From NCBI GenBank assembly GCA_965208575.1, contig CBDBOV010000002.1, positions 64,001 to 128,000 of the forward strand: DNA of 64,000 nt. The letters run 5' to 3'. A program made the position numbers and the translations under genes. Below, in pieces: positions 1 to 64,000 of this stretch. Under the pieces are notes generated by a model. The model was not told the origin of the DNA, did no database searches, and was given only the letters and a program-made list of their open reading frames with translations. This DNA is from Spirochaetia bacterium (lineage in GTDB: Bacteria > Spirochaetota > Spirochaetia > SZUA-6 > Bin103). Within the stretch, counting starts at the first letter, position 1, and each line of letters begins with the position of its first letter.

Positions 1-2
1 CG

Positions 3-671
3 CGCCTGCTCGCCCCGGTGGTGCCGCCGGCGGTGGTCTGCATCGGCCTCAACTACCGCCGCCACGCCGAGGAGTCGGGCGCCGCCATCCCCGATCACCC
101 GGTGGTGTTCATGAAGATGCCGTCGTCGATTCAGCACCCCGGCGGCCCGATCGCGCTGCCGCGTACGCTGCGCAGCGACAAGGTCGACTACGAGTGCGAG
201 CTCGCGGTGGTGATCGGGCGGCGCTGCCGCAATGTCTCCCGCCGCGTGGCGCTCGACTACGTGCTCGGCTACACCTGCGGCAACGACGTCAGCGCCCGCG
301 ACTGGCAGAACGAATGGGGCGGCGGCCAGTGGTGCCGCGGCAAGACGTTCGACACCTTCTGTCCGCTCGGCCCGGCGCTGGTCACCGGCGACGAGATTCG
401 CAATCCCAACGCCCTGCGCATCCGCACCGTGATCAACGGCGAGACGCTGCAGGACTGGAACACCAGCGACATGATCTTCGACGTGCCGGCGCTGATCTCC
501 TTCCTGAGCGGCAGCACCACCCTGGAGCCGGGCACGGTGATCATGACCGGCACCCCGCACGGCGTAGGCGGCGCGCGCACCCCGCCGCGCTTCCTGCAGC
601 CCGGCGACGAGGTGACCGTGGACATCGAGACCATCGGCGCCCTCACCAACCCCGTGGTCGCCGAGGAGTGA
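3..671 (+). CDS. Fumarylacetoacetate hydrolase (FAH) family protein, 5'-truncated by window edge
   Basis: [33 protein letters not shown] and MTGTP motifs; frame is open from the window start. Confidence 0.93.
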
Positions 672-729
672 GAGGAGTGAGCCCCGCCAGTTGCCGGACG
701 GAATCGGCGGCCGTAGGCTGGCGGGCGCG

Positions 730-927
730 ATGAAGTATCGGGTGGTCCTGATCGAGTCGGACGAGGGGTACGCGGTCAGGTGTCCGGCGTTGCGCGGATG
801 CCACTCCCAAGGAACCACGGTCGAGGAGGCGCTGGAGAACATCAAGGAAGCGATCCGCGATTGGTTGGCCGTCGACGATCAGCAGCGCTCCGAGCTCAAG
901 GTCATTGAGACTGAAGTAGTCGTTTGA
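730..927 (+). CDS. hicB: HicB-family antitoxin (short form)
   Basis: MKYRVVLIESDEGYAVRCPALRGCHSQGTTVEEALENIKEAI is a typical HicB N-terminal fold; stop overlaps the next ATG (TGATG). Confidence 0.88.
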   Translation: MKYRVVLIESDEGYAVRCPALRGCHSQGTTVEEALENIKEAIRDWLAVDDQQRSELKVIETEVVV

Positions 928-1138
928 TGCCGCGCATCCCCGGAGTGGGTACCGGCAAGCTGTTCGTGTCCTTGAGAAACTCGGGTACCGCGTCGTCAGA
1001 CAGAGCGGGCATGCCGTGATGTCCAACGGCGAAGTCACGGTGACCATTCCTCGCCACAATCCGGTGAACGCCTACACCATGGGCGCGATTGCGCGTGATG
1101 TCGGGCTGACACCCGCCGAGTTTCTGCAACTCAAGTGA
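927..1138 (+). pseudogene. hicA: HicA-family mRNA interferase toxin, frameshifted (about 1 nt missing near 948)
   Basis: ATG927 gives MPRIPGV; the HicA-like YRQAVRVLEKLGYRVVRQSGHAVMSNGEVTVTIPRHNPVNAYTMGAIARDVGLTPAEFLQLK* continues in another frame; span is 212 nt; absent from the ORF track. Confidence 0.82.
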
Positions 1139-1139
1139 G

Positions 1140-2048
1140 CTACGCCGATGTCGACTGCGTCGTGGCATGGAGCGCTGCTTCAAGCAACCGGATGAGGGCC
1201 GGTTTGCGGCGGCGGCGGGCGTAGTCGAGGGCGGTCTCGCCGCCGGGTTGTGTTGGCCCGGGCCTCGTGCGCAGGCAGAGGTCAGGGTGGTATGCGAGGA
1301 CCAACCTCACCCAGCCGATGGTGCCGGCGATCACGGCGTCGTGCAGCGCCGTCTTTCCGGCGCCGTCCTGGCGGCCCGGATCGGCTCCGTGGTCCAGCAG
1401 CAGGCGCGCCATTTCCTTGTGCCGGTTGGCGATGGCGCGATGCAGGGCGGCCCCGCCGAAGTGGCCGGCGGCGCAACCGGGGTCGGCGCCCCGTTCCAGC
1501 AGCACCGCGGCCGCGGCGAGCGCGTCGGCCTCGACGGCGTCGGCCAGCGGCGGGTGGCCGTGCCGGTTGACCGCGCCGATGTCGGCGCCGCGGTCGAGCA
1601 GCAGGCGAACCGCCGCCGGCTGATCGCCGCGCGCGGCGGCATGCAGCGGCGTGCCGCCCACCCGGTCGCGCCCGCCGGCCGTGGATGGGTCGGCATCGAG
1701 CATGCGGCGCAACTCGTCCAGCACCCCGAGCCCGGCGGCGTCGGCGGCGCGCATGCGACAGCCACTTCGCACCAGCAGGGCGGCGATCTCCCGGGAACCG
1801 GCCGCCGTGGCCGCGTCCATCAGTGATGAGCCGCCGTCGTTGACCTGCAGCGGGTCGGCGCCGCGGTCGAGCAGCAGCGCCACTAGCTCCGGGCGGCGCG
1901 CGTCGACCGCCTCCCGCACCGGCGTATTGCCGTGTGCGTTGCGGGCATCGACCAGACCGGGATGCCGGTGGAGCAGCGCGTGCACGTGCGCGGCCGGGCC
2001 GCGGCGGACGGCTTCCAGGAGCTGTTTGCGTAGCTCGCGCAGGTCCAT
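1140..2048 (-). CDS. Ankyrin repeat protein
   Basis: Repeated ankyrin motifs: GNTPVREA, GGTPLHAAA, GHPPLADA, GAALHRA, GKTALHDA, GETALDYA, each with LL..GAD-like turns. Confidence 0.92.
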   Translation of the reverse strand: MDLRELRKQLLEAVRRGPAAHVHALLHRHPGLVDARNAHGNTPVREAVDARRPELVALLLDRGADPLQVNDGGSSLMDAATAAGSREIAALLVRSGCRMRAADAAGLGVLDELRRMLDADPSTAGGRDRVGGTPLHAAARGDQPAAVRLLLDRGADIGAVNRHGHPPLADAVEADALAAAAVLLERGADPGCAAGHFGGAALHRAIANRHKEMARLLLDHGADPGRQDGAGKTALHDAVIAGTIGWVRLVLAYHPDLCLRTRPGPTQPGGETALDYARRRRKPALIRLLEAALHATTQSTSA

Positions 2049-2063
2049 CGGCAATCGGTCACG

Positions 2064-3479
2064 TCAGGTGTTGAACATCTCTTCCACGCGCGAAATCGAC
2101 TCGGTCTTGGCCACCATGGTGAGCTTGTCGCGGTCGCGCAGGGTGTAGTTGCTGCGCGGCACGATGTGCGAGCCGTTGCGCGTCACCGCCACGATCAGGG
2201 AGTTGTCCGGCATGCGCACGTCGCGGACCGCGCGCCCCACGAAGCCGCGCGATCCGTCGAGCGTCGACTCGATCACCTCCGCCAGGCCGCCGAAGATGCT
2301 GTGCACGCTCTTCACCTTGCCGCGCCGGATGAACTTGAGGATGGTGTTCACGACGCTGTACTTGGGGCTGATGATCACGTCCGCGCCGAGCCGCGACGCC
2401 ACGGTCAGGTAGTTGAACTTGTTGACCAGGGCGATGGAGCGCTTGATGCCGAGCGTCTTGGCGTAGATCGCCACCAGGATGTTGAGCTCCGGATTGTCGG
2501 TGGTGGTGATGATCAGGTCGGACCCGGCGAGCGCCTCCTCCTCGAAGAAGCCCTCTTCCGACACGTCGCTGTTGATCACCACTGCGTCCGGGAACTGCTC
2601 GGCGAGGCGCTTGCAGTTGTCGTAGTTGGCGTCGACGATCTTCAGGCGCTTGTTGTGGCGGCGCAGGTAGTCGAGCAGGCGGCGCGGGCGGCGTGACCGG
2701 CTGCCGTTGCTGCTGAACCCGCGCTGCGTGAGCGAGCCGGCGACGAAGCTTCCGACCCGCCCACCGCCGATCAGCAGCACCCGGTTCAGGTCCACGCGCG
2801 GACGTCCGGCAATCACGAACACCTCCTCGAGGGTGTGTTCGGCCGCGACCAGGTAGAGCTCGTCGCCCGACTCCACGACGGTGTCGCCGCGCGGCACGAA
2901 GAAATCCTCGCCGCGGGAGATGCCGGCGACCAGGAAGTCGGCGTCCAGGGACTGCTTGATCGACGCGATGCTCTGCTTGGCGAACAGGGTGCGGCTGTCG
3001 ACCATGAAGTTGCGCATCTGCAGGTCGGTGTTCTCGAACGTCATCACGTCGCTGGTGGCGCCCTGCTCGACCGACTTGACGATCGCCTGGGCCGCCTCGA
3101 TCTCGGGATTGACGAAGTAGTCGACGTCCATCAGCGAGTGGCCGGACAGGTTGGAGTTGGCGTAGTCGGGGTTGCGCACGCGGGCGATCTTGCACGGCAC
3201 CCCGAACTCGCTGGCCACCAGGCCGCAGGAGACGATGTTCAATTCGTCGCTGTCGGTGACGCTGATGAAGAAGTCGGCGGCCTCGATGCCCGCCTCGCGC
3301 AACGCCGGCAGCCGATTGCCGGAGTCGTTGATCACCATGCAGTCCAGGTGGTTGACCGCGTACTTGGCGGTTTCCGGGTCGCGCTCGATCAGAACGACGT
3401 TCTTGTTGTCAGCGATCAGGTGCCGCGCCACCTGGAACCCGGTGGTGCCGGCACCCGCGATGACAACCTTCTCAGCCAT
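2064..3479 (-). CDS. trkA: Trk system potassium uptake protein TrkA
   Basis: Two RCK N-domains (IAGAGTTG; IGGGRVG), KIARVRN, FVNPEIEAA; start chosen at MAEKVV. Confidence 0.9.
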   Translation of the reverse strand: MAEKVVIAGAGTTGFQVARHLIADNKNVVLIERDPETAKYAVNHLDCMVINDSGNRLPALREAGIEAADFFISVTDSDELNIVSCGLVASEFGVPCKIARVRNPDYANSNLSGHSLMDVDYFVNPEIEAAQAIVKSVEQGATSDVMTFENTDLQMRNFMVDSRTLFAKQSIASIKQSLDADFLVAGISRGEDFFVPRGDTVVESGDELYLVAAEHTLEEVFVIAGRPRVDLNRVLLIGGGRVGSFVAGSLTQRGFSSNGSRSRRPRRLLDYLRRHNKRLKIVDANYDNCKRLAEQFPDAVVINSDVSEEGFFEEEALAGSDLIITTTDNPELNILVAIYAKTLGIKRSIALVNKFNYLTVASRLGADVIISPKYSVVNTILKFIRRGKVKSVHSIFGGLAEVIESTLDGSRGFVGRAVRDVRMPDNSLIVAVTRNGSHIVPRSNYTLRDRDKLTMVAKTESISRVEEMFNT

Positions 3480-3585
3480 CGGTTCCAATATGACCGCTGC
3501 GCGGGAAGCCGGCAACCTGCAAAGCCCCCGCCGGCCCGCCGCCGGCACTGGCCATTTTCGCCGCTCCGTGGTGGAATCGGCAGCC

Positions 3586-4929
3586 ATGAAGATCACTTTC
3601 ATCGGGGCGGGGTCCACCGTATTCGTGAAGAACATCATCGGCGACTGCATGCTCACCGAACCGCTGCGCGACGCCACGGTCGCGTTGTACGACATCAACG
3701 CCAGGCGGCTGCAGGAGTCCAAGGCGATGCTGGACACGCTGAACGGAAACATCAACGCGGCGTGCGCCGGCATCGAGACCTACCTGGGAACGGAGCAGCG
3801 CCGGGAGGCGCTGCGCGGCGCCGACTTCGTGGTCAACGCCATCCAGGTGGGCGGCTACGAACCGAGCACGGTGATCGATTTCGAGGTGCCCAAGAAGTAC
3901 GGGCTACGCCAGACCATCGCCGACACGCTCGGCATCGGCGGCATCTTCCGGGCCCTGCGCACCATTCCGGTGATGCTCGACTTCGCCCGCGACATGGAGG
4001 AGGTGGCGCCGGACGCCTGGCTGCTGAACTACACCAACCCGATGGCGATGGTGATGGGCGCGGTGCTGCACGCCACCGGCGTGCGCGCCGTCGGGCTGTG
4101 CCACTCGGTGCAGGCGTGCGTGCCGAAGCTGCTCGGGAGGCTGGGCATGGAGCAGGATCCGGCGGTAACCAAGTGGCAGATCGCCGGCATCAACCACCAG
4201 GCGTGGCTGCTGGAATTGAAGGCGGCCGGCGCCGACCTGTACCCGGAGGTGAAGCGGCGCGCCGCCGAGATGAACTGCGCGGCGCGGGACGGCCGCGACA
4301 AGCACGACGACATGATTCGCTTCGAGATGATGCGTCACTTCGGGTACTACGTCACCGAGTCGTCCGAGCACAGCGCCGAGTACTTCCCGTACTGGATCAA
4401 GAGCACTCACCCGGAGTTGATCGAGGAGTTCAACATCCCGCTCGACGAGTACATCCGCCGCTGCATCCTCAACATCGAGCGCTGGAGCACGCAGAGCGCC
4501 ACCATGGTCGGCAACTCCGACCTGGGCCACGAGCGCTCGGTGGAGTACGGTTCGCGCATCATGGAGGCGATCGTCACCGACACCCCTTACCGCATTCACG
4601 GCAACATCCTCAACGACGGCTTCATCGGCAACCTGCCAGCCGGGGCGTGTGTCGAGGTGCCTTCGCTGGTGGACCGCAACGGCGTGCAGGGCTGCGTGGT
4701 GGGCGATCTGCCGGAGCCGTGCGCGGCGCTGAACCGCACCAACGTCAACGTGCAACTGCTCACCGTGGAGGCGGCGCTGGAGCGGCGCCGCGACCGCATC
4801 TACCAGGCCGCGATGCTCGACCCGCACACCGCGGCCGAGCTGTCGTTGGACCAGATCGTGAGCATGTGCGACGAGCTCATCGAGGCCCACGGCGACCTGC
4901 TGCCGTCCTATCGGAGCAACGGTGCGTAG
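3586..4929 (+). CDS. melA: GH4 NAD+/Mn2+-dependent alpha-galactosidase (MelA-like)
   Basis: KITFIGAGSTVF, QTIADTLGIGGIFRALRTIP, LNYTNPMA, VGLCHSVQ, GINHQAW, TESSEH, AAMLDPHTAAEL. Confidence 0.9.
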   Translation: MKITFIGAGSTVFVKNIIGDCMLTEPLRDATVALYDINARRLQESKAMLDTLNGNINAACAGIETYLGTEQRREALRGADFVVNAIQVGGYEPSTVIDFEVPKKYGLRQTIADTLGIGGIFRALRTIPVMLDFARDMEEVAPDAWLLNYTNPMAMVMGAVLHATGVRAVGLCHSVQACVPKLLGRLGMEQDPAVTKWQIAGINHQAWLLELKAAGADLYPEVKRRAAEMNCAARDGRDKHDDMIRFEMMRHFGYYVTESSEHSAEYFPYWIKSTHPELIEEFNIPLDEYIRRCILNIERWSTQSATMVGNSDLGHERSVEYGSRIMEAIVTDTPYRIHGNILNDGFIGNLPAGACVEVPSLVDRNGVQGCVVGDLPEPCAALNRTNVNVQLLTVEAALERRRDRIYQAAMLDPHTAAELSLDQIVSMCDELIEAHGDLLPSYRSNGA

Positions 4930-5012
4930 CCGTCGCGGCCCGGCGGCGGGCGCGGCGCGGTGCGCTGGCCGTGCGGTGCACACCGGTTGCACTACCGCGG
5001 GGGGGCGCTGAC

Positions 5013-6530
5013 ATGGCTGGATTGTTGCTGGGCTACGACCTCGGCAGCTCCGCCATCAAGGCGGCGCTGGTGGATGTCGAGAGCGGCCGGGTGGCGGCTC
5101 GGGCCACCTCGCCCGACACCGAACTGGAGATGGCGGCGCCGCGCCCCGGCTGGGCGGAGCAGAACCCCGACGTGTGGTGGCAACACATGGTGGCGGCCAC
5201 CGCGCAGCTCGGCGATGCCCTGCGCGGCACCGGAATGGCGCTTGCCGACGTGCAGGCGGTCGGCGTCGCCTACCAGATGCACGGCCTGGTGCTGACCGAC
5301 GCCGCCGGCGCGGTGCTGCGCCCGGCGATCATCTGGTGCGACAGCCGCGCCGTGGAAATCGGCGACCGGGCGTTCGCCGAGCTGGGGCCGGAGCAGGTCC
5401 TGCGCCGGCTGCTCAACTCGCCGGGCAATTTCACCGCCTCCAAGATGCGCTGGGTGATCGAGAACGAGCCGCGGGTGGCGGCGGCGGCGGCGCACTTCCT
5501 GCTGCCGGGCGACTACATCGCCTGGCGGCTGACCGGCGAGTGGGCCACCACCCCGTCCGGCCTGTCGGAGGGCATCCTGTGGGACTTCGCGCGCTCTCAG
5601 CGCGCCGACTTCCTGCTCGACCATTACGGCATCGACGCGGCGCTGCTGCCGCCGGAGGCGCCCACGTTCTCGGAGCAGGGCGCGCTGACCGGGGCGGCGG
5701 CGGCCGAACTGGGGGTGCCGGCGGGCACGCCGCTCACCTACCGGGGCGGCGATCAGCCCAATAACGCGCTGTCCCTCGGCGTGCTCGAACCGGGCACCGC
5801 GGCCGCCACCGCCGGCACCTCCGGGGTGGTATACGGCGTCGCCGAACGCGCCGACTACGACCCCGCCTCGCGGGTCAACACCTTCGTGCACGTGAACCAC
5901 GAGGCGGGACGCCCGCGCTACGGGGTGCTGCTGTGCCTGAACGGCTGCGGCATCCTGAACAGTTGGCTGCGCCGCGCCTGCGCGGGCGAGCGCGGCTACC
6001 CGGCCATGAACGTTGCCGCCGCAGAGGTGCCGGTGGGCGCGGACGGGGTGGTGCTGCTGCCGTTCGGCAACGGCGCCGAGCGCATGCTCGGCAACCGCGA
6101 TCCGGGCGCGTCGGTGCACGGCCTGCGTTTCAACAGCCACGACGAGCGCCACCTGCTGCGCGCCGGCCAGGAGGGGGTGGCGTTCAGCCTCGCCTACGGC
6201 CTCGAGGTGATGCGCGAGGTGGGCGTGCAAGCCGCCACCGTGCGCGCCGGCGATGCCAACCTGTTTCTGAGCCCGCTGTTCCGCGAGGCGTTCGCCGCCA
6301 CCACCGGCGCCACAATCGAGCTGTACGACACCGACGGCGCCGAGGGCGCGGCGCGCGGCGCGGGGATCGGCGCCGGCATCCACGACTACGACACCGCCTT
6401 CGGCACCATGGGCCGCGTCCTGACCGTAGCGCCGGATGCGGCGTTGCAACCCGCCTACGCGGACGCCTACCGGCACTGGCGCGCCCACCTCGACGCCGCC
6501 CTTGCAGGAGAATGGCGACCCGGTGCCTGA
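5013..6530 (+). CDS. xylB: FGGY-family carbohydrate kinase, probable xylulokinase
   Basis: GYDLGSSAIKA, PGWAEQNP, YQMHGLV, IIWCDSR, GDQPNNA, TAGTSG; the real gene is only the C-terminal part of track ORF 2835..6530. Confidence 0.85.
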   Translation: MAGLLLGYDLGSSAIKAALVDVESGRVAARATSPDTELEMAAPRPGWAEQNPDVWWQHMVAATAQLGDALRGTGMALADVQAVGVAYQMHGLVLTDAAGAVLRPAIIWCDSRAVEIGDRAFAELGPEQVLRRLLNSPGNFTASKMRWVIENEPRVAAAAAHFLLPGDYIAWRLTGEWATTPSGLSEGILWDFARSQRADFLLDHYGIDAALLPPEAPTFSEQGALTGAAAAELGVPAGTPLTYRGGDQPNNALSLGVLEPGTAAATAGTSGVVYGVAERADYDPASRVNTFVHVNHEAGRPRYGVLLCLNGCGILNSWLRRACAGERGYPAMNVAAAEVPVGADGVVLLPFGNGAERMLGNRDPGASVHGLRFNSHDERHLLRAGQEGVAFSLAYGLEVMREVGVQAATVRAGDANLFLSPLFREAFAATTGATIELYDTDGAEGAARGAGIGAGIHDYDTAFGTMGRVLTVAPDAALQPAYADAYRHWRAHLDAALAGEWRPGA

Positions 6531-6537
6531 TCCTCGG

Positions 6538-6669
6538 ATGTCGATTGGGGACGCCATGACGTTCCACAGTGGCGTGCTGAGCGAACACGGCGCCGCTCCG
6601 CAACTGGAGACCACGGTAGCGATGGTGGAAGTCGAGGTCATGCCGGCCGCAACAGTAGGGGTGCGCTGA
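6538..6669 (+). pseudogene. Possible C-terminal remnant of a second HicB-like antitoxin
   Basis: SIGDAMTFHSGVLSEHGAAPQLETTVAMVEVEV resembles the HicB tail (I.EA..FH.E.L.E.G...P.....V.V); N-terminus absent. Confidence 0.35.
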
Positions 6670-6712
6670 CTCCTTCGTTGGCACAAGATCGGCGCCCCCG
6701 CCCGGTTGAGCC

Positions 6713-7432
6713 GTGATCGCCACCTATATCAACGCGGCCGCGGTGATCGTCGGCGCGCTGATCGGGCTGCTGCTGCGGCGCGCCATCAGCGACCGGTTTC
6801 GCGACGTGGTGACCAGCGGCATCGGCGTGATCACCCTGGTGCTCGGCTTCCGGCTCGGCTTCGAGTCGCAGCAGATCGTCTACCTGGCGCTGTCGGTGGC
6901 GGTCGGCGGCCTGCTCGGCGAGTGGTGGAAGATCGAGCAGGGCGTGACCGGGCTCGGCGCCGTTCTGCACCGGCTGCTGTGGCGGCGCGAAACGCGAGCG
7001 GCGGCCGCGGCCGACAGCCGGCGCGGGTTTGCGGTCGCCTTCCTGAATGCCTCGGTGCTGTTCTGTGTCGGCGCCATGACCCTGGTCGGCTCGTTTCGCG
7101 CCGGCGTCGAAGGCGACTACGAACTGCTGCTCACCAAGAGCGTGCTCGACGGCTTCATGGCGGTGCTGCTGACCGCGGCGCTGGGTATCGGCGTGGCGTT
7201 CGCCAGCCTGGTGATCCTGGTCTACCAGGGCGGCCTGACCCTGCTCAGCCGCGTCCTGCAGCCGCTGGTCTCCGCCGAGCTGATGGCCGAGCTGAGCGCC
7301 GTGGGCGGCGTGCTGATCGTCATGATCGGCATCAACCTGCTCGGCCTCCGCCAACTCAAGACCGCCAACTTCCTGCCCGCGTTCCCGGTCATGGTCGCCC
7401 TGATGGCCCTCGGTCCGCTCGACTTCCTGTAG
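6713..7432 (+). CDS. DUF554 (YdfK/YqgA-like) membrane protein
   Basis: MIATYINAAAV, GGLLGE, SVLFCVGAMT, KSVLDG, ANFLPA; multi-TM. Confidence 0.9.
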   Translation: MIATYINAAAVIVGALIGLLLRRAISDRFRDVVTSGIGVITLVLGFRLGFESQQIVYLALSVAVGGLLGEWWKIEQGVTGLGAVLHRLLWRRETRAAAAADSRRGFAVAFLNASVLFCVGAMTLVGSFRAGVEGDYELLLTKSVLDGFMAVLLTAALGIGVAFASLVILVYQGGLTLLSRVLQPLVSAELMAELSAVGGVLIVMIGINLLGLRQLKTANFLPAFPVMVALMALGPLDFL

Positions 7433-7627
7433 CCCGCAACCTTGGAAATTCGGTCGCTTGACCACTTGCGAACATCGCGCCGTTGGTGGTAGCTTTTGGG
7501 CCGTGTATAAGATCGTTCGTTCCAGAATAGGCCCGCATCGTCTGCCGGTGCCATGCTGCGATTGGCACCTGCGTTCCTTGACGGTGCGTCACCACGGGAA
7601 TAGGTTGCTACCGAGGCGCGGAACCCC

Positions 7628-8320
7628 ATGACGAGCACTCACAAGGCCGACCATCTCGATCCGAAGTCGCTCGTGACGCGCATCATCGCGGAGCTGCAGG
7701 CCAACCCGGAGGCGCAGAGGCTTCTGTTGCGCGCGCTCCTGACCAACGAGTTCCTCGGCATGCCGGCCCGAATGGACCGTATCGAACAGGACATCGCCGA
7801 GCTGAAGATTGACGTGGCCCAACTGAAGGCCGACGTGGCGGAGTTGAAGACCGACGTGGCGGGGCTGAAGACCGACGTCGGATATCTCAAGGGCTCGGAT
7901 CTGGAGATGAAGGTACATCGCCGGATTCAGCCGCTGGTCAGCCAGCGCCTGCAGTTGAGGCGTCCGCGCATCGTGCAGAGCGCGGTCCACCAGGCCGGGG
8001 ATGCGTTCGCGGAACCCCTCGCCGCGGCCGCCGAGGCGGGCGGGATCACCGCCCAACAGGAGTACCGGGTCATGGCCACCGACATCATCCTGCGCGCGCA
8101 ACGGAGCCGCGAGCGAACGCCGGTCTGGGTGGCGATAGAGGTGGCCAACCGGGTGGACGGGGAGGACATCCAGCGCAGCCGGGAGAGCGCGGATGCACTT
8201 GCCGCCGTGTTCGGAGAGGAGGCGGTGGCGCTGGTTGCCGGGTACCGGATCGATGCCGCCGACCGCGACCGGGCCGCCGCCGCCGCGGTGCTCTGCCTGG
8301 AAGTTCCGGAACGGTTCTGA
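7628..8320 (+). CDS. Hypothetical protein: heptad coiled coil plus PD-(D/E)XK-like C-terminal domain
   Basis: Five DVAxLKx heptads followed by TDIILRA...VAIEVA...D; clean codon usage. Confidence 0.7.
7790..7894 (+). repeat. Five imperfect 21-bp tandem repeats (GACGTGGCnnnnCTGAAGnCC-like) encoding heptads
   Basis: Read directly: [35 protein letters not shown]. Confidence 0.85.
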
Positions 8321-8466
8321 GCCGGTACGGTCACTCCGTGACAGGGAAGACGATGAAAACCGATGCCCGAGCATCGCCCACCAGCCGGCTTTCTCGGACC
8401 AGCGAAGCGCACGCATCGATGCGGTGTGGCAAGCGCGGAACCTAGCGCCCCGGTGGCGCGGCACCG

Positions 8467-9504
8467 TCAGCGGGATACGTCGATCACTATCTTCAGGGCT
8501 TGGCGTTCTCCCGTGGCGAGGGCGGTCATCATCGCCGGCACCTCGTCGAGGGTGCAGTGGCCCTCGATGAAGCCGGACAACTCGCGGTGCAGGCCGCCGA
8601 GCATCGCCACCGCGTCGGCGAACGCGCGCCGGTCGAAGCCGTAGGTGCCCACCAGGGTCCACTCGTAGCTGATCATGTCCTGCAACGGCAGCGGCACCTC
8701 GTGGGCCAGGTTGCCGATCATCAGCACCGTGCCGCCCTCCGCCACCATGCGTACCGCGCTCACGAAGGAGGCGGCACTGCCCACGGCGTCGACCACCACG
8801 TCCGGCGGCTCGCCGAGCGCCGCCGTAACCGCCGAACGGGTATCCTCCACCGTGGCGCCGGCCGCGATCGGCACCGCCGTCGCTCCGAGCTCCGCCGCGC
8901 GCCGCGCCTTGGCGGCTAGCGTATCCAGGGAGGCGATCCGCTCGGCGCCGCGGGCGCGCGCCACCAGCACCCCGGCCATGCCGATGGTGCCGGCGCCGAG
9001 AATCGCCACCCGGCGCGGCGCCACGTTGCGCGCCTCCAGCCGGTGCCAGCCGTGCAGCACTACCCCCAGCGGCTCGGCCAGGAGGCCGACCTCGCTCGGC
9101 ACGCCGTCGGCGAGCGGAATCAGGTTGGCGGCGGGTACCGCCACGTACTCCGCCATCGCCCCCCGCGTGCCGAGGTTCACGCCGATCAACTGCTTGTTGA
9201 GAAACGACGGATCGCCCTCTTCCGGGCTCGGCGCGTGGTCGGCGATGATATTGTACAGTGCCACCCGGGTGCCCGGTGCGGGTGTGCTCGCGCCCGGCCC
9301 GAGCCGCTCCACGGTGCCGCTGACCTCGTGCCCCATCACCATGCCGGGGGCGCGGCGCCCGCTCTCGCCGGTAAAGCCGTGCACGTCGCTGCCGCAGATG
9401 CCCACCGTGTCGACGCGCAGCAGCGCCTCCCCCTCGCCCGGCTCCGGGGCCGGCAGATCGACCACGCTCATGTCCCACGGACCGTTGTACTGAACCGCCT
9501 TCAT
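8467..9504 (-). CDS. Zn-dependent MDR alcohol/sugar dehydrogenase
   Basis: GICGSD..., GHE..G, EPL, ILGAGTIG. Confidence 0.9.
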   Translation of the reverse strand: MKAVQYNGPWDMSVVDLPAPEPGEGEALLRVDTVGICGSDVHGFTGESGRRAPGMVMGHEVSGTVERLGPGASTPAPGTRVALYNIIADHAPSPEEGDPSFLNKQLIGVNLGTRGAMAEYVAVPAANLIPLADGVPSEVGLLAEPLGVVLHGWHRLEARNVAPRRVAILGAGTIGMAGVLVARARGAERIASLDTLAAKARRAAELGATAVPIAAGATVEDTRSAVTAALGEPPDVVVDAVGSAASFVSAVRMVAEGGTVLMIGNLAHEVPLPLQDMISYEWTLVGTYGFDRRAFADAVAMLGGLHRELSGFIEGHCTLDEVPAMMTALATGERQALKIVIDVSR

Positions 9505-9644
9505 CGCCGCCTGAGCATAGCACACGCGCCGCGCGGCGAGGCGGGGAGCTTGGCGGGAGCTGGCGGGAGCGGCGCGCCGGCGTGGCCGCGGTGCCGAAGC
9601 GCTTGGCGGCCGCCGTCGGAGCGCGTAGCCTTGGCTCAGGGATC

Positions 9645-10556
9645 ATGCCGGAACTGCCGTCGGTAACCGTGTACGTGGAGCACCTGCGGCGCCGCACCGT
9701 GGACCGCACGCTGGAGCGCGTGCGCGTCGCCAACCCGTTCGTGCTGCGCTCGGTCGATCCGCCGATCGACGCCGCGCACGGCCGGCGGGTGCAGGCGGTA
9801 AAGCGGCTCGGCAAGCGCATCGTGTTTGGCCTGAGCGGCGACCTGTACCTGGTGATCCACCTGATGGTCGCCGGCCGCCTGCGCTGGCACGACGACAGTG
9901 CGGCGGCGAAGATTCCGCGCAAGGTGGGCCTGGCCGGCTTTCAGTTCGACTCCGGCACCCTGGTGCTCACCGAGGCGGGCAGCAAGCGGCGTGCCTCGGT
10001 GCACCTGGCAGCCGGCGCCGCCGGCCTGGCCGAGCACGAGCGCGGCGGCCTGGAGGTTCTGGAGGCGGACGCGGCGGCGTTCCGGGAGGCGCTGCTGCGC
10101 GAGAACCACACGCTGAAGCGCGCGCTGGCCGATCCGCGCCTGTTCTCGGGCATCGGCAACGCGTTCTCGGACGAGATCCTGCACCGCGCCGGCCTGTCGC
10201 CGCTGCAGCTCACCACGCGCATGAACGACGAGCAGGTGGACACGCTACGAGGTGCCTGCGTGGCGGTGCTCACCGAGTGGGTGGACCTGCTGCGCGCCGA
10301 GAGCGGCGAGGAGTTCCCGAAGAAGGTGACCGCGTTCCACCCCAAGATGGCCGTGCACGGCAAGTACGGCCAGCCGTGCCCGGCGTGCGGCACGCCGGTG
10401 CAGCGCATCAGGTACGCCGCCAACGAGAGCAACTACTGCCCCACGTGCCAGACCGGCGGCAAGCTGCTCGCCGACCGCGCCCTGTCCCGCCTGCTCAAGT
10501 CGGACTGGCCGCGCAGCGTCGACGAATTGGAGGACCTCCGCAAGCCGCGCCCCTGA
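9645..10556 (+). CDS. Fpg/Nei family DNA glycosylase
   Basis: N-terminal MPELP, GKRI, HLMVAG, GIGNAFSDEILH (H2TH), CPAC...CPTCQ zinc finger. Confidence 0.92.
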   Translation: MPELPSVTVYVEHLRRRTVDRTLERVRVANPFVLRSVDPPIDAAHGRRVQAVKRLGKRIVFGLSGDLYLVIHLMVAGRLRWHDDSAAAKIPRKVGLAGFQFDSGTLVLTEAGSKRRASVHLAAGAAGLAEHERGGLEVLEADAAAFREALLRENHTLKRALADPRLFSGIGNAFSDEILHRAGLSPLQLTTRMNDEQVDTLRGACVAVLTEWVDLLRAESGEEFPKKVTAFHPKMAVHGKYGQPCPACGTPVQRIRYAANESNYCPTCQTGGKLLADRALSRLLKSDWPRSVDELEDLRKPRP

Positions 10557-10737
10557 CCGTCGCCCGCGCCGCCCGCCGCCATAGTCGCGTCAGCAGCGTC
10601 CTACGGGGCTGGCGGCGAGGTGTCGGCCAGGCACCCATCCGGGCCGCCCGGACACGCCACGGTGCCGACGTCGACTGCCACTCGCCGGCGCGCGCCTGCC
10701 CCACCCGGCCCTCCGGCCCTCTCGGCCCACATGAAGA

Positions 10738-10766
10738 TTGACGCCCCCGCGCGGCGGGCGTACAGT
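10738..10766 (+). promoter_or_regulatory. Probable sigma70 promoter of the sialidase-like gene
   Basis: TTGACG-17 bp-TACAGT, 38 bp upstream of the ATG. Confidence 0.6.
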
Positions 10767-10804
10767 GCGGAGCCATCCCATCACCGACAAAGGCGGAAAC
10801 ATCC

Positions 10805-12064
10805 ATGATCCCACACGTCCATCAACCCCCGCCGGACGGGGTACTGCTGGAGCAGGAGGAGCGCATCCCGCTGGCCGGCGGCGCGCTCGAGGTCGCAAAG
10901 CCGCCGGCCGGCTACCGCCACCTTCCCGACCTGGGCATCATCGCCTCCGACCGCCTGGACGTGCGCCGCCTGCACGCGTTCCCGCCGCCGAACGACATGA
11001 GCGAGCCGGTGCGCGCCCTGAAGACGCCCGGCGGCGACCTGCTGGCGATCACCCAGTCGGGGTCCGGGCACATGATCAACAACCACGACAAGATCAACGA
11101 GCTGCTCGCCTACCGCTCCGCCGACGGCGGCGCCACCTGGCAGGGCCCGACCCATCCGTGGGAAGTTCCCTACAACCAGCACGGCTTCAACCCGATCGTA
11201 GCGCGCGGCAGCACGCAGATCGTCGCCTTCGGCACCGAGCCGACGCCGGAGCTGTTCCTGCCGCCGCACGACGGCGGCATCGGCGTGCGCCGTTCCGATG
11301 ACGACGGCCACACCTGGAGCGAGGTGGAGATCCTCGACCCGGTCAACAGCCCGGGGTACTGCGGCGTCGGTCACATGCGCGGCTGCGAGATGGACTCGGG
11401 CGCCTGGCTGTTGCCAACCTACAGCGTGCGCAACCGGACCGACCGGCCGGGCCGCACCGATACCCAGTTCGTCCTGCGCAGCGAGGACCGCGGGGCGAGT
11501 TGGACGCTGATCCCCGGCCCGCACCCGCACGGCTGGCAAACGCAGCCGTGGCAGCGCACCCTGGAGGGCACCATCCTGTCGCTCGGCGGCAGCGACGCGG
11601 TGATGTTCGCGCGCGTGCCGTCGGGGCGCATGTGGGAGTTGCGCAGCGCCGACGACGGGCGCACCTGGAGCGATCCCAAGCCGACCCTGCTGCACCACCC
11701 CGACGCGCCGCCAATGGTGTTCTGGCTCGCCGACGGCAGCACGATGGTGGCGCTGATCCACAACCAGGGTTCGGGCGACTGGCGCGGCCAGGCCGACCGC
11801 CGCGAGTTGTGGGCGTGCCTGTCACGCGACGATGGCCGTTCGTGGAGTCCACCGCGCCTGCTGCTCGCTGACACCACCGTCCCGCGCGCGGCGCCGTCCA
11901 CGCGCGACGCCAAGCGGCGGGTGGAGCTGTCCTACGCCGACCTGGTGCTCGACGGCGACCGCCTGCACCTGTTTCTCGATCACCAGAAACGGCAGATATT
12001 CCACATCATGCTGACGGAAGCCGACCTGAGCGCCGGCGCCACCGAGCAGGACCTGCACGGCTGA
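10805..12064 (+). CDS. BNR/Asp-box beta-propeller, sialidase-family (GH33-like) protein
   Basis: Five Asp boxes: SADGGATW, SDDDGHTW, SEDRGASW, SADDGRTW, SRDDGRSW; C-terminal SY; no obvious signal peptide. Confidence 0.82.
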   Translation: MIPHVHQPPPDGVLLEQEERIPLAGGALEVAKPPAGYRHLPDLGIIASDRLDVRRLHAFPPPNDMSEPVRALKTPGGDLLAITQSGSGHMINNHDKINELLAYRSADGGATWQGPTHPWEVPYNQHGFNPIVARGSTQIVAFGTEPTPELFLPPHDGGIGVRRSDDDGHTWSEVEILDPVNSPGYCGVGHMRGCEMDSGAWLLPTYSVRNRTDRPGRTDTQFVLRSEDRGASWTLIPGPHPHGWQTQPWQRTLEGTILSLGGSDAVMFARVPSGRMWELRSADDGRTWSDPKPTLLHHPDAPPMVFWLADGSTMVALIHNQGSGDWRGQADRRELWACLSRDDGRSWSPPRLLLADTTVPRAAPSTRDAKRRVELSYADLVLDGDRLHLFLDHQKRQIFHIMLTEADLSAGATEQDLHG

Positions 12065-12176
12065 GCGCGCCCGCCGGCGCGTGCACGGAACTGCCGCGGT
12101 ATCGGCACGGCACGACCGGGCGGCTCGTGTCGGCTGAGCGCGGCGCCGCACCGGCCCGCGCCGTCCGCGGCTTCCG

Positions 12177-13061
12177 TCAGCCCTTGACCGAGCCGATCAG
12201 CACGCCGCGGATGAAGTACTTCTGCGCGAACGGATAGAGAATCACGATCGGCCCGATGCTGATGAAGATCAGCGCCGCCTTCACGGTCTCCTCGGTCACC
12301 GCCGTGTCGGTCTCCAGGTCGACGTCGGTCATCGACATGATCTGCGCCTCCAGCAGCACCCGCCGCAGCAATAGCTGCAGCACGATCTTGGTGTGGTCGG
12401 TGACGTAGATCAGCGCGTCGAACCAGGCGTTCCAGTGCATCACCGCGCCCCACAGCGCCACCGTGGCGATGATCGGCTTGGACAGCGGCAGGATGATGCG
12501 CCACAGGATGACGATCTCGTTGGCGCCGTCGATGTAGGCGGACTCCTCCAGGCTGTCGGGAATCGAGAACATGAAGTTGCGCGCGATCAACAGCGTGTAC
12601 GCCTGCACCAGCACCGGCCAGATCAGCGCCCAGCGGGAGTCGAGCAGCCCCACCGAGCGCACCAGCAGGAAGCGCGGAATCAGCCCGCCGTTGAAGAACA
12701 GCGTGAACACCACCAGGAACGTGAAGGTGCGGATGAACGGCAGGCGGCGCTTGGAGATGGCGTACGCGGCGGCGATCGTCACCAGGGTATTCAGCACCGT
12801 CCCCACCACGGTGCGGAACAGGGTGTTGGCGTAGGCGGTGCCGATGGCGGATTTCTGCAGCACGGTCTCGTATGCGGTGATCGACCATGACACCGGCAGG
12901 AACTGGGCGCGGAACTCGCGCAGGTATACCGACTCCGGGGTGCTGAACGAGTCGACCAGGAGCAGCCAGAACGGCAGCACCACGACCGCCGACACGAGAA
13001 TCAGGACGGTGACGTTGACGGCGTCGAACAGCCGCTCGCCGCGCGTGCGCAGGACGCTCAA
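12177..13061 (-). CDS. Carbohydrate ABC transporter permease (LplC-like)
   Basis: IPDSLEESAYIDGA EAA loop, LPLSKP, HWNAWF, YPFAQKYF..GV.IGSVKG; TTG start overlaps the upstream stop. Confidence 0.93.
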   Translation of the reverse strand: MSVLRTRGERLFDAVNVTVLILVSAVVVLPFWLLLVDSFSTPESVYLREFRAQFLPVSWSITAYETVLQKSAIGTAYANTLFRTVVGTVLNTLVTIAAAYAISKRRLPFIRTFTFLVVFTLFFNGGLIPRFLLVRSVGLLDSRWALIWPVLVQAYTLLIARNFMFSIPDSLEESAYIDGANEIVILWRIILPLSKPIIATVALWGAVMHWNAWFDALIYVTDHTKIVLQLLLRRVLLEAQIMSMTDVDLETDTAVTEETVKAALIFISIGPIVILYPFAQKYFIRGVLIGSVKG

Positions 13062-14017
13062 AACCCGAACTCCCGCGCCACGCGCGTGAACCGGTTCACC
13101 ACCAGCAGCAGGATCAGCCCCACCGTGTTGTTGAACAGCCCCACGGCCGCCGCGTAGCTCCAATCCTGCTGGATGATCCCCTTGCGGTAGGTGTAGGTTT
13201 CGATGATGTCGCCGGTGTCGTAGATGGTGGGGTTCTGCAGGTTGAAGATCTGGTCGAAGCCCACCTCCAGCAGGTTGCCGACGCGCAGCAGGAACACGAT
13301 CACCATCACCGGGTACAGCGACGGGATGGTGATGCTCATGGTGCGCTGCAGACGGCTCGCGCCGTCGATCTGGGCGGCTTCGTAGAGTTGCGGATCGATG
13401 CCGGCCAGCGCCGCCAGGTAGATGATCGAGCCCCAGCCGAAGGTCTGCCAGACGTAGCTCATCACCACCACCGCCACGAACCAGTCGGAGTCGGCCATGA
13501 AGTTGTGCGGGCGCCCGCCGGCCGCCTCGACCACCTGGTTGACGATGCCGAGGGAGGGGGACAGCACTTCGTAGACGATGCCGGCCAGCACCACCCAGGA
13601 GATGAAGTGCGGCAGGTAGCTGATCGTCTGCACGCTCTTCTTCAAGCGCACGCCCACCAGCTCGTTGAGCATGATGGCGAACAGGATCGGCGCCGGGAAC
13701 CCGAACAGCAGCTTGAGCACGCTGATCACCACGGTGTTGCGCAGCACCTGCCAGAAGCGCGGCGCCCCGAACATGGCGATGAAGTGCTCGAACCCCACCC
13801 ACTCGCTGGCCCAGATGCCCTTCAGCAGCTTGAAGTCCTTGAAGGCGATCTGGATGCCGTACATCGGGCCGTACTGGAACAGCACGAAGTAGGCCGCCGC
13901 CGGCAGCAGCAGCAGGTAGATCAGCTTGTAGCGGCGCATCAGGCGCCAGCGCGCGCCCCAGTTCACCCGGGCGTGCGTCGGCGCCCCCGCCGCCGGTATC
14001 GCGTCCGGCGATTTCAT
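13058..14017 (-). CDS. Carbohydrate ABC transporter permease (LplB-like)
   Basis: YGPMYGIQIAFK, YLPHFISW, LYEAAQIDGA. Confidence 0.93.
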   Translation of the reverse strand: MKSPDAIPAAGAPTHARVNWGARWRLMRRYKLIYLLLLPAAAYFVLFQYGPMYGIQIAFKDFKLLKGIWASEWVGFEHFIAMFGAPRFWQVLRNTVVISVLKLLFGFPAPILFAIMLNELVGVRLKKSVQTISYLPHFISWVVLAGIVYEVLSPSLGIVNQVVEAAGGRPHNFMADSDWFVAVVVMSYVWQTFGWGSIIYLAALAGIDPQLYEAAQIDGASRLQRTMSITIPSLYPVMVIVFLLRVGNLLEVGFDQIFNLQNPTIYDTGDIIETYTYRKGIIQQDWSYAAAVGLFNNTVGLILLLVVNRFTRVAREFGF

Positions 14018-14081
14018 GCGTGAGTGGTCACCGGCGCCCAAGCCCGCGCATCGGTGTCAGGGTTCGGGCGCCGCCTGGAGC

Positions 14082-15653
14082 TCACTCCATGATGGTGCCG
14101 TCCTGGATGAACTGCTTGGCGGCCGCGGTCATGCGCTCGCCGCCGTTGGCCATCCAGGAATCCACGTAGGCGTCCCACTCGGCGTCGATGTCGATCGCGC
14201 CGGAGATCGCCTTGACGTAGAACTGCACCTCGATGTCGCTCAGGTCGCCGCGCAGCTTGTTGACGTCGGCCGAGAACTCCACCCACGGCCCCTCGTCGAC
14301 CAGCCTGGCAGCCACGCCCGCCTCCACCACGGTCGCCACCTCGCCGGCGATGTTGGTGCGCCACAGCTCGATGGGCCGGTAGTTGTGCATGGCGAACTTG
14401 TACATGCCGGCCTTGGCGTACGCCTCGTTGTTGTGGAACTCTCCGATGCGGCGGATCTCGGTGGGCGACACCCGCTCGGCGTACTTCACCTCCGGGTCGA
14501 AGATGCCCATCGGGCCGACGCGGCTGCGCCAGTGGCGGTCGGGGTCGGTCTCGATCCACTCCAGGATCTGCATGATCTTGACCACCTTCTCGTCGCTGGC
14601 GTCCTTGCCGAACAGGCCGACCGCGGTGGCGGCGCCGTAGGCGGAGGTGTGCGCTCCCGCCGGGCCCTCCGGCTGCGGCAGGTAGATCATCGACACGTCC
14701 GGCATGGTCTTGCGGATCTCGTTGATCGGCGAGCCGGCGCGCTCGCGCAGCCAGGTCCAGTTGCGCTCCACCACGCCGAGCTTGTGGTTGGCCCACTTGG
14801 CGGTCCAGGTGGCGCGGTCCACGGTGAAGCTCTCCGGGTCGATCAGGTCGTCCGCCCACCAGGCCGCGAGCACCTTCAGCGCCTCGCGGTAGCCGGCGCT
14901 GATCATCGACCAGTCGCCGTTGTGGTCCCAGGTGGCGATGCGCACGCCGTGCGCGCCGAACACGTTCGGGAAGCTCGCCGAGGCCACGCTGAGCGAGCTC
15001 AGGCCCTGCTGCGCCCAGCGTGCGTAGCCGTACTGGTCCTTGTTGCCGTTGCCGTCCGGGTCCTCGTTGCGCAGGCTGCGGATCAACTCCTCGAAGTCGG
15101 CCAGGGTCCAGGCGTCGGGCCGCTCGAAGCCGACCGCCGCCGCCCAGTCGTCGCGGATGCCGAGGATGTGCCCGGTGGCGTTGCCGGCCGACACGTTCGG
15201 AATGGCGTACTGCACGCCGTCCACCTGCGTCGACGGCCACGCCTTGCCGGTGTCGTTGGTGTCGACGTAGCGCACGTAGATCGGCATGTGGGTTTCCAGC
15301 CACTCACGCGAGATCGAGCGGATCACGCCGTCCTCGGCGAGCTGCCGCAGGCTGGTGCCGGCCATGCCGCGCCCGATGTCGTAGGCGAAGTCGGGAACCT
15401 CGCCGGCCGCGATGCGCAGCGAGATCTGGTCCCGGTCGCTCCAGTCGATCGGCACCGGCTTCAGGTCGACGTCCGGGAACTGCGCCTCGATCGCCTGCTC
15501 GATGATAGACCCCTCCAGCACCGGGTTGCCGGTCGGATTGACCCCGTGCCAACTGATGACAAGCTGATCCGGCGCGGCCGCCTCGGCTTCGCCGGCCGCA
15601 TGCCCCGACACGGCCGCCGCGACCGCCACGATCACCCCGATCCAAATCCGCAT
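14082..15653 (-). CDS. Carbohydrate ABC transporter extracellular solute-binding protein
   Basis: Signal-like N-terminus after RBS GAAGGAGAGG; AAGEVPD, DGVQYAIP, IRDDW, DPDGNG.KD motifs; upstream of two permeases. Confidence 0.88.
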   Translation of the reverse strand: MRIWIGVIVAVAAAVSGHAAGEAEAAAPDQLVISWHGVNPTGNPVLEGSIIEQAIEAQFPDVDLKPVPIDWSDRDQISLRIAAGEVPDFAYDIGRGMAGTSLRQLAEDGVIRSISREWLETHMPIYVRYVDTNDTGKAWPSTQVDGVQYAIPNVSAGNATGHILGIRDDWAAAVGFERPDAWTLADFEELIRSLRNEDPDGNGNKDQYGYARWAQQGLSSLSVASASFPNVFGAHGVRIATWDHNGDWSMISAGYREALKVLAAWWADDLIDPESFTVDRATWTAKWANHKLGVVERNWTWLRERAGSPINEIRKTMPDVSMIYLPQPEGPAGAHTSAYGAATAVGLFGKDASDEKVVKIMQILEWIETDPDRHWRSRVGPMGIFDPEVKYAERVSPTEIRRIGEFHNNEAYAKAGMYKFAMHNYRPIELWRTNIAGEVATVVEAGVAARLVDEGPWVEFSADVNKLRGDLSDIEVQFYVKAISGAIDIDAEWDAYVDSWMANGGERMTAAAKQFIQDGTIME

Positions 15654-15707
15654 GGTCCTCTCCTTCGCACCTCGCAGCCTTGATTCCGCCGCTCGTGCGT
15701 AACCAGA

Positions 15708-15737
15708 GATACTGCGCCCCGCCCCGCCCGCTGTCAA
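15708..15737 (-). promoter_or_regulatory. Possible sigma70 promoter of the ABC operon
   Basis: Perfect TTGACA on the minus strand (15732-15737), followed by a weak -10 region (CAGTATCT). Confidence 0.45.
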
Positions 15738-15833
15738 GCTCGCGCCGCTCTTGCTCGGCTGCGCTCGCGGCGAGCCATGTGCTGATCTACGCGCCCGGGA
15801 TACCGCTTGGGGCCGGCAGACCGTCCTGCTCGG

Positions 15834-16265
15834 TCAGTTGAACAACCGATTCAGCCACGCTACCAGCCGAACCGCATCGGGAGCGCTGACATTCAGATCC
15901 CCGGCTCCGATCGCCGCTCCCATCATCCTCGGTTCCGCTCTCGTGGCCAGCCACGAGTGAACCTTGGCGCGAAGCACCTTGCCGCTGGCGAACTTGCGGT
16001 CAGGAACGGGTATCTCGTCGATGTATGTCTCGGATCGCGGCCATACGGGGTCATCGTTGGGGATCATGTCCGCGAAGAACTCCTCCACTTGGCCAGCGGA
16101 CACGTTATCGGGCATCAGCCAGATCCCGATTTGCGGCCGGTTGTCGATGATGGTCCCGGATGGATCGGGCACACGCGGTGCGGTGACATCCACTCGCGAC
16201 AGCGCGTGGGTCACGGCATTCCAACGACTCTGTACGTCGTCGTCTGCATCCAGCAGGATGCCCAA
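15834..16265 (-). pseudogene. DUF3226-like (TOPRIM-like) partner protein, apparently N-terminally truncated
   Basis: Begins abruptly at LGILLDADD; has GIWLMPDN..GQVEEF and KVHSWLA; no upstream VEG motif and only 20 nt to the ATPase stop. Confidence 0.65.
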
Positions 16266-16285
16266 CGCTGGGGCCGGGCACGGCG

Positions 16286-17369
16286 TCAGCGAACCTCGAT
16301 ACCCTGGTCGGCAGCGATCTTCAGATCCTCTTCCGAGTAATCGACTGCTCGCAGCCCTCTGTCATCCCGGTCCAGACGTACCAACACTCCGTCCCCGTCC
16401 TCGAATTCGGCTGCCGCGTGGGCAAACCCTCGCACGCAGTCCCAGCTATGCGTCGTCGCCAGAACCTGCACGTCGTTCGCAAGTGCCGTCTGCAGCACAA
16501 GTTTCCAGATTTCGTACTGCGCGGTGTGGTGGATGCCGTTCTCGGCCTCATCGATCAGCAGCAATCCGCCGCGGCAGTTGGCAAGTGCCAGGGCAATTCC
16601 ATATAGCCTTACCGTACCGTCGCCGAGGCTCTTCAACGGCACCGGTCGATCATATCCCGTGAGGCGGACGACGGTCCTTCGTCGACGTCCGTTCGGCCTG
16701 CCATCTCCGATCAGCGCTACACCAGTTACCGTGTTCCCGGCTATCAGTTGAAGGGCCGATACTGCTCGTTGTTCATTGTCCGTCAACGCGACCTCGTCCC
16801 AAAAACGAGCAAGATCGCTGTCTCCAAGGACATCCGGACCCAGAAGCTCGCAGGTCAATCGTGGTTCCGGCTCATCATTCTCGGGTAGACGTTGCGACCG
16901 ACTGAAGTCGTTAAGCCCACCACTCGGGATGAACCAACGGACCTGTCTCTTGCCGCGGAACGAGACCGAAAGACCCGGTACCGGGTCCGCAAGATTGAGG
17001 AGAGTCGAACGAAACTTGGCAAGGGAGGTCATCTCGATCTCGAGTTGATCTGACGGGTTCCTCGGGCCGATGACAATCGGTGTTCCCTCACTGACTCGCC
17101 GATGGAACAACGACAGGGCATCGAGTTCACTCGCACCATCGCCGTTGTCGTCCGAGCCAACATGTACCTCATCGCGACTGCTCAGCAGGTCCGAGAGCGC
17201 CGAAAAGCGGCCTCGAGCAGCGAACACGGACCGCTTCCAAGACGGTGGTCTTGCCGACGCCGTTCTTTCCGGCAAGCAAGGTCACGCGGCCGAGGCGGGG
17301 AATAGTCAGTTGGTCGATCCCTCGGAATCCCTGGATGGTCAGGTCAGGAAGGTGGAGAGGCTTGCTCAT
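16286..17369 (-). pseudogene. AAA_21/ABC-type ATPase, frameshifted near 17225
   Basis: Walker A GKNGVGKT in one frame; signature SLGDG, Walker B LLLIDEAENGIH and ATTHS in another; junction EAVR|VFAARG; span 1084 nt. Confidence 0.85.
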
Positions 17370-17383
17370 GGCGTGCTGCACCG

Positions 17384-17893
17384 TCAAGCGACATTGTACC
17401 ACTTCGTACCGCGAGTGTCGGGAGTTTCGTTTCCGTCATCCTGCCCGGTGGTGGGCGGATCGCGTCCGGGGAAGGGTGTAGGGCGGGGTCGAACAGGTTG
17501 CCGAGTTGTAGCCGGCGGCTTGGCCGAGGACAGCGGCGCGCAACAAGGTTCGTCGTTCAGGACGCGACTTGCACGAGCCGATGTGCTCCGAGGGGCGTCT
17601 CGCGTATCGCGTATCGCGTCGGCAATTTCATGCACCGCGGCGCGCAAGGGACGGAGGCGGTTGTCATCGCCGGCAATCACGGCAATCGGAGGTCTTGGAT
17701 GCTCCGTCGCCAAGCGCTTGTCGGCGGTGACCAGAGCGGTGAGACCGTGTTGATGAGCTTGTTCCAGCAGTTCGCTGTTTCGCAACGTGCGCCAGCGGTG
17801 GAAAATCGCGCTCTCCACTGAGCCTCCGCCGAGGGCCTCTTGCAGCGGTATACGCAGCCGTGGTGAGATGCCGACGTCAAGGAGGACCTTCAT
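17384..17893 (-). CDS. DUF5615/PIN-like toxin (VapC45-like)
   Basis: MKVLLDVGIS, NSELL, LVTADK; ATGA overlap with the DUF433 gene; low-complexity tail may be read-through. Confidence 0.72.
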   Translation of the reverse strand: MKVLLDVGISPRLRIPLQEALGGGSVESAIFHRWRTLRNSELLEQAHQHGLTALVTADKRLATEHPRPPIAVIAGDDNRLRPLRAAVHEIADAIRDTRDAPRSTSARASRVLNDEPCCAPLSSAKPPATTRQPVRPRPTPFPGRDPPTTGQDDGNETPDTRGTKWYNVA

Positions 17894-18147
17894 GCATTGG
17901 CGCGTTGCCCGTTGCCCTCCTCCGTGCTTCGGTCAGCGAGTGCGGCACCGGCCGCTCGCAACACCGCCTCGGCAGCCTGACGGTCGATTTTGAAATCCTC
18001 AATGAACTCGTCGAGCGACACGCCGTCGGCGAGCCAGTCGAAGAGCTGCTGAACCGGGAGCCGGCTGCCACGGAAGCACGGCACCCCGCTCATCCGGTCC
18101 GGATCGACCCAGACCGCCTGGTCAAGGGGCATCACGTCATGCGTCAT
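17890..18147 (-). CDS. DUF433 antitoxin (VapB45-like)
   Basis: VDPDRMSGVPCFRGSRLPVQQLFDWLADGVSLDEFIEDF; RBS GGAGG 8 nt upstream. Confidence 0.88.
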   Translation of the reverse strand: MTHDVMPLDQAVWVDPDRMSGVPCFRGSRLPVQQLFDWLADGVSLDEFIEDFKIDRQAAEAVLRAAGAALADRSTEEGNGQRANA

Positions 18148-18230
18148 GATGGTCACCTCCCACGATCATGCAGCAAAACCCCATTTGTAGCACTTCACGT
18201 CGGACTTGGTGGGAACTGCGGCCAGCCATG

Positions 18231-19154
18231 TCATCGCGACGACGTGCTGACGCGGAGGGTGTCGTGGGGGAGGGTGCAGACCATGGTGTAGGCGGGGTCG
18301 AACATGTTGCCGAGCTGGTAGCCGGCGGCCTGGCCGAGGACGATGTGGGCCAGGTGGCGGTCCAGGCCGTAGTCTTCGGCCAGCCAGCGCAGCATCTCGG
18401 TGGTGGCGTGCTGCACGCACTGGTCGAGCGGGCGGGCGTTGCCGAGGGTGGCGATGCATTCCGGCGTCCGGGCGCGCGGCCAGCCGATGGCGCGGCCCTT
18501 GTGCAGCTCGACGCGGAACACCACGTCGGCGGAGATCTCGATGCCGGTGCCGACGATTTCGCCGTCGCCCTGCACGGCGTGCACGTCGCCGAGCGCGAAC
18601 AGGGCGCCGGGTTCGAACACCGGGAACAGGGCGGTGACGCCGGCCTGGAAGCCGTTCCAGTCCATGTTGCCGCCGTGGCGCTCGGAGGTAGCGGTGGAGA
18701 TCGCCTGGTGGCGTTCCGGCGCGACGCCGAAGCAGCCGATCATCGGCGCCAGCGGCACGCGCCAGTGCGCCAGTTCCGGCACGCCCCGCGGCGAGGCCAC
18801 GCCGGCGTCGACGTCCACGGTCCAGTCGATGCTCGGCGGCAGGCCAGCGGGCAGGGTGGGGTGGCCGGGATCGAGCACGTTGGCCGCCACCCAGGTCTTG
18901 GTGTAGCCGCGGGTGCGGTTGGGACGGATCTGCTCCAGGTGCACGGACAGGGTGTCGCCGGGCTCGGCGCCGGCCACCCGGAACGGGCCGGTCTGCGGGT
19001 TGCCGGCGGGCGTGACGGCGTCGTCGTTGGCATCGAAGCCGCCGGCGTCCACGGTGGTGGTGAACACCCGGTCGCCGGATGCGATGGTGAGCACCGGATC
19101 GTGCGGGCCGAGGGTGGTGTGATAGGCGGTGGGGACGAATCGATGATCTGCCAC
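18231..19154 (-). CDS. Acetamidase/formamidase family protein
   Basis: NPQTGPF.VAGAEPGDTL, PMIGCFGVAP, HGGNMD, GDVHAVQGDGEI; RBS AGGAG before GTG. Confidence 0.92.
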   Translation of the reverse strand: MADHRFVPTAYHTTLGPHDPVLTIASGDRVFTTTVDAGGFDANDDAVTPAGNPQTGPFRVAGAEPGDTLSVHLEQIRPNRTRGYTKTWVAANVLDPGHPTLPAGLPPSIDWTVDVDAGVASPRGVPELAHWRVPLAPMIGCFGVAPERHQAISTATSERHGGNMDWNGFQAGVTALFPVFEPGALFALGDVHAVQGDGEIVGTGIEISADVVFRVELHKGRAIGWPRARTPECIATLGNARPLDQCVQHATTEMLRWLAEDYGLDRHLAHIVLGQAAGYQLGNMFDPAYTMVCTLPHDTLRVSTSSR

Positions 19155-19416
19155 GGGGTTCTCCTGAATCAGGCTCTCCTGTAGTTGCGGTTCTCGCCTG
19201 TTCCCACACCACCGAGGCGGCGCCCTCGAACAGGCACTGTCGAGCGAGGTGTACTCAGAATACCCCGGCAGGCCGGTTGCCGCCCGCCTCCCCACGCATG
19301 GCAGCCCGCGGCAAGACTCCGGTTGCATTGAATGCGGCGATGTATCCCCTCTGACTGCAACCGGCCACCGGTGCGCCTCGCCGCCGTCGGTGCGACAGCC
19401 GGGTTTCCCCCGGCTG

Positions 19417-19895
19417 TCAGGACGACACGGAGATGCCGAGCAAGTCGCCGACTTCCCACGCCCCGGCGATCGTGTAGTCGGGCGGCGGCGCGGCGGCTTC
19501 CCACGTGCGTCCGTGGTGGATCCATGCGGTCCGCGTGCCAACGCCCCGCGCGCCGCCGATATCCGCCTCCGGCCGGTCACCAACGAACAGCGTGTGCGCC
19601 GCATCCGCTCCGACCGCGCGGAGGGCGTGCCGGAATATCGCTGCAGCCGGCTTGGCCGCCCCGATCTCTTCCGACACCACGATCGCGTCCACCAGGCCCG
19701 GCAGTCCCCAGTGCCGCACCTTGGACCGCTGCGACAGAGATGACCCGTTGGTCACCACAGCGGTACCGAGCCCTTCGCGTCGCAATCGCACCAGCAGCGC
19801 GCGGGTGCGCGGATCGAGCGGGGTAAAGCGCGCCAACTGCGTGCGGTGGCAATCGATCGCAGCCTCGACGCTGGTAAAGCAGCGCTGCCACGATC
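19417..19895 (-). pseudogene. HAD-superfamily hydrolase lacking its N-terminal DxD motif
   Basis: VVTNG, VSEEIGAAKP..AIF, FVGDRPEADIGGA present; motif I absent and sequence degenerates upstream of ~19895. Confidence 0.7.
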
Positions 19896-19899
19896 TACT

Positions 19900-21470
19900 T
19901 GGGCTGCCTGCTTCGCCGGGCGTAGCGGGTCACCGGGCTGCCAATGCGTCGGGAGTGGGAGCGGGGGTGGCCAGTGCCGCGGCGATGACTGCATCGATGC
20001 CGCGCGGCGTGGTCGCCGTCGACCAGGAGGCATGGCCGCCCTGTGACGCCGGAGGCCGCGAAGATCGGCATACCGGGAGCGACCGATGCGGACCATCTTC
20101 GCACGAACCGGCGACAGTCGATGCCCGCCCGGCCGCGGCGGGTGCGCAGCCGGTGGGCCGATTGCACTCGAGTGCCGCCACCTCGGACGCTGCACCGGAC
20201 TCGAATAACCCCGCCTCGCACGCGCCACCGCAAGCGGCGCCGGGGCGTATGCCGCGGGCCGGGCTCGCCGCTGAGGTCGCGGCAGACATGCCGGTGGCGA
20301 GCCACGACGCTGCGCAGCACCGCGGCGCCGGGCATGCCGATACGCTGCCGGCGTGGCTGGAGTCAAACGGAGCCGCCTCACGCTCTCCGGCGCAGGCCCG
20401 CGCTCCCCGGCCGGCCGCAACCTCGTCGGACCAGGGCCGGGCCGCGCCACTTCTGCCGCCGGCCAGTCGCGCGGCACCCGTACCGTTGCCGGTCGTGGCC
20501 CCATCGGAGCCGCGTCCCGCGGCTGCGCTCACACCGGCGCAGTCCCGGGGTGAGCGGAAGCCGGAACCGTGTTCCAACCCGGAATGGTCTGCCCGGCCGG
20601 TGTCCGCCGCCCCGCTGCTGCACCCTCGGCACCAGCGCGAGCTGATCGAGCGGGCCGCCGGCATGACCACCCGCCAGGTCGCCGGCCTGCTGGCGGAAGC
20701 CGCTCCCCAGGTGGCGCCGCCGCGCGACACGCTGCGCGCGGTGGCGCCGGACCGCTACACCTTGAAGGTGAGCATTGACCAGGAGTGCGAGCACGGACTG
20801 CGCCAACTGAAGGACCTGCTGTCGCACATCGACCCGCGCATGTCGTGGGGAGACCTGGTGGCGCGCCTGGTGCGCGAGGCGCTGGCGCGGCACGATCCTG
20901 GCGGCGGCGGTCGCGGGCGAAGGCGTGCGGGCGGCACGGCAGCATCGTCGCGGCGGGAACGGACCAGCACGCCCTCCGTGGTGCCGGCAGCCGCGCCCGT
21001 TGGGCGTAGGGGCGGCGATACTCCGGCGCCGCAGAGCGAGACCGCCGCCGGGAAGCAGCCTCGGGCCGCGATGTCCCGCAACGCTGCCCCGGTGCGCGGC
21101 GTTGCACCCGCCGCCCCGGCTGCCGCCGCCCCGGCTGCCGGTGCAAAGGCACTGGGCACCCGCGCAGGCGCCGCTGCTTCGGCCACGCCCGCCGCTGCCG
21201 AGGCGCCGGAGGATCAGAGCGCCGACGCCCGAGTGCCGTGCGCAGCACCAAGGAGGCCCGAGTCCGCTGCTCCGCGCATGACCGCGCCCGCTGCGCCGAC
21301 GGGCACCGACCGCCAGGCCGGGCCATCGGGCGCGCCGGAAGCGGCAGCGGCGCCGCAGTTCGCCGGCAGCGGCCCAGGCGACGGCACTGACGCCACGCCG
21401 GTTTCGTCAGGCACCACTTTTCTGCGCGCGGCGGCGCCGGGCGGCAAGGATGAATCGAGCCGTAGTCCCG
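19900..21470 (+). pseudogene. Internal remnant of a DUF222/HNH-endonuclease-like protein with long Ala/Pro linkers
   Basis: Ordered core ELIERAAGMTTRQVAGLLA...DRYTLKVSIDQECEHGLRQLKDLLSHIDPRMSWGDLVARLVREAL inside low-complexity sequence; no credible start, no HNH motif; frame runs into the ALDH gene; family call is from recollection. Confidence 0.45.
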
Positions 21471-21474
21471 GCTG

Positions 21475-22893
21475 TTATTCGGGCAGGTGGAAGACGGCCA
21501 TCTTGGTTTCGGTCATCTCCTGGACGGCGTACTTGGGGCCTTCCTTGCCCATGCCGCTGTCCTTCAGGCCGCCGTAGGGCATCAGGTCGGCGCGCCACTG
21601 GGTGCCCCAGTTGACGTGGATGTTGCCCGACTCGCACTTGCGCACGAACTGCATGGCCCAGTCCACGTTCTGGGTGAAGATGGCGGCGCTCAGGCCGTAC
21701 TTGGTGTCGTTGGCGAGCTCGATCGCGGTGTCGATGTCGGGCGCCTGGCTGACGCCGACCACCGGGCCGAAGATCTCGTCGTAGGAGATTTTCATCTCCG
21801 GGCGCACGTCCGCCACCACGGTGGGCTGGAAGATCTGGCCGTTGCGCTCGCCGCCGGTGAGCACGCGGGCGCCCGCGCTGGCGGCTTCGCTGACCCAGCT
21901 CGCCACCCGCTCGGAGTCCTCTTCGCGGATCATCGGCCCCATCCCGGTGGCGTCCGCCAGCGGATCGCCGGTGGAGATGCCCGCCGCCACGTCGGTCATG
22001 GCGTCGAGCAGGTCGCCGTAGATGTCGTTGTGGGCGATCACCCGCTGGGTGGAGATGCACACCTGGCCGGCGTTGGAGAAGCCGCTCATGGCGGCGGCCG
22101 CGGCCACCCGCTTGGGGTCGGCGTCCGGCATCACGATCAGCGGCGCGTTGGAGCCGAGCTCCATGGTCACCCGCTTCAGGCCGGCCACCTGGCAGATGCG
22201 CTCGCCGATGTCGCGGCTGCCGGTGAAGGTGATCTTGCGCACCCGCGGATCGCTGCACAGGGCGTTGCCGAGGCTGCCGCCCGGTCCGGTCAGGCACTGC
22301 ACCGCCTCCGGCGGCACGCCCGCCTCGACGAACAGCTCGATCAGCTTGAGGGCGGACAGCGGCGTGTCGGTGGCCGGCTTGATGATGCACGCGTTGCCGG
22401 CGGCGATCGCCGGACCCACCTTGTGGCACACCAGGTGCAGCGGGAAGTTGAACGGGCTGATGCCGACCACCACCCCGCACGGCACGCGCAGCGTGAAGCC
22501 GAGCTTGCCTTCCACGCCGGGGGCGCCGTCGAGCGGTATCACCTCGCCGGACAGGCGCTTCGCCTCTTCCGCCGACAGCACGATGATCTCCCGTGCCCGG
22601 GTCGCCTCGATCTGCGCCTCGGCCAGGATCTTGCCCTCTTCCAGGGTGATGGTGCGCGCCAGGTCGTCGGCGCGCTCGCGCATCAGGTCGGCCACCTTCA
22701 TCAGCAGCTCGTAGCGCTGATAGCCGGTCAGGTTGGCCATGACGCGGGCGCCGCGCTCGGCGGTGGCGAGCGCCTCCTCGACGTCGGCCAGACTCGATTG
22801 CGGCACGGTGTCCACCACCGACCCGTCGAACGGGTTCAGCACGTCGATCTTGTCGGCCCGGTCCACCCAGTTGCCACCCAGCAGCATTTTCAT
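21475..22893 (-). CDS. NAD(P)-dependent aldehyde dehydrogenase
   Basis: SPFNFP, IKPA, FTGS, MELGSN, catalytic GQVCIS, EIFGPV; RBS GGAGGAG. Confidence 0.95.
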   Translation of the reverse strand: MKMLLGGNWVDRADKIDVLNPFDGSVVDTVPQSSLADVEEALATAERGARVMANLTGYQRYELLMKVADLMRERADDLARTITLEEGKILAEAQIEATRAREIIVLSAEEAKRLSGEVIPLDGAPGVEGKLGFTLRVPCGVVVGISPFNFPLHLVCHKVGPAIAAGNACIIKPATDTPLSALKLIELFVEAGVPPEAVQCLTGPGGSLGNALCSDPRVRKITFTGSRDIGERICQVAGLKRVTMELGSNAPLIVMPDADPKRVAAAAAMSGFSNAGQVCISTQRVIAHNDIYGDLLDAMTDVAAGISTGDPLADATGMGPMIREEDSERVASWVSEAASAGARVLTGGERNGQIFQPTVVADVRPEMKISYDEIFGPVVGVSQAPDIDTAIELANDTKYGLSAAIFTQNVDWAMQFVRKCESGNIHVNWGTQWRADLMPYGGLKDSGMGKEGPKYAVQEMTETKMAVFHLPE

Positions 22894-22980
22894 GTTCGTA
22901 ACTCCTCCATGCGGCGGCCCTGTCGTGCCGCCTGCCCTATTATCGTGCTCCGGCGCCGCCTCTGCCAATCGCCGGCGGCA

Positions 22981-23532
22981 TTAATTCCCATTAATCTCCG
23001 CTGCCCGAAACGATGGCCGGGCGCCACGGGGAGGTTCGCCGCCCGGCAGTTCCACGACCAGGTATGCGCCGTCACGCTGCACCGGGTAGGTTTCGGCGAC
23101 GTACGGGCCCTTTACCATGCCGGGCGCGGGCGCGCCGGCGTCGTCCGGTGGATCGTCGCCGGGGACCAGGTCGGCGCCGGAGACCGTGGCCACCGCGTAG
23201 CGGTTCACCCGCAGCTTGTCGGGGGCGCACCACGACTGGCCGGTGCGCAGGTGGAACTCCCAGCCGTGCCACGGGCAGGCGATCACCTCCCGGCTCGGCT
23301 GGTAGTCGAACTCGCCGGGCCGCTCCGATTGCAGCACGCCCCAGAGCTGACCCTCGCACAGCTTGCCGCCCTGGTGCGGGCAGCGGTTGCGCAGCGCGAA
23401 GTACTCGCCGCCGACGTTGAACACACCGATGGAACGCCCGGCCACGGTGACGATCTTGCGCTCGCCCGGCGCGATCTCATCCGCCCCGGCGACCACGTAG
23501 CGCGCGACCGCGGCGCGCCGCCTGGCGCTCAC
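22981..23532 (-). CDS. Rieske [2Fe-2S] ferredoxin
   Basis: NRCPHQG and CPWHGWEF (CxH...CxxH). Confidence 0.9.
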   Translation of the reverse strand: MSARRRAAVARYVVAGADEIAPGERKIVTVAGRSIGVFNVGGEYFALRNRCPHQGGKLCEGQLWGVLQSERPGEFDYQPSREVIACPWHGWEFHLRTGQSWCAPDKLRVNRYAVATVSGADLVPGDDPPDDAGAPAPGMVKGPYVAETYPVQRDGAYLVVELPGGEPPRGARPSFRAAEINGN

Positions 23533-23706
23533 CGGCGCGCCATTACGCCAGCCCGCGGCGAACCAGCGGCTGCATAGAATGCGGCGATGCGGCCCGGTCG
23601 GCTACGTTGCTCCTCGCCCACATATGGCAGAGTGGCTCGTTGGCCGCGCACCGCCAGCCGGGCGCCTCGCCGCTCTCGGTGCGCCGCCGGGCTCCACCAC
23701 CGGCTG

Positions 23707-24834
23707 TCAGAACCCATACAGGGCGGCCGCGTTGTGGTACCGGATGCGCGACTTCAGGTCTTCGGGCAGGTTGTGCGGCAGCACCACGTCCGGGTTGTCG
23801 CTGTCCCAGTGCGGGTAGTCGCTGGCCATCAGCAGGTGGTCCGCCATGGCGCCGAAATGGTCGAGCAGGCGGTGGAAGTCGCTCGGGTGCGGCGGCTCCT
23901 CTACCGGCTGGGTGGTGATGTAGACGTGCTCGGCGACGATCTCGGACGGCTTGCGCGTCACGTGCGGCACCTCGGCGCGCAGCAGCATCCAGGCGGCGTC
24001 CAGCCGCCACATCAGCGACGGCGCCCACGCGAACGCGTTTTCGATCGAGATCAGCTTGACGCCGAAGCGGTCGAACACGCCTTCCATCACCAGGCTGGTG
24101 ATGTTGGCCTGCACCGACTGGGCGGGGCTGAGGTGGTCCTCGATGTAGTAGGAGGCATGGCCGGCGCCGGTGATCGGGTGCCCGTAGGCGCCGAACGCGT
24201 GGCTGGCCACGTGCACTCCTTCCTCCGCGCACGCCTCGTAGATCGGCCAGTACTTGCGGCGGCCCATCGGCTCCTGCATGCGGCCCTTGAACAGCACCTG
24301 CACGAAGCGCCGGTCGCGCGCGCAGCGGCGCACCTCGGCGGCGGCCGCCACCGGATCCTCGGGTGTGATCAGGATCGACGCGCGCAGGCGCTCGTCCCGG
24401 TCCAGCCACTCCGCCGCCTGCCAGTCGTTGCAGGCGCGCGCCAGGGCGGCGCCGAGCTCCAGGTCGAGCGCGGTGTTGGCCAGCACCGCGGGTTGCAGGA
24501 CGGCGTAGGCGACGTTGTAAGGATCAAGGTAATGGCGGCCGGTGAACTCCACGTCGGAGCCCGAAGAACGGCCCGACGGCGGCCTCGCATCCTCGCGGTG
24601 ATCCATGAAGCGCGGATAGGAGCCGCTGTTGGGGGTGCGTACGCCGAACGCGTCCAGGTGATCGCGCCAGCGTTGCGACAGGTAGGGGTAGAGATCCTTC
24701 AGCGAGTCGATCTCGTTGTGCAGGTCGCAATCGATGATCGCCGGGCGGGCCGGTGCGGCACGCTCGGTCATCGCGGGATCGGTCGCGGCAGCCTCCCGTG
24801 CGTCCAGCGCCGGTGCCGTCATGGTCGGGCTCAT
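23707..24834 (-). CDS. Amidohydrolase_2-fold protein, putative catalytic subunit of a dinuclear oxygenase
   Basis: IDCDLH, VASH, ISIEN, TTQPVEEP, SDYPHWD. Confidence 0.85.
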   Translation of the reverse strand: MSPTMTAPALDAREAAATDPAMTERAAPARPAIIDCDLHNEIDSLKDLYPYLSQRWRDHLDAFGVRTPNSGSYPRFMDHREDARPPSGRSSGSDVEFTGRHYLDPYNVAYAVLQPAVLANTALDLELGAALARACNDWQAAEWLDRDERLRASILITPEDPVAAAAEVRRCARDRRFVQVLFKGRMQEPMGRRKYWPIYEACAEEGVHVASHAFGAYGHPITGAGHASYYIEDHLSPAQSVQANITSLVMEGVFDRFGVKLISIENAFAWAPSLMWRLDAAWMLLRAEVPHVTRKPSEIVAEHVYITTQPVEEPPHPSDFHRLLDHFGAMADHLLMASDYPHWDSDNPDVVLPHNLPEDLKSRIRYHNAAALYGF

Positions 24835-24864
24835 GCTCGCCTCCTCGCGCGCCCTGCCGGCGGC

Positions 24865-25898
24865 TCAGAGCCGGTACAGGCCGCGCGCATTTTCGCTGCG
24901 AATCTTAACTTGCAATGGGCGCGGCAAATGTGCAAGCAGCGCCGGATCCGGGTCGGCGGCGTGCAGGTGCGGGTAATCGCTGGCGTACAGCAGCATGTGG
25001 TCGCCGCCGAGCTGCGCCACCACGTCGAGCAGCGGGCCGGGCTCGGGCGGCGCGTCGAGCGGCTGAACGGACAGGCGCAGGTGTTCGCGCACGTACTCGG
25101 AAGGCGGCTTCTTTACCCACGGCACCAGCCGGCGCAGGTTCTTCCACTCCTTGTCCATGCGCCACAGGTGCGCCGGCAGCCAGGTAAAGCCCGACTCCAG
25201 GAACGCCACGCGCAGCCTCGGGAAGGCGTCGAACACCCCCTCCACGATCATGCTGGTGAGCTGGGTGGCGAACACGCCGGCCATGTCGGCGTACACCTCG
25301 ATGAAGTAGGAGGGCCACCCGGTCGGGGTCGGCGGCGCTGACGGGGCGCCGCCGAAGTGGACGCCGGCCACCAGGCCGTGGCGTTCGATGCACTCCCACA
25401 GCGGGTGGTACAGCCGGCTGCCGAGGGGGTGCTCGGTGCGCGCCGGGAGCAGCACCTGAACGAAGCCGGGCCGGTCGGCGACACGGTCGATCTCCGCCAC
25501 CGCCTGCGCCGGAATCCGCATCGGCACCACCACCGACCCGCGCAGGCGCGGTTCCGGCTCCAGCCACTCGCGGGTGAGCCAGTCGTTGACCGCGCCGGCC
25601 AGCGCCGCCGCCACGTCGGGGTGGTGCACGCTGTCCACGGCGTACAGGCAACTGGCGATCGCGGCCTCCACCGCGGTGCCGTCGAGCACGTCGGCGCGCA
25701 GCCGCTGCAGGCTGGCGCCCGCGTCGGGAGGGCCGGCGTTCGGCGCCCCCTCGGGTAGTAGTGCTGGCTGGCGCCGTTGTCGAGGGTCTGGCTGAAGTGC
25801 TCGACCCAGCGCGCGTCGAGATAGGGATACAGCGTCTCCACCGCCGGCACGGCGATGTGGACGTCGGCGTCGATCAGCGCGTCGGTGGCCGGGCTCAC
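24865..25898 (-). CDS. Amidohydrolase_2-fold protein (partner subunit), 1-nt frameshift near 25750
   Basis: GTG25898 gives IDADVH...QHYYP; remainder (GVHFGG, FLESG, SVQP, SDYPHLH) in a shifted frame; span 1034 nt; shift lies in C/G homopolymers. Confidence 0.8.
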
Positions 25899-26959
25899 GA
25901 CGGCGCCGCCGGACTGAGCGCCGCCCGCAGCGCGTCGATTGCCGGTGACTCGTCGGCGGCGGGCAGGGCCAGCGGACGCCGCTCGGTGGCGCTGCGGTAG
26001 GCGGCGAGCAGCACCGCGTACTGCGCGGTCGCCTCGGCCAGCGCCAGCGGGTGGTCCGGTTCGGCCCCCTCGATCCAGTCCAGCATCGAGTCCACGAGGG
26101 CCGATTCGGCCGGCGCGTCGTGCTCCCAGTAGTCGTGCGTGCCGCGCTCCAGGCTCCCGTCCAACAACGTCTCCCACGACCACATGGTCCAGGTCACGTG
26201 GCCGCGGTCGCCGTACACGGTAATGCGCTTGTGGCCCCACACCGCCTCGCGCGCTCCAGGCGGCGCTTCGGTCAGCCGGGGCGCTCCGGCCCCGCAGCGC
26301 AGCACGGCGCGCAGGCCGCCTGCGAAGTCGATCGCAGCCAGCAGGTCGTCGGGGGCGAAGTGGTTGCGCGGCGACGGCTGCAGGCCTTCGCCGCCGGCCG
26401 CCTGCCCGAACACGGCGGCCGGATGCGCGCCGCCGGCGAAGGCGAACACCGATTGCAGGGCGTGCGTGCCCTGGTAGGCCGCGTTCATGCCGGTGCTGGC
26501 GTCGATCAAGCGCACCGCGCCGATGGCGCCGTCCGCCACCAGCCGCTGCAGCCGCCGGCGCGGGGCGTGGTAGTGGAGCTGGTGGTTGACCGCCACCTTC
26601 AGCGGCGAGCTGCGCGCAAACGCCGCCAGCGCGGCGCAGTCGGGGCCGTCGATGGCGATCGGCTTCTCGATGATCGCCGCCGGCACGCCGGCGGCCGTGA
26701 TCTGCTCCAGCAGCTCCAGGCGCGCGTCCGGCGGCGTATTGACGTGCACCACGTCGGGCCGCTCGCGCGCCAGCATCTCCCGGTAGTCGTCGTAGCGCGC
26801 GGCGACGCCGTGGGCATCGGCCAGCTCGTCCCGCTTGTCCACGGTACGCGCCGACACCGCCACCAGCTTCGCGCGCCGCTGGTGGCGATACGCCAACGCG
26901 TGGTGCCGCGCCCGGCCGCCGCTGGCGCCGATGATCACACTCCGATAGTCGCCCGCCAC
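25895..26959 (-). CDS. Gfo/Idh/MocA family oxidoreductase
   Basis: IIGASGGR, RPDVVHVNTP, IEKPIA, VNHQ, GTH; stop overlaps next GTG. Confidence 0.9.
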   Translation of the reverse strand: MAGDYRSVIIGASGGRARHHALAYRHQRRAKLVAVSARTVDKRDELADAHGVAARYDDYREMLARERPDVVHVNTPPDARLELLEQITAAGVPAAIIEKPIAIDGPDCAALAAFARSSPLKVAVNHQLHYHAPRRRLQRLVADGAIGAVRLIDASTGMNAAYQGTHALQSVFAFAGGAHPAAVFGQAAGGEGLQPSPRNHFAPDDLLAAIDFAGGLRAVLRCGAGAPRLTEAPPGAREAVWGHKRITVYGDRGHVTWTMWSWETLLDGSLERGTHDYWEHDAPAESALVDSMLDWIEGAEPDHPLALAEATAQYAVLLAAYRSATERRPLALPAADESPAIDALRAALSPAAPS

Positions 26960-27146
26960 GCGCGTTACTGTAGCACGCCCGAGGCGGCCATGAAGACTCC
27001 GCGCCGGTGCTCGACCGCATCACCGTGCCGTCCGCCACGCGGGCCCGCGCACCGCTTCCTGCATTCCGTTCGCCAGTTATGAAATAGACACCTTTCTAAC
27101 GGTAATCGATACGTCCATCATACTTTTGTTGAGTACCTTCGTGGCA

Positions 27147-30100
27147 ATGACGACGACGAGATACAGCACGACAGTTGTACGGAGGACATCCGCCGCGCTC
27201 GCCTTGCTGCTGATAATCTTGACAGCGGCGGAGACCGCACAGGCGCAGACCTCGGTCAAGCTGGTCGGCAACACCGGGCAAGCACACAATGGCAATCGCG
27301 ACTTTCGAACCGATTTCGACTACGCCGGCGGGTTCACCACCGGCCGCAATAGTGACGGCTACAAGCTGACCAGCGTGGGCCTCGGCGTTTCAATGCTCAA
27401 CCCATCAGGAACGACAGAGCCTCAGTATACGGTGAGCATCTGGTCGTCGAACTCGAGTGGCCATCCGGGCAGCAATCTGGGCACGCTCACGAACCCGGCC
27501 AAACTGGCTCAGGGAACCAACTCGTTCACCGCCGCCGGCACGGGCATCGATCTGGACGCCCAGACAACCTACTGGGTGGTGGTGGACCCAACCGCCGTGG
27601 GGGACAGACAAACTCGACTCCGTATGACACAAACGAACGCGGAGGATGCGGGTGCGGCGACGGGCTGGAGCATTGCGAACAGTGACCTTTCGAAACACAC
27701 GAGCGACAGTTGGACTGGAGATGAATTTGGGCAGTCCACTCAGTTCGCCGTCCACGGCCACGCGAAGGACGAAGCCGCGCCGACGCTGCTCGGCGGCACG
27801 ATTCGCGGGCAAACCGTGAAGCTGTACTTCAGCGAGCTCCTGAAGACGACGGGGACCCCGGCTGCGAGCCAGTTCACGGTCACCGGCAATCCCACCGACC
27901 TGGGGGCGGTCACCAGCGCCACGATCGACACGTCCGAGAGCAACATCATTACCCTGATGGTGACTAATGCCTCGGCCGCGGCCGATACGGTCACGGTCAC
28001 CATCCCCACCACCACCGGCATCGAGGACCTCGCCGGCAATTCCCTCGCGGCAATCACGACGGCGTTCACGCTGACCAACATCAACCCCGACGATCCCGGC
28101 GCCCCGCTCCTTACCGCCGCGTCGGTCAACGCGAGAACGCTGACGCTGACCTACAACCAGAAGCTGCTGCCGAGATATCCGCCCGCCGCGGACTTCACCG
28201 TCTCGGCGAGCACGACGAGCGTGAGCGTGGACGAGGTCGCCCTCACCCCCGGCTCGACGAGTTCGACCGTGGCGCTGGCTCTGAGCCTGCCGGTGAAGCA
28301 CGGCGAGACGGTGACGGTAAGCTACAGCAAGGCCACGAAGCCGCGGCTCCAGAACGAGTGGGGCAGTCAGGTGACCGCGCTCTCGATCCGTGCGGTGACC
28401 AACGCCACCGACCCGCCCGTGGCCTGGATCGTGTCCGCCCATAGTGATGGGCCAGTAGAAGAAGGCAAGCCTGCGGGATTCTCAGTGGAAATGGACCCGG
28501 TGCCGGCGTCGGAGGTCCAGGTCAACGTGACGATTTCGCAGACGGGCACCTTCGTGGCAAGCGAGCACCTGGGTGCGAGGACCGTGACCATGCCGACCAC
28601 CCAGTCTCACATCTTCAATGTGCCCACGGTACACAACGGGGCGGATCAGGCGGACGGGTCGGTGACGGCGACGCTTGCCGCGGGTACCGGCTACACCGTG
28701 CACGCGACGAAGAACGCCGCCACCACGCGGGTGCGCGACATCGACGAGAGCCCGCCCGCGCCTCCGGCGCCACCGTCACCGTCACCGTCACCGTCGCGCG
28801 GCAGCGCGCCGGCGGCTTCGGCGGGCGCGGACGTGGAGGTCGACCCGGGGGCTTCGGTGACGCTGAACGCCTCGCGGAGTTCGGACCCGGACGGGGACGC
28901 GCTGACCTACGCGTGGGAGCAGGTCTCGGGCGCGGCGGTGACGCTTTCCGGTGCGAACACGGCGCGAGCTGCGTTCACGGCTCCGGCCGCGCCGGGCGCG
29001 CTGGAGTTCCGCCTCACGGTGACGGACCCGGGCGGGTTGTCGGACAGCGACGTGGTGACGGTGACGGTGCGCGACCTGGCGCCGAGCTTCGGCGATGCGG
29101 CGGTCGCCGCGCTGGTGCTGGTGTCGGGCGAGGCGATGGCGCCGGTGGTGCTGCCGGAGGCGGCGGGGGGCAACGGGGCGCTCTCCTACAGCTTGACCTC
29201 CGAGCCGACGGGGCTTGCGGGGCTCAACTTCGACGCGGCGGCGCGGCGGCTGTCGGGCAGGCCGGGGACGGAGGGGAGCTGGGTCTTTACCTGGCGGGCG
29301 CACGACGCGGACGCAAACCGGGCGGACGCGGACGCGGCGACCCTGACCTTCCGGGTTACGGTGGATGACTCGGGCGCTGCGATGGTAAAGCACACGGTGC
29401 GGCGCACGCTGTCGGCGGTGGCGGGGCGGGCGCTGTCGAGCGCGCTCGACAACATCGGGGCGCGCATCGAGACCTCGGTGCCGGCGAGCGGTCTGACGCT
29501 GGCCGGGGAGACGTTGCCGCTCGGCCTGCCCGCGGCGCGCCTCGCGGGTGCGTGTGCGCCGGACGCGCGCGGCCGCCACGGGTTCGGGACCACGTTCGGG
29601 CAGGCCGGCTTCGGCGCGGCGCGCGACGGCTGCGCGCCGGACGCGCGGGGCCGGAGCGTCGCGGCGGCGGAGCTGCTGCACGCGAGCGCGTTCTCGCTGA
29701 CGCCGGGCGCGGCGCAGGCGGCGCCGTCGGCGCTACTGTGGTCGGTGTGGGCCCGCGGCGACCTTGGCACGTTCGCGGGCCGCCCGGAGCCGGGGATACG
29801 CTACGAGGGCGAGCTGCGCACGGGCTGGCTCGGGATGGACGTGCGCGCGGGCGCGTGGGTGGCGGGGCTTGCGGTGAGCCACGGCACGGGCGAGGCGGAC
29901 TACCGCTTCGAAGAGCGGGGCATGTCCGGGCGCGGCCGGCTGCAGACGTCGCTGACCGCGCTCTACCCCTATGGAAGCTGGACCGTGGTGGACGGCCTGG
30001 AGCTGCGCGGCGTGCTCGGCGCCGGGCTCGGCGAGGCCGTGCATCGCCTGGACGGCGACGAGCGCGAGACGAGCGACCTCTCGATGCAGATGGCGTCGCT

Positions 30101-30833
30101 GGGCCTGCGCCACGAGTTGCCCGCACTGGCGCGGATCGACCTCGCGGCGCGGGCCGACGCGAGCCTCGTGCGGATGGCGACCGACGACGGCCCGGACTAC
30201 GTCGACGGCGTGACCGCCACTACTTGGCGCTTGCGAGCCGGGCTCGAGGCCTCGCGGCGCTTTGCGCTGGGCGGCGACACCGCGCTCGCACCGTTCGTCG
30301 AGGCGGCCGGGCGGCACGACGGCGGCGACAGCATCACCGGCAGCGGCCTCGAAATGGCGGGCGGGCTGCGCTTCATGACGCCGCGTCTGCAGGTGGAGGC
30401 GCGCGGGCGCTGGCTCGCGTTGCACTCGGAGGAAGGCGCGGAGGAGCGCGGCGTGAGCGCGACCGTGCGCATGGCGCCCGGGGCGCACGGGCGCGGGCTG
30501 TCGCTGTCTGTGACCCCGCGCTGGGGCGCGGGAACCGGCGGCGCGGAGGCGCTGTGGCGGGACCAACTGCCGCAATCGCCCGGAACCCCGGAAGGCGATG
30601 CCGCCGCGCTCGACGCGCAGATCGGCTACGGTCTGGGTCTCACTCCGCACGGGCTGCTGACGCCGTTCGCCGAGACCGGGCTCGCCGGCGCGGACAGCCG
30701 GCGGCTCAGGCTCGGCGCCCGGTTCGACGCCTCGCACCTGGATCTCGGCGTCGAGGTCGCGGGCGAGCGCGTCGAGAGCGGCGCGGCCGAGCCCAAGCAC
30801 GCGCTCAGGTTCGACCTCAGGCTGCGGTTCTGA
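27147..30833 (+). CDS. Autotransporter-like surface adhesin (SwmB-like, Calx-beta-like, PKD and Ig-like modules, C-terminal beta-barrel)
   Basis: Signal peptide ending AQA-QT; Thr/Ser-rich beta modules (LTLTYNQ.L, DGSVTATLAAGTGY, SSDPDGDALTYAWEQ, GGNGALSYSL); C-terminal amphipathic strands ending LRF. Confidence 0.82.
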   Translation: MTTTRYSTTVVRRTSAALALLLIILTAAETAQAQTSVKLVGNTGQAHNGNRDFRTDFDYAGGFTTGRNSDGYKLTSVGLGVSMLNPSGTTEPQYTVSIWSSNSSGHPGSNLGTLTNPAKLAQGTNSFTAAGTGIDLDAQTTYWVVVDPTAVGDRQTRLRMTQTNAEDAGAATGWSIANSDLSKHTSDSWTGDEFGQSTQFAVHGHAKDEAAPTLLGGTIRGQTVKLYFSELLKTTGTPAASQFTVTGNPTDLGAVTSATIDTSESNIITLMVTNASAAADTVTVTIPTTTGIEDLAGNSLAAITTAFTLTNINPDDPGAPLLTAASVNARTLTLTYNQKLLPRYPPAADFTVSASTTSVSVDEVALTPGSTSSTVALALSLPVKHGETVTVSYSKATKPRLQNEWGSQVTALSIRAVTNATDPPVAWIVSAHSDGPVEEGKPAGFSVEMDPVPASEVQVNVTISQTGTFVASEHLGARTVTMPTTQSHIFNVPTVHNGADQADGSVTATLAAGTGYTVHATKNAATTRVRDIDESPPAPPAPPSPSPSPSRGSAPAASAGADVEVDPGASVTLNASRSSDPDGDALTYAWEQVSGAAVTLSGANTARAAFTAPAAPGALEFRLTVTDPGGLSDSDVVTVTVRDLAPSFGDAAVAALVLVSGEAMAPVVLPEAAGGNGALSYSLTSEPTGLAGLNFDAAARRLSGRPGTEGSWVFTWRAHDADANRADADAATLTFRVTVDDSGAAMVKHTVRRTLSAVAGRALSSALDNIGARIETSVPASGLTLAGETLPLGLPAARLAGACAPDARGRHGFGTTFGQAGFGAARDGCAPDARGRSVAAAELLHASAFSLTPGAAQAAPSALLWSVWARGDLGTFAGRPEPGIRYEGELRTGWLGMDVRAGAWVAGLAVSHGTGEADYRFEERGMSGRGRLQTSLTALYPYGSWTVVDGLELRGVLGAGLGEAVHRLDGDERETSDLSMQMASLGLRHELPALARIDLAARADASLVRMATDDGPDYVDGVTATTWRLRAGLEASRRFALGGDTALAPFVEAAGRHDGGDSITGSGLEMAGGLRFMTPRLQVEARGRWLALHSEEGAEERGVSATVRMAPGAHGRGLSLSVTPRWGAGTGGAEALWRDQLPQSPGTPEGDAAALDAQIGYGLGLTPHGLLTPFAETGLAGADSRRLRLGARFDASHLDLGVEVAGERVESGAAEPKHALRFDLRLRF
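28755..28796 (+). repeat. Pro/Ser linker with CCGTCA tandem hexamers
   Basis: ccgtcaccgtcaccgtcaccgtcg encoding PSPSPSPS. Confidence 0.8.
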
Positions 30834-31028
30834 ACCGCGCAGCCGGCGGCGGCCGGCGGCGCGGCGGGTGAGCGGTGATCGGGTGAGTCCGACCAGCGCA
30901 ATGCAATCTCCAGGCCGTCGTGCTTGCAACGGCGAAAGGTCGACTCGACCGTAGTGGCGACCATACTCTCATGGTCCGGCCATGCCGACGCGCCGTCAAA
31001 GATGCGGCGCGACGCCGGTAGACGGAGG

Positions 31029-31277
31029 TTATTCCTCGTCGCGCTCGACGATGTGCAGAGCGGCGCGCGCCTGCTCCGCCTGGTCGCCTACCCCGCCCAG
31101 CCGGGCGGCGAGGTCGGCGCGCAACTCGGCGGCGAACTCCTCCAGGATGGCACGGATTTCGGCGCACAGTCCGTCCAGGCGGGAGCCGAGGTCGGAGCGC
31201 ATCGCGGCGATTTCGGCGCGGATCTCGCGCAACTCGGCGAGGACGTCGCGAATCGTCGGCTGGGCGGGTTCACTCAT
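31029..31277 (-). CDS. Small hypothetical coiled-coil protein
   Basis: 82 aa amphipathic helical pattern (DVLAELREIRAEIAAMRSDL); fills the gap after the upstream gene. Confidence 0.55.
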   Translation of the reverse strand: MSEPAQPTIRDVLAELREIRAEIAAMRSDLGSRLDGLCAEIRAILEEFAAELRADLAARLGGVGDQAEQARAALHIVERDEE

Positions 31278-31286
31278 CCGTACAGC

Positions 31287-32696
31287 CTACCGCGCCCGCC
31301 GGCGGTGAGGCAATGGGGCGACCGGGGCGACCTCGGGGCGACCTATCGGCATTCCGCACATGCGGCGCAGGGTGTGGCGGTCCCCGAAACCGCCCGCCTT
31401 GGTGACCACCACCAGGCCGCCCCACGGCCCACCGAGCACGCGGCCCCACGGAACGCAGGGCTCCGCTTCGCCACGCAGCGCGAGGCGGCGAATGTGCAGC
31501 CGTCGCAGGCATGCGTAGGCGGTGTCGCCGCCCACCAGCAGCAGCGCGCGCGGGCGCACCGCTGCCGCCGCCAGGGCGCGCGCGGCCAGATCGGCGAGTT
31601 CCATCGCCACCGTCTCCGCCACCGGGGCGGATGGCCGTGCGGCGGGCTCCGCGGGCGGGGGTGCGCAGAGAAAGAGATCCCGGCCGCCGGCCAGCGCCTG
31701 GGCGGACACCGCGACCGCATCCGCCGCGCTCAGCGGGCCCGGTGGGCCGCCGTCCGCGGCACCGGTGGCGTGCCAGCGTGGGGCGTACGCCGCGGCTCCG
31801 GAAGGCGCACTCGGACGCACCATCAGCGGGCGCGCGGCGGCGGCGGCGAAGTCCACCTGCGTGCGGGCCAGGATGCGGCGCGATCCACAGACCAGTACCA
31901 GCGGCGCCCGGTGTGCGGGCACCGAGTCAGCAACGCGATCGCCTCCCTCCATGGGCGGCGCGGCATCGAGTCGCGGTGCGCCGGCCAGCGCCAGGGCGCG
32001 CAGCAGGCCGGCGGAACCCGCCCAAACCAGCCTGCGGTCCCCGCGAGCGAAACCTCCTGCCGCCGCCGCAAGCGCATTCAGGTCGCGCTCGCCGGCGGCA
32101 TCGGCCACGATCAGATCGACCGGTCCGTGCGCGGCGGCGGCAACCTGCCGGCGGCACGGGCGCGCGGGCAGGTGCGCGGCGCGACACCGCGGCCATTGGC
32201 GGCGCACGATGTCGATCACCGCCGAGCCGGCGGCAGCGCCGTGCGCGGCCGGAATCTCGTCGCGGTACGCGGTTGCCATGGCCGGCTCGCCGGCCACCAG
32301 CAGCACGCCCTCCCGCACGGTGCGCTCCTGTTCCGGCAGCGCCGGCGTGCACACGATCACGCAGGGGGCGAGCGCGTCGTGCAGGGCCGCCAACTCGGCG
32401 CCGACGTTGCCGCGCATCGTCGAGTCGATCTTCTTGAACCACACCGTGCGGCCCGCGGCGGACAGTTCGCGGCATGCGGCGCGTACGCGTGCGGACGCCT
32501 CGTCCGGCGGCACGCCGCGCGAGACGGTGTTGATCACCGGCAGCGGGCCTGATGGGACAGCGCCGCCGGCCCTCACCAGCACCTCCACGGCGGTGCGCGG
32601 CAGGAGCTGCACGCCGCCGTCCATGGCGCCGGTGAGATCGTCGGCCAGCACCGCGACTGCACCCGTCCGCGGCCAGCCAACAGCATCGATCTTCAT
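31287..32696 (-). CDS. Four-carbon acid sugar kinase family (DUF1537)
   Basis: LADDLTGAMD, KKIDSTMRGNVG.E, PALPEQ.R, GGDTA, TKAGGFG. Confidence 0.9.
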   Translation of the reverse strand: MKIDAVGWPRTGAVAVLADDLTGAMDGGVQLLPRTAVEVLVRAGGAVPSGPLPVINTVSRGVPPDEASARVRAACRELSAAGRTVWFKKIDSTMRGNVGAELAALHDALAPCVIVCTPALPEQERTVREGVLLVAGEPAMATAYRDEIPAAHGAAAGSAVIDIVRRQWPRCRAAHLPARPCRRQVAAAAHGPVDLIVADAAGERDLNALAAAAGGFARGDRRLVWAGSAGLLRALALAGAPRLDAAPPMEGGDRVADSVPAHRAPLVLVCGSRRILARTQVDFAAAAARPLMVRPSAPSGAAAYAPRWHATGAADGGPPGPLSAADAVAVSAQALAGGRDLFLCAPPPAEPAARPSAPVAETVAMELADLAARALAAAAVRPRALLLVGGDTAYACLRRLHIRRLALRGEAEPCVPWGRVLGGPWGGLVVVTKAGGFGDRHTLRRMCGMPIGRPEVAPVAPLPHRRRAR

Positions 32697-32824
32697 GGTT
32701 CACGGCTCCTGCAGCTCATCGGCCGGCTCGACGCTCCGGTTTGGACGGCCTGAACGGCGGCGTTGTTGCCGGCCGGCGCCGGTCCCGGGCATACTAACAG
32801 AGTCCCGATATCAAGGAGACCATT

Positions 32825-33406
32825 GTGGCTTTTACCCTCGAACTGGGCGCCAAGGCGCCCGACTTCAGCCTGCCGGGAGTGGACGGCAACGACTACTCGC
32901 TGGCCAGCTTCGCCGACGCGGAGGCGCTCATCGTCGTGTTCGCCTGCAACCACTGCCCGTTCGTGATCGGCTCGGAAGACCGCTTCAACGACCTGTACGC
33001 CGACTACAAGGACAAGGGCGTGGCGCTGGTCTCGATCAACTCCAACGAGACCGACGGCCATCCCACCGACTCCTTCGATCACATGCAGGAACGCGCCGCC
33101 GAGAAGGGCTTTCAGTTCCCGTACGTGCGCGACGACAGCCAGGAGGTGGCGCTCGCCTACGGCGCGCTGCGCACGCCCCACTTCTACCTGTTCGACCGCG
33201 ACGGCAAGCTGCGCTACACCGGGCGCATGGACGACGATCCGCGCGACCCCGCCGGCGCCTCCACCCGCGAGTTGCGCGACGCGCTCGACGCCGTGCTCGC
33301 CGGCGACGAGGTGGCGGTGCCGCTGACCAACCCGATCGGCTGCAACGTGAAGTGGAAGAACCAGGACGCCCACTGGATGCCCGCGGAGGCCTGCGACCTG
33401 GTCTGA
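32825..33406 (+). CDS. Thioredoxin/AhpC-TSA family protein
   Basis: APDFSLP, CNHCPFV, YGA.RTP.F, GCNVKWK; RBS AAGGAG. Confidence 0.92.
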   Translation: MAFTLELGAKAPDFSLPGVDGNDYSLASFADAEALIVVFACNHCPFVIGSEDRFNDLYADYKDKGVALVSINSNETDGHPTDSFDHMQERAAEKGFQFPYVRDDSQEVALAYGALRTPHFYLFDRDGKLRYTGRMDDDPRDPAGASTRELRDALDAVLAGDEVAVPLTNPIGCNVKWKNQDAHWMPAEACDLV

Positions 33407-33486
33407 CGGTGACGGCACGATCACGCCGCGGCCCGGCAGACCGCGTCGGAACGGTCGGCGGCGGCCCGCGCCGTGACACGGAGCCG

Positions 33487-35460
33487 ATGAACACCGGCGC
33501 GCCGCCGTCCGCACGCCCCGTGCCCGCGCGCTGCGGGCAGGAACTCCTGGACCTGGTCGACGCCGACAACACGGTGATCGGCACCGTCGACCGCTCCCGC
33601 GTGCATGGCGCGCCGTCGCTGCGCCACCGCGCCGTCCACGTGCTGGTGTACGACGCCCGCGGCCGCCTGCTGTTGCAGAAGCGCTCGGCCGGCAAGGAGA
33701 TTCAGCCCGGCAAGTGGGACACCTCGGTCGGAGGCCACCTGGAGTCCGGCGAGAGCTACCCGGCCGCCGCCGTCCGCGAGACCGCCGAGGAGCTCGGCCT
33801 GGCCATCGACGTCGACGCCCTGGTGCCGGTGCACGGGTTCGTGTGGCGTTCGCCGGTGGAAACCGAGCACGTCACCTCCTACCGGATCCGATGCGACGGC
33901 CCGTTCCGCCCGCACCCGGAGGAGATAGACGAACTGCGCTTCTGGTCCGCGGAGCAATTGCGCGCCGCCGCCGGCACCGGTGCGCTGACCCCGATGCTGG
34001 AGCACGAGCTGGCGCTGCTCGGCGTGCTCGTCGGCGGCGCCGCCGGCGCCGGCGCCGGCGCCGGCACGGGCGCGGCGTTGGATCCGGCCTACCTCGATCC
34101 CGGCGGCGGCGCCACGCTGCCCGCCGAGCCGCCGCCGCGCGCCGCCATGAACGCGGCCACGCGCTCGCTGCACGACGCCATCGACGCCACCATGCGCCGC
34201 CTCGGGCAGCCCTACCTGCATCCGGACGGCGAAACGCTGCAGCTCGACCTGTTCGGCAGCGCGCCAATGGTGCGCTGGCAGGAACGCAAGGCGGCCGCGG
34301 TATTCCTGGCCGCCGAGGCGTGGTCCGACCTGCCGCAAACCTACGGGCGCTACGGCACCGAGAGCGGGCGCCTGCTGCTCGCCGAGGTATGCCGGATGGA
34401 ACGGGCGGCCGGCGCGCTGCTGACCGACGGCGGCATGCAGGCGTTCGCGCTCGCCTGCGACGTGCTGTTCGCCCCCGGCAGCCACGCCGTGGTCACGCGC
34501 AGCGTGTACAACAAGACCAAGAGCTACCTGCAGCGCCTCGCCGGGCGCCAGGACGGCGAGGTGACGTTGGTGGACGACGGCGACCTCGGCGCCGTCGAGC
34601 GCGCGCTGCGCGCCGACACGAGCATGCTGTTTACCGAGACCTACACCAATCCCCACACCCGCGCGGTCGATCCGCCCGCCCTCGCGGCCGTGGCCGCGCG
34701 CGCCCGCGCCGCCGGCTGCACGCGCTTGCGGGTGGTGGTGGACAACACCGTCGCCACTCCGTGGGGTCTGCGCGAGCCGCTGCTGTCGGTGCCCGGCATC
34801 GACGTGGTGGTGGCCAGCGGCACCAAGGCGCTCGCCGGCCAGGACCGCGACATGTGGGGCTACGTGGCGAGCAACCACGTCGACCTGCTCAACGAGGCGA
34901 TGGACCTGCAGGCGATGCGCGGCGGCATCCTGGACTGGCGGCGCGCACGCGCCATACTGGCCGGCCTGGAAGGGGCGCGTGCGCGCTTCGAGCGGCGCTG
35001 CGCCACGGCCGCCGCGGTGGCGCGCTTCCTGGCCGGGCACCCGCGGGTGGCGCAGGCGCTGCACCCGTCGCTGCCCGACCATCCCGACGCCGACGTAATC
35101 GCCCGCCACTACCGGCTGCCGGGATCGATGGTCAGCTTTCGCCTGCGCGACGCCGACGACGAGGCCACGCGCCATTTCTGCGACGTGCTCGCGATGACCG
35201 GCGTGCCGCGCTACGCGCTCAGCTTCGACGGCCTGGCGACCAAGATCAACCACCACCGCTCGGTGTCCGAGTATTTCGCGGCCGACGCCGAGGTGCGCCG
35301 CATCGGCGTCGATCGGCTGGTAAGGCTCGGCATCGGCGTCGAGGACCAACGCGACCTGGCCGCGTGCCTCAACTGGGCGCTGTGGCGCGCGCCGGAGGTG
35401 CCGGCAGACGCCGTTGCCCAGTGGCAGGCGCACCGGCGCCGCGCGCTCGGCATTTCTTAA
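33487..35460 (+). CDS. Fusion: Nudix hydrolase plus PLP-dependent Cys/Met metabolism (transsulfuration-like) enzyme
   Basis: Nudix box GGHLESGESYPAAAVRETAEELGL; Gly/Ala linker; YGRYGT, ETYTNP, VVDNTVATP, SGTK, LVRLGIGVED. Confidence 0.85.
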   Translation: MNTGAPPSARPVPARCGQELLDLVDADNTVIGTVDRSRVHGAPSLRHRAVHVLVYDARGRLLLQKRSAGKEIQPGKWDTSVGGHLESGESYPAAAVRETAEELGLAIDVDALVPVHGFVWRSPVETEHVTSYRIRCDGPFRPHPEEIDELRFWSAEQLRAAAGTGALTPMLEHELALLGVLVGGAAGAGAGAGTGAALDPAYLDPGGGATLPAEPPPRAAMNAATRSLHDAIDATMRRLGQPYLHPDGETLQLDLFGSAPMVRWQERKAAAVFLAAEAWSDLPQTYGRYGTESGRLLLAEVCRMERAAGALLTDGGMQAFALACDVLFAPGSHAVVTRSVYNKTKSYLQRLAGRQDGEVTLVDDGDLGAVERALRADTSMLFTETYTNPHTRAVDPPALAAVAARARAAGCTRLRVVVDNTVATPWGLREPLLSVPGIDVVVASGTKALAGQDRDMWGYVASNHVDLLNEAMDLQAMRGGILDWRRARAILAGLEGARARFERRCATAAAVARFLAGHPRVAQALHPSLPDHPDADVIARHYRLPGSMVSFRLRDADDEATRHFCDVLAMTGVPRYALSFDGLATKINHHRSVSEYFAADAEVRRIGVDRLVRLGIGVEDQRDLAACLNWALWRAPEVPADAVAQWQAHRRRALGIS

Positions 35461-35504
35461 GACGACACGCTAGTAAAGCCGCCAAACGGCCGATAACAGT
35501 AGTG

Positions 35505-36509
35505 ATGGCTGCGAAGCGATCGCCATTGCACGGCCCGTTTACGGTCGTCGGCATCGGTGAACTGCTGTGGGACATATTCCCCGACGGCCGCCGCGAACTC
35601 GGCGGGGCGGTGGCGAATCTCGCCTACCACGCGTCGCTGCTCGGCGACCGCGGCGTCCTGGCGAGCCGCGTCGGCCGCGACGCCGGCGGCGACGACCTGG
35701 TCGCGCGCCTGCGCGCGCTCGGTGTGGACGGCCGCTACCTGCAGCGCGATGCCGACCACCCCACCGGGACCGTCGACGTGGCTCTGAACGACGGCCTGCC
35801 GAGCTACACCATCCACGAGCCGGTCGCGTTCGACCATCCGCGGCTCGACCGCGGCTGGCGGGAGCTGGCCGCGCGCACCGACGCGGTCACCTTCGGCACC
35901 CTGGCGCAACGCACCACCGGCGCGGCCGCGGTGATCGGCGCATTCATCGCCGCCTGCCCGCCGCGCTGCGTGCGCCTGTTCGACGTCAACCTGCGCCAGC
36001 GGTTCTGGTCCGCGGCGGTGCTCGACGCTTCGCTCGACGCCGCCACCGCGGTGAAGCTGAACGACCAGGAACTGCCGCTGGTAGCAGGCGCACTCGGCAT
36101 GCCCGCCGGCGACGAGCCCGCCATGCTCGCCGCTCTGCTCGAGCGTTACCGGCTCCGGGTGGCGTGCCTGACCCGCGGCGCGCGCGGCTGCCTGTTGGTC
36201 GGCGCGCCTGACCATGGCGCCGGCGCCGGCGCGCCGGGCGCGGCCTGCGCCGCGGGCGGCCCGGCACACAACGTCGCTTCCGAAGCCGTGTGCCGCGCGG
36301 AACAACCCGGAATCCACGTCCCGGTGGCCGACACGGTCGGCGCCGGCGACGCGTTCGCCGCCGCGCTCCTCTACCACGTGCTGCGCGGCGGCGACCTGCG
36401 ACGCACCGCAGCGGCGGCAAACAGGTACGCCGCCTTCGTGGCGACCCGGCGCGGCGCCACCCCCGCGGTTCCCGAGCCGGTACTGCACGAGGCACGGACG
36501 GCGGCGTGA
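35505..36509 (+). CDS. PfkB family carbohydrate kinase (fructokinase-like)
   Basis: GIGELLWD, GGAVAN, FDVNLR, KLNDQE, DTVGAGDAF. Confidence 0.93.
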   Translation: MAAKRSPLHGPFTVVGIGELLWDIFPDGRRELGGAVANLAYHASLLGDRGVLASRVGRDAGGDDLVARLRALGVDGRYLQRDADHPTGTVDVALNDGLPSYTIHEPVAFDHPRLDRGWRELAARTDAVTFGTLAQRTTGAAAVIGAFIAACPPRCVRLFDVNLRQRFWSAAVLDASLDAATAVKLNDQELPLVAGALGMPAGDEPAMLAALLERYRLRVACLTRGARGCLLVGAPDHGAGAGAPGAACAAGGPAHNVASEAVCRAEQPGIHVPVADTVGAGDAFAAALLYHVLRGGDLRRTAAAANRYAAFVATRRGATPAVPEPVLHEARTAA

Positions 36510-37312
36510 GCGGCTACGTCGACACCCACTGCCACCTGGACGACAAGCGTTTCGCCGACGACCGCGACGCAGTGGTGGCGCGCGCCGGCGCCGCCGGCGT
36601 CACCGGCGTGTTGATCCCGGCCACCGGACTGGCGAGCGCGCGCGCCGCCCTCGACCTTGCCCCACGCTACGCCGGCATCGGCGTGGCCGTGGGCGTGCAT
36701 CCACTGTGGTGCGCACAGGCGGGCCGGCTGGACGACGCGATACCCGCACTCCACGCACTCACCGCCAATCCCGCGGTGGTCGCCGTCGGCGAGATCGGCC
36801 TCGACTTCTTCCGCGGGCCCGACCCGGCGCTGCAGGAACAGTGGCTCGATGCCCAGCTCGACCTGGCCGCCGCCGCCGGCCTGCCGGTGATCCTGCACAA
36901 CCGCGACGCCACCGGCAAGCTGCTGGAACGGTTGCGCGCCTGGGGCGAACGCGCGGCGCTGCCGCGGCCGCCCGGCGTGCTGCACGCGTTCAGCGCCGGA
37001 GGAGCCGCCGCCGACTTCGCGCTCGGCGCCGGGTTCTACCTGGGCATCGGCGGCATGCTCACCTTCCGCCGCGCCGACGAACTGCGTGCGGTGGCCGCGG
37101 CCGCCCCCGCGGACCGCCTGGTGCTGGAGACCGACGCTCCCTACCTGGCTCCGGAACCGCTGCGCGGGCGCCGCAACGAACCGGCCCTGCTGCGCCACGT
37201 CGCCACGCGCCTGGCTGCGGTGCGCGCCACCGATACCGAGCAGATTGCGCTGCAAACCACCGCCAACGCGGGACGCCTGTTCCCGCGGCTGAACCCGGAA
37301 GGAGTACGATGA
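36506..37312 (+). CDS. tatD: TatD family nuclease
   Basis: DTHCH, GVHP, GEIGLD, LHNR, LHAF, LETDAPYL; GTGA overlap. Confidence 0.93.
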   Translation: MSGYVDTHCHLDDKRFADDRDAVVARAGAAGVTGVLIPATGLASARAALDLAPRYAGIGVAVGVHPLWCAQAGRLDDAIPALHALTANPAVVAVGEIGLDFFRGPDPALQEQWLDAQLDLAAAAGLPVILHNRDATGKLLERLRAWGERAALPRPPGVLHAFSAGGAAADFALGAGFYLGIGGMLTFRRADELRAVAAAAPADRLVLETDAPYLAPEPLRGRRNEPALLRHVATRLAAVRATDTEQIALQTTANAGRLFPRLNPEGVR

Positions 37313-38370
37313 CGGTACGCGCTCTTGTTGCCGCACACCGACCCGAACAAGCTGACCGGCGGTCGGCGGCGGAGCATCGGTGTTCACGGTCATCGGCATC
37401 ACCGAGAGCCGGTGCCGGCGCCCACGCCGCGATGCGCGCAGCGCGGCGCCGCTGCGCCGTCCGGCTGCTCGCCGCGCTCGGCTGCATTGCCGCCGTCCTG
37501 GCCGGCTGTTCGCTCGACCGCCTCGCCACGCGCACCGTGACCGACCTGGTCAGCGGCCAGGGCGGCGACGACGTATTCGCCAGCGAACAGGACCCGCGGC
37601 TGGTCGGCGATGCGCTGCCGTTCGCCCTCAAGCTGTACGAGCTGCTGCTGTCGCGGGCCCCGGACGACCCGGGGCTGCAACTCGCCACCGGGCGCAGCTT
37701 CGTGGCCTACGCCAACGCGTTCGTGCAGCGCCCGGCGGAGCAGATGCCGGTTACCGAGATCGACCTGCGCATCAGCGAGTTGCAGCGCGCCAAGCTGCAC
37801 TATCTGCGCGGCCACGACTATCTGCTGGCCGGTCTCGAGTTGCGCCATCCGGGGTTCGCCACCCTGTTCGCATCGCCCGACACCATGGACGAAGCGCTCG
37901 CGATGGTGGACGCGGGGAGCATCGACTACCTGTACTGGATGGCGGCGGCATGCCTCGGCGCCCTGTCCACCGATCCGTTCGACATGGAACTGCTGGTCGC
38001 CGCGCCGTACGCGGCCAAGATGCTGCACATGGTGATCGACTGGGACGAGCGTTACCAGGGCGGAGCCGCGCACGACATCCTTATCCGCTATTATGCGGGC
38101 ACCGCGGCGGTGCTCGGCGGCGACATGGGACGCGCGCGCGAGCACTTCGAGCGCGCCGTGGCCGCGTCCGGGGACAAGCGCACCGGGCCCTACCTGGCGA
38201 TGGCCGGCGTGGCCATAGGCCAGCAGGATCCGGTGCTGTTCCGCAGGCTGCTCGGCGACGCGCTGGCCATCGAGTTGGACGTGGCGCAGTATCGGCTACA
38301 GAATACGCTTGATCAGCAATACGCCGCCTGGCTGCTCGATCACATGGAGGACCTGTTTGTTGAGCTATAA
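37309..38370 (+). CDS. tatT: TRAP transporter TatT component (TPR-like lipoprotein)
   Basis: Lipobox LAGC; DPRLVGDALPFALKLYE, YANAF, AREHFERA; immediately upstream of dctP; exact start uncertain. Confidence 0.82.
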   Translation: MTVRALVAAHRPEQADRRSAAEHRCSRSSASPRAGAGAHAAMRAARRRCAVRLLAALGCIAAVLAGCSLDRLATRTVTDLVSGQGGDDVFASEQDPRLVGDALPFALKLYELLLSRAPDDPGLQLATGRSFVAYANAFVQRPAEQMPVTEIDLRISELQRAKLHYLRGHDYLLAGLELRHPGFATLFASPDTMDEALAMVDAGSIDYLYWMAAACLGALSTDPFDMELLVAAPYAAKMLHMVIDWDERYQGGAAHDILIRYYAGTAAVLGGDMGRAREHFERAVAASGDKRTGPYLAMAGVAIGQQDPVLFRRLLGDALAIELDVAQYRLQNTLDQQYAAWLLDHMEDLFVEL

Positions 38371-39400
38371 CGAAGCACATCCGCACCGCACCGGCCGGTG
38401 GTGGCGGCGCGTCCTGCCGGCCATGATCCTGGCGCTGTGTTGCACCACCGGAGCCACCGCGCTCACCATCAAGCTCGGCAGCGTGGCGCCGGCCAATACG
38501 CCGTGGGACCTGGCGCTGCGCGGCCTGGCGGCCGACTGGGCGCGCATCTCCGACGGCGAGATCGACGTGAAGATCTTCCCCGGCGGCATCGCCGGCAACG
38601 AGCTGGACATGATTCGCAAGATGCGCATCGGCCAGCTTCAAGCCGCCGCCATGACCGCGATCAGCTTCAACAACATCTATCCCGGCGTGCTGGCGATCGC
38701 CCAGCCGATGCTGGTGCGCACCGACGACGAGATGCGCAACATCCTGGAGGAGATGACACCGTTCTTCAACGAGCGGCTCGAAGAGCGCGGTTTCGTGCCG
38801 CTGATGTGGGCGCCGATCGGCTGGGTGAAGTTCTTTGCGCGCGAGCCGGTGCACACCGCCGACGACCTGCGCCGCCACAAGCTGTGGGTCGGGTCGGCCA
38901 GTCCCGCCGTGCTGCGCGCCTGGCAGCACGCCGGGTTCAACCCGGTGGCGCTGCCGGTGTCGGAGGTCACCACGGCGCTGCAGAGCGGCATGATCGACGC
39001 GGTGGCCTCCAGCCCGTCCGGCGCGGCATCGTTCCAGTGGTTCGGAATCGTGCCGCACATGACCGACCTGCGCTTTACGCCGTTGTTCGGGGCGGTGATG
39101 ATCAGCAAGCGCGCGTGGCAGCGCATCCCCGCCGACCTGCGCCCGCGGCTGATGCGCGCGGCGGAGATGGCGGCACAGCGGGTGAGCGAGGGCGCTTACG
39201 AGATGGACGACCTGGCGGTGCACGTGATGGTCGCGCACGGCCTGCAGGTGCACGCGGCGACCGACGCCCTGGAGCAGGAGTTCCAGGACATCATCGCGCG
39301 CAACTTCGGCGACCTGATCGGCGACGAGATCGATCCGGAAGCCTACGACCTGGTCCTCCAGAAGGTGGCCGCCTACCGCGCCCGCGGGGGCGGCAACTGA
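38360..39400 (+). CDS. dctP: TRAP substrate-binding protein DctP/TatP
   Basis: IKLGSVAP.NTPW, FPGGIAGNE.DMIRKMRIGQLQAA, ALQSGMIDA; start approximate. Confidence 0.9.
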   Translation: MSYNEAHPHRTGRWWRRVLPAMILALCCTTGATALTIKLGSVAPANTPWDLALRGLAADWARISDGEIDVKIFPGGIAGNELDMIRKMRIGQLQAAAMTAISFNNIYPGVLAIAQPMLVRTDDEMRNILEEMTPFFNERLEERGFVPLMWAPIGWVKFFAREPVHTADDLRRHKLWVGSASPAVLRAWQHAGFNPVALPVSEVTTALQSGMIDAVASSPSGAASFQWFGIVPHMTDLRFTPLFGAVMISKRAWQRIPADLRPRLMRAAEMAAQRVSEGAYEMDDLAVHVMVAHGLQVHAATDALEQEFQDIIARNFGDLIGDEIDPEAYDLVLQKVAAYRARGGGN

Positions 39401-39596
39401 GGACGGCACCGTCACCGGACGCGGCGGCTCCGCAGCCGCGCGCAGCCCGGGGTGGACGCCGGCGTCGCACCGCGAGCGCCGCTCGCATGCAGGCGCTGTT
39501 CCGCCGCGGGCTGCCGGGCCACGGGTTGCCGGGCAGCCGCAGGGACGCGCGGGCACGCGGGCATCCGCAGGGCGCGATCCGCGCGCAGGGCGGCCG

Positions 39597-41639
39597 GTGA
39601 CCGGTGCTCCGGGGGCGCCGGGGGGGCCGGCGGATCCGCGAGGGCCCGCCCCAACCGGGGCCGACAACGATCCGCCGGTACCGGAGGCGCACGCGGCGCC
39701 CGGCGACCAGCAGCGCCCGCCCGCCGCGCATGCGGCGGGCGGCGAGCCGTCCGCACCGCGTTCCGCGCTGGCGCGCCTCGAAAACGGCACCGTCACCGCG
39801 GCGCTGGTGCTGCTGGCGGCGCTGCCCACCGCCGCCGCCGTGCTGCGCCTGTTGTTCGGTGGCGGGCTCGCCGCCAGCGGCGAGTACGTCCGCCACCTCA
39901 CGCTGTGGGTGGCGCTGATCGGAGGCGTCGTCACCACCCGCCGGGGCTCCCATCTCGCGCTGTCCAGCGGCCTCCACCAACTGCCGGATCCCTGGGGCGA
40001 ACGGGTCCGCGCAGCCGCCGGCGCGATTTCGGTGGTGGTCACCACCGCCCTCGCGGTCAGCGCGCTGTCGCTGGTGCTGATCGCCTTCGACCCCAGCCAG
40101 GACGTCGGCGGGGTTCCGATCAGGCTCGCCGTGGCCGTATTGCCGCTGGGGTTCGCCGGCATGGCCGCGCACTTCGTGGCGCACGGGGTTCGGCAACCGG
40201 CGGCGCGTGCCGCGGTGCTGCTGGCCGTTCCCGCCGGCCTCCTGATCGGCATCGGCCCGCTGGTCAACGCGCTGCAGGTGGTCGCACCCGGCTACTTTCC
40301 CAGCTACGCCCTGGTCGATGCGGTGGCCGCGGCGGCGGCCGCGGCGCGCCTGCCGCTGGTGCTGGTCCTGGTAGGCTCGGCGTTCATCGGTACGCCCATA
40401 TTCGTGATCCTGAGCGGGTTCACGCTGCTGCAGTTCCTGGGGTCGGGCGGCGCCCTGGAGGTGGTGCCGGACGAGGCGTACGCCATGCTCTCGCAACCGC
40501 TGGTGCCGGCGCTGCCGCTGTTCACGGTCGCCGGCTTCATCCTCTCGGAGAGCAGGGCGGGAGAACGGCTCATCACGCTGTTCCAGGCCTGGTTCAACTG
40601 GTTCCGCGGCGGCCTGGCGGTGATGGCGGTGCTGCTGTGCGCCTTCTTCACCACCTTCACCGGCGCTTCCGGGGTCACCATTCTCGCCCTCGGCGGACTG
40701 CTGCTGTACATGCTGCAGCGCAACGGCTACCGCGAACGGTTCAGCATCGGGCTGCTGACGGCCGCCGGCAGCATCGGACTGCTGTTCCCGCCCGCGCTGC
40801 CGATCATCATGTACGGCGTCATCGCCCAGATCGACATCCGCCAGCTGTTTGTCGGCGGCTTCCTGCCGGGCGTGCTGATGGTGCTCGCCCTGGCCGCGCT
40901 CGGCATCTTCCAGGCGCTCCGGCGGCGTACCGAGACCGCCCCCGGCACCGGCGGCGAGCGGCCCCGCTTCCATCTGCGCACCGCCCTGCAAGCGGCACGC
41001 GGGGCGGCCTGGGAGCTGGCGCTGCCGGTGGTGGTGGTGGCGCTCTACTTCGGCGGCATCACCTCGCTGGTGGAAACGGCGGCCGCCGCCACCATCTACG
41101 TGCTGCTGGTGGAAACGGTGGTGCACCGCGACATACCGCTGCGCACACTGCCGCGCGTGCTCGCCAAGTGTACGCCGATCATCGGCGGCGTGATGATCAT
41201 TCTCGCCCTCGCCAAGGGCCTGTCCTACTTCATGGTGGACGCCGAGGTGCCCACCAGCCTGGCCGCGTGGGTAAACGGCGCCATAAGTTCCCGCCTGCTG
41301 TTCCTGATCCTGCTCAACCTCACCCTGCTGGTCGCCGGCGCGCTGATGGACATCTTCTCCGCAATCGTCGTGCTCGCTCCGCTGCTGATCCCGCTCGGTG
41401 TCTCCTACGGCATCCACCCGGTGCATCTCGGCATCATCTTCCTGGCCAACCTGGAACTGGGATACCTGACGCCGCCGGTGGGCATCAACCTGTTCCTGGC
41501 CTCCTACCGCTTCGACAAGGACCTGGTGAGCGTGTATCGCACGGTGGTGCCGTTCCTGCTGGTCCTGCTGGTGGTCGTACTGGTCATCACCTATGCACCG
41601 TTCCTGACCACCGGCCTGCTCTCGGTCGTCCAGTTTTGA
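39597..41639 (+). CDS. Fused TRAP permease DctQM
   Basis: N-terminal DctQ-like TMs (H.AL), then ALPLFTVAG, TGASGVTI, GSIGLLFPP, GYLTPPVG.NLF. Confidence 0.92.
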   Translation: MTGAPGAPGGPADPRGPAPTGADNDPPVPEAHAAPGDQQRPPAAHAAGGEPSAPRSALARLENGTVTAALVLLAALPTAAAVLRLLFGGGLAASGEYVRHLTLWVALIGGVVTTRRGSHLALSSGLHQLPDPWGERVRAAAGAISVVVTTALAVSALSLVLIAFDPSQDVGGVPIRLAVAVLPLGFAGMAAHFVAHGVRQPAARAAVLLAVPAGLLIGIGPLVNALQVVAPGYFPSYALVDAVAAAAAAARLPLVLVLVGSAFIGTPIFVILSGFTLLQFLGSGGALEVVPDEAYAMLSQPLVPALPLFTVAGFILSESRAGERLITLFQAWFNWFRGGLAVMAVLLCAFFTTFTGASGVTILALGGLLLYMLQRNGYRERFSIGLLTAAGSIGLLFPPALPIIMYGVIAQIDIRQLFVGGFLPGVLMVLALAALGIFQALRRRTETAPGTGGERPRFHLRTALQAARGAAWELALPVVVVALYFGGITSLVETAAAATIYVLLVETVVHRDIPLRTLPRVLAKCTPIIGGVMIILALAKGLSYFMVDAEVPTSLAAWVNGAISSRLLFLILLNLTLLVAGALMDIFSAIVVLAPLLIPLGVSYGIHPVHLGIIFLANLELGYLTPPVGINLFLASYRFDKDLVSVYRTVVPFLLVLLVVVLVITYAPFLTTGLLSVVQF

Positions 41640-41735
41640 CCGCGCGCCGGCGGCGGTGGCGGACCGACGGCGATCGCAGTACCTTGCAGTGAGGATGCCG
41701 GCACGTACCGACGAGGAGCGCAGGCACCCCGCGAT

Positions 41736-42275
41736 TTGGACAACGATGACAACCCGATGCACAGGCATGCCGTGCCGGCCGGCACGCTCGGATCAGGACT
41801 CGCGGCAGTGAGACAGGCTACCGTTTCCGACCGGCGCACTGCCCACCGCGAGCGATACCCCCCGACCGTGACCGCCCACCGCGCCTACTGGCGGCGCTGG
41901 CGGCTGGCGACCTGGCTGCTGTCGGTGAGCGTGCTGGCCTCGCTGGCAATCGGCGCCGGCATCGGCTGGGAGGGCAAGAGCACCGCGATCCGGATCCAGG
42001 ACATCGTCATCGCCATCGTGTCCGCGGTCGTCACGTTCGTGCTGATGCGCTGGTGCGCGGTCGGCATGCGCTCGTTCAGCGACCGCTACCTGATGACCGC
42101 GCAGAAGGCCACCGACCTGGTCGACGAGGCCCTGGCCAAGGGACTGTTGTCGAACGAATACGTGCGCTCCCCGGAGCGCGACCGCCGGGTGGCCAAGACC
42201 ATCAGCTACGACCGCAAGCTTGGTTTCAGCGAAGCCGAGATCGAGAAGGACCTGGAAGCATTCCTGCCCGACTGA
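41736..42275 (+). CDS. Hypothetical two-TM membrane protein (true start probably downstream)
   Basis: Two hydrophobic segments and a charged C-terminus; genome-like codon usage from ~41870. Confidence 0.65.
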   Translation: MDNDDNPMHRHAVPAGTLGSGLAAVRQATVSDRRTAHRERYPPTVTAHRAYWRRWRLATWLLSVSVLASLAIGAGIGWEGKSTAIRIQDIVIAIVSAVVTFVLMRWCAVGMRSFSDRYLMTAQKATDLVDEALAKGLLSNEYVRSPERDRRVAKTISYDRKLGFSEAEIEKDLEAFLPD

Positions 42276-42281
42276 TCCCGC

Positions 42282-42308
42282 CGCACCGCCCGCACCGCCC
42301 GCACCGCC
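42282..42308. repeat. Three tandem 9-mers CGCACCGCC
   Basis: Read directly in the intergenic DNA. Confidence 0.7.
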
Positions 42309-42317
42309 GCCGCGTGC

Positions 42318-42346
42318 TTGATTCGGCGCCGCTGCGGGGGTAGGCT
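42318..42346 (+). promoter_or_regulatory. Possible sigma70 promoter
   Basis: TTGATT-17 bp-TAGGCT, 15 bp before ATG42362. Confidence 0.5.
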
Positions 42347-42361
42347 GTTGGTTCAGCGGAG

Positions 42362-43207
42362 ATGAACGACGTGGGCGACACCCGTGGACAGGTTCCCTAC
42401 CTGCTGCAACTGCTCGATGATGACGCCGCGGGGGTACGCCGGCGGGTGATGCACGCCCTCGAGAAGCTGGGCCCCGACCTCGAACTGCTGGCCGAACCGC
42501 ATCTGCAGCGCCTGAACGCCGGGCAGCACGAGGCCCTGCGGCGCGTTCTGGCCCGGCAGCGCAAGGCCTGGCTGCGCGAGCGATGGCCGAGCTGGGCGGC
42601 GGTCGAGGGCCGGCGCCCGCGCATCGAGGCCGCGCTCAGCCTGCTTGCCCGCTTCCAGCTCGGCGTGGAGTTTCCGCTCTCCGTCGGCGACATGCTCGAC
42701 GATCTTGCCGACGACTTTCGCGGCTCCGGCCATCCCCCGGACGCGTTCGGCCTGAGCGGGTTTCTGTTCAAGGAGGTGGGGCTGAGCGGCAATCGCGACG
42801 ACTTCTACAACCCGCTCAACAGCAACCTGGTCTCGGTCATCCTCTCCAAGCGCGGCATCCCGATCAGCCTGGTGGCGGTCTACATGCTGGTCGGCCGCCG
42901 TCTCGGCCTGGATATCCAGGGGTGCAACGTGCCGAACCACTTCCTGGCGCGCGTCATCCACGACAAGCGCATCGTGCTCGTGGACTGCTTCGACCGCGGC
43001 CGCGTGGTGGAGGCGGAGAAGCTGCTCGCGCGCACGCCCGCCAACCTGCGCCAATTGCAGATGCTGCGCAACGGCGCCGACCCGGTGCGTATCGTGCAGC
43101 GCATCCTGCACAACCTCAATCACGCCTACCGCCGGGCCGGGGACCACGACCTGAGCGCGTTCATGATCGAGCTGCTCGGCATCACCGCCCGGCGCAAGGC
43201 GAACTAG
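42362..43207 (+). CDS. SirB1/Transglut_core2 family protein
   Basis: YLLQLLDD, GN.DDFYNPLNS, RGIPISL, PNHFL, RILHNL. Confidence 0.88.
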   Translation: MNDVGDTRGQVPYLLQLLDDDAAGVRRRVMHALEKLGPDLELLAEPHLQRLNAGQHEALRRVLARQRKAWLRERWPSWAAVEGRRPRIEAALSLLARFQLGVEFPLSVGDMLDDLADDFRGSGHPPDAFGLSGFLFKEVGLSGNRDDFYNPLNSNLVSVILSKRGIPISLVAVYMLVGRRLGLDIQGCNVPNHFLARVIHDKRIVLVDCFDRGRVVEAEKLLARTPANLRQLQMLRNGADPVRIVQRILHNLNHAYRRAGDHDLSAFMIELLGITARRKAN

Positions 43208-43315
43208 GAGCTGCCGGATTGCGACAGCCTCCTGGTGCAACGGACGGGATGGGCCAAAGGCACCGCCGGCAGGCGGTGGTTTTGGGGCGTTAGCCGGGGC
43301 GCCGCCGCCCGCGCC

Positions 43316-45559
43316 GTGCCGCGACCCGACTCCGGCAACAACCCGCGCGCGACTCTGGAGGGGAGCGTCAACCGGGTGGTGTACGAACAGGAAGAGAGCG
43401 GCTTCGCGGTACTGGTTCTGCAGCAGCCGGAGGACGGCGGCGAGGCGGTCGCGGTCGGCAACCTGCTCGGCATCAAGCCCGGCGAGGCGGTCCGCCTGGC
43501 CGGCGGCTGGGTGGATCATCCCCGCTATGGGCGCCGATTCGAAGCGCAGTCCTACGCCACCGTCGCACCGCGCACGGTAGCCGGCCTGGAGCAGTACCTC
43601 GGTTCCGGGATGGTGCCCGGCATCGGGCCGGGCTTCGCGCGCCGCATCGTCGGCCACTTCGGGTTGGAAACCCTGCGGGTGCTCGATCAGGCGAGCGCAC
43701 GGCTGCGCGAGGTGCCCGGTATCGGCGCCGCCCGAGCCGGGCAGGTGGCGCGCGCCTGGCAAGAGCAGCGCGCGCAGCGCGGCACCATGCTGTTCCTGCA
43801 GTCGTACGGCATTTCCGCCGCGCACGCGCGGCGCATCTGGCGGCAATTCGGCGCCCGCGCCAGGGCCGTGCTGCAGGACGACCCCTACCGGCTGGCGAGC
43901 CACGTGCCCGGCATGGGTTTCCACACCGCCGACCGCATCGCCGCACAGCTCGGCATCGCACCCGACTCGGCGCAGCGCATCCAGGCGGCGGCGCTGCACC
44001 AGCTCGCCGCGGCCGCCGCGGAGGGCGACGTATTCCTGCCGGAGCCCGCGCTGCGCCAGCGCACAGCCGACCTCACCGCGCTGTCCGACCAGCGCAAGGT
44101 GCAGACCGCGCTCGCCTCCCTGTGCCGGGAGGGACGCATGGTGTGCGCCGATCGCGCCGACGCCGGGCAGCCGGGCACCGTCGCCGCGCGCTATCTCCCC
44201 CACCTGGCGGCCGCCGAGACGCGCGCCGCCGCGCGCCTCGCCGCGCTGCTGGCCGCGCCCGCCCGCGGCCCGGAGGCGGCCGTCGCCGCGCTCGCCGGCG
44301 ACACCGGAATCGAACTGTCGGCCGCGCAGCAGGCGGCCGCCGCGCGCCTGCTGCGCAGCAAGGTGGGCGTGCTCACCGGCGGCCCCGGCACCGGCAAGAC
44401 CACGCTGGTACGCTGGATAGCGGCCAGCTTCCGCCGCATCGGGGCACGCGTGGCGCTGGCCGCCCCTACCGGGCGCGCCGCCAAGCGGCTGGAGGAGTCG
44501 ACCGGCATGGCGGCCGCCACCATCCACCGCCTGCTGGAGTTCAGCCCGCGCGACGGCACCTTTACCCGTACCCGCGAACACCCGCTGGCCATCGACCTGG
44601 TCGTGGTGGACGAGGCGTCGATGGTCGACATCGTGCTGCTGGCCGCGCTGCTCGACGCGGTGCCCGACCGCAGCCGGGTGCTGTTCGTGGGCGACGCCGA
44701 TCAGCTCCCGTCGGTCGGCGCCGGCGCGGTGCTGGCCGACCTGGCGCAGGTGGCGGCGATCCCGACCGTGCGGCTCGCCGAAGTGTTCCGCCAGTCGGCG
44801 GCCAGCCAGATCGTGCGCGCGGCGCACGCCATCAACCGCGGCGAGTTCGATCCCGGCACTCCGTCCGACGCCGGCGGCGACTTCTACTTCATCGCGCGGC
44901 GCGAGCCGGAGCAGGTGGCCGACACGCTCGAACACGTGGTCACCAGCCGCATTCCGCGCCGCTTCGACCTCGACCCGCGCTCCGACATCCAGGTGCTGTC
45001 GCCGATGAACCGCGGCCCGCTCGGCACCGCGCAACTGAACGCGCGCCTGCGCGAACGCCTCAACCCCGCCCCCGATGCCGCGCCCGCCTCGGCGGCCGGC
45101 TCCGCGGCCGGCTCGGGAGCGGGTAGCGGCGCCGGCGCCCGGCTGCGCACCGGCGACCGCGTGCTGCAGACCCGCAACAACTATCAGCTCGAAGTGTTCA
45201 ACGGCGACATCGGCCGGGTGATCGACGTGGACGCCGACGCCGGAGCGGTGCGGGTCGACTTCGCCGGCCGCCACGTCCAGTACGGCGGGGCCGACCGCGA
45301 CGACCTGGTGCTCGCCTATGCGATTTCGATCCACCGCTCACAGGGCAGCGAGTTCCCGGCCGTGGTGATCCCGGTGCACACCCAGCACTTCATCATGCTG
45401 CGCCGCAACCTGCTGTACACCGCGGTGACCCGCGGCAAGCGCCTGGTGGTGCTGGTCGGCAGCGAGATGGCGGTCTCCATCGCGGTGCGCCGCGGCGCGG
45501 ACCGGACCCGCCACACGGCTCTCGCCGAGCGCATCGCAACCGCCGGCGGCGGACGATGA
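43316..45559 (+). CDS. recD2: RecD2-type ATP-dependent helicase
   Basis: HPRYGRRF, HhH GIGP, GGPGTGKTT, APTGRAA, DEASM, GDADQL, AYAISIHRSQGSEF, LYTAVTRG. Confidence 0.95.
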   Translation: MPRPDSGNNPRATLEGSVNRVVYEQEESGFAVLVLQQPEDGGEAVAVGNLLGIKPGEAVRLAGGWVDHPRYGRRFEAQSYATVAPRTVAGLEQYLGSGMVPGIGPGFARRIVGHFGLETLRVLDQASARLREVPGIGAARAGQVARAWQEQRAQRGTMLFLQSYGISAAHARRIWRQFGARARAVLQDDPYRLASHVPGMGFHTADRIAAQLGIAPDSAQRIQAAALHQLAAAAAEGDVFLPEPALRQRTADLTALSDQRKVQTALASLCREGRMVCADRADAGQPGTVAARYLPHLAAAETRAAARLAALLAAPARGPEAAVAALAGDTGIELSAAQQAAAARLLRSKVGVLTGGPGTGKTTLVRWIAASFRRIGARVALAAPTGRAAKRLEESTGMAAATIHRLLEFSPRDGTFTRTREHPLAIDLVVVDEASMVDIVLLAALLDAVPDRSRVLFVGDADQLPSVGAGAVLADLAQVAAIPTVRLAEVFRQSAASQIVRAAHAINRGEFDPGTPSDAGGDFYFIARREPEQVADTLEHVVTSRIPRRFDLDPRSDIQVLSPMNRGPLGTAQLNARLRERLNPAPDAAPASAAGSAAGSGAGSGAGARLRTGDRVLQTRNNYQLEVFNGDIGRVIDVDADAGAVRVDFAGRHVQYGGADRDDLVLAYAISIHRSQGSEFPAVVIPVHTQHFIMLRRNLLYTAVTRGKRLVVLVGSEMAVSIAVRRGADRTRHTALAERIATAGGGR

Positions 45560-46551
45560 CAGCGGTGGCGAGTGACATTGCCTCCTGGTCGCCGATCGGC
45601 CTTGGCACCTGGGCGATGGGCGGCACCGGCTGGCGCTACTCCTGGGGGCGCCAGGACGATGCCCGGTCCGAGGCCACCATCGTGCGCGCCGTGGAGCTGG
45701 GCATCGACTGGATCGACACCGCGCCCGTGTACGGAGTCGGCCACGCCGAGGAGGTCGTCGGGCGCACGCTGGCGGCCCACGGCCTGCGGCCGCACGTGCG
45801 GGTGGCGAGCAAGTGCGGCTTTCTGTGGCAGCCCGGCAGCCGGCGGCCCTATCCGCGCCTGACCGAGGCCAGCGTGTTCGACGAAGTCGAGGCCAGCCTG
45901 CGCCGCCTGCGCACCGACCGCATCGACCTGTACCAGATCCACTGGCCCGGCCCCGACTGCGACGTCGACGCCGCGTGGGAATCGATCGGGCGCCTCATCG
46001 AGCAGGGCAAGGTGGTCGCCGGCGGCGTGTGCAACCTGGCCGCCGGCGACCTGCAGCGCCTGCATGGCTCGCGCCCGGTGGCCACGCTGCAGCTTCCCTA
46101 CCACCTGCTCGACCGCGCCGCCGAGACCGACCTGCTGCCGCGCTGCGCGGCGCTCGGGGTGGCGGCGCTCGCCTACAGCCCGCTCGCCTCCGGCATCCTC
46201 ACCGAGACGTTCGACGCCCGCCGCCGGCGCCGCCTGCCCGGCAACGACTGGCGCTCGCGCGCCGCCGCCTTCAACGAACCGCTCCTCGCCCGCCACCTGC
46301 GCGCCGCCGCCGCGCTGCGCGCGCTGGCCGCCGAGCGCGGCGTGCGCGCCGAACAGCTCGCCATCGCCTGGGCGGCCGGCCACCGGGCCGTGCGCGGCGT
46401 GATCGTGGGCGCCCGCACGCCGCGCCAGGCCGCGCAGGCCGCGGCCGCCGCCGGCCTGCGCATCGACGGCGAAGCGCGCCGCCTGCTCGCCGCCGCGCTG
46501 CACCGCGCCGCGCGCGCACCTGGCGGCCACGGTGCTCTCCAGGCGCAGTGA
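45556..46551 (+). CDS. Aldo/keto reductase
   Basis: IGLGTW, IDTAPVYG, SKCG, IDLYQIHWP, YSPLASG. Confidence 0.93.
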   Translation: MTAVASDIASWSPIGLGTWAMGGTGWRYSWGRQDDARSEATIVRAVELGIDWIDTAPVYGVGHAEEVVGRTLAAHGLRPHVRVASKCGFLWQPGSRRPYPRLTEASVFDEVEASLRRLRTDRIDLYQIHWPGPDCDVDAAWESIGRLIEQGKVVAGGVCNLAAGDLQRLHGSRPVATLQLPYHLLDRAAETDLLPRCAALGVAALAYSPLASGILTETFDARRRRRLPGNDWRSRAAAFNEPLLARHLRAAAALRALAAERGVRAEQLAIAWAAGHRAVRGVIVGARTPRQAAQAAAAAGLRIDGEARRLLAAALHRAARAPGGHGALQAQ

Positions 46552-46561
46552 GGGCGGCGGG

Positions 46562-46747
46562 AGAGCGGTGGATCAGCGTCACCGGGGCGCCGGCGCGCTG
46601 CAGGTCGAGGGCGGTCTCCACGGCCGGGTTGCCGCCTCCCACGACCGCCACCCGCCGGCCATAATGGGGGTGCCCGTCATGGAAGTTGTGCGAACGCCTG
46701 GGCAGATCCTCGCCCGGACTGCCGAGCCGCACCGGCGTGTCGAAGCA
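46562..46747 (-). pseudogene. Fragment of a YpdA/thioredoxin-reductase-like flavoprotein
   Basis: FDTPVRLGSPGEDLP..SHNFHDGHPHYGRRVAVVGGGNPAVETALDL.RAGAPVTLIHR matches the NADPH-binding segment; both ends missing. Confidence 0.65.
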
Positions 46748-46849
46748 TGGTCCGACTGAGCATTCTCCAACTGCCCCTGGTCGACGTGTACAACCATGTC
46801 GCGCGGTGACCGCGCCGACTCAACCTGCCGCTCGCCGGCTGCCGCGAGC

Positions 46850-47704
46850 ATGCGGCCCACCGGCGCGGTGGCGCTCGGCGACGCCGCGGTCGCACGGTTC
46901 CGGCGCCGCGTGTGCTGGCACGGACGGCGCCACTACCGCGTTCTGCCGTGGCGCGAGACGAGCGACCCGTACGCCATCCTGGTGTCGGAGGTGATGCTGC
47001 AGCAGACCCAGGTGACGCGCGCGCTCGACCACTACGCGCGCTTCCTGGCGCGCTTCCCGGACCCGGCCGCCCTGGCCGCGGCGCCGCTGTCCGCGGTGCT
47101 GGAACGCTGGCGAGGCCTCGGCTACAACCGCCGGGCGCTGGCGCTGCAGCACGCCGCCGGCGCCGTGGTGCGCGAACACGGCGGCCTGTTGCCGGCCGAC
47201 CGCGACGCGCTGCTGCGCCTGCCGGGGGTGGGCCCGGCCACCGCCGGCGCCGTGCTCGCGTTCGCCTTCGCGCAGCCGGCGGTGTTCATCGAAACCAACA
47301 TCCGGCGCCTGTTCCTGCACCAGTTCTTCCCCGCCGCCGACAACGTACCGGACGCCGCCCTGCTGCCGCTGGTGGCGCGCACCCTCGACCGCCGGCGCCC
47401 GCGGCGCTGGTACTACGCGCTGATGGACTGGGGGGCGGCGCTCGGGCGGCGCCCCGGCAACCCGAACCGGCGCAGCGCCCATTACAGCCGCCAGAAACCG
47501 TTCGCCGGGTCGCGGCGCGAGCTGCGCGGACGCGTGCTGCGCCTGCTCACCGAACGCCGCTGCCTGCCGCTCGCCGAACTGCAGGAACGCTGCGCCGACC
47601 AACGGCTCGCCGCGGTGGTGGCAGACCTGGCCGCCGAGCAGTTCCTGACCCGCTCCGGCAACGTGGTCTGCATCGCCGGCCACCGCGTGCCGCCGCCCAC
47701 CTGA
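46850..47704 (+). CDS. mutY: Short MutY-like A/G-specific adenine glycosylase
   Basis: LPWR, VSEVMLQQTQV, W.GLGY.RR, LPGVGPATA, ETNIRR, ALMDWGA. Confidence 0.85.
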   Translation: MRPTGAVALGDAAVARFRRRVCWHGRRHYRVLPWRETSDPYAILVSEVMLQQTQVTRALDHYARFLARFPDPAALAAAPLSAVLERWRGLGYNRRALALQHAAGAVVREHGGLLPADRDALLRLPGVGPATAGAVLAFAFAQPAVFIETNIRRLFLHQFFPAADNVPDAALLPLVARTLDRRRPRRWYYALMDWGAALGRRPGNPNRRSAHYSRQKPFAGSRRELRGRVLRLLTERRCLPLAELQERCADQRLAAVVADLAAEQFLTRSGNVVCIAGHRVPPPT

Positions 47705-47847
47705 CAATCTATTTCTCTACCATGAGTTACGCCGCATTCACTCAGATCGGTGGCGGGCGCCGGCGGGGTCAGGAAGGTGCGCCGCCGCGGGGCGCGCCGG
47801 CAGCGGGGCGCGATCCTTTTTCTGCGTCATCAATGGAACGAATCGGG

Positions 47848-47904
47848 TTGACTGCCGATAATACAAGTGATACGGTTGATACCCTGTCGCATCAGGTGCT
47901 GATG
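47848..47904 (+). promoter_or_regulatory. Sigma70 promoter with overlapping TGAT repeats and a palindrome (candidate operator)
   Basis: TTGACT(47848)-17 bp-TACGGT(47871); TGATAC at 47868 and 47877; CATCAG-gtg-CTGATG at 47890-47904. Confidence 0.55.
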
Positions 47905-47934
47905 TTCCCGGCAACCGTGGCAGGAAGGAGCAAG

Positions 47935-48201
47935 ATGCGCGCCTACGGGGCCATAAACCTCAGGCAGGTGCCAATACGGCTGCGCGACCAGTTTCATGCA
48001 GTCTGCGCGCTGCGCGGCACCTCAATGACTCGACGGCTCATTCAGCTCATCGAGGCTGACGTGGAGCGCGCCATCGACGAGGGTACCTACCTGCCGGTGC
48101 CCGTGCGCGGCCCGGACGCGGCAACCGCGCAGTCGGGCGCGGACGCCGCCGCCGTGCAGCGGGAGCTCTTTCCGGAGCACGCGACGCCGGAACAGCAGTA
48201 A
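47935..48201 (+). CDS. Small putative ribbon-helix-helix DNA-binding protein
   Basis: RBS AGGAAGGAG; strand INLRQV, helix PIRLRDQFHAVCALRG, helix TSMTRRLIQLIEADV; hidden at the end of track ORF 46912..48201. Confidence 0.65.
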   Translation: MRAYGAINLRQVPIRLRDQFHAVCALRGTSMTRRLIQLIEADVERAIDEGTYLPVPVRGPDAATAQSGADAAAVQRELFPEHATPEQQ

Positions 48202-48229
48202 GGGGACCCTGCAAGTAAGGGACCATGCA
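48197..48229 (+). repeat. Imperfect tandem direct repeat upstream of nrdA
   Basis: AGTAAGGGGACCCTGCA followed by AGTAAGGGACCATGCA. Confidence 0.7.
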
Positions 48230-48259
48230 GCAACGACGAACAATACCACGGAGGGGCAC

Positions 48260-51208
<2,949 letters not shown>

Positions 51209-51211
51209 GCC

Positions 51212-52225
51212 ATGCCGATCATCGGCGCTTCCGCCACCGACCCGAACAAGATCCTCCCGCTCACCTACCCGTGGGCGCGCGAGTTCTACAAGAACGGCGT
51301 GGCCAACAACTGGGTGCCGGAAGAAGTGTCGATGCAGAAGGACGTGGAGCAGTGGAAGGCGCCGGACGTGCTGAGCGGCACCGAGCGGCGCCTGATCCTG
51401 TGGAACCTCGGCTTCTTCTCCACCGCCGAGTCGCTGACCGCCAACAACATCGTGCTCGCGGTGTACCGCCACGTCACCAACCCGGAATGCCGCCAGTACC
51501 TGCTGCGGCAGGCGTTCGAGGAGGCGATTCACACCGACACCTTCATCTACTGCAGCGATTCGCTCGGCCTCGATCCCGACCACATCTACACGATGTACCA
51601 CACCATCCCGAGCATCCGCGAGAAGGACCAGTTCGTGATCGAGATCACGAAGTCGATCTTCGATCCGTCGTTCGACCTGGTCTCGCCCGCCGCCGCCGAT
51701 CGCACCGCCAACGTGCAGCGCTTCCTGCGTGACCTGATCGGCTACTACGTGATCATGGAGGGCGTCTTCTTCTACGCCGGGTTCGCCATGATGCTCGCGC
51801 TCAAACGGCAGGGCAAGATGGTCGGCATCGGGGAGCAGTTCGAATTCATCATGCGCGACGAGAGCGTACACCTGGCGTTTGGCTGCGAGCTGATCAACAC
51901 CATCAAGCAGGAGTATCCGGCCGCCTGGTCCGCCGAGCTGCAGGCGGAGGTCGTGGGCCTGGTGCGGCGCGGCGTGGAATTCGAGCAGGCGTACGCCCAC
52001 GACGCCTGCCCCGATGGTCTGCTCGGCATCAACGCCGTGCAGTTCGCCCGCTACGTCGAGTACGTCGCCGACCGCAGGCTCGAGCGTATTGGCCTGCAGC
52101 GCCAGTACGAGACCGAGAACCCGTTCCCGTGGATGGGGCACACCATGGACCTGAACAAGGAAAAGAACTTCTTCGAAACCCGGGTGACCGAGTACCAGCC
52201 CGCCGGCGCCCTCGACTGGGACTAG
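51212..52225 (+). CDS. nrdB: Ribonucleotide reductase beta subunit, class Ic (R2c) signature
   Basis: FFSTAESL, EEAIHTDTF, MEGVFFY, RDESVH, NFFETRVTEY. Confidence 0.95.
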   Translation: MPIIGASATDPNKILPLTYPWAREFYKNGVANNWVPEEVSMQKDVEQWKAPDVLSGTERRLILWNLGFFSTAESLTANNIVLAVYRHVTNPECRQYLLRQAFEEAIHTDTFIYCSDSLGLDPDHIYTMYHTIPSIREKDQFVIEITKSIFDPSFDLVSPAAADRTANVQRFLRDLIGYYVIMEGVFFYAGFAMMLALKRQGKMVGIGEQFEFIMRDESVHLAFGCELINTIKQEYPAAWSAELQAEVVGLVRRGVEFEQAYAHDACPDGLLGINAVQFARYVEYVADRRLERIGLQRQYETENPFPWMGHTMDLNKEKNFFETRVTEYQPAGALDWD

Positions 52226-52228
52226 CCG

Positions 52229-53191
52229 ATGCGAGCGATACAAGTAACCACGCCCGGAGGACCCGAGGTTCTCCGCATCACCGACCTACCCGTACCCGAA
52301 CCGGGCGCGCACGAAGTCCGCGTCAGAATCGAAGCGGCGGGTGTCAACTTCATCGACATCTACCAGCGCACCGGTCTCTACCCCGTCGCCCCGCCTTTCA
52401 CTCCCGGCATGGAGGGTGCCGGGGTGATCGATGCGGTCGGCAGCGGCGTCACCGCCGTGTCCCCCGGCACGCGCGTGGCGTACGCCATGACCGTGGGAGC
52501 CTACGCCGAATTCGCGCTCGTACCGGCGCGGGCGGTAGTGGCGCTGCCCGACGCTCTGTCCACCAGGCTGGCGGCGGCGGTGTTCCTGCAGGGTCTGACC
52601 GTGCACTACCTGGTAACCGACACGGCGCCGCTCGCCGGCGGTTCCACGGTGCTGGTGCACGCGGCCGCCGGCGGCGTCGGGCGCCTCCTGGTGCAGGCCG
52701 CGCGGCGCCGCGGCGCCACCGTCCTGGCAACCTGCTCCACGCCCGAGAAGGCTGCCATGGTGCGCGCGCTCGGCGCCCACCACGTGCTCGATTACGGCGA
52801 CGTTCCCGAGCAAGCGCGCCGCCTCACCGGCGGCGCCGGCGTCGACGTGGTGTACGACTCGGTGGGGCAGGCCACCTTTGCCGGCTCGCTGGCGGCGCTG
52901 CGCCGGCGCGGCGTGCTGGTGAGCTACGGCCAGTCGAGCGGACCGGTGACCGGCTTCGAGCCGGCGATGCTGTCGCAGGGCGGCTCGCTCTATCTCACCC
53001 GTCCGACGCTGGCCGACTACATCGCCGAGCGAAGCGAGCTGGCGGCGCGCAGCGCCGAACTGTTCTCCTGGGTTGCCACCGGCGAGCTGGACGTGCTGAT
53101 CCACCGCGAGTATCCGCTCGCCGAGGCGGCCGCCGCGCACACCGCGCTGGCCGGCCGCTCCACCACCGGCAAGCTGCTGCTCATTCCTTGA
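52229..53191 (+). CDS. qor: NADPH:quinone oxidoreductase
   Basis: GVNFIDIYQRTG, PGMEGAG, HAAAGGVG, YDSVG, YGQSSG, TTGKLLL. Confidence 0.92.
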   Translation: MRAIQVTTPGGPEVLRITDLPVPEPGAHEVRVRIEAAGVNFIDIYQRTGLYPVAPPFTPGMEGAGVIDAVGSGVTAVSPGTRVAYAMTVGAYAEFALVPARAVVALPDALSTRLAAAVFLQGLTVHYLVTDTAPLAGGSTVLVHAAAGGVGRLLVQAARRRGATVLATCSTPEKAAMVRALGAHHVLDYGDVPEQARRLTGGAGVDVVYDSVGQATFAGSLAALRRRGVLVSYGQSSGPVTGFEPAMLSQGGSLYLTRPTLADYIAERSELAARSAELFSWVATGELDVLIHREYPLAEAAAAHTALAGRSTTGKLLLIP

Positions 53192-53219
53192 CCGTGGCAC
53201 CGGGGCCGGAGTGGCGCCC

Positions 53220-53270
53220 CGGGCCGGACAGGCAGGGCCGGACAAGCAGGGCCGGGGCCGAACAGGCGGG
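53220..53270. repeat. Degenerate short repeats (CAGGGCCGGACA-like) between convergent qor and tRNA
   Basis: gggccggacaggcagggccggacaagcagggccggggccgaacagg. Confidence 0.5.
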
Positions 53271-53334
53271 CGGTCAGGAGGAGTCGGCGAGGGCGCCGGC
53301 GAGGCCGGGTGGAATCCCCGGACCTGACCCGGTT

Positions 53335-53419
53335 TGCTGCGGAAAGGACTTGAACCTTCACGGGCTAAACGCCCACTAGCCCCTCAAGCTAGCGTGTCTA
53401 CCAATTCCACCACCGCAGC
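53335..53419 (-). tRNA. tRNA-Leu(GAG), CCA not encoded
   Basis: Minus strand GCTGCGGTGGTGGAATTGGTAGACACG-CTAGC-TTGAGGG-GCTAG-long variable arm-GGTTCAAGTCC-TTTCCGCAGCA; TTGACA upstream at 53453-53458. Confidence 0.96.
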
Positions 53420-53563
53420 GGACGGGGCAAGTTGCCCCATTGCGCTCCCATCTGTCAACAACGATCCGCGCATGCAATTGGCTGCAATTGGCGCACGCCC
53501 CTTGCGAAGCGGCGGTGCATCCGGTACGGTCCTGCCTCTATTTCGCACCCCGCGGAGCCGATC

Positions 53564-54538
53564 ATGGACGATACCGACCACCTGCACGGACGCTCGCTGC
53601 TCACGCTGAGCGACTTTCCTCCGGACGACGTTCGCCTGCTGCTCGCCCTCGCCCGGCGCGCCAAGGCGGATCGGCGCGCCGGCGCAGTACGCCGCCGATT
53701 CGCCGGCATGAGCCTGGCGCTGCTGTACGAGAAGCCCTCCACCCGCACCCGCTGCGCGTTCGACACCGCGTTCGGCGAAGAGGGCGGCCATACCGTGTTC
53801 CTTGGCGCCGACGACATCCACCTCGGCGTCAAGGAGTCGCTCGAGGACACCGCGCGCATCCTCGGGCGCATGTTCGACGCCATCCAGTTCCGCGGCTACG
53901 GGCAGGCGACGGTGGAGGCGCTCGCCCGGCTGTCCGGCGTGCCGGTGTACAACGGCCTCACCGATACGCGCCACCCCACCCAGGTGCTCGCCGACCTGAT
54001 GACCCTGGAAGAGCACTTCGGCCGCCTCGCCGGCCTCAGGCTCGCGTACGTCGGCGACTGCCGCAACAACATCGCAAGCTCGCTGATGATCGGCTGCAGC
54101 CTGACCGGCGTGCACTTCGCCGCCGTCGGTCCCGCCGAGCTGGCGCCGCCCGAAGCCCTGCGCCGCGAGTGCGCGCCGTTCGCCGAGGCCAGCGGCGCGC
54201 GCATCGAGTGCGGTCCCGGCACCGCGCTGGTGGCCGGCGCCGACGCCGTGTACACCGACGTGTGGGTGTCGATGGGAGAGGAGGAACAGTCCGCTGAACG
54301 GCGCGCGCTGCTGGCCCCCTACCAGGTGAACGCCGATCTGCTCGCCCGCACCGGCAACCCCGGCTGCGTGTTCATGCACGATCTGCCGGCGGTGAAGGGC
54401 AACGAGGTCACCGAGGAGGTGTTCGAAGGCCCGGCCTCGGTGGTGTGGGAGCAGGCAGAGAATCGCAAGCACACCGCGCGGGCGCTCCTGCTGGCCACGC
54501 TGGCGCGCGCCGGCGGGCGCGGCTCCACCGACCGGTAG
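53564..54538 (+). CDS. argF: Ornithine carbamoyltransferase
   Basis: KPSTRTR, HPTQ, YTDVWVSMG, MHDLP, QAENRKH. Confidence 0.9.
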   Translation: MDDTDHLHGRSLLTLSDFPPDDVRLLLALARRAKADRRAGAVRRRFAGMSLALLYEKPSTRTRCAFDTAFGEEGGHTVFLGADDIHLGVKESLEDTARILGRMFDAIQFRGYGQATVEALARLSGVPVYNGLTDTRHPTQVLADLMTLEEHFGRLAGLRLAYVGDCRNNIASSLMIGCSLTGVHFAAVGPAELAPPEALRRECAPFAEASGARIECGPGTALVAGADAVYTDVWVSMGEEEQSAERRALLAPYQVNADLLARTGNPGCVFMHDLPAVKGNEVTEEVFEGPASVVWEQAENRKHTARALLLATLARAGGRGSTDR

Positions 54539-54621
54539 CCCGTGGTGGAACCGGACGGCGCCCCGGCGGCGGCGAGCGCGCCCCGCTGACAAGGCGCGAC
54601 CAACGCGCATATCGTGTAGCG

Positions 54622-55794
54622 GTGAGCGAGGACCATCTTGGACGCGTGGCGCCCGCGCTGCGCGCCGCCGGCATCGACGGCTGGCTGTTCTACAACGTCT
54701 ATCACCGCGACCACGTCGCCGACGCGATACTCGGGGTGCCCGCCAACGCCATGAACACCCGCCCCTGGGCCGCGCTGGTCGCCGCCGACGGCACCGTGTC
54801 GCGCATCGTGCACGCCATCGAGGCGGGCGTGCTCGGCCACCTGCGGGGACCGGTGGCCACCTACGCGTCGCGCGATGAGTTCGTGGCCTGCCTGCGCACC
54901 GCCTGTGCGCGCCGCACCCCGGTGGCGGTCAACTACTCGGCCACCATTCCCGCCCTGTCCCTGGTCGACCACGGCCTGGTGGCCCTGCTGCGCCAACTCG
55001 CCATCCCCACGCTGCCGGCGGAGACGCTGATTCAGCGTGTGCTCGGCGTGCTCACCGCGGCCGGCCGCGCCAGCCACGATCGCGCGGCGGTGCTGGTGCG
55101 CGGCGTGCTCGACGACGCCTGGCGACGCCTGGCCGAACGGATACGCGGGCGCGCGGCGGTCAGCGAGGGCGAGGTGCGCGACTGGATCGCCGCGGCGTTC
55201 GCGCGCCACGGGCTGATCACCGAGGAGGCGCCGCTGGTGGCGGCCGGCACGCACAGCAACGACCCGCACTACCAGCCGGCCGGCGCCGGTGCGGCGATCG
55301 CGCCCGACCAGGTGGTGCAGTTCGACCTGTGGGCCCGCGAACCGGACGCCGCCGGCGTATACGCCGACATTTCGTGGGTGGCCTACACCGGGCACGCGGT
55401 GCCGGAGCCGGTGGCGCGCACCTTCGCCGCGCTGTGCGCCGCCCGCGACGGCGCCGTGGCGTTCATTCGCGAACGTCTCGCCGCCACGCAGCCGGTCAGC
55501 GGCGCCGCGGTGGACCGCCACACGCGCGCCATTCTCGACCGCCACCGCCTGCTGCCGTGGGTGCGCCACCGCACCGGCCACGCCATCGACACCCGCCTGC
55601 ACGGCATCGGCGTCAATCTCGACACCGTCGAGTTCCCCGACCCGCGCCCGCTGCTGCACGGCTCCTGCTTCTCGATCGAGCCCGGCGTGTACCAGGCGGA
55701 GTTCGGGCTGCGCACCGAGATCAACGCCTACGTACACGGGCGCGAGCTGGTGGTGTCCGGAGGCGCGCCGCAGCAGGAGGTGCTGCACCTGTGA
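54622..55794 (+). CDS. M24 (aminopeptidase P-like) metallopeptidase
   Basis: DPHY, FDLWA, YADISW, HRTGH, SIEPG, RTEIN metal ligands. Confidence 0.9.
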   Translation: MSEDHLGRVAPALRAAGIDGWLFYNVYHRDHVADAILGVPANAMNTRPWAALVAADGTVSRIVHAIEAGVLGHLRGPVATYASRDEFVACLRTACARRTPVAVNYSATIPALSLVDHGLVALLRQLAIPTLPAETLIQRVLGVLTAAGRASHDRAAVLVRGVLDDAWRRLAERIRGRAAVSEGEVRDWIAAAFARHGLITEEAPLVAAGTHSNDPHYQPAGAGAAIAPDQVVQFDLWAREPDAAGVYADISWVAYTGHAVPEPVARTFAALCAARDGAVAFIRERLAATQPVSGAAVDRHTRAILDRHRLLPWVRHRTGHAIDTRLHGIGVNLDTVEFPDPRPLLHGSCFSIEPGVYQAEFGLRTEINAYVHGRELVVSGGAPQQEVLHL

Positions 55795-56786
55795 CCAACG
55801 CCACCCCGCGGCAAGTGCTGGATGCACTGCGTGCCGCCGAGTCGCTGGTGGTGCTGGGCCACGAAGAGCCGGATGGCGACTGCGTTGCCTCGCAGCTCGC
55901 ACTGGCCGAGTTCCTGAGCAGCCTCGGCAAGCGTGTCGGCGTCTACTCGGCCGGGCCGTTCAACCGGTACGAAATCCGTTCTTACGCGGCGCGCTTCCGC
56001 CCGGCCATCGAGGCGGAGACGTTGCGCCGCAACCCGCTCGCGGTGCTGCTCGACTGCGCCTCGCCCGAGCGCACCGGTTCCCTGGCCGGGCAGCTCGGCG
56101 GGTTGCGCACGGTGGTGATCGACCACCACCCGCCCGGCCCGCCGGGCAGCCCCGACGCCGCTTTCGGCGACCTGCGCCTGGTCGATCCGACGGCGCCCGC
56201 CACCGCCTGTCTCGTGCAGCTCATCCTGGAGTCGAGCGGCACCGCGGTGCGCACCGATCTCGCCGAGCTGCTGCTGCTCGGCCTGTGCACGGATACCGGC
56301 TTCTTCTGCCACGTCGCGGCCGGCAACACCACCGCGTTCGAGGCCGCCGCCCGCCTGGTGGCCAGTGGCGCGAGCCCGCGCGCCACCCACCAGAGCATCT
56401 ACGGCGGGCGCAGCTTCGCCCACCGCCGCCTGCTCGGCACCCTGCTGCTGCGTACCGAACGGTTCCACGGCGGCCGGGTGCTGTTTACCTATCAGTCGCT
56501 CGCCGATCTGCGCGAACTCGGGGAGGGTCCGGCCGGACAGGACGAGCTCTACCAGTTGTTGCGTACGGTGGACGGCAGCGACGTGCTCGCGTTCGTCCGC
56601 GAGCGGCGCGAGGGGGAGTGCTCGGTGAGTCTGCGCTCCGCGCCGAGCGTGGATGTCGCGGCGGTGGCACGCCGCTTCGGCGGCGGCGGACACCGGCAGG
56701 CGGCCGGGTTCACCTGGGCCGGCAACGTGCACACGTTGCGCCCCCTGCTGATCAGCCGCCTCGCTCCGCAGAGTAAATCAGGGTAA
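55791..56786 (+). CDS. nrnA: DHH/DHHA1 bifunctional oligoribonuclease/pAp phosphatase
   Basis: GHEEPDGDC, LLD, IDHH, TDTG, SLRS, GGGGHRQAAG. Confidence 0.9.
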   Translation: MTNATPRQVLDALRAAESLVVLGHEEPDGDCVASQLALAEFLSSLGKRVGVYSAGPFNRYEIRSYAARFRPAIEAETLRRNPLAVLLDCASPERTGSLAGQLGGLRTVVIDHHPPGPPGSPDAAFGDLRLVDPTAPATACLVQLILESSGTAVRTDLAELLLLGLCTDTGFFCHVAAGNTTAFEAAARLVASGASPRATHQSIYGGRSFAHRRLLGTLLLRTERFHGGRVLFTYQSLADLRELGEGPAGQDELYQLLRTVDGSDVLAFVRERREGECSVSLRSAPSVDVAAVARRFGGGGHRQAAGFTWAGNVHTLRPLLISRLAPQSKSG

Positions 56787-56875
56787 ATCAGCCAGCCGTT
56801 CGAGCCCCTCCGCGCGCCGGATCGTATCGCGTTCTGGCATGACGCTTGCTTCCAGGCGGGAACGGAGGTATCGAC

Positions 56876-57850
56876 ATGCTGGAGTTTCCGGCCGGGTTTT
56901 GCAACGAACGGGTATTCGCCGCCCAGCGGTCGCGCCGGCTGCGGCACGCCATGGTCGACAAGTTGGCCGCTTACGCCTATCAGTTCCCGCACAGCACGGT
57001 GGCGTGCCTGGACGAGGATGTACCGGGCGACTTCTTCCTGTACTGCTACGACAAGCTGGAACTGATAATCGACCGCTTCGAGGACCGCGGCATTCCGTTC
57101 GAACACTACTGCAATTCGGTGCTGCGCTGGCAACTGCGCAGCTATCTCAGAGACCGCAAGCATCTCGATCAGCGGTGGCGGGTCGCACTGTACAACCTGG
57201 CGTGGGACAGCAAGGAGTCCATTGCCCGCTGGCAACGCTCGTTCGATCCCGCCCGCGCCGCGGCACGTACGGAACCGCCGCGGCCGCCCATCGCTGCCGG
57301 CCGCGAGTCGCCGGCGCGCGCGCCGGCGCTGCGGCTGGCCGATCCGGCCGGCACGTTCCGCGCGGGCGCCACGCAACGGCCGCGGCGACTCCGGACGCGC
57401 CGCTTCAGGTTGCCGGAGGATCCCTTCCAGCGGCGCATGTTGTACGTACTGTTGAAAACGGCCGACCTGCTCGACGACCGGCAGTTCGCCGCCCTGGTCG
57501 ATGCCACCGGCTGCCATCCCGACAGCCTGCACCCGCTGTTCAGCCGGCTGGGCCGGTTCCGGGAGTCGGCGTACCGGCGCCGGCAAATGCTGCGCGACCG
57601 CCGCAACCGGGCATTCGCGGCGCTGCACGTCTGCGTCGTGCGGGCGAAAGCGGAACCCGACCCGCGCCTCCGCCGGCGGCTGCTCGGGCGTGCAGCGCGC
57701 TGCCGACGCACGGTCGCGGTGGCCCAGTTCGAGCTGTCACGGGTGCGCATGGCGCCGAGCAATCGCCACATCGCCGCCGTGCTCGGCATACCCAAGGGCA
57801 CGGTCGATACCGGGTTGCACCTGTTGCAGCACAACAATGGGTCACAGTAA
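56876..57850 (+). CDS. Hypothetical protein with sigma70 region-2-like N-terminus and region-4-like HTH
   Basis: RBS GGAGG; DFFLYCYDKL..IIDRFEDRGIPFEHY; C-terminal PSNRHIAAVLGIPKGTVDTGL. Confidence 0.7.
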   Translation: MLEFPAGFCNERVFAAQRSRRLRHAMVDKLAAYAYQFPHSTVACLDEDVPGDFFLYCYDKLELIIDRFEDRGIPFEHYCNSVLRWQLRSYLRDRKHLDQRWRVALYNLAWDSKESIARWQRSFDPARAAARTEPPRPPIAAGRESPARAPALRLADPAGTFRAGATQRPRRLRTRRFRLPEDPFQRRMLYVLLKTADLLDDRQFAALVDATGCHPDSLHPLFSRLGRFRESAYRRRQMLRDRRNRAFAALHVCVVRAKAEPDPRLRRRLLGRAARCRRTVAVAQFELSRVRMAPSNRHIAAVLGIPKGTVDTGLHLLQHNNGSQ

Positions 57851-57860
57851 CCTTGCCGCG

Positions 57861-58478
57861 ATGGAGTTGGTCCTGGCCAGCAACAATCCGCACAAGGTCA
57901 CCGAAGTGCGCCGCATCCTGGTCGGAGCCGCCGTGCGCACCCCAGCCGAACTCGGCGTATCGTTCTCCTTCGAGGAGACCGGCTCCACCTACGAGCAGAA
58001 CGCCCTCGGCAAGGCGCGCCACCTGCACGGCCTGATCGGCATGCCGACGCTGGCCGACGATTCCGGACTTGCCGTGGCGGCACTCGGCGGCGCGCCCGGC
58101 GTTCGTTCGGCCCGCTTCGGACCGCCGGGCGCGGCACTGGACGACGCCGGACGCTGCGCGTACCTGCTGTCCCTGCTGCACGGCGCCGCCGACCGCTCGG
58201 CGGCATTCATCTGCTGCATAGCGGTGGTACTCGATGCACGGCGCCTGGTGCTGGTGCAGGAGGCGGTGGCGGGACGGATCGCGCCGCGGCCGCGCGGCGC
58301 GCACGGGTTCGGCTACGACCCGGTGTTCCTGGTCGACGACGACGACGGCGGCGGCGGCGGCGGCGAGCGCACCATGGCGGAGCTGACCGCCGCCGGCAAG
58401 GACCGCCTCTCGCACCGTGGGCGAGCGCTGCGCCGTATCGCCGCGCTGCTCACCTGCCCGCCGCCGCCGCCCTCCTGA
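57861..58478 (+). CDS. rdgB: Non-canonical purine NTP pyrophosphatase
   Basis: LASNNPHKV.E, EETG.TY.QNA..KA, ADDSGL, GVRSAR, GFGYDP, SHRGRA. Confidence 0.95.
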   Translation: MELVLASNNPHKVTEVRRILVGAAVRTPAELGVSFSFEETGSTYEQNALGKARHLHGLIGMPTLADDSGLAVAALGGAPGVRSARFGPPGAALDDAGRCAYLLSLLHGAADRSAAFICCIAVVLDARRLVLVQEAVAGRIAPRPRGAHGFGYDPVFLVDDDDGGGGGGERTMAELTAAGKDRLSHRGRALRRIAALLTCPPPPPS

Positions 58479-58494
58479 AACCGGGGCCGCACGC

Positions 58495-59700
58495 TCATCC
58501 GCCGCGCAACAGGCTGGTCAGAAACGACAGGCCCACGAAGGTACCGATCGCGCTGCCGACGCTCGACATGAAGAACACCGCCAGTATGTGGGTGACCCGG
58601 TTGCGCAGAATGCCGCGCACGCTGCCCACGTCCTGTGACAGGTTCTCGAAGTCGACCACCCTCGGCTTGCGCACCATCGCCTGGATCAGCCCGGCCACGA
58701 TACCCACGCCGATGGTGGGGTTCACGGAAGTGATCGGCGCCGCCGCAAACGAGGAAATGATGGTGAGGGGGTGCGCCAGCGCCGCGAGCGCGCCCAGCGC
58801 GGCGAGCGTGCCGTTCACCAGCACCCATTGGGCCAGCTTCTCGATGGTCACCTCGGCGCCGGCACGCAGGAAACCGTACCCCACCAGCGCCACGAACAGC
58901 GCCGGGATGGTCCACGGCAGCAGCCGCGGCAGGCGGCCGGGAGGCGGCACGTGATCCAACTCGTCCAGTTCCTCGATGCGCGGCGGGCGGCGCCGATACA
59001 CGGACAGCCAGCGCTCGATGCCCGGCACGTGGCCGGCGCCGACGACCGCCAACACGCGCTCGCCGCCGGCCTCGAAGATGCGCTGCGCCAGGTACCGGTC
59101 GCGCTCGTCGATCAGCACCTCCTTGACCTGGGGCAGGTAGTCTGCGAGTTCGTCGAGCATGCCCTGCAGCGCGCCGCGCTCCTTGAGCGCCTCGACCTGC
59201 TCGCCGTCCAGCTTCTCGTTCGAGAATCCCGCCGCCAGCAGCGCCGCGAGCAGCTTGAGGCGGCCCCACCAGCCGGTCTTGCGCCACGCACGCCGCAGCG
59301 TCACCTGGATCTCCCGGTCGCACAGCACGAAGGGGATCCCGTCCGCCTCCGCCTCCGCCACCGCCGCGGCCATCTCCGCGCCGGGCTGCACGCCGAGGTC
59401 CATGCCCAGGCGCCGCTGAAACGAGTGCAGCACGATGTTGGTGAGCATCAGGAAACCCTTGCGCTGCTTGAGCACACGCCGGATGTCCAGTTCCATCCAG
59501 CGCCGTTCGCTGCTCATGGTCGCATAGCGACTGGCATCGAGTTCCACGCACACGCAGTCCGGCTGCTCGCGGGCGACGGCGTCGCGCACTTCGGCAACGC
59601 TGCGCTGCGAGATGTGCGCGGTGCCGATCAGGACAACCGAGCGCTCACCAAGTGGTACCGTGACGGGCGCCGAAGCGGGCGAATCAGGTGAATCAGGCAT
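58495..59700 (-). CDS. TraB/GumN family protein with C-terminal TM helices
   Basis: IGTAHIS, CVELD, PGAEM, CDREIQVT, DERD, VGAGHVPG. Confidence 0.92.
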   Translation of the reverse strand: MPDSPDSPASAPVTVPLGERSVVLIGTAHISQRSVAEVRDAVAREQPDCVCVELDASRYATMSSERRWMELDIRRVLKQRKGFLMLTNIVLHSFQRRLGMDLGVQPGAEMAAAVAEAEADGIPFVLCDREIQVTLRRAWRKTGWWGRLKLLAALLAAGFSNEKLDGEQVEALKERGALQGMLDELADYLPQVKEVLIDERDRYLAQRIFEAGGERVLAVVGAGHVPGIERWLSVYRRRPPRIEELDELDHVPPPGRLPRLLPWTIPALFVALVGYGFLRAGAEVTIEKLAQWVLVNGTLAALGALAALAHPLTIISSFAAAPITSVNPTIGVGIVAGLIQAMVRKPRVVDFENLSQDVGSVRGILRNRVTHILAVFFMSSVGSAIGTFVGLSFLTSLLRGG

Positions 59701-59779
59701 TTGTGTTCCGCGCTCAGATTATCGTGTACCGTGACTTGCCGCTACGGTCTCCGGATGATACTATCGACTACTTGGGTGA

Positions 59780-60070
59780 CGGTCTGTGAATAACTTGTGG
59801 ACATCCAACAGCTTCCCAGGACACAAGCAATTGCAGCGTTCCACAGACCTGCTCAGGAATCGCAAGTAACTCGGCATGAAATCATCTTGCTTGGCACAAA
59901 TTATTTCTATACAAGAACTTACAAGTTATTCTGATGCCCTTTCAGGTTCCGTAATGTCACAAAATGTGACACGGCAGGGCTCGCGACTCCTTTCAACTGC
60001 TTGTGAATAACTTGTGCACGAAATGGTTCGATAACCGCTTATCAGCGGTTTTTCCGGGTGCAATTGGCTC
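59780..60070. other. Probable oriC, upstream part / dnaA promoter with DnaA boxes
   Basis: AT-rich; TGTGAATAA at 59785 and 60002, each followed by CTTGTG; TGTGGACAT 59796; TGTGCACGA 60013. Confidence 0.8.
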
Positions 60071-60091
60071 CACGTGGACAGGAGGCGAATA

Positions 60092-61462
60092 GTGGCTGAT
60101 CATTGGGACTACGAGGCGTTCTGGAACGAGGCGCGCGAGCGGATCAGGGACACCATCACCAGACAGGAATTCGATACCTGGTTCGCCAACATGACCTACC
60201 ATGGTTCGCAGCAAGGAGTCATCGAACTCGGCGTGCCTTCCACGTTCTACCGCGACCAGGTAGCCCAGCGATTCCAGCCCGCTATCGAGCGGGCGCTGTT
60301 TGAGCTGTCGGCACTCCACCTCAAGCTTGCCTACGTGATTCGCGGCGTGAGTCAGTCACAGCCGGCCGCCCCGGCCGCCGCCCCGGCCGCCCCGGTGGCG
60401 TCGCTGCTGGTCGAGGCGCCGCGCCGGCACCGTCAGCTCAACCCCGACTACACGTTCGATCGACTGGTGGAAGGCGAAAGCAACACCTTCGCCCTCAACG
60501 CGGCCGTGGCCATCGCCAAGAACCCGGGCCGCGCCTACAACCCATGCCTGGTATACGGCGGTGTCGGTCTCGGCAAGACCCATCTCCTGCAGGCGATCGG
60601 CAACTGGGCACACGCTTCTCTGCCCGACCTCAAGGTGGTCTACGTCACCGTGGAGACCTTCACCAACGAGTTCATCCAGTCGATCAAGGAGAAGACCGGG
60701 CACCGCTTCAAGAACCGCTACCGATCCGCGGACGTGCTGCTGATCGACGACATCCAGTTCCTGCAGGGCAAGGTGGAGACCCAGCAGGAACTGTTCCACA
60801 CCTTCAACGCCCTGTACGACGCCAACAAGCAGATGGTGTTCAGCAGCGACCGCCCGGTGTCGGAACTGATGAACCTGCCGGACCGCCTGATCAACCGATT
60901 CGAGCGCGGCCTCAACGTCGACCTGCAGCCGCCTACCTACGAGACCCGCATCGCCATCGTCGCCCGCAAGATCGAAGAGCGCGGATTGTCCCTCGAGCAC
61001 GGCATCGTCGAACTGATCTGCCGCAACATCCGCTCCAACGTCCGCGACCTGGAGAAGGCGCTCACCAAGCTCGCGGCCTACACCGAGCTGATGCAGCGCA
61101 CCATCACGCCGCCGATCGCGCAGCGCGAACTGCAGGAGTTCTTCGCCAAGCCCGAGCACCTGAGCATCACCATCGACGGTATCCAGCGCGCCGTGGCGGA
61201 CTACTTCTCGCTCACGCCGGCCGACCTGAAGGGCAAGAAGCGCACCAAGGCGATCGCCTTTCCGCGCCAGGTGGCGATGTACGTATCGCGGTCGCTTACC
61301 AACTTCTCCACCACCGAGGTCGGCCTCGAGTTCGGCGGCCGCGACCACACCACCGTCATGCACGCGTGCCAGCGCATCACCGACCGGCTCAAGACCGACG
61401 CCACCCTCGAGCCCACCCTGCAGCGGATCATCAACACCTTGCGCCAGAAGAGCGTGGCCTGA
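60092..61462 (+). CDS. dnaA: Chromosomal replication initiator DnaA
   Basis: YTFD, YNP..VYGGVGLGKTHL, LLIDDIQF, RF..GL, FGGRDHTTVMHA; RBS AGGAGG. Confidence 0.98.
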   Translation: MADHWDYEAFWNEARERIRDTITRQEFDTWFANMTYHGSQQGVIELGVPSTFYRDQVAQRFQPAIERALFELSALHLKLAYVIRGVSQSQPAAPAAAPAAPVASLLVEAPRRHRQLNPDYTFDRLVEGESNTFALNAAVAIAKNPGRAYNPCLVYGGVGLGKTHLLQAIGNWAHASLPDLKVVYVTVETFTNEFIQSIKEKTGHRFKNRYRSADVLLIDDIQFLQGKVETQQELFHTFNALYDANKQMVFSSDRPVSELMNLPDRLINRFERGLNVDLQPPTYETRIAIVARKIEERGLSLEHGIVELICRNIRSNVRDLEKALTKLAAYTELMQRTITPPIAQRELQEFFAKPEHLSITIDGIQRAVADYFSLTPADLKGKKRTKAIAFPRQVAMYVSRSLTNFSTTEVGLEFGGRDHTTVMHACQRITDRLKTDATLEPTLQRIINTLRQKSVA

Positions 61463-61499
61463 CCTCCCGGCGCGGCCCCGGCGCGGGTACAGGCACGGG

Positions 61500-61690
61500 A
61501 CAACCTGTGCACGAACTCTGCATCGCGCGTGGGCAAACCGGGCCGGCCGCACTCGACCTGGGTATAATGTGGATAGCCCCGCGCCATCACCAACCACCCC
61601 GGTGGACGGTTAAAATGAAACACTACAAAAGGTTACACTGTTTTTGCACATATCCTCGGCAACTACTACCATAACCCCCAATCAACTAGG
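61500..61690. other. Probable oriC, downstream part (DnaA boxes plus DnaA-trio-like run)
   Basis: TGTGCACGA 61506, TGTGGATAG 61568, TTTTGCACA 61642 followed by a GC patch and AACTACTACCATAAC. Confidence 0.7.
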
Positions 61691-61707
61691 AAGAAGGGAA
61701 TGACACG

Positions 61708-62814
61708 ATGAAGTTCACCTGCGAGCGCGAGTCCATCCTGCACGAGATCGCCAACGCCTACGAAATCATCTCGGTACGCAACTCGTTGTCGATTCTGTCC
61801 AACGTGCTGCTCGACGTCACGGGGCGAAAACTGACCATTCGCGCCACCGATCTGAAGGTCAACTACGAGTCGACGATACCGGTGGAGGTCAAGCAGCCGG
61901 GCAGCGTGACGGTGTTCTGCGACAAACTGCACAGTATTCTCCGTTCGCTGCCCGACGGCGAGGTGGAGCTCGAATTGTCGGACGACACCGTGCTGCGCAT
62001 CAGTCCGGTGTTCAAGAACATCCGCTTCCAGCTCAAGGGCATAGCGGCCGACAAGTACCCGCCGTTCCAGGGCGATGCCGAGGAGCAGGCGTTCACGTTC
62101 GGGAAGCAGGATCTGATCGAGATGATTTCCCACACCCTGTTCGCGGTGTCCGACGACGAGACCAGGTACTTCATGAACGGTGTGTTCCTGGAGAAGCAGG
62201 GCGACCAGATCATCATGGTGGCGACCGATGGGCGGCGGTTGGCCTACGCGTCGAAGGAGGTGGATGCCGCGGTTGCCGACTTCAAGGGGGTGATCATTCC
62301 TCCCAAGGTGCTGAGCGTGGTACGCCGGCAGGCGCCGCGCGAGGGCGAGCTGCGCATGACGGTGAGCGAGCGCGGCTTCCACGTGTCGTTCGATACCCAG
62401 CACCTGTCGTCCAACCTGATCGAGGCGCAGTTTCCCAACTACCAGCGGGTAATCCCCGAGCGCCAGGAGCAGCGCCTGCTGATCGAGCGCAGCGCGTTCG
62501 AGGAAGCACTGCGCCGGGTGTCGCTGCTGGTGGAGCAGAAGTCGCGCCGCATCTACCTGGAGAGCCGGCCCGACAACCTGGTGATCCGGTCGAGCGAAGG
62601 GGAGATCGGCGCCGCGCGCGAGGAGGTTCCGTGCCAATACGACGGACCGGAGATCGTGCTGGCGTTCAACTTCGAGTATCTGCTCGAGCCGCTGCGCGAG
62701 ATGTCCGGCGACCAGGTGGCACTGGAGTTCACCGACAGCGGCAAGGCGCTGTCGCTGCGCCCGGAACCGGAAGGCGACTTCTTCCACATTGTCATGCCGA
62801 TGCAAAGCAGTTGA
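61708..62814 (+). CDS. dnaN: DNA polymerase III beta clamp
   Basis: ILSNVL, ATDL, DETRYFMNG, VATDGRRL, FPNY.RVIP, VMPM. Confidence 0.98.
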   Translation: MKFTCERESILHEIANAYEIISVRNSLSILSNVLLDVTGRKLTIRATDLKVNYESTIPVEVKQPGSVTVFCDKLHSILRSLPDGEVELELSDDTVLRISPVFKNIRFQLKGIAADKYPPFQGDAEEQAFTFGKQDLIEMISHTLFAVSDDETRYFMNGVFLEKQGDQIIMVATDGRRLAYASKEVDAAVADFKGVIIPPKVLSVVRRQAPREGELRMTVSERGFHVSFDTQHLSSNLIEAQFPNYQRVIPERQEQRLLIERSAFEEALRRVSLLVEQKSRRIYLESRPDNLVIRSSEGEIGAAREEVPCQYDGPEIVLAFNFEYLLEPLREMSGDQVALEFTDSGKALSLRPEPEGDFFHIVMPMQSS

Positions 62815-62827
62815 AGCAGCGCTCGCG

Positions 62828-63925
62828 TTGGCTCTGCTGGCGGTGCGGCTCACCGATTTTCGCAACATCGCATCGCTGCGCATCGACATCGACGGCCGCG
62901 ACGTGTTCCTGATTGGTGACAACGGGCAGGGCAAGACCAATTTCCTGGAAGCGGTCTATCTGCTGTGCTACGGCGCCTCGTTCCGCACCCGCAACGACCG
63001 CGACCTGATAGCCAATGGCAGCCGCGAGGCAGCCGTGTGGGGCCGGCTGGCCGCCGGCGACGAGCAGCGCGGCGTCGGCATCGGCCTGGAGCGAAGCGCC
63101 GGCAAGCGGATCGCGGTAGACGGCAAGCGCATTCGCGACCGTGCGGCACTGATCGAGTTCGCCCCGGCGATTGCCTTTACCCACGAGGACCTGCGCTTCA
63201 TCGACGGAGATCCGGAGCGGCGCCGGAGTCTGTTCGATCACACGCTGTCGCTGTTCAACCCGTCGTTCATCGACGTGCTGCGGCGCTACCGGCGCGCGCT
63301 GCGGGCGCGCAATGCGCTGCTGCGCACCGGCGACGGCCGGCACGTCGACGTATACGAGCCGGTGCTCGCGACGGCGGGTTGGGAAATCCGCACCCGGCGC
63401 GGCGAACTGTGCGCCGAGTTTGCCTCCGTGTTCGCGGATCTGTGCGATCGAATCGGCGGCATGCGGGACGCCAACATCGAGTATCGTCCGTCCTGGCGGC
63501 GGGCGGCGTGCGCCGACGACGCCGAGTCCGAGTTGCGCGCGCGCCTGGAGCGCGACCTTGCCGCCGGTACCACGACCAGCGGTCCGCACCGTGACGACTT
63601 CCTGATTACGCTCGGAGAGGCGCGCTTCGCGGCGCAGGGATCGACCGGCCAGAAGCGGCTGGCGTCGCTGGTGCTGCGCGTTGCCCAGGCGGAGTTCTTC
63701 GAGCGCACCACCGGGAGGCGGCCGATCCTGCTGCTCGACGACGTGCTGCTGGAGCTGGACGCCGGCAAGCGGGAGCGGTTTCTGCGTCACCTGCCGGCGT
63801 ACGAGCAGGCGTTCTTTACCTTTCTTCCCGACGAACCGTACCAGCGCTACGGGCGCGCCGGAACCATCAGGGTTGCCGTGTCCGGGGGAGCGTTCACACC
63901 ATGTACCGAGCCGGCGACCTGCTGA
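62828..63925 (+). CDS. recF: DNA replication/repair protein RecF
   Basis: FRN, GDNGQGKTN.LEA, SFR, GPHRDD, STGQ, LLLDDV..ELD; start approximate. Confidence 0.96.
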   Translation: MALLAVRLTDFRNIASLRIDIDGRDVFLIGDNGQGKTNFLEAVYLLCYGASFRTRNDRDLIANGSREAAVWGRLAAGDEQRGVGIGLERSAGKRIAVDGKRIRDRAALIEFAPAIAFTHEDLRFIDGDPERRRSLFDHTLSLFNPSFIDVLRRYRRALRARNALLRTGDGRHVDVYEPVLATAGWEIRTRRGELCAEFASVFADLCDRIGGMRDANIEYRPSWRRAACADDAESELRARLERDLAAGTTTSGPHRDDFLITLGEARFAAQGSTGQKRLASLVLRVAQAEFFERTTGRRPILLLDDVLLELDAGKRERFLRHLPAYEQAFFTFLPDEPYQRYGRAGTIRVAVSGGAFTPCTEPATC

Positions 63926-64000
63926 AGGAGGTGCTCGCGCGCGCCGGGTTCGACGCGCAGGCGCCGGAGGCACGCATCTACCGCGTGTGGGACGACATCC
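63901..64000 (+). CDS. DUF721/DciA family protein, 5' part only
   Basis: MYRAGDLLKEVL...IYRVWDDI overlapping the recF end; typical synteny. Confidence 0.7.
   Translation, partial: MYRAGDLLKEVLARAGFDAQAPEARIYRVWDDI

Follow-up and report, generated by a model that had tools for sequence, protein, structure and literature searches.

What controls ribonucleotide reductase (RNR) synthesis at a spirochaete locus where no paired NrdR box is found and a small gene stands directly ahead of nrdA and nrdB? Control of RNR transcription in bacteria is credited mainly to NrdR and, in Escherichia coli, also to DnaA and Hda. NrdR occurs in 77% of bacterial genomes (PMC13584703), and a 2025 review asks how species that lack Hda coordinate dNTP synthesis with initiation (PMC11853086). 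Nothing on NrdR in spirochaetes appeared in the literature searched, including the available excerpts of PMC9110341, PMC2795772, and PMC4009431. The locus lies within a 64,000-nucleotide stretch of a Spirochaetia genome, which was analysed as a whole and is referred to here as the window. Elsewhere, the window encodes a protein of 1235 aa that bears choice-of-anchor R, PKD, and SWM repeats (27126–30830), a small HicB-like ORF (691–924), and an AAA_21 and DUF3226 pair (15837–17281).

The small gene (47935–48201, + strand) encodes a protein of 88 aa, P0001. As the earlier note had described, it is preceded by a ribosome binding site, AGGAAGGAG (47922–47930, + strand), and followed by a 58-bp gap before nrdA, which begins at 48260. 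The GGAG-type site is kept in three related loci, L001–L003. A longer ORF of 429 aa that shares the same frame (46912–48201) had been called a shadow, and this reading holds, because the GC pattern upstream of the 88-aa ORF is non-coding (0.86/0.74/0.55) and the upstream frame is open for only 12–41 codons in the six relatives with upstream DNA. The 88-aa ORF itself is genuine: its GC pattern is that of coding DNA (0.75/0.48/0.82), and among 40 candidates from a protein search there are 35 homologues that share 51–97% identity with it. A profile search against 1.84 billion representatives gave 181 matches at E ≤ 0.001 and only seven at 1e-10, and the close family is therefore small.

Across this family, residues 5–54 are strongly conserved, residues 55–74 vary in length and sequence, and residues 75–80 are conserved once more. 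Cys24 is invariant, and ParG also has a Cys at the aligned position. Degenerate members include P0028 and P0033, which are 68 aa long and lack the tail, and P0038 and P0039, which by appearance are frameshifted or miscalled. When fusions of the protein to NrdA were sought without a length limit, the one strong longer match was P0038, a sequence of 242 aa with unrelated-looking ends. No close match to P0001 was found in phages, and the single plasmid match was weak (E 0.09); an origin of the gene in a mobile element was rejected on these grounds.

An Arc/CopG-like strand–helix–Gly–helix pattern had been read from the N-terminal half of the protein, and the ribbon-helix-helix (RHH) fold that it implied is borne out by structure prediction, by structure neighbours, and by the Pfam matches of relatives. 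Fold and family searches place the predicted domain at residues 5–49 (47947–48081, + strand), with the strand GAINLR, helices at residues 14–27 and 31–49, and Gly28. The monomer model has a mean pLDDT of 66 and contains both helices and a low-confidence tail; the strand is uncalled in it, and Gly28, between the helices, is invariant in the family. N8 and R10 are also invariant and presumably resemble N11 and R13 of Arc.

When the model was compared with 48,161 chains in VIA-align, seven matches reached Z ≥ 5 but no match reached Z ≥ 8, values below 8 being middling by the tool's own grading. The top rows are RHH proteins such as TacA1 (Z 5.4, rmsd 3.6, 48 aligned) and PutA52 (Z 5.3, rmsd 2.9, 44 aligned). 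Foldseek ranked ParG and Arc first, with no match significant, MatP is among the matches of both tools, and the structure neighbours of P0001 in the Atlas belong to the FitA, Arc, and CopG families. Among more distant relatives, 19 of 30 match an RHH Pfam family at E ≤ 0.01, the 30 being the best of 147 new identifiers from the profile search. P0001 itself matched no family in Pfam, PHROG, or NCBIfam, and it falls below the curated cut-offs of the named RHH families in Pfam (ParG, RHH_10, Arc, and CopG). The ParG family is matched by three of the 36 members (best E 0.13), P0001 not among them, and RHH_10 by two of the 36 (best E 0.025). By sequence, the closest solved match of P0001 is ParG (E 0.48). 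A match to retinol dehydratase in the PDB sequence search (E 0.007 with the profile) was attributed to chance, as it is absent from the Foldseek and VIA-align lists. These lines of evidence, modest singly, agree with one another, and P0001 is most likely an RHH protein.

The gene heads a conserved gene order. Downstream in the window lie nrdA (48260–51208, + strand), encoding the RNR alpha subunit with two ATP-cone stretches, and nrdB (51212–52225, + strand), encoding a class Ic-type beta subunit. The closest match of NrdB is 1syy (E 7.6e-129), and the class Ic pattern consists of Phe at the position of the radical Tyr and Glu as the first metal ligand (aligned positions F127 and E89). A genome scan confirmed seven of 112 candidate stretches as related loci (L001–L007), all from metagenome-assembled genomes of uncultured Spirochaetia, Spirochaetaceae, or Spirochaetales, and the class Ic pattern is present in the window and in all seven. 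The linkage of homologues to class Ic nrdAB that had been anticipated is found throughout, with the rhh gene directly before nrdA and nrdB in 7/7 related loci. Gaps of 1, 9, 15, 18, 23, 31, and ~100 bp separate rhh from nrdA in these relatives, which fits a single operon, and the gap of 1 bp in L001 is too short to hold a promoter of nrdA's own. In P0003, P0007–P0011, and L001 (10240–10263), the rhh frame continues through the nrdA ribosome binding site, ending in RGGT or similar, which suggests translational coupling.

Synteny also extends upstream, to genes for RecD2, an aldo-keto reductase, and a MutY-like protein, giving a recD2-akr-mutY-rhh-nrdAB block in one clade. Because the whole flank is syntenic in that clade, the linkage represents one inherited event and not repeated independent linkage. 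The family is narrow, belonging to one uncultured Spirochaetia clade, and its reach is correspondingly limited. In all six loci that show both sides, the neighbours of rhh are the mutY-like gene and nrdA, and no toxin or ParA gene, as in a type II antitoxin or plasmid partition setting, lies beside it.

Other parts of the flanks vary. On the minus strand of the window (46562–46744), 61 codons remain of a gene for a YpdA-family disulfide reductase; they are 85% identical to an intact ORF of 341 aa in L001. Similar full-length YpdA-family ORFs occupy the same place in L002–L005, so the gene appears to have been largely deleted in the window genome. After nrdB, the quinone oxidoreductase gene is replaced by defence-type genes in L004 and L005: an SNF2 helicase in the former (14111–19100) and McrBC-like genes in the latter (14047–17459), with matches below or near cut-offs in both.

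The promoter proposed ahead of the gene is present and conserved in relatives. It comprises the −35 hexamer TTGACT (47848–47853, + strand) and, after 17 bp, the −10 hexamer TACGGT (47871), which is part of an extended −10 element, TG-n-TACGGT (47868–47876, + strand). Its score of 8/12 is below the scanner cut-off of 9, and it is accepted because it is conserved and carries the extended −10 TG. The window was compared with six loci (L001–L006), since L007 begins within the gene. Conservation peaks over ~35 bp, which hold a −35 of the TTG[AC]C type (TTGAC or TTGCC in the window and L001–L005, GTGAC in L006), a spacer of 17–18 bp, and TG-A-TAnnnT in 7/7 promoters. In L006 (3849–3869), the likely start codon is ~10 nt past the −10 hexamer, so that the mRNA may have almost no leader, a further argument for placing the promoter here. 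Between the promoter and the mutY-like gene, a hairpin that weakly resembles a terminator (47793–47822, + strand) may insulate the operon; two such hairpins occur in 2.5 kb against 0.7 expected, and this one has no counterpart in the matching region of L001. L002, a locus of otherwise 67% GC, has ~45 bp of very AT-rich sequence (~3980–4030) upstream of the promoter.

Two copies of TGATAC had been seen to overlap the promoter, at 47868 and 47877, and both are present. They are joined by a third, degenerate copy, TAATAC at 47859, which had been missed. The three units, with a period of 9 bp, form a candidate operator (47859–47885, + strand) that overlies the spacer, the −10, and the predicted start site, and the array is conserved in the window and in 6/6 relatives with upstream DNA. 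In an alignment anchored on unit 2, the first unit, which lies in the promoter spacer, matches at five or more of its six bases in all seven promoters; unit 2, which doubles as the extended −10, is invariant (7/7), as it is in an unanchored alignment as well; and unit 3 is TGATAC in four of the seven and lost in three. When the region was simulated 2000 times, an AT-rich hexamer was tandemly repeated in 4.1% of the copies; like the ORF, the promoter and the array exceed chance expectation. TGATAC occurs four times on the two strands of the window, two of these in the rhh promoter, and no other tandem TGATAC array was found in the 64 kb.

That the spacer is conserved suggests a site bound by a protein, and the overlap of the array with the polymerase site suggests repression. 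It is plausible that the RHH protein autoregulates through this array, and it probably regulates the rhh-nrdAB promoter. TGATAC also occurs singly at 59756–59761, where the first DnaA box of the origin region follows ~30 bp later, and in L003 an extra copy, absent in the other loci, sits between rhh and nrdA inside a short inverted repeat (10262–10292).

Two further elements that the earlier note had included fared less well. The palindrome CATCAG-gtg-CTGATG (47890–47904) exists, and its regulatory role was discarded: it is absent in 6/6 relatives and arises in 31.6% of 2000 simulations, a chance level of 0.32. The direct repeat of 16–17 bp is likewise real, as a 17/16-bp tandem duplication (48197–48229, + strand). 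It is a local duplication, since it crosses the stop codon and is missing from 7/7 relatives, and it too was dropped as a part of the system. The larger proposal, an RHH-nrdAB operon with its own regulator, retains the support of the fold, the class Ic linkage, the lack of NrdR boxes, and the operon-like gaps, and loses that of the palindrome and the direct repeat.

NrdR is a nucleotide sensor that combines a Zn-ribbon with an ATP-cone and needs two 16-bp boxes 15–16 bp apart (PMC13584703). With the key positions C4, A6, A8, T9, T11, and G13 and the same spacing as criteria (PMC13584703), no paired box was found in the window or in six loci, as had been noted before. The best pairs agree at no more than 9/12 key positions, and none with all four C4/G13 exceeds 7/12. 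The best single NrdR-like 16-mer, at 47861, matches at 10/16 positions and was rejected, as it lacks the critical G13 and a partner box. The window ORFs that were scanned gave no NrdR match, nor did a motif search of the window and the loci. No riboswitch was found at the locus, whether for cobalamin, as stated earlier, or of another kind, and no other cis-RNA; the whole window gave one tRNA, and an snRNA match (E 2.1) is due to chance. No DnaA box with at most one mismatch lies near the rhh promoter.

The most informative feature of the protein, missed in the earlier note, is in its tail. Beyond a variable, low-confidence linker, residues 75–79 (48157–48171, + strand) read QRELF, a motif of the clamp-binding type. 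The pattern Q-x-[EQ]-[LF]-[FW] is present in 34 of 36 aligned members, the exceptions being P0028 and P0033. Position 1 is Q in 34 of the 36, Leu is found in 32, and the final residue is F in 17 and W in 17. Position 2 is R (17), G (16), or Q (1), and not the preferred aliphatic residue. The motif lies 2–18 residues from the C-terminus, and pLDDT in P0001 is below 50 at residues 57–75 and 80–88, as in a flexible region. By comparison, Q..L[FW] occurs in 1/145 distant RHH relatives and three times in the 17,509 residues of 48 other window ORFs. The codons of the motif vary synonymously, and its distance from nrdA ranges from 24 to 139 nt; selection therefore acts on the peptide, and a role for the motif as a DNA or RNA element was rejected.

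The general clamp motif is Q-phi-x-L-F, in which positions 1, 4, and 5 matter most (bioRxiv 10.64898/2026.05.27.728225). For the phage proteins Mor/MuC the consensus is Qx[D/E][L/M]F, and MuC binds the clamp via the motifs QHDLF and QPDLF (PMC12867686). QRELF satisfies this consensus, and the MuC motifs, which are functional, likewise depart from the general motif at position 2. Given the non-aliphatic position 2 and the W ending in 17 of 34 members, clamp binding may be weak. Even so, the tail probably binds the beta clamp, judging from the motif and from the modelling that follows.

The proposed partner, the organism's own beta sliding clamp, is encoded by dnaN in the same window (61708–62814, + strand). 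Together with dnaA and recF, this gene marks the likely replication origin (59700–63922). Perfect DnaA boxes at 59785 and 60002, ahead of dnaA, define the likely upstream part of oriC (59785–60010), and three boxes with one mismatch lie at 61559–61650. The oriC region is ~12 kb from the rhh-nrdAB operon. The nrd operon runs towards the origin, head-on to the leftward fork.

A complex of DnaN (117-row alignment, from 116 of 120 listed homologues) and residues 59–88 of P0001 was predicted with a score of 0.75, the best of three controls scoring 0.02. A mark of 0.75 is reached by 116/157 solved complexes and 2/215 mismatched pairs, a calibration that holds only roughly for custom alignments. Contact agreement between runs was at least 78%, and partner pLDDT at least 56. 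In the model, L78 and F79 touch DnaN residues 173–178, 243, 248, and 363, and Q75 touches residues 321, 363, and 365, sites that align with T172–L177, P242, V247, N320, and M362–M364 of E. coli. The pocket of the E. coli clamp includes H175, N320, M362, P363, and M364 (PMC6511837), and the modelled contacts include all of these. QRELF is thus predicted to sit in the canonical clamp pocket. Since many clamp–peptide complexes have been solved, the high score may reflect likeness to them, and it is evidence of that likeness rather than of binding. The pocket differs from that of E. coli in that H175 is replaced by Arg in 113/117 aligned clamps and F278 by Ser in 115/117, changes that could shift motif preference in spirochaetes.

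That clamp binding and promoter control combine, giving replication-coupled control of nrdAB with one sign or the other, has a probability of about 0.5. In the form favoured here, a dimeric RHH repressor would head the rhh-nrdA-nrdB operon. Its dimers would occupy the 9-bp-period TGATAC array across the spacer, −10, and start site and so block RNA polymerase, limiting synthesis both of the RHH protein itself and of ribonucleotide reductase. Each subunit would carry a flexible linker and then a pentapeptide that, as modelled, fits the peptide-binding pocket of the beta clamp. With the start of replication at the nearby origin, clamps would pile up on the DNA, an accumulation suggested by one paper (PMC4284645). 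The clamp might then draw the repressor off the operator, or strip it at the passage of the fork, and nrdAB would be transcribed when dNTPs are needed. This exact direction, with the clamp relieving repression, is rather doubtful. It is a tentative suggestion that a host chromosomal repressor reads the clamp directly in place of NrdR, such that RNR is switched on by the number of loaded clamps.

An alternative is that P0001 is a plain RHH autorepressor that provides negative feedback on rhh-nrdAB, as the earlier note proposed, with a tail used for oligomerisation, as a protease signal, or for contact with NrdA and bearing a mere look-alike of a clamp motif. RHH proteins such as ParG and the antitoxins often have flexible tails for other partners, and the fold, operon, and operator evidence are all compatible with this account. 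Further support comes from the motif itself, which is off consensus at position 2 and, in half of the family, at position 5. What makes it unlikely is that Q, L, and an aromatic residue recur at the exact spacing of a clamp motif, on a variable tether, in 34/36 members, and that the model docks these three residues in the pocket of the organism's own clamp. It is also quite improbable that the protein binds the clamp for a role away from this promoter, for example on origin-region DNA or in segregation, and is merely co-transcribed with nrdAB, the array being part of the promoter or a target of some other factor. ParG- and MatP-like RHH proteins offer a comparison, since ParG is the closest solved match by sequence (E 0.48) and MatP is in the fold lists, and the further TGATAC at 59756 is just ahead of the DnaA boxes. 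Against this stand the scarcity of TGATAC in the window, half of its occurrences being at this promoter, and the uniqueness of the tandem array; moreover, RHH genes commonly repress their own promoters.

Clamp control could also take the opposite sign or another route. The clamp might deliver the protein to the promoter, for MuC-like activation or for re-repression after the fork, or it might trigger degradation of the protein. Phage MuC (PMC12867686) and T4 gp33/gp55 (PMC9690074) do activate transcription via a clamp, and in fission yeast the RNR inhibitor Spd1, which binds PCNA, is degraded during S phase (PMC10939359; PMC5448002). An array that covers the spacer, −10, and start site has the geometry of a repressor site, however, and the rhh promoter has a good −35, whereas MuC promoters have none (PMC12867686). 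Such routes seem improbable.

Among the closest known systems are the RHH autorepressors (Arc, CopG, ParG, Omega, MetJ, FitA, and the antitoxins), which P0001 resembles in its predicted fold, its place as the small first gene of an operon, and the tandem repeats in its promoter. It differs from them in being chromosomal, in heading nrdAB, in having no toxin or ParA neighbour and no named Pfam family, and in carrying a clamp-type motif. With Mor/MuC and T4 gp33/gp55 it would share a design in which a sequence-specific transcription factor carries, at one end, a motif for binding the clamp, putative in the case of P0001. The one clamp-binding transcription factor family found in the literature, Mor/MuC, consists of activators and not repressors (PMC12867686), and T4 gp45 is the other case of a clamp in transcription (PMC9690074). 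These phage activators have another fold and phage genes as targets, whereas P0001 is a host chromosomal RHH protein with a candidate site that overlaps a promoter with a good −35 and with ribonucleotide reductase as its proposed target. The clamp-dependent transcription factors found in the search are phage proteins, and a host-encoded repressor would differ from them. Among the papers listed, which include few from subscription journals and were judged by titles and the beginnings of abstracts, none concerns an RHH regulator of RNR or an RHH protein with a clamp motif.

P0001 would occupy the same niche as NrdR, the transcription of RNR genes, but it has none of the NrdR domains, and its locus has no NrdR box pair. 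By analogy, it most likely works as an RHH autorepressor to which a clamp tether of the MuC type has been added, and it would do so where NrdR usually acts. In E. coli, nrdAB output is likewise tied to the state of the clamp (PMC11853086). The E. coli route is indirect, through DnaA-ATP and Hda, whereas the proposed spirochaete link would be one dedicated protein at a promoter without a DnaA box at up to one mismatch. The 88-residue candidate repressor, the candidate operator, and the organism's own clamp gene all lie within one 64-kb window and, if the proposal is true, they would constitute a new way to couple dNTP supply to DNA replication. A further parallel is the Spd1–PCNA system of fission yeast, in which a small negative regulator of RNR binds the clamp through short motifs (PMC10939359). 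Spd1 is eukaryotic and disordered, inhibits the enzyme, and is degraded via ubiquitin, so that the likeness to P0001 is one of analogy and not homology. If the proposal is true, P0001 would by itself act as a replication sensor that sets dNTP supply, and its logic would be convergent with that of Spd1–PCNA.
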